15,063 bases of DNA from Alphaproteobacteria bacterium. Its GTDB lineage: Bacteria > Pseudomonadota > Alphaproteobacteria > Rs-D84. Location of the stretch: the NCBI GenBank assembly GCA_017475605.1, contig JAFVFD010000003.1:1-15063 (forward strand), in the 5' to 3' direction. The notes under the pieces are model-generated. The model made no database searches. It had not been told where the DNA came from and saw only the letters and a list, made by a program, of their open reading frames with translations. This document shows, piece after piece, positions 1 to 15,063 of the stretch (the first letter of the stretch is position 1; every line of letters starts with the position of its first letter). The position numbers were made by a program, and so were the translations under genes.

Positions 1-160
1 CTTGATAAACAATAACCAAACCCAGATGCAAAAACTCTATTAACCATATCCGTTTTTGCGGGTTTGCTAATTGTTTATCTGCGTATTGGTCATGCGTGCC
101 TGTGTGGGCATACGCCCACAAAAACTTCGTTTTTATGGCACTTGATAAATAATAGAGGTC

Positions 161-173
161 GCCAAGAATCAAA
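161..173. repeat. 13-bp inverted copy (GCCAAGAATCAAA) of the tRNA-Glu 3' terminus plus its downstream flank; partner at 383..395
   Basis: Read directly. Plus strand 161..173 gccaagaatcaaa is the exact reverse complement of plus strand 383..395 tttgattcttggc. The partner covers the encoded GCCA end of tRNA-Glu plus the 9 nt that follow it. Confidence 0.7.
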
Positions 174-236
174 CACAGGCAATAAATAAAATCAAAAAAA
201 TCTCCGTTTGTCGATTTTTTAAGATTTTCTTAATTG

Positions 237-250
237 GCCCCAAACGGATT
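237..250 (-). repeat. 14-nt perfect direct copy of the tRNA-Glu 3' segment (T-loop/T-stem/acceptor, AATCCGTTTGGGGC on the minus strand); att-like scar
   Basis: Plus strand gccccaaacggatt at 237..250 is identical to 397..410 inside tRNA-Glu. The copy is followed by CCA on the minus strand, but no cloverleaf can be built around it. Confidence 0.7.
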
Positions 251-356
251 GTTCGCTGCGCTCACCACACGTAAGGCGCGAACTTCGTTTCACTCGTTCT
301 TGCCAACTATCGTGTCGAACCTACGGTTCTCATCCGTGGGGCAGCCAGAAAGAATT

Positions 357-385
357 AAAAAACACCACAAAATGTGGTGTTTTTT
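357..385 (-). terminator. Hairpin terminator after tRNA-Glu (structurally bidirectional)
   Basis: A 7-bp stem caccaca/tgtggtg (363..369 with 373..379) has a 3-nt loop. It is flanked by an A6 run and a T6 run and starts 7 nt after the tRNA 3' end on the minus strand. Confidence 0.65.
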
Positions 386-391
386 GATTCT

Positions 392-467
392 TGGCAGCCC
401 CAAACGGATTCGAACCGTTGTTCTCGCCTTGAAAGGGCGGTGTCCTGGGCCTCTAGACGATGGGGCC
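392..467 (-). tRNA. tRNA-Glu: tRNA-Glu (anticodon UUC), CCA encoded
   Basis: The reverse complement reads GGCCCCA UC GUCU AGAGGCCCA GGAC A CCGCC CUUUCAA GGCGA GAAC AACGG UUCGAAU CCGUU UGGGGCU G CCA. This is a full cloverleaf of 76 nt, arm-for-arm parallel to E. coli tRNA-Glu as I recall it. Confidence 0.93.
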
Positions 468-510
468 AAAAAACCTGCAATTTTTAGGAAATTTCCCAAA
501 ATGCCGGCAA

Positions 511-539
511 ATTATAACTGCGCTTTGGCGCATTGTCAA
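511..539 (-). promoter_or_regulatory. Consensus sigma70-type promoter for tRNA-Glu
   Basis: The minus strand reads TTGACA (534..539), a 17-nt spacer, then TATAAT (511..516). It lies about 40 nt upstream of the tRNA 5' end. Confidence 0.7.
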
Positions 540-543
540 GAAA

Positions 544-1500
544 CTATTTTCTTTTTTGCACCATTTGAAACACGAATTTTCCAATTGCGCTTTGTCGGAT
601 GTTCGCAATTTGTGCCGACATGCGCACGTTTTCATTGTTCAAATCGGTGTTTTCTTGTTTTAAGCGTTTGTTTTCGCGTTCCAATTCGGCAACACGTTTC
701 GCCATTTCGCGATTAGATTCGACCAATTCGATGTTTCTGTCGTCCATTGTGTCCAATTCATAGGACATTTGGTCATAATGTTTTTTGCGTGATTTTTCGT
801 GCTTTATTGTGTGTGCCATATCAACTAATGCGTGGAAACGCATTATGTCGCGGTACATGTGTAATGGATAAATTGGTACGTTATTGTTGGACAGTTTTTC
901 GCGAACCTTGGCTACCTGGGTCATGGTGATTTCGCCGTTAAACCATTCAATTTCCGGTGTGCCAATCAAATCCGCCGTCAGGTTCAGGCAATTATCTATT
1001 TCCTTTATCATGCGGTTCAGACGGGCGACATTTTTACAATCTTTCTTGTTCTTTTTCTTGAATTGGCGGTATTCGTTGCACAATTTATCGTATGCGAAAA
1101 TGATATCTGTTTGGAAAACCCAATTCATCTGCCCAACGCAAGTTCCCAGTTCAGAATATGTTTGTTCATATTCGCTGATGGCATTGCGAATTTTGATGGA
1201 TGCAAACGGCGAAAACGGTGCCAGGGTGCTGCCACCGTCCTGGATGTGTAAGTCAGCAGCCATACCAACAGCGGAAATAAGTTTGTTTTGTGGATAAATG
1301 TGTTTGTGTTCAAGGCTTTCTATGCCGCACATGTCTAATGACTTTTGAAAGCTTTCGTATGATGTTTGACGACCGGTATAACGGAGAATTTCAACAATCG
1401 CATCAACTGTGTCATTATATGTCTTTATCAAACGATCCATATCCTGCTGGGAAAAAGATTCCGGGCTGTCAACGTTTCCAGAATATTCAATTGTTGCCAT
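544..1500 (-). CDS. Hypothetical protein, 318 aa, C-terminal coiled-coil; no family recognised
   Basis: Longest ORF in the region, with AAGGA about 11 nt upstream of the ATG and its own promoter. The C-terminal 60 aa (REMAKRVAELERENKRLKQENTDLNNENVRM...) look heptad-like. I saw no catalytic motif. Confidence 0.65.
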   Translation of the reverse strand: MATIEYSGNVDSPESFSQQDMDRLIKTYNDTVDAIVEILRYTGRQTSYESFQKSLDMCGIESLEHKHIYPQNKLISAVGMAADLHIQDGGSTLAPFSPFASIKIRNAISEYEQTYSELGTCVGQMNWVFQTDIIFAYDKLCNEYRQFKKKNKKDCKNVARLNRMIKEIDNCLNLTADLIGTPEIEWFNGEITMTQVAKVREKLSNNNVPIYPLHMYRDIMRFHALVDMAHTIKHEKSRKKHYDQMSYELDTMDDRNIELVESNREMAKRVAELERENKRLKQENTDLNNENVRMSAQIANIRQSAIGKFVFQMVQKRK

Positions 1501-1526
1501 TTATTACATTCCTTTTGTTTTTTATA

Positions 1527-1554
1527 ATAGTAATACAAAAAATATAATTGTCAA
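1527..1554 (-). promoter_or_regulatory. Candidate promoter for the 318-aa ORF
   Basis: The minus strand reads TTGACA (1549..1554), a 16-nt spacer, then TACTAT (1527..1532). It sits between the tRNA-Asp terminator and the ATG at 1500. Confidence 0.5.
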
Positions 1555-1567
1555 TATGTTTGTTGAA

Positions 1568-1590
1568 ATAAAAAACCGCCAATTCGGCGG
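1568..1590 (-). terminator. Hairpin terminator after tRNA-Asp
   Basis: The stem ccgcc/ggcgg (1576..1580 with 1586..1590) has a 5-nt loop and is followed on the minus strand by a T-run (complement of the A-run 1568..1575). The stem is short, so confidence is moderate. Confidence 0.5.
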
Positions 1591-1598
1591 AAAATAAC

Positions 1599-1676
1599 TG
1601 GCGGGATGTAAGGGGCTCGAACCCTCGACCTTCTGCGTGACAGGCAGACGCTCTAAACCAGCTGAGCTAACACCCC
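1599..1676 (-). tRNA. tRNA-Asp: tRNA-Asp (anticodon GUC), CCA encoded
   Basis: The reverse complement reads GGGGUGU UA GCUC AGCUGGUUUA GAGC G UCUGC CUGUCAC GCAGA AGGUC GAGGG UUCGAGC CCCUU ACAUCCC G CCA. The cloverleaf has one G-U pair in the acceptor stem and one in the T stem. Confidence 0.92.
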
Positions 1677-1689
1677 GCAAAGCCCACAT

Positions 1690-1718
1690 ATCTTATACCG
1701 ACAAAGATGTAATTGCAA
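1690..1718 (-). promoter_or_regulatory. Candidate promoter for tRNA-Asp
   Basis: The minus strand reads TTGCAA (1713..1718), a 17-nt spacer, then TAAGAT (1690..1695). It lies about 14 nt upstream of the tRNA 5' end. Confidence 0.6.
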
Positions 1719-1744
1719 GTGTTTTTTTGTATTTTATATAAATA

Positions 1745-1772
1745 TTGACAATGTTGTGTTTTGTACTATATT
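1745..1772 (+). promoter_or_regulatory. Candidate promoter for the 167-aa ORF
   Basis: TTGACA (1745..1750), a 16-nt spacer, then TATATT (1767..1772). An AAAAGGGA Shine-Dalgarno-like element follows, with the ATG at 1804. Confidence 0.6.
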
Positions 1773-1803
1773 ATAATAAGTAAAGCAACCGAAAAGGGAC
1801 AAA

Positions 1804-2307
1804 ATGAAAAATATATTTGGAACAATCTTTAAGAAGAACACAGTTAAACCGGTACAATCGGCTGAAAAGCCTGTTTCTAAAATACCAGCAAAACCAAAGT
1901 ATGATTTTGTTGAACAATATACAGTTATTGATCCGAAAAAGATTTTAAACGGTGGTTATGAATTGTGGCAAATGTGTGAAAATGTCCCGGTGGCATGCGA
2001 AGAAGAAGGTGTGCCAACAACAGGGTTCATACGATACAAAATGTTGCCGACAAAAATCGTGATGGGTTTTCTGTGCGAATTACAGAAAAAAACATCGGAA
2101 GAAATCGAAGATCCGAAAATGCGTACTTTGTCCATTGTACATGTTTCCCAAAACCATCGCATTGTAATAGGACCTAATTTTGAATCGCCAAAATCACCTG
2201 TGTTTTGGGTGGTCGCCGACGATGTGCCCAAGAAAGATTGGATATTACATGTAACGCCGGAAAAGAACCGCGCGATTGTCGATGCGTTAAAAATACATAC
2301 GCGATAA
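1804..2307 (+). CDS. Hypothetical protein, 167 aa, no family recognised
   Basis: The ORF has a promoter, a Shine-Dalgarno-like element and a strong terminator immediately downstream. The N-terminus is lysine/proline-rich. No motif was recognised. Confidence 0.65.
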   Translation: MKNIFGTIFKKNTVKPVQSAEKPVSKIPAKPKYDFVEQYTVIDPKKILNGGYELWQMCENVPVACEEEGVPTTGFIRYKMLPTKIVMGFLCELQKKTSEEIEDPKMRTLSIVHVSQNHRIVIGPNFESPKSPVFWVVADDVPKKDWILHVTPEKNRAIVDALKIHTR

Positions 2308-2312
2308 AAAAT

Positions 2313-2336
2313 AAAAACCCGCATTTGCGGGTTTTT
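2313..2336. terminator. Bidirectional hairpin terminator between convergent genes
   Basis: aaaaacccgcatttgcgggttttt: a 5-bp GC stem (2318..2322 with 2327..2331) extended by A5/T5 arms. It serves both the 167-aa ORF and gap. Confidence 0.8.
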
Positions 2337-2340
2337 ATTT

Positions 2341-3342
2341 TTACTTGATAAGTTTTCCAATTGCCATTGCGGTATCGCACATGCGGTTTGAAAAGCCCCA
2401 TTCGTTATCATACCATGCGGTTACATGAACTAACTTATCTGCCAATACTTTTGTTTGTCCGGCATCAAAAATGGAACTGTGCGCATCATCTGTAAAGTCA
2501 ATCGAAACCAATGGTTTATCATTATAGCCAAATGTTTTAGATTCGGCCGCACGCATCGCATCGTTGACCGCTTCGACAGTTGCAGATTTTTCCAAATTCG
2601 CGACCAGTTCAACAACCGATACATCGGGGGTCGGAACGCGAATTGCCATGCCATCCATTTTTCCAGCCAGATTTGGTAAAACCAGACCAATAGCCTTGGC
2701 CGCACCGGTGGATGTCGGAATCATGGACATCGCCGCCGCGCGCGCACGACGGAAATCTTTGTGGTTTTTATCCAACAATTGCTGATCGCCGGTGTATGCG
2801 TGAACCGTTGTCATCCAGGCAGATACAATGCCGAACTTTTCGTCCAGCACCTTGGCCACCGGTGCCAAACAATTTGTTGTGCATGATGCGTTGGAAACAA
2901 TTAAATCGTCCGCGGTCAATGTATCTTCGTTAACACCGAAAACAATTGTTTTGTCCGCCCCCGCAGATGGTGCCGAAACCAAAACACGTTTCGCGCCCGC
3001 ATCAAGATGAACACGTGCCTTGTCCGCGGCGGTGAACAAACCTGTGCATTCCATAACGACATCAATTTTTAAATCTTTCCAAGGCAATTTAGACGGGTCG
3101 CGTTCGGAAATGCACTTGATTTTCTGATTGCCGACGATTATGTATTCACCGTCCAATTTAACATCCATTGGCAGTTTCCCATGTACAGAATCATATTCCA
3201 ACAAATATGCATTCTGTTCAGCCGGTGCCAAATCATTTACCGCAACAAATTCAATGTCATCGCGACCTGATACCAATGCCGCACGCAAAATAAGACGACC
3301 AATACGACCGAATCCGTTGATTGCTACTCTTAATTTAGACAT
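2341..3342 (-). CDS. gap: Type I glyceraldehyde-3-phosphate dehydrogenase
   Basis: N-terminal Rossmann motif VAINGFGRIGR and active-site SNASCTTNCLAP. The 333-aa length is typical, and WYDNEWGFSNRM lies near the C-terminus. AGGAAG Shine-Dalgarno element upstream. Confidence 0.96.
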   Translation of the reverse strand: MSKLRVAINGFGRIGRLILRAALVSGRDDIEFVAVNDLAPAEQNAYLLEYDSVHGKLPMDVKLDGEYIIVGNQKIKCISERDPSKLPWKDLKIDVVMECTGLFTAADKARVHLDAGAKRVLVSAPSAGADKTIVFGVNEDTLTADDLIVSNASCTTNCLAPVAKVLDEKFGIVSAWMTTVHAYTGDQQLLDKNHKDFRRARAAAMSMIPTSTGAAKAIGLVLPNLAGKMDGMAIRVPTPDVSVVELVANLEKSATVEAVNDAMRAAESKTFGYNDKPLVSIDFTDDAHSSIFDAGQTKVLADKLVHVTAWYDNEWGFSNRMCDTAMAIGKLIK

Positions 3343-3412
3343 ATTTCTTCCTTTCGTTTAATGTTATTGCTACACAAGGCTAATTCTAGCACTTTAATTT
3401 CACAGAATACAA

Positions 3413-3441
3413 TTGAATTTTGTCCGTTGCCATTTTATAAT
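3413..3441 (+). promoter_or_regulatory. Near-consensus promoter directly abutting the miaA start
   Basis: TTGAAT (3413..3418), a 17-nt spacer, then TATAAT (3436..3441). The miaA ATG at 3451 is only 9 nt downstream of the -10 element. Confidence 0.6.
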
Positions 3442-3450
3442 ATTGTCAAT

Positions 3451-4305
3451 ATGAAATACGATGCGTATATTATTACAGGTCCAACCGCGTCGGGCAAATC
3501 ATCTTTTGCCCATAATCTTGCACGCGAAATTGGCGGTACTATTATCAATGCCGACAGTGTACAAATATATCGCGGAATTGAAAATATATCTGCTTCGCCA
3601 TTTGCATCGCGCGAAATTACGCCAGAAATAGATGGGGTGCCGTATCGCCTTTTTTCAATTTTACCACTGACCCAGCAAATAAGTGTTGCGGAATATCTTG
3701 ATATGGCGCGGGCTGAATATGATGCGGCGCGCGGGGCTGGGCGGGTGCCGATTTTTGTTGGCGGGACGGGATACTATATAAATGCGTTGATACATGGTAT
3801 GTCGCCAATGCCGGAAATAGATGCAGATGTTCGGGCCAAGGCGCGTGATGTGGTGGCATCTGATATAGCGGCGGCACGCGCGATGTTGCCGGCCGATTTT
3901 ACCGCGACCGACCCACAACGCGTTGCCCGCGCATTAGAGGTTTTTTTACAAACAGGCATACATATAACCGAATATCAAAACGCGGCGCGTGTTGGTGCCG
4001 TTGTGCCAAATGCGCATCGAATACTTATTAATCCGCCGGCGGATGTGCTGCGGGCGCGTATTGCGGCGCGTATACCGGAAATGCTGTCGGGTGGCGCGTT
4101 GGCCGAGGCGCACGCGGTTATTGATTCCGGCTGGGACGAAACGCGGGCAATTGGTGCGGCGCAATTATGTGCCTATATTCGTGGCGAAATATCAATGGAT
4201 GTGGCCATCCAAAATTGGATTACCAAAACTAACCAATATGCCAAGCGGCAACGTACATGGTTTCGTACGCAATTTGACGCAGATGAAATCATTACAAAAA
4301 TCTGA
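3451..4305 (+). CDS. miaA: tRNA dimethylallyltransferase (tRNA delta2-isopentenylpyrophosphate transferase)
   Basis: MKYDAYIITGPTASGKS P-loop at the N-terminus, followed by DSVQIYRG and VGGTGYY, then C-terminal KRQRTWFR. The start was moved from the track's 3361 to the internal ATG at 3451, because MiaA proteins begin just before the P-loop. Confidence 0.92.
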   Translation: MKYDAYIITGPTASGKSSFAHNLAREIGGTIINADSVQIYRGIENISASPFASREITPEIDGVPYRLFSILPLTQQISVAEYLDMARAEYDAARGAGRVPIFVGGTGYYINALIHGMSPMPEIDADVRAKARDVVASDIAAARAMLPADFTATDPQRVARALEVFLQTGIHITEYQNAARVGAVVPNAHRILINPPADVLRARIAARIPEMLSGGALAEAHAVIDSGWDETRAIGAAQLCAYIRGEISMDVAIQNWITKTNQYAKRQRTWFRTQFDADEIITKI

Positions 4306-4350
4306 TTTTAATATATTGAATTTTATAAAAAAACCAGGTATTTTACATGT

Positions 4351-6558
4351 ATGTTTAAATCTGGTGATGTTGTAAAAGTTTTATTGCCAAATGTCGTCAA
4401 TACTGGATACGACTATCGCCTTAATGCGCCGGCGGATTTAGGTTCTTTTGTTGAATGTCGTGTTATGAATCGCCCCTATATTGGCGTTGTGTGGGGACTG
4501 CCGGATTCCGGTTTGCCGGCGGATAAAATCAAAAGCGTTGTACGCGTGTTGGATGCGCATATGTCTGTTGCTGATTTACAATGGATAAAGCGTATGTCCG
4601 ATTGGACCCTGATGACACCAGGGGCGGTATTAAAACTTATCATAAATATACCAGATGCTTTTTCGCCACCGCGTGTGGAACAATTGTATTCGTTTGATTT
4701 TGATGCGAAAATAAAAATGACCGCACCGCGCCAGGCGGTTGCCGATGCGTTTGCATCAAATGATAATGATGCGATGTCGGCAAATGATATTGTCAATATT
4801 GCGCATGTGTCGCCAGCGGTCGTGCGAACGATGATTAAAAATGAAATACTGCACCCAGCAGACGTGCGCACAGTGGAAAATGAAAACAGATTCATATATC
4901 AATATCACGATATGGGAACGGTCGTGTTAAATGATGAACAATCTGTCGCCGCGACCCAGATAGCCGATGCGATTGCGCATGGCGGTTTTTCTGTTTTTCT
5001 GTTGGATGGAATTACGGGGTCCGGCAAGACCCAGGTTTATTTTGATGCCGCGTTGCGTGCGTATAATGCGGGTAAATCGGTTTTGCTGATGATGCCGGAA
5101 ATTGCGTTGACCGCACAATTTATGTCGCGGTTTGAATCGCGATTTGGTGCCCCGCCCGTTGTATGGCACAGTAATTTAACCGCGGCGCGTCGGCGTGAAA
5201 TATGGCGTGGGGTGTGTCGGGGTGAAATACGGGTCGTTGTCGGTACACGAAGTGCGCTGTTTTTACCATGGCAAAACCTGGGGTTGATAGTCGTTGATGA
5301 AGAACACGATACTTCGTACAAGCAGGAAGATATGGGAAATTATCATGCGCGTGATATGGCAATTTTGCGTGCATCTATTGCCGGGTTCCCGGTTGTTTTG
5401 GCCAGTGCGACACCTGCGGCGGAAACACTGGAAAATGTTGCAACGGGAAAATATCGTGGACTTAAATTAACATCGCGATTTGGTGGGGCTACATTACCAA
5501 AAATAGAAACGATTGATTTACGGGCCAATCGCCCAGAATCATATAAAGCATCAACTGATGAAAATGCACAGGAAATTGCGGGCGCATTGTCCGCACCACT
5601 TTGTGATGCGATACGCGATACATTAAATAATCATCAACAGATAATGTTGTTTATAAATCGGCGCGGGTTTGCACCAATTGTGCAGTGTAAAAAATGTGGG
5701 TGGACGGCAACCTGTCCTGATTGCAGTGTTGGTATGACCTATCACAAACGCATTGGAAAATTGTTGTGTCATATGTGTGGGCGCACCGAACCATTACCGG
5801 ACAAGTGTGCGAATTGTGGTGGCGATGTTTCTATGCGTGGAACAGGTATTGAACGGGTCCAAGAAGAAGTTTTGGCGCGTTTCCCAAATGCGCGTACTGC
5901 AATCGTATCCAGTGATACAATCGCATCGCGGCAAAGCCTGGAACGCATTGTTGCGAAAATGGAATCGGGTGAAATAGATATTGTTATCGGAACACAGATT
6001 CTTGCCAAAGGGCACCATTTTCCGAATCTGACACTGGTTGGTGTGGTGGATGCAGATATGGGGTTGTTTGGGACCGACTTTCGTGCCGCGGAACATACAT
6101 TTCAGCAATTGTTCCAGGTCGCCGGTCGTGCCGGTCGTGGTGCGATACCGGGACGCGTTTTATTACAAACCTATCAACCCGACCACCCGGTGTTAAATGC
6201 CATCTGTGCGGGCAATCGTGATGAGTTTATGGAAACGGATATGGCGGGGCGGCGCATGGCAAAAATGCCACCTTTTGGGCAATTGATTGCGGTCGTTGTC
6301 GAGGGTGCGCGTGAAAATATTTTACAAAAATACTGTACCGATTTGGCGGCGGCCGCACCAAATATAAATGGAGGGCGCATAATGGGACCGGTGCCGGCGC
6401 AAATATATCAGATTCGAAATTGGTACCGGATGCGGTTTTTGGTTTCGGGCGATGTGCGCGCAAAATTACAGCCGATTGTCGCGAATTGGTTGGCGCGTGT
6501 GAAACAACCCGCAAATATTCGCGTTAAAATCGATGTGAACCCAGTTAATTTTATGTAA
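4351..6558 (+). CDS. priA: Primosomal protein N' (replication restart helicase PriA)
   Basis: Walker A GITGSGKT and DEEH box VVDEEHD. The cysteine-rich zinc region is CKKCGWTATCPDC...CHMCG...CANCGG. 735 aa. Confidence 0.95.
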   Translation: MFKSGDVVKVLLPNVVNTGYDYRLNAPADLGSFVECRVMNRPYIGVVWGLPDSGLPADKIKSVVRVLDAHMSVADLQWIKRMSDWTLMTPGAVLKLIINIPDAFSPPRVEQLYSFDFDAKIKMTAPRQAVADAFASNDNDAMSANDIVNIAHVSPAVVRTMIKNEILHPADVRTVENENRFIYQYHDMGTVVLNDEQSVAATQIADAIAHGGFSVFLLDGITGSGKTQVYFDAALRAYNAGKSVLLMMPEIALTAQFMSRFESRFGAPPVVWHSNLTAARRREIWRGVCRGEIRVVVGTRSALFLPWQNLGLIVVDEEHDTSYKQEDMGNYHARDMAILRASIAGFPVVLASATPAAETLENVATGKYRGLKLTSRFGGATLPKIETIDLRANRPESYKASTDENAQEIAGALSAPLCDAIRDTLNNHQQIMLFINRRGFAPIVQCKKCGWTATCPDCSVGMTYHKRIGKLLCHMCGRTEPLPDKCANCGGDVSMRGTGIERVQEEVLARFPNARTAIVSSDTIASRQSLERIVAKMESGEIDIVIGTQILAKGHHFPNLTLVGVVDADMGLFGTDFRAAEHTFQQLFQVAGRAGRGAIPGRVLLQTYQPDHPVLNAICAGNRDEFMETDMAGRRMAKMPPFGQLIAVVVEGARENILQKYCTDLAAAAPNINGGRIMGPVPAQIYQIRNWYRMRFLVSGDVRAKLQPIVANWLARVKQPANIRVKIDVNPVNFM

Positions 6559-6562
6559 TAAG

Positions 6563-6584
6563 AAAGGCGCAAATTGCGCCTTTT
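6563..6584. terminator. Bidirectional hairpin terminator after priA and the convergent small ORF
   Basis: aaaggcgcaaattgcgcctttt: a 6-bp stem (6566..6571 with 6575..6580) with A and T flanks. Confidence 0.75.
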
Positions 6585-6585
6585 G

Positions 6586-6870
6586 TTATCTTGCGTGGCA
6601 GAATACTTTATTCCACAGTGCGCGCCATCTGGCAGACCTTTCGGCGCGTTTGCGGGCGCGTTCCGCAAAGTATTCTTCTAGATTAGATTTTTCTGAATAT
6701 TGCGCATTTGATTCCGAGGCGTGCGGGTGGTTCTTTTCCCATACGGTTGACATATATTGATTAAATTCGTTGCGACGTTTGTTGTTTACGTTGCCCATTT
6801 CATCAATTAGTCCCAATCGCATCATTTCAGCATCGGAACCATCATACTTTATTTCGTGTTCTTTCATCAT
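6586..6870 (-). CDS. Hypothetical small charged protein, 94 aa, co-oriented 20 nt downstream of the VirB11-like ATPase
   Basis: The ORF fills the gap between the ATPase stop and the terminator. The C-terminus is basic (ERARKRAERSARWRALW). No family was recognised and the Shine-Dalgarno element is weak. Confidence 0.5.
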   Translation of the reverse strand: MMKEHEIKYDGSDAEMMRLGLIDEMGNVNNKRRNEFNQYMSTVWEKNHPHASESNAQYSEKSNLEEYFAERARKRAERSARWRALWNKVFCHAR

Positions 6871-6890
6871 TGCTTTTCCATTCTTTTTGT

Positions 6891-7868
6891 TTATATAACC
6901 TCGGTTACGGCACGCAGGGCCCCATCGCGCGATAATTGGACAACACGAATTTTTTTGCGCATTTCAGCCATCAATTGTGCGCGGTCATATGCGGGCTGGG
7001 TGTGTAAAATGCGGTCTGCAAATGCAGCATATGCGGCATCGGCACTTTCCGCGTGAATTGTTGTATAGAAATGGTCGTGCCCCGTCCCCAGCATTTCCCA
7101 CAGCACCGACGCATTGTCCGTTGATATTTCGCCACCGATAATAACATCGGGTGTCATACGCACCACCAGGTCCAGCAGGCGTGCATAATTAAAATCATTT
7201 GTTTGTTCGGTACGCGACAGGACAAAATGTACACGATTATCCTGGGGGACACGAATTTCACGTGCATCTTCGACCGTAATGACACGACTGTTTTGGTCAA
7301 TAAGGGTCAGCATATGATTCAAAAAGGTTGTTTTACCAGTTGCCGTTGCACCACTTATTAAAATAGGGCTGCCATCATTTATGGCGGACATTAAACGGTC
7401 GTATGGATCGTCGGGACGAACGGTTTGACGCGGTTTAACACGTAATAATTTTTTCCCGCGTTCAAGGTGGTAATTTTCAAAACTGGTATCCGGTGCGCCG
7501 CCGCCGCGAATACTCATGGCGACACCGCCGGTTATATCGCGTTCGTCAAATTGTACATTCGGTCCCGCGATTGCCGAAAAACGATGATTACCCGGAAGTG
7601 TCGCATAAACAACCGGCATGCCATGTATCGGGTCAAATGGACGTTCGTATATGTTCGCGACCGTATGTATTAAATCAACCAGGTATTGTTTCGACAACTG
7701 TGGCGCATCATACGCAACCCATGGAACGCGCGCACCATGCAGGCGCATCCAAACCTGGCCTGCGTGATTTATGGCGATTTCTTCGACGAATTCGGGTTTA
7801 TAAAACTCGGCCAAAGGTTCCAATAAAGAATCAAGTACTACATTTGACATTTGTTTTAATTTTATCAT
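6891..7868 (-). CDS. virB11: VirB11-family (type II/IV secretion system) hexameric ATPase
   Basis: N-terminal EEIAINHAGQVWM. Walker A GATATGKT is at 7329..7352 (checked at the nucleotide level). Walker B-like region VITVEDAREI and His-box GTGHDHFYTTIHA. The 325-aa length fits VirB11 rather than CpaF or PilB. Confidence 0.82.
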   Translation of the reverse strand: MIKLKQMSNVVLDSLLEPLAEFYKPEFVEEIAINHAGQVWMRLHGARVPWVAYDAPQLSKQYLVDLIHTVANIYERPFDPIHGMPVVYATLPGNHRFSAIAGPNVQFDERDITGGVAMSIRGGGAPDTSFENYHLERGKKLLRVKPRQTVRPDDPYDRLMSAINDGSPILISGATATGKTTFLNHMLTLIDQNSRVITVEDAREIRVPQDNRVHFVLSRTEQTNDFNYARLLDLVVRMTPDVIIGGEISTDNASVLWEMLGTGHDHFYTTIHAESADAAYAAFADRILHTQPAYDRAQLMAEMRKKIRVVQLSRDGALRAVTEVI

Positions 7869-7878
7869 AAATCGACCC

Positions 7879-7907
7879 TTGAATCAAAATGCTTTATTTG
7901 GTAAAAT
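7879..7907 (+). promoter_or_regulatory. Candidate promoter for the 186-aa lipoprotein gene
   Basis: TTGAAT (7879..7884), a 17-nt spacer, then TAAAAT (7902..7907). A purine-rich Shine-Dalgarno region follows, with the ATG at 7929. Confidence 0.6.
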
Positions 7908-7928
7908 AGAAAAAAAGAGAGAAAGAAA

Positions 7929-8489
7929 ATGAAAAAATCTTGGATTGCTGTAATTTGTGCTGTATTGGCGTTGGGCGCGTGTTCAACGGGCGATACACCG
8001 TATAATACCGATGATTTTGAACATGGTGGTGCCGATGCCCCGTTGTACAACGAACGGACCAGCCAATTTATGCAGGCGGAAAATCAATATTCCAATATTG
8101 ATTCCTATAAACCCAAAACCGCCAAGGAAAAAGAATTAAGCGATAATAAATGGAAAACATCGCGTATGGAAACCCATTGGCAAGAATACAAGGGGACAAT
8201 GGTTCGTGTACAAATCTTGCTGGGGAACAGTGATGTTCGTGAAATGCGCCTGCGCCTGATGCAAAATGCCGACGGTATGGATATTGACGGCGATGCACGT
8301 ACCATTTTGGCCAAGGTCGCAGACTATGAAATGAAACGCGTTTGTGGCCGTAACACCGACAGTATTGTTATGATTTATGACAAACCGTCATTTGATGTTA
8401 TGCGCCCAACACCGTATTATGATTATCGGATGGAGGCCGAAGGGTCCACCATGCGCGAATACGGGTTCCGTTGCGTTTATAACAATTAA
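7929..8489 (+). CDS. Putative lipoprotein, 186 aa, function unknown
   Basis: Signal peptide [18 protein letters not shown] with the lipobox L-G-A-C. A strong terminator lies downstream. Confidence 0.78.
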
Positions 8490-8493
8490 AAAG

Positions 8494-8517
8494 ACCGGCA
8501 AAATGCCGGTTTTTTTT
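8494..8517 (+). terminator. Rho-independent terminator
   Basis: accggcaaaatgccggt: a 7-bp stem followed by a T8 run. Confidence 0.82.
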
Positions 8518-8519
8518 AC

Positions 8520-8549
8520 TTGCATTTTGTGCCCCAGATTTAATATATT
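8520..8549 (+). promoter_or_regulatory. Candidate promoter for the FKBP lipoprotein gene
   Basis: TTGCAT (8520..8525), an 18-nt spacer, then TATATT (8544..8549). AAAGGGGA Shine-Dalgarno element, with the ATG at 8579. Confidence 0.5.
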
Positions 8550-8578
8550 TGTGTTGGACAAAACAAAAGGGGACAATC

Positions 8579-8908
8579 ATGAAAAAAATTATGTCTGTAT
8601 TGGGCATTTGCGGTGTTGCTTTCTTGGCGGCATGCGACAGTAATGCTGGTGCGAAAAACGGTGATACAGTTGTTATCGATTTCGCGGGTTATCTTGATGG
8701 CGAACAATTCGAAGGGGGTACGGCATCTGGTTTCCCATTGACATTGGGCAGCGGTCAATTCGTTCCAGGATTTGAAGAACAAATCGTTGGTATGAAGGTT
8801 GGTGAAACAAAAGACATCAACATCACATTCCCAGAACAGTATGTTGAAAACTTGGCCGGCAAGGCGGTTGTGTTCAAAGTAACTGTTAACGAAATCAAAA
8901 AGAATTAA
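8579..8908 (+). CDS. FKBP-type peptidyl-prolyl cis-trans isomerase lipoprotein (trigger-factor-like PPIase domain)
   Basis: Start chosen at the internal ATG at 8579, which follows the Shine-Dalgarno element. Signal peptide [19 protein letters not shown] has the lipobox L-A-A-C. The mature part ([49 protein letters not shown]...) parallels the E. coli trigger factor PPIase domain as I recall it. Confidence 0.85.
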
Positions 8909-8922
8909 TCTTTTTAATCTTG

Positions 8923-8955
8923 AAAAAAACGCCGCCCGTTTGGGCGGTGTTTTTT
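8923..8955. terminator. Bidirectional hairpin terminator between the FKBP gene and lpxI
   Basis: aaaaaaacgccgcccgtttgggcggtgtttttt: an 8-bp stem (one G-U pair) with A7 and T6 flanks. Confidence 0.82.
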
Positions 8956-8968
8956 ATTTTGCTTTTGT

Positions 8969-9802
8969 TTATTCATCAATCGCGGTGATAAAGATTTTTA
9001 ATTTATTCGCTTCTTTTATCACATTTTCGCGGTCAACAACAAAACATGTTTTTGTGTTAACAATAATTCCACGCAGGTGTGCGGCCGCGACGGCGCGCAC
9101 CGTATCAACACCAATGGCGGGAATGTCAATGCGTAAATCTTGGCCTGGTTTGGTCATTTTGGCAAAAACACCACTGGCGCGTTTTTTGTTTTTGCGCATT
9201 TCAACAACGCGTTCCAGCATACGTGCGGTACCCTCGGCTGCTTCGACTGCGATAACCTGCTTGTCAACAACAACAGATGCGCCAATGTCCGCCGCACCAA
9301 TAGTGTGCGATACATCAATTGCGCGTTCTATATCCGCCATATCTGATTTTGTTGGTTTGGTTTTCGTCTGAATACCCGCCGATTCAAATGTTAATTCCGG
9401 GGCCAAATCCTGGGCCGCCAAGATATTAAATCCACGCTTTTCTAAAATCTTGTTTAGTGTAACCGCCATAGAATCATACCCCCGTTGATGTTTCATAATG
9501 CTTAATAACACCGACAGCGACCATAAATCTGGTCGTATGTCGTAAAGGTTTGGGTGCCCAATCGCACCGACAAATACCAGGTTGCGAATGCCACGCCTGC
9601 GAAATTCACGCACCGCACGACCCGCACCCCCAAGTCGCACCACAATATCCGGATTCAATTTCGGATCAACAAAGTTTTTAAGTCCAACAACATACACGTC
9701 CCAGCCCGCACGACGCAGCGCATCGCGGGTAAAAAATGGTAACTGTAATGCGCCGGCTATCAAAGCAATCTTGTTATCGGCGCGCGTGTTCAATCGTTTC
9801 AT
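8969..9802 (-). CDS. lpxI: UDP-2,3-diacylglucosamine pyrophosphatase LpxI (DUF1009 family)
   Basis: The N-terminal IALIAGALQLP and the block DIERAIDVSHTIGAADIGASVVVDKQVIAVEAAEGTARMLERV...KPGQDLRIDIPAIGVDTV closely parallel Caulobacter LpxI as I recall it. 277 aa. Confidence 0.85.
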   Translation of the reverse strand: MKRLNTRADNKIALIAGALQLPFFTRDALRRAGWDVYVVGLKNFVDPKLNPDIVVRLGGAGRAVREFRRRGIRNLVFVGAIGHPNLYDIRPDLWSLSVLLSIMKHQRGYDSMAVTLNKILEKRGFNILAAQDLAPELTFESAGIQTKTKPTKSDMADIERAIDVSHTIGAADIGASVVVDKQVIAVEAAEGTARMLERVVEMRKNKKRASGVFAKMTKPGQDLRIDIPAIGVDTVRAVAAAHLRGIIVNTKTCFVVDRENVIKEANKLKIFITAIDE

Positions 9803-9840
9803 AATATCTAAGGGTACGCATAAATCGCGCTGGAATCAAG

Positions 9841-9868
9841 TTGCAATTTATGATAATATTTATATAAA
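9841..9868 (+). promoter_or_regulatory. Candidate promoter for the tandem outer membrane protein genes
   Basis: TTGCAA (9841..9846), a 16-nt spacer, then TATAAA (9863..9868). Confidence 0.45.
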
Positions 9869-9890
9869 GTGAAAATTGGGTGTAACGCAT

Positions 9891-10655
9891 ATGAAAAAAA
9901 TATCTTGTTTAGTTGTTGCGATGTTGGTGGCAATGCCTGCATACGCAAAATACAGCGACCGTCAATTCCGTTCGGAAATCGCACGTGGTGTTGACATTAT
10001 TGGTGCGGAATCAAATGTTAATGTGATACCGGACGATGCACCGGGCGCATTGGGACGTGATGTGTACCAGAAAGTCGGTGTTGTCGATAATTCTGATATA
10101 ACAATGTTCATTCCAACAACAATGTATGTGCGCGCGGGTGGGGGATTTAACCTGCCGTTTGCGACGGACTATGCCGGGTTTGGTGGCGAAAAACATTCGT
10201 CCAGTGGTTCTTATACCGCGCAAATAGGTTTGGGGTGGAATCTGTCATCGTATGTGCGGACTGAAATTGATGCGCAGACATCTACATTTACTTTTTCACA
10301 CCTGGATAATCGCCAGGCAAATTATCAAACATTGGGCGCGATGTTATATTTTGATTTTGCCCGTCGATATGTTCAAACGGGTGATGTTACGCGCATGCGC
10401 CATTTTGTGCCATTTATGGGTGTGGGTGCCGGGTTTGGACACTATGAATTCGAAGGGGCCGATGGTTCAAATGGATTTGTTATTGCCGCACCACGCGCAA
10501 CATTGGGCTTTAATATAATGCTGACCGATTTGATTGGTATTGATATTGCGTATCAATATCAGATGATGATTGGTAACGGATTCGGTTGGGGTGTGCGCCA
10601 TGGCGGTGTTGATAATATCAGCAACGTTATTGCGTCTTTTCGTGTGAATTTCTGA
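9891..10655 (+). CDS. Outer membrane beta-barrel (porin-family) protein, paralog 1
   Basis: Start set at the ATG at 9891, giving signal peptide MKKISCLVVAMLVAMPAYA. Alternating aromatic and glycine-rich beta-strand pattern. The C-terminal SFRVNF ends in Phe, as is typical of beta-barrel outer membrane proteins. Confidence 0.8.
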   Translation: MKKISCLVVAMLVAMPAYAKYSDRQFRSEIARGVDIIGAESNVNVIPDDAPGALGRDVYQKVGVVDNSDITMFIPTTMYVRAGGGFNLPFATDYAGFGGEKHSSSGSYTAQIGLGWNLSSYVRTEIDAQTSTFTFSHLDNRQANYQTLGAMLYFDFARRYVQTGDVTRMRHFVPFMGVGAGFGHYEFEGADGSNGFVIAAPRATLGFNIMLTDLIGIDIAYQYQMMIGNGFGWGVRHGGVDNISNVIASFRVNF

Positions 10656-10668
10656 TGGGGTGAATGAT

Positions 10669-11319
10669 ATGAAAATAAAATTATTAATTGGTGCATTGTG
10701 TTTAATCGCAACATCCGCGAACGCGGCGATTCCATACCGCGTACGCCAGGTGGTAACCCCGCCGGCCGAAATCCCAGATGGTAACGATGACGAGGCCTTT
10801 GCCCGTATCCACCGTTTTTATGTTGGTGGTATGTATGATTTTTCAATGTGGCAATCATATACAGACAAAAACGATGTGCGCGTTAGCGGTAAAAACACAT
10901 CTTCGTTTGATATTGTCGCTGGTATTCGTATTTATGATACTTTCCGGTTGGAAGCAAACTATGCCCGCACAATCGCAAAGTTCGATGATATTAAATTGGA
11001 AGGCAACACCGTTTTCGCAAATGCTATATTTGATGCGCGTATTGACAGTATGTATCGCCTTTTCCGGTCGCAAAGCCTGGTGCCGTATGTCGGTGCCGGT
11101 GTCGGTTTAAGTGGGAACAAAGTCGATGGCGCAAAAATTGATGACAAAATAAGTCCGGCGGTCGCGGTTATGGCGGGCCTGGGAATTGAACTGGGCGAAT
11201 ATTTCACAATTGATGCGGGTTATCGCTATATGTATATGTTTTCGCCAAAGTTTGATGCGATTGAAGGTCTGAACCCAACGGCGCATCAATTCCGCGTTGG
11301 CGCACGTGTGAACTTTTAA
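10669..11319 (+). CDS. Outer membrane beta-barrel (porin-family) protein, paralog 2
   Basis: Start set at the ATG at 10669, giving signal peptide MKIKLLIGALCLIATSANA. It ends GARVNF and shares VP(F/Y)(M/V)G.G.G and Y.Y blocks with paralog 1. Confidence 0.8.
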   Translation: MKIKLLIGALCLIATSANAAIPYRVRQVVTPPAEIPDGNDDEAFARIHRFYVGGMYDFSMWQSYTDKNDVRVSGKNTSSFDIVAGIRIYDTFRLEANYARTIAKFDDIKLEGNTVFANAIFDARIDSMYRLFRSQSLVPYVGAGVGLSGNKVDGAKIDDKISPAVAVMAGLGIELGEYFTIDAGYRYMYMFSPKFDAIEGLNPTAHQFRVGARVNF

Positions 11320-11325
11320 TCGAAT

Positions 11326-12249
11326 ATGAAAAAGTGTCCGTTCTTTGGTATATGTGGTGGGTGTAAATATGATTTTACATCGGCGGACTATCATAATCAA
11401 AAATTGGCGGCATTACCTGATTTGCCGATAACCGATGATGCGCGGTGGCTGGATGCGGGGGCGCGCCGTCGTGGCGATTTCTGTTTTGCGCCGAACGAAT
11501 TTGGGCTGTTCGAATCGCGGTCTAAAAATATAGTGCCGGTGCGCAATTGTCCGAATATGGTACCGGAAATTAACGATATTTTACCGCGTGTTGCGGCATT
11601 ACCATGGGGGGCATCGGGTTCGTGCCTTATCACATCATGCGAAAATGGAATCGATATTGTGGTTAATTCCGATGTGCCGTATTTTACCCCCGAATTTAAA
11701 ACTGCGGCGGAAAAAACAGGTGCGATTCGCGTTGTGTGGAACGATAAAATCGTGTTTCAATCTGAAAAGCCAATAATTAAATTTGATGATGTTGCGGTGG
11801 AATACCCAGCAAACGCGTTTTTACAACCAGGCAAGCCAGGCGAGTCCGCATTGCGCGAAATGGTCGTTTCCGCGGTGGCGGGCGCAAAACGCGTGGCAGA
11901 TTTGTTCTGTGGCCTGGGCAGTTTTACATTTGCAACACATGCCGATGGCTTTGATATTGTTGGCACCGGTGTAAAGCGCGATTTGTTTACGCATCCGCTT
12001 ACGGTTGGAATGTTGAACGGGTATGATTGTGTAATAATGGACCCACCGCGTGCGGGTGCGATGGCCCAGTGTCGTGAATTGATTAAAAGTAATGTCGGGC
12101 GTGTGATTTATGTTTCGTGTAACCCGGAAACATTCCGTCGCGATATGAATATTCTGGTGCGTGGGGGGTATAAATTGCGTGAACTGGTCCCCGTTGATCA
12201 ATTTGTGGGCAGTGCCCACTGGGAACTTTTTTCCGTATTTGAAAAATAA
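11326..12249 (+). CDS. Class I SAM-dependent RNA (uracil-5) methyltransferase, RumA/TrmA family, short form without a TRAM domain
   Basis: N-terminal CPFFGICGGCKYDF plus a later VRNCP gives four Cys, as in the RumA Fe-S cluster. Other motifs are DLFCGLGSFT (SAM motif I), DPPRAG (motif IV) and YVSCNPETFRRD. Confidence 0.85.
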   Translation: MKKCPFFGICGGCKYDFTSADYHNQKLAALPDLPITDDARWLDAGARRRGDFCFAPNEFGLFESRSKNIVPVRNCPNMVPEINDILPRVAALPWGASGSCLITSCENGIDIVVNSDVPYFTPEFKTAAEKTGAIRVVWNDKIVFQSEKPIIKFDDVAVEYPANAFLQPGKPGESALREMVVSAVAGAKRVADLFCGLGSFTFATHADGFDIVGTGVKRDLFTHPLTVGMLNGYDCVIMDPPRAGAMAQCRELIKSNVGRVIYVSCNPETFRRDMNILVRGGYKLRELVPVDQFVGSAHWELFSVFEK

Positions 12250-12255
12250 AAGCAA

Positions 12256-12280
12256 ACCGCCAGAAATGGCGGTCTGTTTT
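12256..12280. terminator. Bidirectional hairpin terminator between the RNA methyltransferase gene and the DUF262-HNH gene
   Basis: accgccagaaatggcggt: a 7-bp stem followed by ctgtttt. The stop codon of the minus-strand DUF262-HNH gene (12279..12281) lies in the T-tract. Confidence 0.75.
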
Positions 12281-13478
12281 AATCATCGCTTTTCTTGCGG
12301 TTGTGGTGGCGACATAACATTTGGCAATTTTCTGGAACTGTTTTTCCGCCCTGGGACCATGGAATAATATGGTCGCCATCCATTTCTTCAAATTTCCATA
12401 CTTTGTTTTCGTTTTCTGTGTTTTCACAATACGGACAAATGCCACCTTGTTTTTGATATATTGTGCGTTTCGTTGCGTTGTCGAATTGGCGCAGGTTCAG
12501 GTGTTTTTTATCATTATCAAAAACAAATTCAAATATACCGCGCTTGTTTTGTATTTCTTCGTCTGCCATTAAACCGGCAACAGCACGTCGCATAACCGAT
12601 GTATCATATTTTCTGTAACCATATTTGTTATACAATGTTCCCCATGGCAAACCACGCATTTCGTTATAGTATGTTTCACCAAACACATCGTGGACCCAAT
12701 CAACAACCGATTTATAATAGTTTATCAGTTCATCTGCGGTTTCATCCGCGCGATGAATTGACATATAATTTTTTATTTCCGGGTATTGTGTTGGGTTTGT
12801 TTCAATTATCCACCCCAGTACAAGGTTTAACAATGCCTGGCGATTGGCGGCTTCGCTGTTTATTGCGATAATGCTGTGCTTTCTGTCATTGTCAAAATAG
12901 CGATAGTTTAATGCGGGGTTGTTGTCCTTTTTGGAAAAGAACGCCTTGGCGGATGTAAGCCATGTGCCAGTATAGTCCGCATTTAACAATTCCTGTTCGG
13001 TCATTTGTTCGCCGGCAATATTAATTGTGTGGAACCATTCTAGTTTTTCGTCTTCGTTCCCATCGCAAACATATACCTGTAATTTATATTCGTCCAAGAT
13101 TTGTTTTTGTTTGTCCGGGGATAATTGTGTAAATGTCTGGGTGCGCCGACCGTCAAAGTTTATCGCAATAGGGTTGCCGTATCCGTCATCGTTTGTAATA
13201 AATTGACAGATAGATATTGTCCGTTGTTGGCCATCAATAATTTCAAATGTGCCATCGGGGTTTTTTGACCAATACATAACATTTAACGGTAAATCGTCAT
13301 AAACCGATTTCATAACCATGTCGCGTTTGTCGGGGGTATAGATAAATTCGCGCTGAAACGCGGGGCGGACATTAAGTTTACCGCCAAACGCAACAACACC
13401 ATTGTCGCCGGAGTCGCGATAGCCATCGACCAATTGCCGAATGGTAAGTGTATCAAGTAATTTTGCCTTCATAACCAT
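12279..13478 (-). CDS. DUF262 (ParB-like, GmrSD N-terminal type) domain fused to a C-terminal HNH zinc-finger nuclease
   Basis: RPAFQREFIY and IIDGQQRT are DUF262 hallmarks; DGQQR is at 13221..13235, checked at the nucleotide level. The C-terminal CPYC...DGDHIIPWSQGG...ENCQMLCRHHN (12300..12437) is a CxxC / DH / N / CxxC-HH HNH motif. AAGGA lies 8 nt upstream of the ATG, inside the preceding gene. Confidence 0.88.
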   Translation of the reverse strand: MVMKAKLLDTLTIRQLVDGYRDSGDNGVVAFGGKLNVRPAFQREFIYTPDKRDMVMKSVYDDLPLNVMYWSKNPDGTFEIIDGQQRTISICQFITNDDGYGNPIAINFDGRRTQTFTQLSPDKQKQILDEYKLQVYVCDGNEDEKLEWFHTINIAGEQMTEQELLNADYTGTWLTSAKAFFSKKDNNPALNYRYFDNDRKHSIIAINSEAANRQALLNLVLGWIIETNPTQYPEIKNYMSIHRADETADELINYYKSVVDWVHDVFGETYYNEMRGLPWGTLYNKYGYRKYDTSVMRRAVAGLMADEEIQNKRGIFEFVFDNDKKHLNLRQFDNATKRTIYQKQGGICPYCENTENENKVWKFEEMDGDHIIPWSQGGKTVPENCQMLCRHHNRKKSDD

Positions 13479-13479
13479 A

Positions 13480-14541
13480 TTAGTTTCCTTTTTTCTTTTT
13501 GATTAAAATTCGCGCATATGGAACAGTAACTATGTTATCCACCATCATGTATAAATCACCATCAACAGCGCCTCTTTTCTGAATGGTTTTTCTATATAAT
13601 TTATGCTCTGGTTTATATGGTTTAACACCTATTTCAAGACCAGAATTTGATATACCTAAGCCGATTATTTCAAATTGGTCTGGGTTATGTTTGTTCAAAA
13701 ATGTTATTGGTACGCCCATGGCTCCATCATAATCCATTGGTATATCGTCCGTTTTATTGATATTTATTGCATCATAATTTTCATACTTTGGATACATGTG
13801 TTCATAACCGTAGTATTTTTTACCGGTTTCCAAAAATTCTGTACGTTTTGTTGTTGGTAAGTTTGTGAACCAGCAAACCGCCGGTGTTGTTATATAATTA
13901 TCGTCTGGATCATACCCATGGGAACGCACATTTTTACGATTGCTTTCCGAAGTATTTTTATATAATGTCTTGAATATCATTGCCACATTAAAACCATACC
14001 CAACCCACATTTTATTTTCTTTTATTAAGGGAAACACTTCTCTGTATGTTATTGCATTAATATTTCCAATGATTATAAATTTCTTTTTATACTCCATTAA
14101 CTGTGCGACATATTCCCGAAAAAGTGAGAACGGCGGGTTTGTTACGACCAAATCTGCGGTTTTTAGCAGTTTTACACATTCGTCCGAACGAAAATCACCG
14201 TTTGATTTTAAGGGTATTTCCTGGATGTCTTCGCTGCAAATAATGCCGTCGCCGGTGTTGTCTTTATCCAAAATATACATTGTTGATGCGCCATCGCGTT
14301 CATAGTGTGTGGCGATTACGCGTTTGATACCAAATGCCTCGAAATTATCAGCAAAGTATTTAAGAAAGTTTGATTTTGGTGTGCCCAGTCCGATTCCCGC
14401 GTGGTCATCACAATTGCAGTAAATCACCTTGTTCTTGAAATACTTGGCATAATGATTCAGTTCTTTCTCAATTTCGTCGTAGCAGGTGTAAAATTCATCG
14501 TTTTTGTTTTCTTTTGCAAGAAACATTGTATGTTTTGCCAT
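13480..14541 (-). CDS. N6-adenine DNA methyltransferase, EcoRI-methylase-like family
   Basis: Catalytic motif IV VVTNPPFSLF, with NPPF at 14128..14139 (checked at the nucleotide level). The N-terminal NDEFYT...VIYCNCDD block matches what I recall of the adenine-specific methyltransferase EcoRI family. The stop TAA (13480..13482) is 1 nt from the next ATG. Confidence 0.82.
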   Translation of the reverse strand: MAKHTMFLAKENKNDEFYTCYDEIEKELNHYAKYFKNKVIYCNCDDHAGIGLGTPKSNFLKYFADNFEAFGIKRVIATHYERDGASTMYILDKDNTGDGIICSEDIQEIPLKSNGDFRSDECVKLLKTADLVVTNPPFSLFREYVAQLMEYKKKFIIIGNINAITYREVFPLIKENKMWVGYGFNVAMIFKTLYKNTSESNRKNVRSHGYDPDDNYITTPAVCWFTNLPTTKRTEFLETGKKYYGYEHMYPKYENYDAININKTDDIPMDYDGAMGVPITFLNKHNPDQFEIIGLGISNSGLEIGVKPYKPEHKLYRKTIQKRGAVDGDLYMMVDNIVTVPYARILIKKKKGN

Positions 14542-14791
14542 ACCCTAACCCCGATTGTATAAAAATTAAACCGCCAACAGAAATTGACGGTCGGGGAGTT
14601 GATAAAACATACAAAGTGATGCTCCTGTGGGTTTTAAGATATATCTTTGAACATAACCACAGCCCCCCGACCAATAGATCGGGGATGAATACAGTGCAAA
14701 AAGCACCGAAACATCGGATTACGATGCTTTCGCACCGACTTTGTAAAGGCTTATCACGGCCCGAACCCAATTCCCATTGGATTCAATTCAA
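14542..14791 (-). promoter_or_regulatory. Long structured 5' leader of the methyltransferase/nuclease operon
   Basis: No credible ORF. On the minus-strand RNA there are four complementary segments: CCCCGA, UCGGGGGG, CCCCGA and UCGGGG. There is also a 6-bp clamp hairpin (14625..14630 with 14657..14662) around a 12-nt palindrome, and a hairpin plus U5. The last UCGGGG covers the only Shine-Dalgarno-like G-run, 7 nt before the ATG. Confidence 0.45.
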
Positions 14792-14800
14792 ATTATAACA
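14792..14800 (-). promoter_or_regulatory. Extended -10 promoter candidate (TGTTATAAT) for the methyltransferase operon or leader RNA
   Basis: The minus strand reads TG-T-TATAAT (plus strand attataaca at 14792..14800). The TTGATT upstream is only 9 nt away, so it is not a usable -35. The extended -10 would have to suffice alone. Confidence 0.4.
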
Positions 14801-14895
14801 CAGAAAAATCAAAAGGGAATTGTTTTGTTTGGTGTTGCTACCCCGTCTTGCTGCGCTGCGCTTGCAATCCACCCCTTCGCATGGCAAAGGGGAAT

Positions 14896-14922
14896 AAAAA
14901 AACGCCGCCGTTGCCGGCGGTG
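14896..14922 (-). terminator. Strong hairpin terminator, best on the minus strand
   Basis: ccgccg/cggcgg: a 6-bp GC stem (14905..14910 with 14915..14920) with a 4-nt loop, extended by two more pairs. It is followed on the minus strand by T7, but only by TGTTTT on the plus strand. Confidence 0.78.
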
Positions 14923-15045
14923 TTTTCCGAATGCTCTTGAAAGGAAGGAAAGGAGAAAAAGAAATAGAGCATTCTTAACTTTCAGGTGGGGCCCAGAGCT
15001 CAGAGGAGAGAGAATGTAGGAGGGAGTCTGAATCCCTGAACCCCA
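14896..15045 (-). ncRNA. Candidate small RNA rich in C and U (5' end undefined, may start beyond the window)
   Basis: The minus strand carries a 5-bp hairpin (15021..15037), then the CU-rich stretch CUCCCUCCUACAUUCUCUCUCCUCUG. A perfect 9-bp stem (14929..14937 with 14966..14974) follows, enclosing a 28-nt loop AUUUCUUUUUCUCCUUUCCUUCCUUUCA. The terminator comes last. No promoter is visible inside the window. Confidence 0.3.
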
Positions 15046-15063
15046 TATGGTCATCGGGTTTAA

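Follow-up and report, generated by a model that had tools for sequence, protein, structure and literature searches.

A probable BanLI-type restriction-modification cassette coupling an EcoRI-family methyltransferase to a DUF262-HNH nuclease, in which the methylase may select the DNA target

Introduction

When an adenine methyltransferase related to M.EcoRI is translationally coupled to a DUF262-HNH nuclease, what kind of system do the two proteins form, and which of them reads the DNA? This question is raised by a locus in a 15,063-nt stretch of DNA (contig JAFVFD010000003.1, positions 1 to 15,063, assembly GCA_017475605.1), hereafter called the window. The original prediction, made from the letters alone, had proposed a methylation-protected, possibly nucleotide-regulated nuclease, within a two-gene architecture that it did not recognize as characterized. 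So far, the ParB/Srx NTPase fold, which DUF262 resembles, has been described in Type IV and Ssp enzymes and in those associated with BREX.

Results

Organization, boundaries and mobility of the cassette

The two genes lie on the minus strand and are translationally coupled (Table 1). Read on that strand, their junction is ...GGAAAC TAA T ATG GTT ATG: the stop codon of the methyltransferase (13482-13480) is followed by a single T (13479) and by the ATG of the nuclease (13478-13476). An AAGGAA element resembling a Shine-Dalgarno sequence for the nuclease is located within the methyltransferase gene, in agreement with the coupling that had been predicted. The methyltransferase gene had also been described as more AT-rich than its surroundings and its G+C content is indeed 0.356, compared with 0.409 for the nuclease gene and 0.449 for the housekeeping side of the window (1-12249).

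The pair was further said to be bracketed by bidirectional terminators. Terminator-like hairpins that score on both strands are found on each side, but the upstream one stands about 360 nt from the methyltransferase start and outside the cassette; the region contains 11 terminator-like sites, versus 4.2 +/- 2.1 in shuffled sequences. The downstream hairpin is common to the cassette and to the convergent RNA methyltransferase gene. On the plus strand, it comes after the latter gene with a CTGTTTTAAT tail and, as had been noticed, the stop codon of the nuclease gene (TTA on the plus strand, 12279-12281) falls within this tail.

Homology with two related cassettes, L005 and L006, stops at 14834 and 14800, so that the cassette would extend over about 12277-14834, including a leader of 290 nt. 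An extended -10 element, TGTTATAAT, is predicted at 14800-14792, surrounded by inverted repeats and followed by two or three hairpins. Alignment of the leader with those of L005 and L006 displays long invariant stretches, though the methyltransferases are just 64-68% identical. No credible Rfam family was found for the leader RNA (gathering or E<=1 thresholds), and no conserved leader motif beyond the closest relatives.

In a sister genome (L007), whose flanking genes are 92-94% identical to those of the window, the cassette occupies another chromosomal site, where the nuclease gene adjoins a T2SSE gene and not the RNA methyltransferase gene. The flanks of L005 and L006 are unrelated to those of the window. 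Together with the low G+C content, these observations show the cassette to be mobile and support the insertion that had been proposed; it looks horizontally acquired. We searched for a relative with an empty site; the only contigs with an identical RNA methyltransferase have the cassette at the same place. No repeats, direct or inverted, that could signal transposition or integration were found in the flanks.

Table 1. Features of the cassette and of its surroundings in the window (MTase, methyltransferase)
Feature	Position	Strand	Basis or remark
Terminator-like hairpin, both strands	12253..12276		Terminator scan; stems of 10 bp (minus) and 7 bp (plus)
Gene 2, DUF262-HNH nuclease (putative restriction subunit), 399 aa	12279..13478	minus	PADLOC, Pfam
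Zinc-finger HNH nuclease domain, aa 348-398	12285..12437	minus	Pfam HNH PF01844, E 1.1e-11
Middle region, mostly helical, aa 170-347	12438..12971	minus	AlphaFold2, mean pLDDT 82, helices 215 to 344
DUF262/GmrSD_N ParB-Srx-like NTPase domain, aa 37-169	12972..13370	minus	Pfam PF03235, E 1.3e-17
Gene junction TAA-T-ATG	13476..13482	minus	Stop of MTase, one base, start of nuclease
Gene 1, EcoRI-family (PF13651) N6-adenine DNA methyltransferase, 353 aa	13480..14541	minus	Pfam, PADLOC
MTase hypervariable block 2, second putative target-recognition module, aa 291-343	13513..13671	minus	Sequence comparison
MTase hypervariable block 1, putative target-recognition module, aa 178-232	13846..14010	minus	Sequence comparison
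NPPF, catalytic motif IV, aa 135-138	14128..14139	minus	Translation
CNCDD, putative SAM-binding motif I equivalent, aa 42-46	14404..14418	minus	Translation
NDEFYT, conserved N-terminal MTase motif, aa 14-19	14485..14502	minus	Translation
Leader/promoter region moving with the cassette	14542..14834	minus	Alignment with MTase-upstream regions of L005 and L006
Upstream terminator-like hairpin, both strands	14903..14920		Terminator scan; outside conserved cassette

The two proteins

The first protein matches the Pfam EcoRI_methylase profile from position 5 to 345 of 345 (E 4.9e-113, 378 bits for a cut-off of 26.4) as well as the PADLOC model MTase_II PDLC03297 (E 6e-101). Its residues 9-309 are 48% identical to the M.EcoRI that adjoins R.EcoRI on the E. 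coli plasmid pU90-3. The motifs picked out in the original prediction are all present in the translation. Among 129 linked methyltransferases, NPPF is conserved at 99-100%, residues D15, E16, F17, Y18 and T19 of NDEFYT at 95-97%, and CNCDD, which would correspond to the SAM-binding motif I, at 95-98%. With its catalytic NPPF and conserved N-terminal motifs intact, the protein of the window is, judging from its sequence, an EcoRI-family m6A methyltransferase, predicted to methylate adenine at N6.

The nuclease is matched over its whole length by the PADLOC model REase_II PDLC03418 (E 9e-101, profile 8-371 of 372), and both of these REBASE-style PADLOC models are thus matched full length, at E of the order of 1e-101. 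Partial matches are also obtained with the models NsnA, PD-T4-2_A and mREase_IV. DUF262 and HNH are the only domains found, and their scores, like that of EcoRI_methylase, are far above what chance would give; Pfam gives no match to DUF1524 at E<=0.1, so that the combination of DUF262 with a classical zinc-finger HNH, as read from the sequence by the original prediction, is retained. The NTPase domain holds the expected FQREF (aa 41-45) and DGQQR (aa 82-86, 13221-13235) together with the QR and FxxxN motifs. Among 129 homologues, Q42, R43, D82-G-Q-Q-R86 and N153 are conserved at 100% and F149 at 98%. Foldseek returned weak matches of the nuclease to ParB-CDP/CTP structures. The middle region (aa 170-347) has no Pfam match, as anticipated, and presents lineage-specific indels but no block as variable as those of the methyltransferase described below.

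The HNH residues comprise CPYC (348-351), DH (369-370), N384 and C385QMLC389RHHN393, at 12300-12437. The motif had been announced at this place with a last cysteine pair CxxC; the motif stands but the pair is CxxxC. Residues C348, C351, D369, H370, N384, C389 and N393 are conserved at 99-100% in the 129 homologues. H392 is the probable fourth zinc ligand; around half of the homologues carry a cysteine at this position. The best structural match of the domain in Foldseek is the Gme HNH nicking endonuclease (4h9d).

Linkage of the two gene families

When homologues of the nuclease are clustered at 90% identity, more than 8000 clusters result, and 3957 representatives of 50%-identity clusters were retrieved at E<=1e-3. 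Linkage was analyzed at 146 nuclease-homologue loci with at least 900 nt of upstream sequence. An EcoRI-family methyltransferase gene is directly upstream on the same strand in 139 of them (95%), and within about 3 kb in six of the remaining seven; in a single locus, L077, none was detected anywhere on the contig. The two genes overlap or are separated by at most 5 nt in 105 of the 139 related loci, and a 4-nt NTGA overlap is seen at 81 of 152 junctions. This set was drawn from plasmids of Bacillota, Actinomycetota, Pseudomonadota and Bacteroidota, as well as from metagenomes and a cultured Flavobacterium phage. NCBI labels many of the copies on plasmids and phages as "EcoRI family methyltransferase" and "DUF262 domain-containing protein". 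Linkage of the two families is nearly obligate, and the junction together with the 139 loci bears out the proposal of a coupled, methyltransferase-first module resembling a restriction-modification (R-M) system.

Relation to BanLI and to Type IV enzymes

The BanLI system of Bifidobacterium animalis subsp. lactis, Type II in REBASE, was examined in 2014 with respect to plaquing by phage, transformation and the motif that it methylates (O'Connell Motherway et al. 2014, PMC3990576). Its M gene precedes the R gene, M.BanLI was aligned to M.EcoRI, R.BanLI is a protein of 43.5 kDa, and the modification is the one-strand RTC(m6A)GG. In E. coli, BanLI lowered P1vir plaquing about 10-fold, and pre-methylation by M.BanLI increased transformation 1.8-fold; the authors read the system as an (incomplete) Type IIS one (PMC3990576). 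The annotation given to its restriction gene is "DUF262 domain-containing protein" (PMC13091528).

As in BanLI, where the DUF262-annotated REase has about 43 kDa, the two genes of the window lie side by side on one strand in the order methylase-nuclease, and the single methylase is M.EcoRI-like; homology to R.BanLI is deduced from annotation, size and architecture or gene order and not from an alignment. The variable methyltransferase blocks, however, differ among all relatives, and the host is a gut alphaproteobacterium (Candidatus Enterousia-like) and not a bifidobacterium. No bifidobacterial protein came up when R.BanLI was sought in a protein search with a high-GC homologue, and the published primers and encoded peptides gave no match among the related loci; in a single-protein scan of the genome contigs, one close relative was among the matches listed. 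We conclude that the locus is very probably a BanLI-type R-M system. A methylation-protected, possibly nucleotide-regulated nuclease is still the best reading. The architecture, on the other hand, is not the unrecognized one that had been claimed: PADLOC has models for both proteins, the pair recurs in 95% of the loci, NCBI annotates it, and through BanLI such a pair is in large part already on record in REBASE and in the literature.

An alternative is that the protein would be a GmrSD/BrxU-like Type IV nuclease directed against modified (e.g. hydroxymethylated or glucosylated) phage DNA, the methyltransferase having a separate role in anti-restriction, in an epigenetic function or in stabilizing the cassette. 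The nuclease does share with GmrSD, BrxU and SspE an N-terminal ParB/Srx-like DUF262 with the invariant QR, DGQQR and FxxxN, a C-terminal His-Me-finger nuclease and, likely, control by NTP. The match to GmrSD_N with its DGQQR and the partial PADLOC matches are in line with a Type IV enzyme, as is the conservation of the nuclease independently of the methyltransferase blocks (see below), expected of an enzyme for which the methyltransferase's sequence is not the one to be read. However, a link to a single methyltransferase family is unusual for such enzymes, whose genes stand alone or accompany a modification system other than a methylase, whereas genes of the present kind are nearly always coupled to an EcoRI-family adenine methylase, L077 being the only exception on the scale of the contig. 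The methyltransferase-first order with overlapping stop and start codons also argues against it, and the C-terminus is a zinc-finger HNH (PF01844, with CxxC...C ligands) and not a DUF1524 domain. In addition, pre-methylation by M.BanLI aided transformation and BanLI acted on P1, a phage without hypermodified bases (PMC3990576). We thus hold a Type IV function to be improbable, and the target expected for the window nuclease is unmodified rather than modified DNA.

A variable methyltransferase next to a conserved nuclease

When 129 cassettes were compared pairwise, conservation was higher in the nuclease than in the methyltransferase in 86% of the comparisons. The latter contains two hypervariable blocks, with a mean pairwise identity of 37% for block 1 and 15% for block 2, versus 55% for the core. 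Even where nucleases are 85-98% identical and methyltransferase cores 80-100% identical, the two blocks can be just 0-40% identical, and no nuclease block was found to co-vary with them. A cluster of 20 nucleases at >=80% identity comprises 10 block types, and the same block type is found with nucleases just 41-57% identical. For instance, block 2 of the window is common to L024 and L137 (61-70%), whose nucleases are only about 41-45% identical, and L005 and L006 have block 1 in common but a different block 2. The two blocks assort independently across cassettes. From their position, their divergence from M.EcoRI and their behaviour, we assume that they are target-recognition regions. This hypervariability of the methyltransferase beside a conserved nuclease suggests that the methylase, and not the nuclease, selects the DNA target.

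These comparisons also bear on the possibility of a classical Type II system (IIP or IIS), in which the nuclease itself would recognize the sequence of the methyltransferase and cut in or near it, DUF262 being DNA-binding or accessory. The full-length PADLOC models are labelled REase_II and MTase_II, REBASE files BanLI and its relatives as Type II, the BanLI authors favoured a Type IIS reading, genuine Type II enzymes are numerous among HNH nucleases, and the methyltransferase is 48% identical to M.EcoRI. Yet nucleases 85-98% identical are found with unrelated blocks, up to the 10 types in one cluster. An independently specific nuclease is unlikely in this situation because swaps of the methyltransferase blocks would kill the cell. 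A nuclease more conserved than its methyltransferase is the reverse of the usual Type II pattern, and no block of the nuclease was seen to vary with the methylase blocks, although the specificities of nuclease and methylase are expected to change together in Type IIP systems. The invariance of the NTPase motifs also argues against a Type II enzyme, as does the methylation by BanLI, with a single methyltransferase, of one strand of an asymmetric site. Loss of a second methylase is an unlikely explanation because 95% of the loci have just one and BanLI itself methylates one strand with a single enzyme. A classical Type II system is thus unlikely in our opinion.

EcoRI deserves a particular comparison, since M.EcoRI belongs to the same Pfam family as the window methyltransferase and has the catalytic NPPF and the N-terminal motifs in common with it. 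Nevertheless, R.EcoRI is a PD-(D/E)XK enzyme unrelated to the DUF262-HNH protein, R precedes M on EcoRI plasmids whereas M precedes R in the window, and the variable blocks of the window are just 9-14% identical to M.EcoRI. M.EcoRI partners with an unrelated and fully sequence-specific nuclease, so that an EcoRI-family methyltransferase need not have a Type III-like partner. No depletion of GAATTC was observed, with 10 copies in 40 kb (window and L005-L007); the specificity of the window system probably differs from that of EcoRI since this word is not avoided in the window and its close relatives. We also looked for the recognition site through word avoidance: GATC (33 copies versus 135 expected) was the most depleted, followed by CATG, ACGT and TTTAAA, words that could not be tied to the cassette.

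Discussion

On balance, we lean towards an R-M system that is protected by methylation and whose methylase lends its specificity to a generic, NTP-switched nuclease. The promoter and leader of the cassette would drive a single mRNA, from which the methyltransferase is made first and the nuclease by coupled translation. The EcoRI-family enzyme would place an N6-adenine mark in a short sequence set by its two variable recognition blocks, and this mark may shield the host DNA from the nuclease. The DUF262-HNH protein would be the restriction subunit, its zinc-finger HNH cleaving DNA while the ParB/Srx-like DUF262 would bind and hydrolyze NTP as a switch. Such a nuclease may have no fixed sequence specificity and could be directed or licensed by the methyltransferase at unmethylated sites. 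Methylase-directed targeting of the nuclease, taken as a separate step, is a serious but tentative proposal. The ParB/Srx-fold NTPase could possibly act as an NTP-gated clamp or switch that communicates along DNA to cut unmethylated targets.

The filing as Type II by REBASE and PADLOC, a class in which the nuclease is usually expected to have sequence specificity itself, was counted against the explanation that we prefer, as was the restriction by BanLI, which was weak (PMC3990576).

The logic would be that of Type III systems, where Mod gives specificity and Res is NTPase and nuclease, built from unrelated domains. A parallel can indeed be drawn with EcoP15I and the phase-variable mod alleles, since these would have in common with the window cassette the mod-then-res order and translational coupling, a conserved NTPase-nuclease subunit beside a methylase whose recognition regions can be swapped and, in BanLI as the sole tested member, one-strand methylation of an asymmetric site. 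There is, however, no homology: Res associates an SF2 helicase-like ATPase with a PD-(D/E)XK nuclease, whereas the window protein is ParB/Srx-like and HNH. As for Mod, the Type III enzyme belongs to the beta class and its recognition domain is central. By its sequence the cassette is thus not a Type III member, and the resemblance would be functional only.

It is conceivable, though we put it forward with reserve, that cassettes of an EcoRI-family methylase and a DUF262-HNH protein form a distinct and widespread R-M class, with the methylase as the sole sequence reader. In the searchable literature, DUF262-HNH proteins with an EcoRI-like methylase are not described as a class, and neither cleavage, NTP dependence nor target finding of such nucleases is reported for any member. 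Target choice by the methylase has, in this literature, not been described for BanLI-type cassettes. The window locus, as another copy of a catalogued R-M family, matters little alone. The family is nevertheless very large and occurs in many phyla, on chromosomes as well as on plasmids and phages. If the methylase supplies specificity, REBASE-style "Type II" cleavage predictions for thousands of genes would need another logic, and two swappable blocks with a constant nuclease would provide a modular system for engineering specificities. If our explanation is true, classical restriction of unmodified DNA would be a new role for the ParB/Srx NTPase fold. One would also understand the "incomplete" look of BanLI to its discoverers, its methylation of one strand of asymmetric sites by a single methylase, and a fast switching of specificity through the shuffling of two methylase modules.

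A last possibility comes from SspE, where recognition of the phosphorothioate mark of the host by DUF262 triggers NTPase activity and the nuclease domain is switched to nicking (PMC10952713). By analogy, the nuclease would read host m6A marks regardless of their context, these marks tuning the NTPase and keeping the nuclease off self DNA, and unmarked invading DNA would be nicked or cut without contact with the methyltransferase. Besides the precedent of phosphorothioate sensing (PMC10952713), this would account for one nuclease working with many methyltransferase specificities. On the other hand, no m6A-reader domain was detected in the nuclease with Pfam and Foldseek, and, if reading did not depend on context, Dam or any other adenine methylation would be enough to protect invaders. 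We consider this possibility improbable. A third argument against it lies in methylase-nuclease fusions. None was found among 165 loci, but the search of representatives gave one fusion lineage, a protein of 688 aa present on two contigs. In this protein a methyltransferase-like domain with destroyed catalytic motifs (NPPF to FPSF) precedes an intact DUF262-HNH, an arrangement that was also counted in favour of the explanation that we prefer. A dead methyltransferase retained in this way would be easier to explain if the methyltransferase fold itself serves the nuclease, although this single lineage could be a decaying relic.

Organization of the gene pair

Gene 1 matched the EcoRI_methylase profile over its whole length and its translation carries the motifs NDEFYT, CNCDD and NPPF at the positions where the original prediction had placed them. 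Profile searches likewise bore out the DUF262 and HNH domains of the gene 2 product, whose middle part, between these domains, is largely made of helices and matched no family. The zinc-finger HNH had been read with a final CxxC pair; the domain is indeed there, but its last cysteine pair is CxxxC. The coupling claimed for the two genes agrees with their TAA-T-ATG junction and with the presence of an AAGGAA element 5' of the nuclease start. As also claimed, the methylase gene is AT-rich compared with its surroundings, with a G+C content of 0.356 against 0.449 on the housekeeping side (0.409 for the nuclease gene).

A terminator scan found the nuclease stop codon inside the T-tail of the hairpin 3' of the RNA methyltransferase gene, where it had been noticed before, and the gene pair is flanked by hairpins with terminator scores on both strands. 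The original prediction took these hairpins as bracketing the pair. They do lie on both sides, but the upstream one is not part of the cassette, since comparison with relatives includes the leader in the cassette and leaves this terminator outside.

Features of the cassette and of the comparison loci (window positions unless a locus is named; aa, residues of the protein)
Feature	Location	Strand	Description
T2SSE-family ATPase gene	6891-7868		
RNA (uracil-5) methyltransferase gene	11326-12249	+	convergent neighbour; bounds the cassette on one side
Cassette	~12277-14834		extent set by alignment with relatives
Gene 2, nuclease	12279-13478	-	399 aa; DUF262 + HNH
GmrSD_N/DUF262 domain, nuclease	aa 37-169		Pfam E 1.3e-17; FQREF, DGQQR
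Zinc-finger HNH, nuclease	aa 348-398		Pfam E 1.1e-11
Gene 1, methylase	13480-14541	-	353 aa; Pfam EcoRI_methylase, E 4.9e-113
Variable block 1, methylase	aa ~178-232		putative target-recognition module
Variable block 2, methylase	aa ~291-343		putative target-recognition module
Leader	14542-14834	-	~290 nt
Leader, extended -10	14800-14792	-	TGTTATAAT
Leader, inverted repeats			CAATTCCC/GGGAATTG, bracketing the promoter
Leader, palindrome			GAATCCAATGGGAATTGGGTTC
Leader, invariant hairpin			CGAAAGCATCGTAATCCGATGTTTCG, then GGTGC-TTTTT-GCAC
Terminator	14903-14920		hairpin scoring on both strands; other side of the gene pair
Leader, Candidatus Enterousia sp.	L005 4698-4990		
Leader, third close cassette	L006 2333-2560		
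Locus of the sister genome	L007 52-1269 and 1300-3544		
Nuclease homologue, contig with no EcoRI-family methylase detected	L077 1442-2602		
Methylase, Campylobacter coli plasmid pOR12CC42	L168 2468-3385		orphan/truncated copy
Methylase, Bifidobacterium breve pMP7017	L169 2923-3645		orphan/truncated copy
Phage_T7_Capsid Pfam match	L170 12133-12789		same strain as the window
Fusion gene	L172 6001-8067		688 aa; P0278, also P0391
Pair of Flavobacterium phage vB_FspS_laban6-1	L173 1278-3640		gp07-gp08; 4-nt overlap

A catalogued and widespread restriction-modification pair

The claim that this architecture had gone unrecognized did not hold. The PADLOC-DB models "Type II methyltransferase" and "Type II restriction enzyme" matched the products of gene 1 and gene 2 end to end (6e-101 and 9e-101, respectively), and a probable relative, BanLI from Bifidobacterium animalis subsp. 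lactis, has been known since 2014, with the order M.BanLI then R.BanLI (PMC3990576). M.BanLI (41.7 kDa) was aligned to M.EcoRI by its authors and modifies a single strand at RTC(m6A)GG, an asymmetric site, and R.BanLI has 43.5 kDa; in Escherichia coli the cloned pair lowered P1vir plaquing about 10-fold, and pre-methylation raised transformation 1.8-fold (PMC3990576). [quoted passage not shown] We equate BanLI with the family of the window cassette on the basis of annotation, size, gene order and M.EcoRI-like partner. Reviews of DUF262 defence cover GmrSD, BrxU, SspE, Menshen, Dazbog and PD-T4-2, and the present cassette is absent from them. Its kind is catalogued in databases, yet undiscussed as a class in these reviews, and our locus is a further example of this known and very common kind.

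A word-indexed search returned more than 8000 clusters of nuclease homologues at 90% identity; against representatives of 50%-identity clusters, the nuclease gave 3957 matches at E<=1e-3 and 305 at E<=1e-30. For the analysis of linkage, the window methylase was used to search 165 loci that encode a nuclease homologue (80 contigs each from metagenomes and IMG/VR, one genome, and plasmids), and the 146 having at least 900 nt upstream of the nuclease were scored. The original prediction was right in reading a restriction-modification-like module, and the adjacency of both families extends across genomes: an EcoRI-family methylase lies immediately 5' of the nuclease, on the same strand, in 139/146 loci (95%), and within about 3 kb in 6 of the 7 others. 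In 105 of these 139, the stop and start codons either overlap or are separated by no more than 5 nt; a 4-nt NTGA overlap is the most frequent junction. Plasmids of Mammaliicoccus and Enterococcus and a cultured Flavobacterium phage are likewise annotated with this pair in RefSeq.

This linkage is as tight as in any restriction-modification system and speaks against the view that the nuclease is a Type IV enzyme whose neighbour is incidental. A Type IV-like nuclease, to whose action the linked methylase would be unrelated, is also contradicted by the coupling of the genes and by the BanLI data, and we consider it very unlikely.

Several loci deserve mention in their own right. The sole locus of the 146 with no EcoRI-family methylase detected anywhere on its contig (L077) has an apparently intact nuclease homologue preceded by a gene for an unrelated secreted or lipoprotein-like protein, and this contig stops 217 nt past the nuclease. 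In the Flavobacterium phage, a siphovirus, the pair is inserted in a moron-like manner beside the tape-measure gene, in opposite orientation; genes for nuclease homologues were also seen in 114 stretches of IMG/VR. Conjugative plasmids carry orphan or truncated EcoRI-family methylases without either known nuclease partner, and the one from C. coli is followed by a gene for a 230-aa hypothetical protein.

The methylase varies while the nuclease is conserved

Among 129 complete pairs, 86% of the pairwise comparisons show the nuclease to be better conserved than its partner methylase (59% vs 53% identity on average), and in many pairs nucleases 85-98% identical accompany methylases merely 52-79% identical. 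The differences are restricted to two blocks, where identity drops to 0-40% against 80-100% in the remaining methylase; no comparable variable block was seen in the nuclease among the compared cassettes. On average, the methylase core is 55% identical, block 1 37%, block 2 15% and the nuclease 58%. The blocks are also the parts most diverged from M.EcoRI (14% and 9% identity, against 51% for the core), and they probably represent target-recognition modules.

The blocks are moreover shuffled. Within a single cluster of 20 nucleases at >=80% identity, 10 block types occur, and the window, L005 and L006, with nucleases 87-89% identical, have three. Conversely, block 2 of the window is found again (61-70% identity) in two loci, L024 and L137, although nuclease identity there is only about 41-45%. 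Block 1 is common to L005 and L006, which differ in block 2; the blocks therefore assort independently. If they are target-recognition modules, the methylase would be free to change specificity beside an unchanged nuclease, which would be intolerable if the nuclease recognized a fixed sequence by itself. A classical Type II enzyme, sequence-specific on its own, is what the database labels imply; in view of this shuffling we find it improbable.

Conservation is 98-100% in the ParB/Srx-type NTPase motifs QR, DGQQR and FxxxN as well as at the HNH and zinc residues, so both activities are under selection.

A possible mechanism

No variation in the nuclease accompanies that of the methylase blocks, and we thus propose that the methylase directs or licenses the nuclease, playing toward it the role of Mod toward Res in Type III systems. 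A single transcript would start at the extended -10 promoter and bear the structured leader; the methylase is translated first and the nuclease then by coupling, as the observed junction shows. The methylase would mark adenines at a site dictated by its two variable blocks, and the HNH domain would cut unmarked DNA. To judge from the conserved motifs and from what is established for GmrSD, BrxU and SspE, the DUF262 domain would control this cleavage by binding or hydrolysing an NTP. Sparing of self DNA after replication may need two inversely oriented unmethylated sites and NTP-dependent communication between them.

Targeting directed by the methylase would also explain why BanLI has a single methylase and marks one strand of an asymmetric site. 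Its authors viewed one-strand methylation as the loss of a second methylase (PMC3990576); 95% of cassettes, however, carry exactly this single methylase. One could also imagine that the nuclease senses the m6A mark like SspE, without contacting the methylase, but no reader domain was found in the nuclease and we give this idea little credit. Comparative evidence thus makes it a tentative but serious possibility that these "Type II" systems use methylase-directed targeting with a ParB-fold NTPase-HNH nuclease, and the interest lies in this property of the family and not in the window locus itself.

A natural fusion protein joins an EcoRI-methylase-like domain to DUF262-HNH in a single lineage, a code-4 Mollicutes-like contig present in two assemblies. 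Its methylase-like domain has lost the catalytic motifs (NPPF to FPSF, DEFYT to NLFAS), the DUF262-HNH part is intact, and no second methylase lies within 6 kb. The host reads TGA as Trp, all TGA codons of the gene falling at conserved Trp positions. This hints that the methylase fold may serve the nuclease in a non-catalytic way; on the other hand, the fusion, known from a single lineage, could be a relic.

Leader region and mobility of the cassette

Among the three closest cassettes, the leader is conserved more strongly than the methylase. It matched nothing in Rfam, and cassettes less closely related lack it; it may control expression of the system as an operator or attenuator.

In the sister genome (L007), flanking genes are 92-94% identical to those of the window in amino acids. 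There, however, the nuclease gene is convergent with the T2SSE-family ATPase gene, at a junction corresponding to window position 6880, and the RNA methyltransferase gene is not its neighbour. Within this lineage, therefore, the cassette has changed its place. L005 and L006 have nothing in common with the window beyond the cassette. We looked for an integrase, a transposase or terminal repeats at the cassette, and for a relative with an empty insertion site, and found none.

In 40 kb comprising the window, L005, L006 and L007, GATC is strongly depleted (33 observed vs 135 expected under a maximal-order Markov model), and CATG, ACGT, GGCC and TTTAAA are depleted too; GAATTC shows no depletion. 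The pattern suggests that the lineage is under other restriction pressures and is not assignable to the cassette. The gene with the Phage_T7_Capsid match lies about 3 kb to the right of the window, a few genes away from the cassette and after genes for a lipoate-protein ligase and a cell-wall hydrolase-like protein; it may be what is left of a prophage close to the insertion site.

Follow-up and report, generated by a model that had tools for sequence, protein, structure and literature searches.

The question that this locus raises is how a restriction-modification operon is controlled when no controller protein gene accompanies it. The window (the whole stretch of 15,063 nucleotides that was analysed) contains, on the minus strand, a gene for a Type II DNA adenine methyltransferase of the EcoRI-methylase family (13480..14541; Pfam PF13651, E-value 5e-113; PADLOC MTase_II, E-value 6e-101). 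It is followed on the same strand by a restriction endonuclease gene with GmrSD_N/DUF262 and HNH domains (12279..13478; identified by Pfam; PADLOC REase_II, E-value 9e-101), whose ATG lies 1 nt past the TAA of the methylase gene and has its own ribosome-binding site, AAGGAAA. According to Pfam, the neighbouring ORFs that were tested lack a helix-turn-helix or controller-like domain, in agreement with the original prediction, which had noted the missing controller gene and had proposed that a four-segment RNA switch ahead of the methylase gene fills its role.

The coordinates of the four segments and of the start codon (ATG at 14541), all on the minus strand, agree fully with those given in that prediction. 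Segment 1 is CCCCGA (14679-14684; in the extended form CCCCGAUC, 14677-14684), the 5' strand of a hairpin termed here P5. Segment 2 is UCGGGGGG (14663-14670; extended to GGUCGGGGGG, 14663-14672), and its alternative partners are segment 1 or, in an antiterminator, segment 3. Segment 3 is again CCCCGA (14591-14596; extended to CUCCCCGACC, 14589-14598), with the last four bases, GACC, making up the foot of a terminator stem, and segment 4 is UCGGGG (14549-14554), the Shine-Dalgarno run of the methylase gene. The hexamer TCGGGG or its complement CCCCGA occurs nine times in the 15,063-base window, against 6.5 +/- 2.4 expected, and four of these nine occurrences fall inside 136 nt at the leader, where about 0.06 would be expected for such a length; the clustering of the four segments is far beyond chance. 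The region 14530-14800 has a folding energy of -98.8 kcal/mol, compared with -68.4 +/- 4.6 for shuffled sequences (z = -6.6; none of 200 as good). The hairpin between segments 1 and 2 is real, but larger than the 6 bp with an 8-nt loop originally described: in the window copy it comprises nine pairs and a 4-nt loop, with the strands (U)CCCCGAUC / GGUCGGGG(G).

The leader RNA that contains these segments spans 14559-14787 on the minus strand (approximately 229 nt). It is preceded by a putative promoter with an extended -10 element, TGTTATAAT (14792..14800, minus strand), from which an RNA start at about 14786-14789 is predicted. Just 3' of the first hairpin lies a fifth G-rich segment, seg0 (UCGGG, 14760-14764, minus strand), whose partner is the C-run of segment 3. 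A terminator scan revealed an intrinsic terminator at 14559..14592 (minus strand), which consists of GACCGUCAA-UUUCUG-UUGGCGGUU followed by the U-run UAAUUUUUAU; its hairpin has an energy of -12.4 kcal/mol, six of the 8 nt past the stem are U, and the gap to the methylase start codon is 17 nt. Neither seg0 nor the terminator figured in the original description.

Copies of the leader in Candidatus Enterousia and other Rs-D84 genomes

A DNA search with the region 14542-14830 identified three further copies in the source genome, and 30 of 36 further genomes in the genus likewise gave matches. The four copies in the source genome can be aligned from the TGnTAnAAT box of the promoter to the U-run, their flanks are unrelated, and next downstream of each there is an ATG with a ribosome-binding site. 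The TGnTAnAAT-like box stands at a constant spacing upstream of the conserved AUUGAAUCC in these four copies and in most of a set of 24 copies, from which we built a covariance model. Searches with this model revealed matches in 144 of 151 genomes of the genus, more than 1,100 in all (with at most 14 scored per genome), and in 137 of 151 genomes across the order, representing 17 of 22 genera. The source genome itself (0.82 Mb, 94% complete) contains four strong copies and two weak, diverged ones, and five genomes of a sister family contain 5-25 diverged copies each. Genera g16 and g18 and families f4 and f5 yielded few matches or none. A search of a plasmid collection returned short matches to coding regions only. 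The closest relatives of the methylase are found in records titled Candidatus Enterousia, a member of the reduced-genome order Rs-D84 (PMC12306168). The leader in the window is thus one member of a very abundant and apparently undescribed family of leader RNAs in Candidatus Enterousia and other Rs-D84 Alphaproteobacteria. A comparison with Rfam, suggested along with the original prediction, did not place it in a known family: in a permissive cmscan of 14300-15063 no Rfam 15 family reached its gathering threshold, the best match over the leader being rli40 (24.9 bits against a threshold of 100 bits), with others far below threshold. Full-text literature searches returned no description of an RNA element in Enterousia or of an Rs-D84 riboswitch.

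Analysis of the downstream context of the 95 copies with enough downstream DNA reveals a uniform arrangement. In 94 of them an ORF of at least 30 aa on the same strand starts within 200 nt of the model end, and in 92 it starts within 45 nt, typically at 10-25 nt; 86 of these 92 ORFs have a Shine-Dalgarno-like motif. A gap this short could not accommodate another promoter, and the downstream genes would therefore have to rely on read-through from the leader. Most copies are located upstream of genes for secreted proteins, surface proteins or glycosyltransferases, although Pfam assigns names to a minority only, and many of the products have signal-peptide-like or lipoprotein-like N-termini, as judged by eye. 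Among the products named by Pfam there are six glycosyltransferases (GT6, GT2, GT8), six proteins with Listeria-Bacteroides repeats, ankyrin proteins, outer-membrane barrels, an autotransporter and a LysR regulator. The DNA-related targets comprise four EcoRI-type methylases, one C5 methylase, one N6/N4 methylase, one Eco57I-type protein, one ResIII helicase and one GIY-YIG protein. DNA-modification genes are therefore recurrent, yet minority, targets of the leader family.

The methylase/nuclease pair, for its part, has a distribution of its own. It recurs in records labelled Kiritimatiellia, Clostridia, Spirochaetes, Bacteroidaceae, Ruminococcus and others, none of which has the leader. At seven Enterousia-type methylase/nuclease loci of other genomes, the leader was present three times and absent four times. 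Since the pair occurs elsewhere without a leader, we regard the leader as a device of the host lineage that has been placed over some copies of a mobile module, rather than as a part of the module. The proposal that the switch serves the timing of restriction and modification does not fit these findings, as most copies precede genes of other types and the pair is found leaderless as well.

Conserved fold, terminator and the two partners of segment 2

The fold was studied with RNAalifold (24 copies), by a column-pair analysis (96 copies) and by pair counts on a MAFFT alignment of the 96 copies. All three analyses converge on one closed fold, composed of the hairpin P1, a helix between seg0 and the C-run of segment 3, the helices HA and HB, a central domain, P5 (the pairing of segments 1 and 2), P6 and the terminator. 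Over the 96 copies 96.4% of the cells of this fold are paired, and 613 cells have changes on both sides, whereas shuffles give 162 +/- 14; none of 500 shuffles matches the observed value on any measure, and sliding the 3' partner by 1-3 columns brings the pairing down to 35-47% of cells. The minimum-energy fold of the window leader, calculated from the single sequence (-91.6 kcal/mol), is the same as the closed fold of the family, and seg0 is paired with segment 3 in it. A pairing of the 5' end with the 3' strand of the terminator, seen in one fold of the window copy, exhibits no covariation and was rejected.

The outer helices are documented as follows (all features on the minus strand). P1 (14763..14784; GAAUCCAAU / AUUGGGUUC) is paired in 97.9% of cells over the 96 copies and has both-side changes at four of its eight pairs. 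In the helix between seg0 and segment 3, the consensus pair 25:195 is GC in 61 copies, AU in 13 and UA in 2. HA is a long-range helix between GAUAAG (14750..14755) and UUUAUC (14601-14606), with three pairs that have both-side changes in 45-53 of the 96 copies each. The second long-range helix, HB, joins ACAAAGU (14738..14744) to ACUUUGU (14611-14617), and all seven of its pairs have both-side changes, in up to 55 of the 96 copies. The region of the 3' strands of HA and HB (14601..14623) overlaps an alternative local hairpin, P7 (AGCAU/AUGUU); P7 and another local hairpin, P2, are competitors of HA and HB. The central domain (14692..14737) is built of the strands X1 (CGGUGC), a GAAA loop, Y1 (GCAUCG), Z (CGAUG), X2 (CGGUGC) and Y2 (GCACUG). 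For each of the four pairings X1:Y1, X2:Y2, X1:Y2 and Y1:X2, 95% or more of the pairs are standard at almost all positions, and in one copy from the source genome all four strands have changed together. These alternatives make up a second layer of pairing, in which the central strands can combine in the four ways given and HA and HB have P2 and P7 as possible rivals.

P6 is a variable hairpin (14625..14662, minus strand) with the base CUGUGG/CCACAG. The clamp that had been proposed between 14625-14630 and 14657-14662 proved to be this base, the pairs of which covary (e.g. UA in 41 copies, CG in 40). In most copies the tip has the form GGG..CCC (GC in 37, CG in 31), and four copies lack P6 altogether. 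The perfect 12-nt palindrome AAGAUAUAUCUU (14636-14647) is likewise real, and in the window copy it forms the tip of P6. The suggestion that it might be a protein operator was rejected, because the genome contains the palindrome a single time and what the copies have in common is the pairing rather than the sequence. The palindrome is the variable tip of a covarying RNA hairpin.

The terminator is a family feature. Over the 96 copies its stem is paired in 97.6% of cells and contains compensatory changes, the median hairpin energy is -12.4 kcal/mol, and in 84 copies at least five of the 8 nt past the stem are U. The 5' strand of the terminator begins inside segment 3 and overlaps it, and the consensus of segment 2, GGUCGGGGAG, is complementary both to segment 1 and to segment 3. 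The helix of segments 2 and 3 is paired in 98.6% of cells over nine pairs, with both-side changes at six of the nine, which exceeds the value for the helix of segments 1 and 2 (94.8%; 96 copies in both cases), and it reaches over GACC, the four bases with which the terminator stem begins. The original prediction had placed the element on a translation initiation region rather than on a terminator; we found, on the contrary, that it sits on an intrinsic terminator, and that across the family segment 3 has the 3' strand of that terminator as its partner.

Within the genus P1, P3, P5 and segments 1-3 are highly conserved, so that much of the evidence for their pairing is conservation rather than covariation, and because segments 1-3 are too conserved there to prove much we turned to diverged copies. 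In the two weak copies of the source genome segments 1, 2 and 3 read CUCCUGCC/GGCAGGAG/CUCCUGCC and CUCCAAC/GUUGGAG/CUCCAAC, respectively, and in one of the two seg0 has changed to UGGAG. In a set of 31 diverged copies, with 25 distinct sequences of segment 2 and 23 of segment 3, segments 2 and 3 form 8.9 contiguous pairs, against 7.1 when the segments are taken from different copies, and segments 1 and 2 form 7.9 against 5.9. None of 5000 permutations reaches the observed value for either pairing, a figure that overstates the significance since the copies are related and not independent. Thus, the idea that segment 2 has two mutually exclusive partners holds, as both pairings covary, the diverged copies included. 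Of the conservation and covariation expected from homologous leaders, the pairings of segment 2 with segments 1 and 3 exhibit both, but the pairing of segments 3 and 4 is not conserved.

In the window copy the terminator state has a predicted advantage of about 10-13 kcal/mol over the state with segments 2 and 3 paired, whether the calculation is made for the complete leader or for a nascent chain that ends at GACC. With the terminator state so much more stable, termination is the predicted default and read-through would need an input. We therefore propose the following scheme for the locus. A promoter and a structured leader of about 229 nt (14559-14800 with the promoter, minus strand) would place a terminator 17 nt before the methylase start codon, and since there is no room for a promoter of its own the methylase/nuclease operon would be expressed by read-through only. 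In the default and most stable fold, segments 1 and 2 would be paired, seg0 would sit on the C-run of segment 3, and HA and HB would close the molecule; the terminator would then form and transcription would stop. In the alternative fold, pairing of segment 2 with segment 3 would take the GACC foot away from the terminator stem and allow read-through. A small ligand or an RNA-binding factor might shift the balance between the two folds. We consider it probable, at about 70%, that a terminator-switch leader of this large Rs-D84 family controls read-through into the methylase/nuclease operon. The data show the family, its gene context, the helices, the terminator and the covariation of both pairings of segment 2; the regulation of termination, its direction and the nature of the trigger are inferred.

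One competitor to this scheme is the original one, in which pairing of segments 3 and 4 hides the ribosome-binding site and pairing of segments 2 and 3 frees it, so as to time methylase and nuclease in a switch dedicated to restriction and modification. The helix that it requires is indeed predicted in the window copy: in the minimum-energy fold of the read-through mRNA (-99.3 kcal/mol) CCCCGA pairs with UCGGGG around a shortened terminator hairpin, and in the predicted ensemble the Shine-Dalgarno run spends 55% of its pairing with segment 3 and is occluded, with an unpaired probability of 0.04. However, segments 3 and 4 are separated by the terminator, imposing the full terminator raises the energy by only 1.3 kcal/mol, and without the leader the run is just as occluded (0.06). 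UCGGGG stands before the start codon in about 3.5% of copies. It does so in three of the six distinct methylase-linked copies (the window copy, L028, L008, L069=L118, L119 and L121), i.e. in two besides that of the window, but it is missing from the other half (L069/L118, L119 and L121), which have AGGA or no G-run. Among 86 copies only five have a ribosome-binding site that pairs mainly with segment 3, and the median accessibility of the site in the family is 0.44 with the leader and 0.51 without it. Given the rarity of UCGGGG and the nearly unchanged median accessibility, we rejected occlusion of the ribosome-binding site as a family feature. It speaks for the dedicated switch that sites with GGGG are commoner behind leaders (48%) than in background ORFs (17%), but strong ribosome-binding sites are more frequent there in general (47% against 26%), and the excess of GGGG largely follows this. 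Moreover, the pair works leaderless in other phyla and in some Enterousia, and the nuclease start 1 nt past the methylase stop, with its own ribosome-binding site, already fixes the order of the two genes. We therefore find a dedicated translational switch improbable, and consider that the leader most likely sets stop versus read-through; on the basis of the predicted folds, the helix of segments 3 and 4 is plausible as a local second layer of control in the window copy, not as the mechanism of the family.

Two other explanations do without regulation of the downstream gene. The copies could be an independent family of genes for trans-acting small RNAs, each with its own promoter and terminator and merely situated upstream of other genes. 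The promoter-like box, the strong terminator and the elaborate conserved fold agree with this, and with a default fold that terminates, an RNA of about 225 nt should accumulate. Against it, 92 of 95 copies have a co-oriented ORF no more than 45 nt away, too close for a second promoter to fit in, and segment 2 retains a complementarity to the terminator foot that would serve no purpose in a plain small RNA; in addition, Hfq was not found in the source genome (94% complete). We consider such an origin unlikely. Still less credible is a passively spreading promoter/terminator cassette or miniature mobile element without regulatory switching, even though the element is present in many copies, in front of accessory genes that were probably acquired horizontally, orthologous methylase genes occur with and without the leader, and in the window copy the 5' approximately 25 nt can pair with the 3' approximately 30 nt. 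On inspection, the boundaries of the copies coincide with the promoter and the U-run, with unrelated flanks, their orientation relative to the gene is fixed, and there is heavy compensatory change in the internal helices and in both alternative pairings, whereas the complementarity of the two ends lacks covariation and one copy has a different terminator with the same P1.

Comparison with known regulators and candidate triggers

Leaders that switch between terminator and antiterminator are a well-known kind of device; what is apparently new is the family itself, with its size, fold, copy number in sub-megabase genomes and targets. With riboswitch and attenuator platforms such as Bacillus pyr it shares a structured leader close to the promoter, a terminator just before the gene, and a conserved strand with a choice of two partners, one upstream and the other the 5' foot of the terminator. 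It differs from them in that the Enterousia leader has no known aptamer or protein-binding motif, and in that its presumed sensing part is large (about 190 nt) and combines two long-range helices with a central domain in which strands recur. An attenuator of the trp/his type, with a leader peptide, was rejected upon inspection of the alignment, which contains no conserved ORF: the sole recurrent AUG, in the loop of P1 (14774-14776), is missing in a large share of the 96 copies (which have AGAG or AGGG), and the two ORFs of the window leader (46 and 91 aa) have no Pfam match.

Like the c-di-GMP-I (GEMM) riboswitch and the T-box, the leader occurs in many copies per genome, upstream of diverse genes that include those of surface and secreted proteins; by analogy, this suggests that one signal may control a regulon. 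Unlike them, it has no match in sequence or structure, no GGDEF domain was found in the source genome, and its targets, in contrast to those of the T-box, are not aminoacyl-tRNA or amino-acid genes. To our knowledge, DNA methyltransferase and restriction genes are not among the targets of either class. As in the Type II operons with a C protein and C-boxes, the genes for restriction and modification are preceded at this locus by a palindrome and by a regulatory region. Here, however, the palindrome makes up the tip of an RNA hairpin, a tip that is not conserved, and the whole element is common to unrelated genes. Control of the operon by a C protein was rejected, given the lack of a controller domain in the neighbouring ORFs tested and a palindrome that is not conserved and is unique in the genome. 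The c-di-AMP riboswitch (ydaO/kimA, RF00379) is similar in its large size, its repeated, pseudo-symmetric strands and its terminator, and the source genome encodes one diadenylate cyclase domain; the leader, however, has no match to RF00379.

A search for the trigger was carried out at the level of protein domains. GGDEF, RelA/SpoT, CsrA and Hfq domains were not found in the source genome (94% complete), and sensing of c-di-GMP or (p)ppGpp was set aside on account of the missing GGDEF and RelA/SpoT domains. NusG is present there as a single protein with no paralogue. A search for ANTAR domains gave no match in the source genome, but none in the control genomes either, and is therefore uninformative. 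The diadenylate cyclase domain was found in 72 of 107 genomes of the genus, but across the order it is not distributed in parallel with the leader: in sister family f3 the cyclase is found in none of 19 genomes and the leader in 15 of 19, while in genus g16 the cyclase is present in four of four genomes and the leader in one. Together with the lack of an RF00379 match, this led us to reject c-di-AMP as the signal. A tentative further reading, to which we give less credence than to the terminator switch as such, is that the family constitutes a new orphan class of riboswitches, in which a large pseudoknotted aptamer would sense a small molecule, perhaps derived from the host or a partner, and co-regulate a regulon by one terminator switch.

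Should the terminator switch be real, one RNA design would gate a sizeable share of accessory genes across an order of uncultured gut bacteria with tiny genomes, namely genes for surface and secreted proteins, sugar-modifying enzymes and DNA defence. The genomes searched exhibit few classical regulators, as illustrated by the source genome, in which Hfq, CsrA, GGDEF and RelA/SpoT were not found, and the identity of the trigger would reveal what these organisms sense. A large orphan RNA class would be added to the catalogue of riboswitches and attenuators, and a Type II system would have been recruited under a host-wide RNA switch in place of a controller protein. If, in addition, the riboswitch reading is true, restriction and modification would come under metabolite control, and the DNA methyltransferase and restriction genes would share one regulon with glycosyltransferases and with secreted and surface proteins, in gut Alphaproteobacteria with reduced genomes that probably depend on a partner.

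One further correlation may bear on the tertiary structure of the leader. The loop of hairpin P3 is of the GNRA type in 60 of the 78 copies that have a full P6 and in 6 of the 14 whose P6 is short, but in none of the four that lack P6. Among these copies, which are interrelated, the co-occurrence of the loop with P6 hints at a tetraloop-receptor contact.

Central domain and diverged relatives of the leader

Besides segments 1-3, of which segment 2 can pair with either 1 or 3, the leader contains what looks like a second bistable module, its central domain (14692-14737, minus strand). This region comprises the near-identical strand pairs CGGUGC..GCAUCG and CGGUGC..GCACYG together with CGAUG, and its strands allow four different pairings, each retained at a level of at least 95%. 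In the leader copy at C1:265269-265464 of the own genome all four central-domain strands are altered together.

The own genome also contains two diverged leader relatives (loci L146 and L147), located at C1:380843-381036 on the minus strand and at C1:45920-46094 on the plus strand, each scoring about 41-43 bits. Segments 1/2/3 are coordinately rewritten in both, to CUCCUGCC/GGCAGGAG/CUCCUGCC and to CUCCAAC/GUUGGAG/CUCCAAC, and in one of them seg0, the additional strand that pairs with segment 3, is rewritten as well. The two relatives may represent separate subfamilies.

Possible contacts between distant parts of the leader

Analysis of the 96-copy alignment A4 reveals that a GNRA loop (mostly GAAA) on P3 goes together with the full-length form of the variable hairpin P6: it is present in 60 of 78 copies with full-length P6, in 6/14 with a short P6, and in none of the four that lack P6. 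This correlation suggests a tetraloop-receptor contact.

In the window copy (14559-14790, minus strand) the first ~25 nt, including the 5' strand of the first hairpin, P1, can base-pair with the ~30 nt at the 3' end, i.e. with the 3' strand of the terminator and its U-run. With the three extra 5' bases included, this fold is favored over the closed family fold by 0.7 kcal/mol; the pairing exhibits no covariation across the leader family.

Genes and signals around the leader and elsewhere in the genome

Between the upstream minus-strand ORF and the promoter of the leader stands a strong bidirectional terminator hairpin (14895-14926), CGCCGCCG..CGGCGGCG, with an A-run and a T-run at its flanks. 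This hairpin accounts for the weak Rfam matches to ylbH, rnk and other leaders.

Elsewhere in the genome of this alphaproteobacterium we found a gene for a diadenylate cyclase (DAC) domain (C1:173544-173894, minus strand), which was not found in any of the 19 genomes searched from sister family f3 (order Rs-D84) and is patchily distributed in the genus Candidatus Enterousia (72 of 107 genomes searched).

The two-gene Type II restriction-modification module (12279-14541, minus strand), comprising an EcoRI-family adenine methylase and a GmrSD_N/DUF262-HNH nuclease, is kept as a unit across loci L118-L140, which are spread over unrelated gut phyla (Enterousia, Kiritimatiellia, Clostridia, Spirochaetes and Bacteroidaceae). 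DUF262-HNH proteins are more familiar as Type IV, modification-dependent enzymes, which makes a nuclease of this kind paired with a methylase worth attention.
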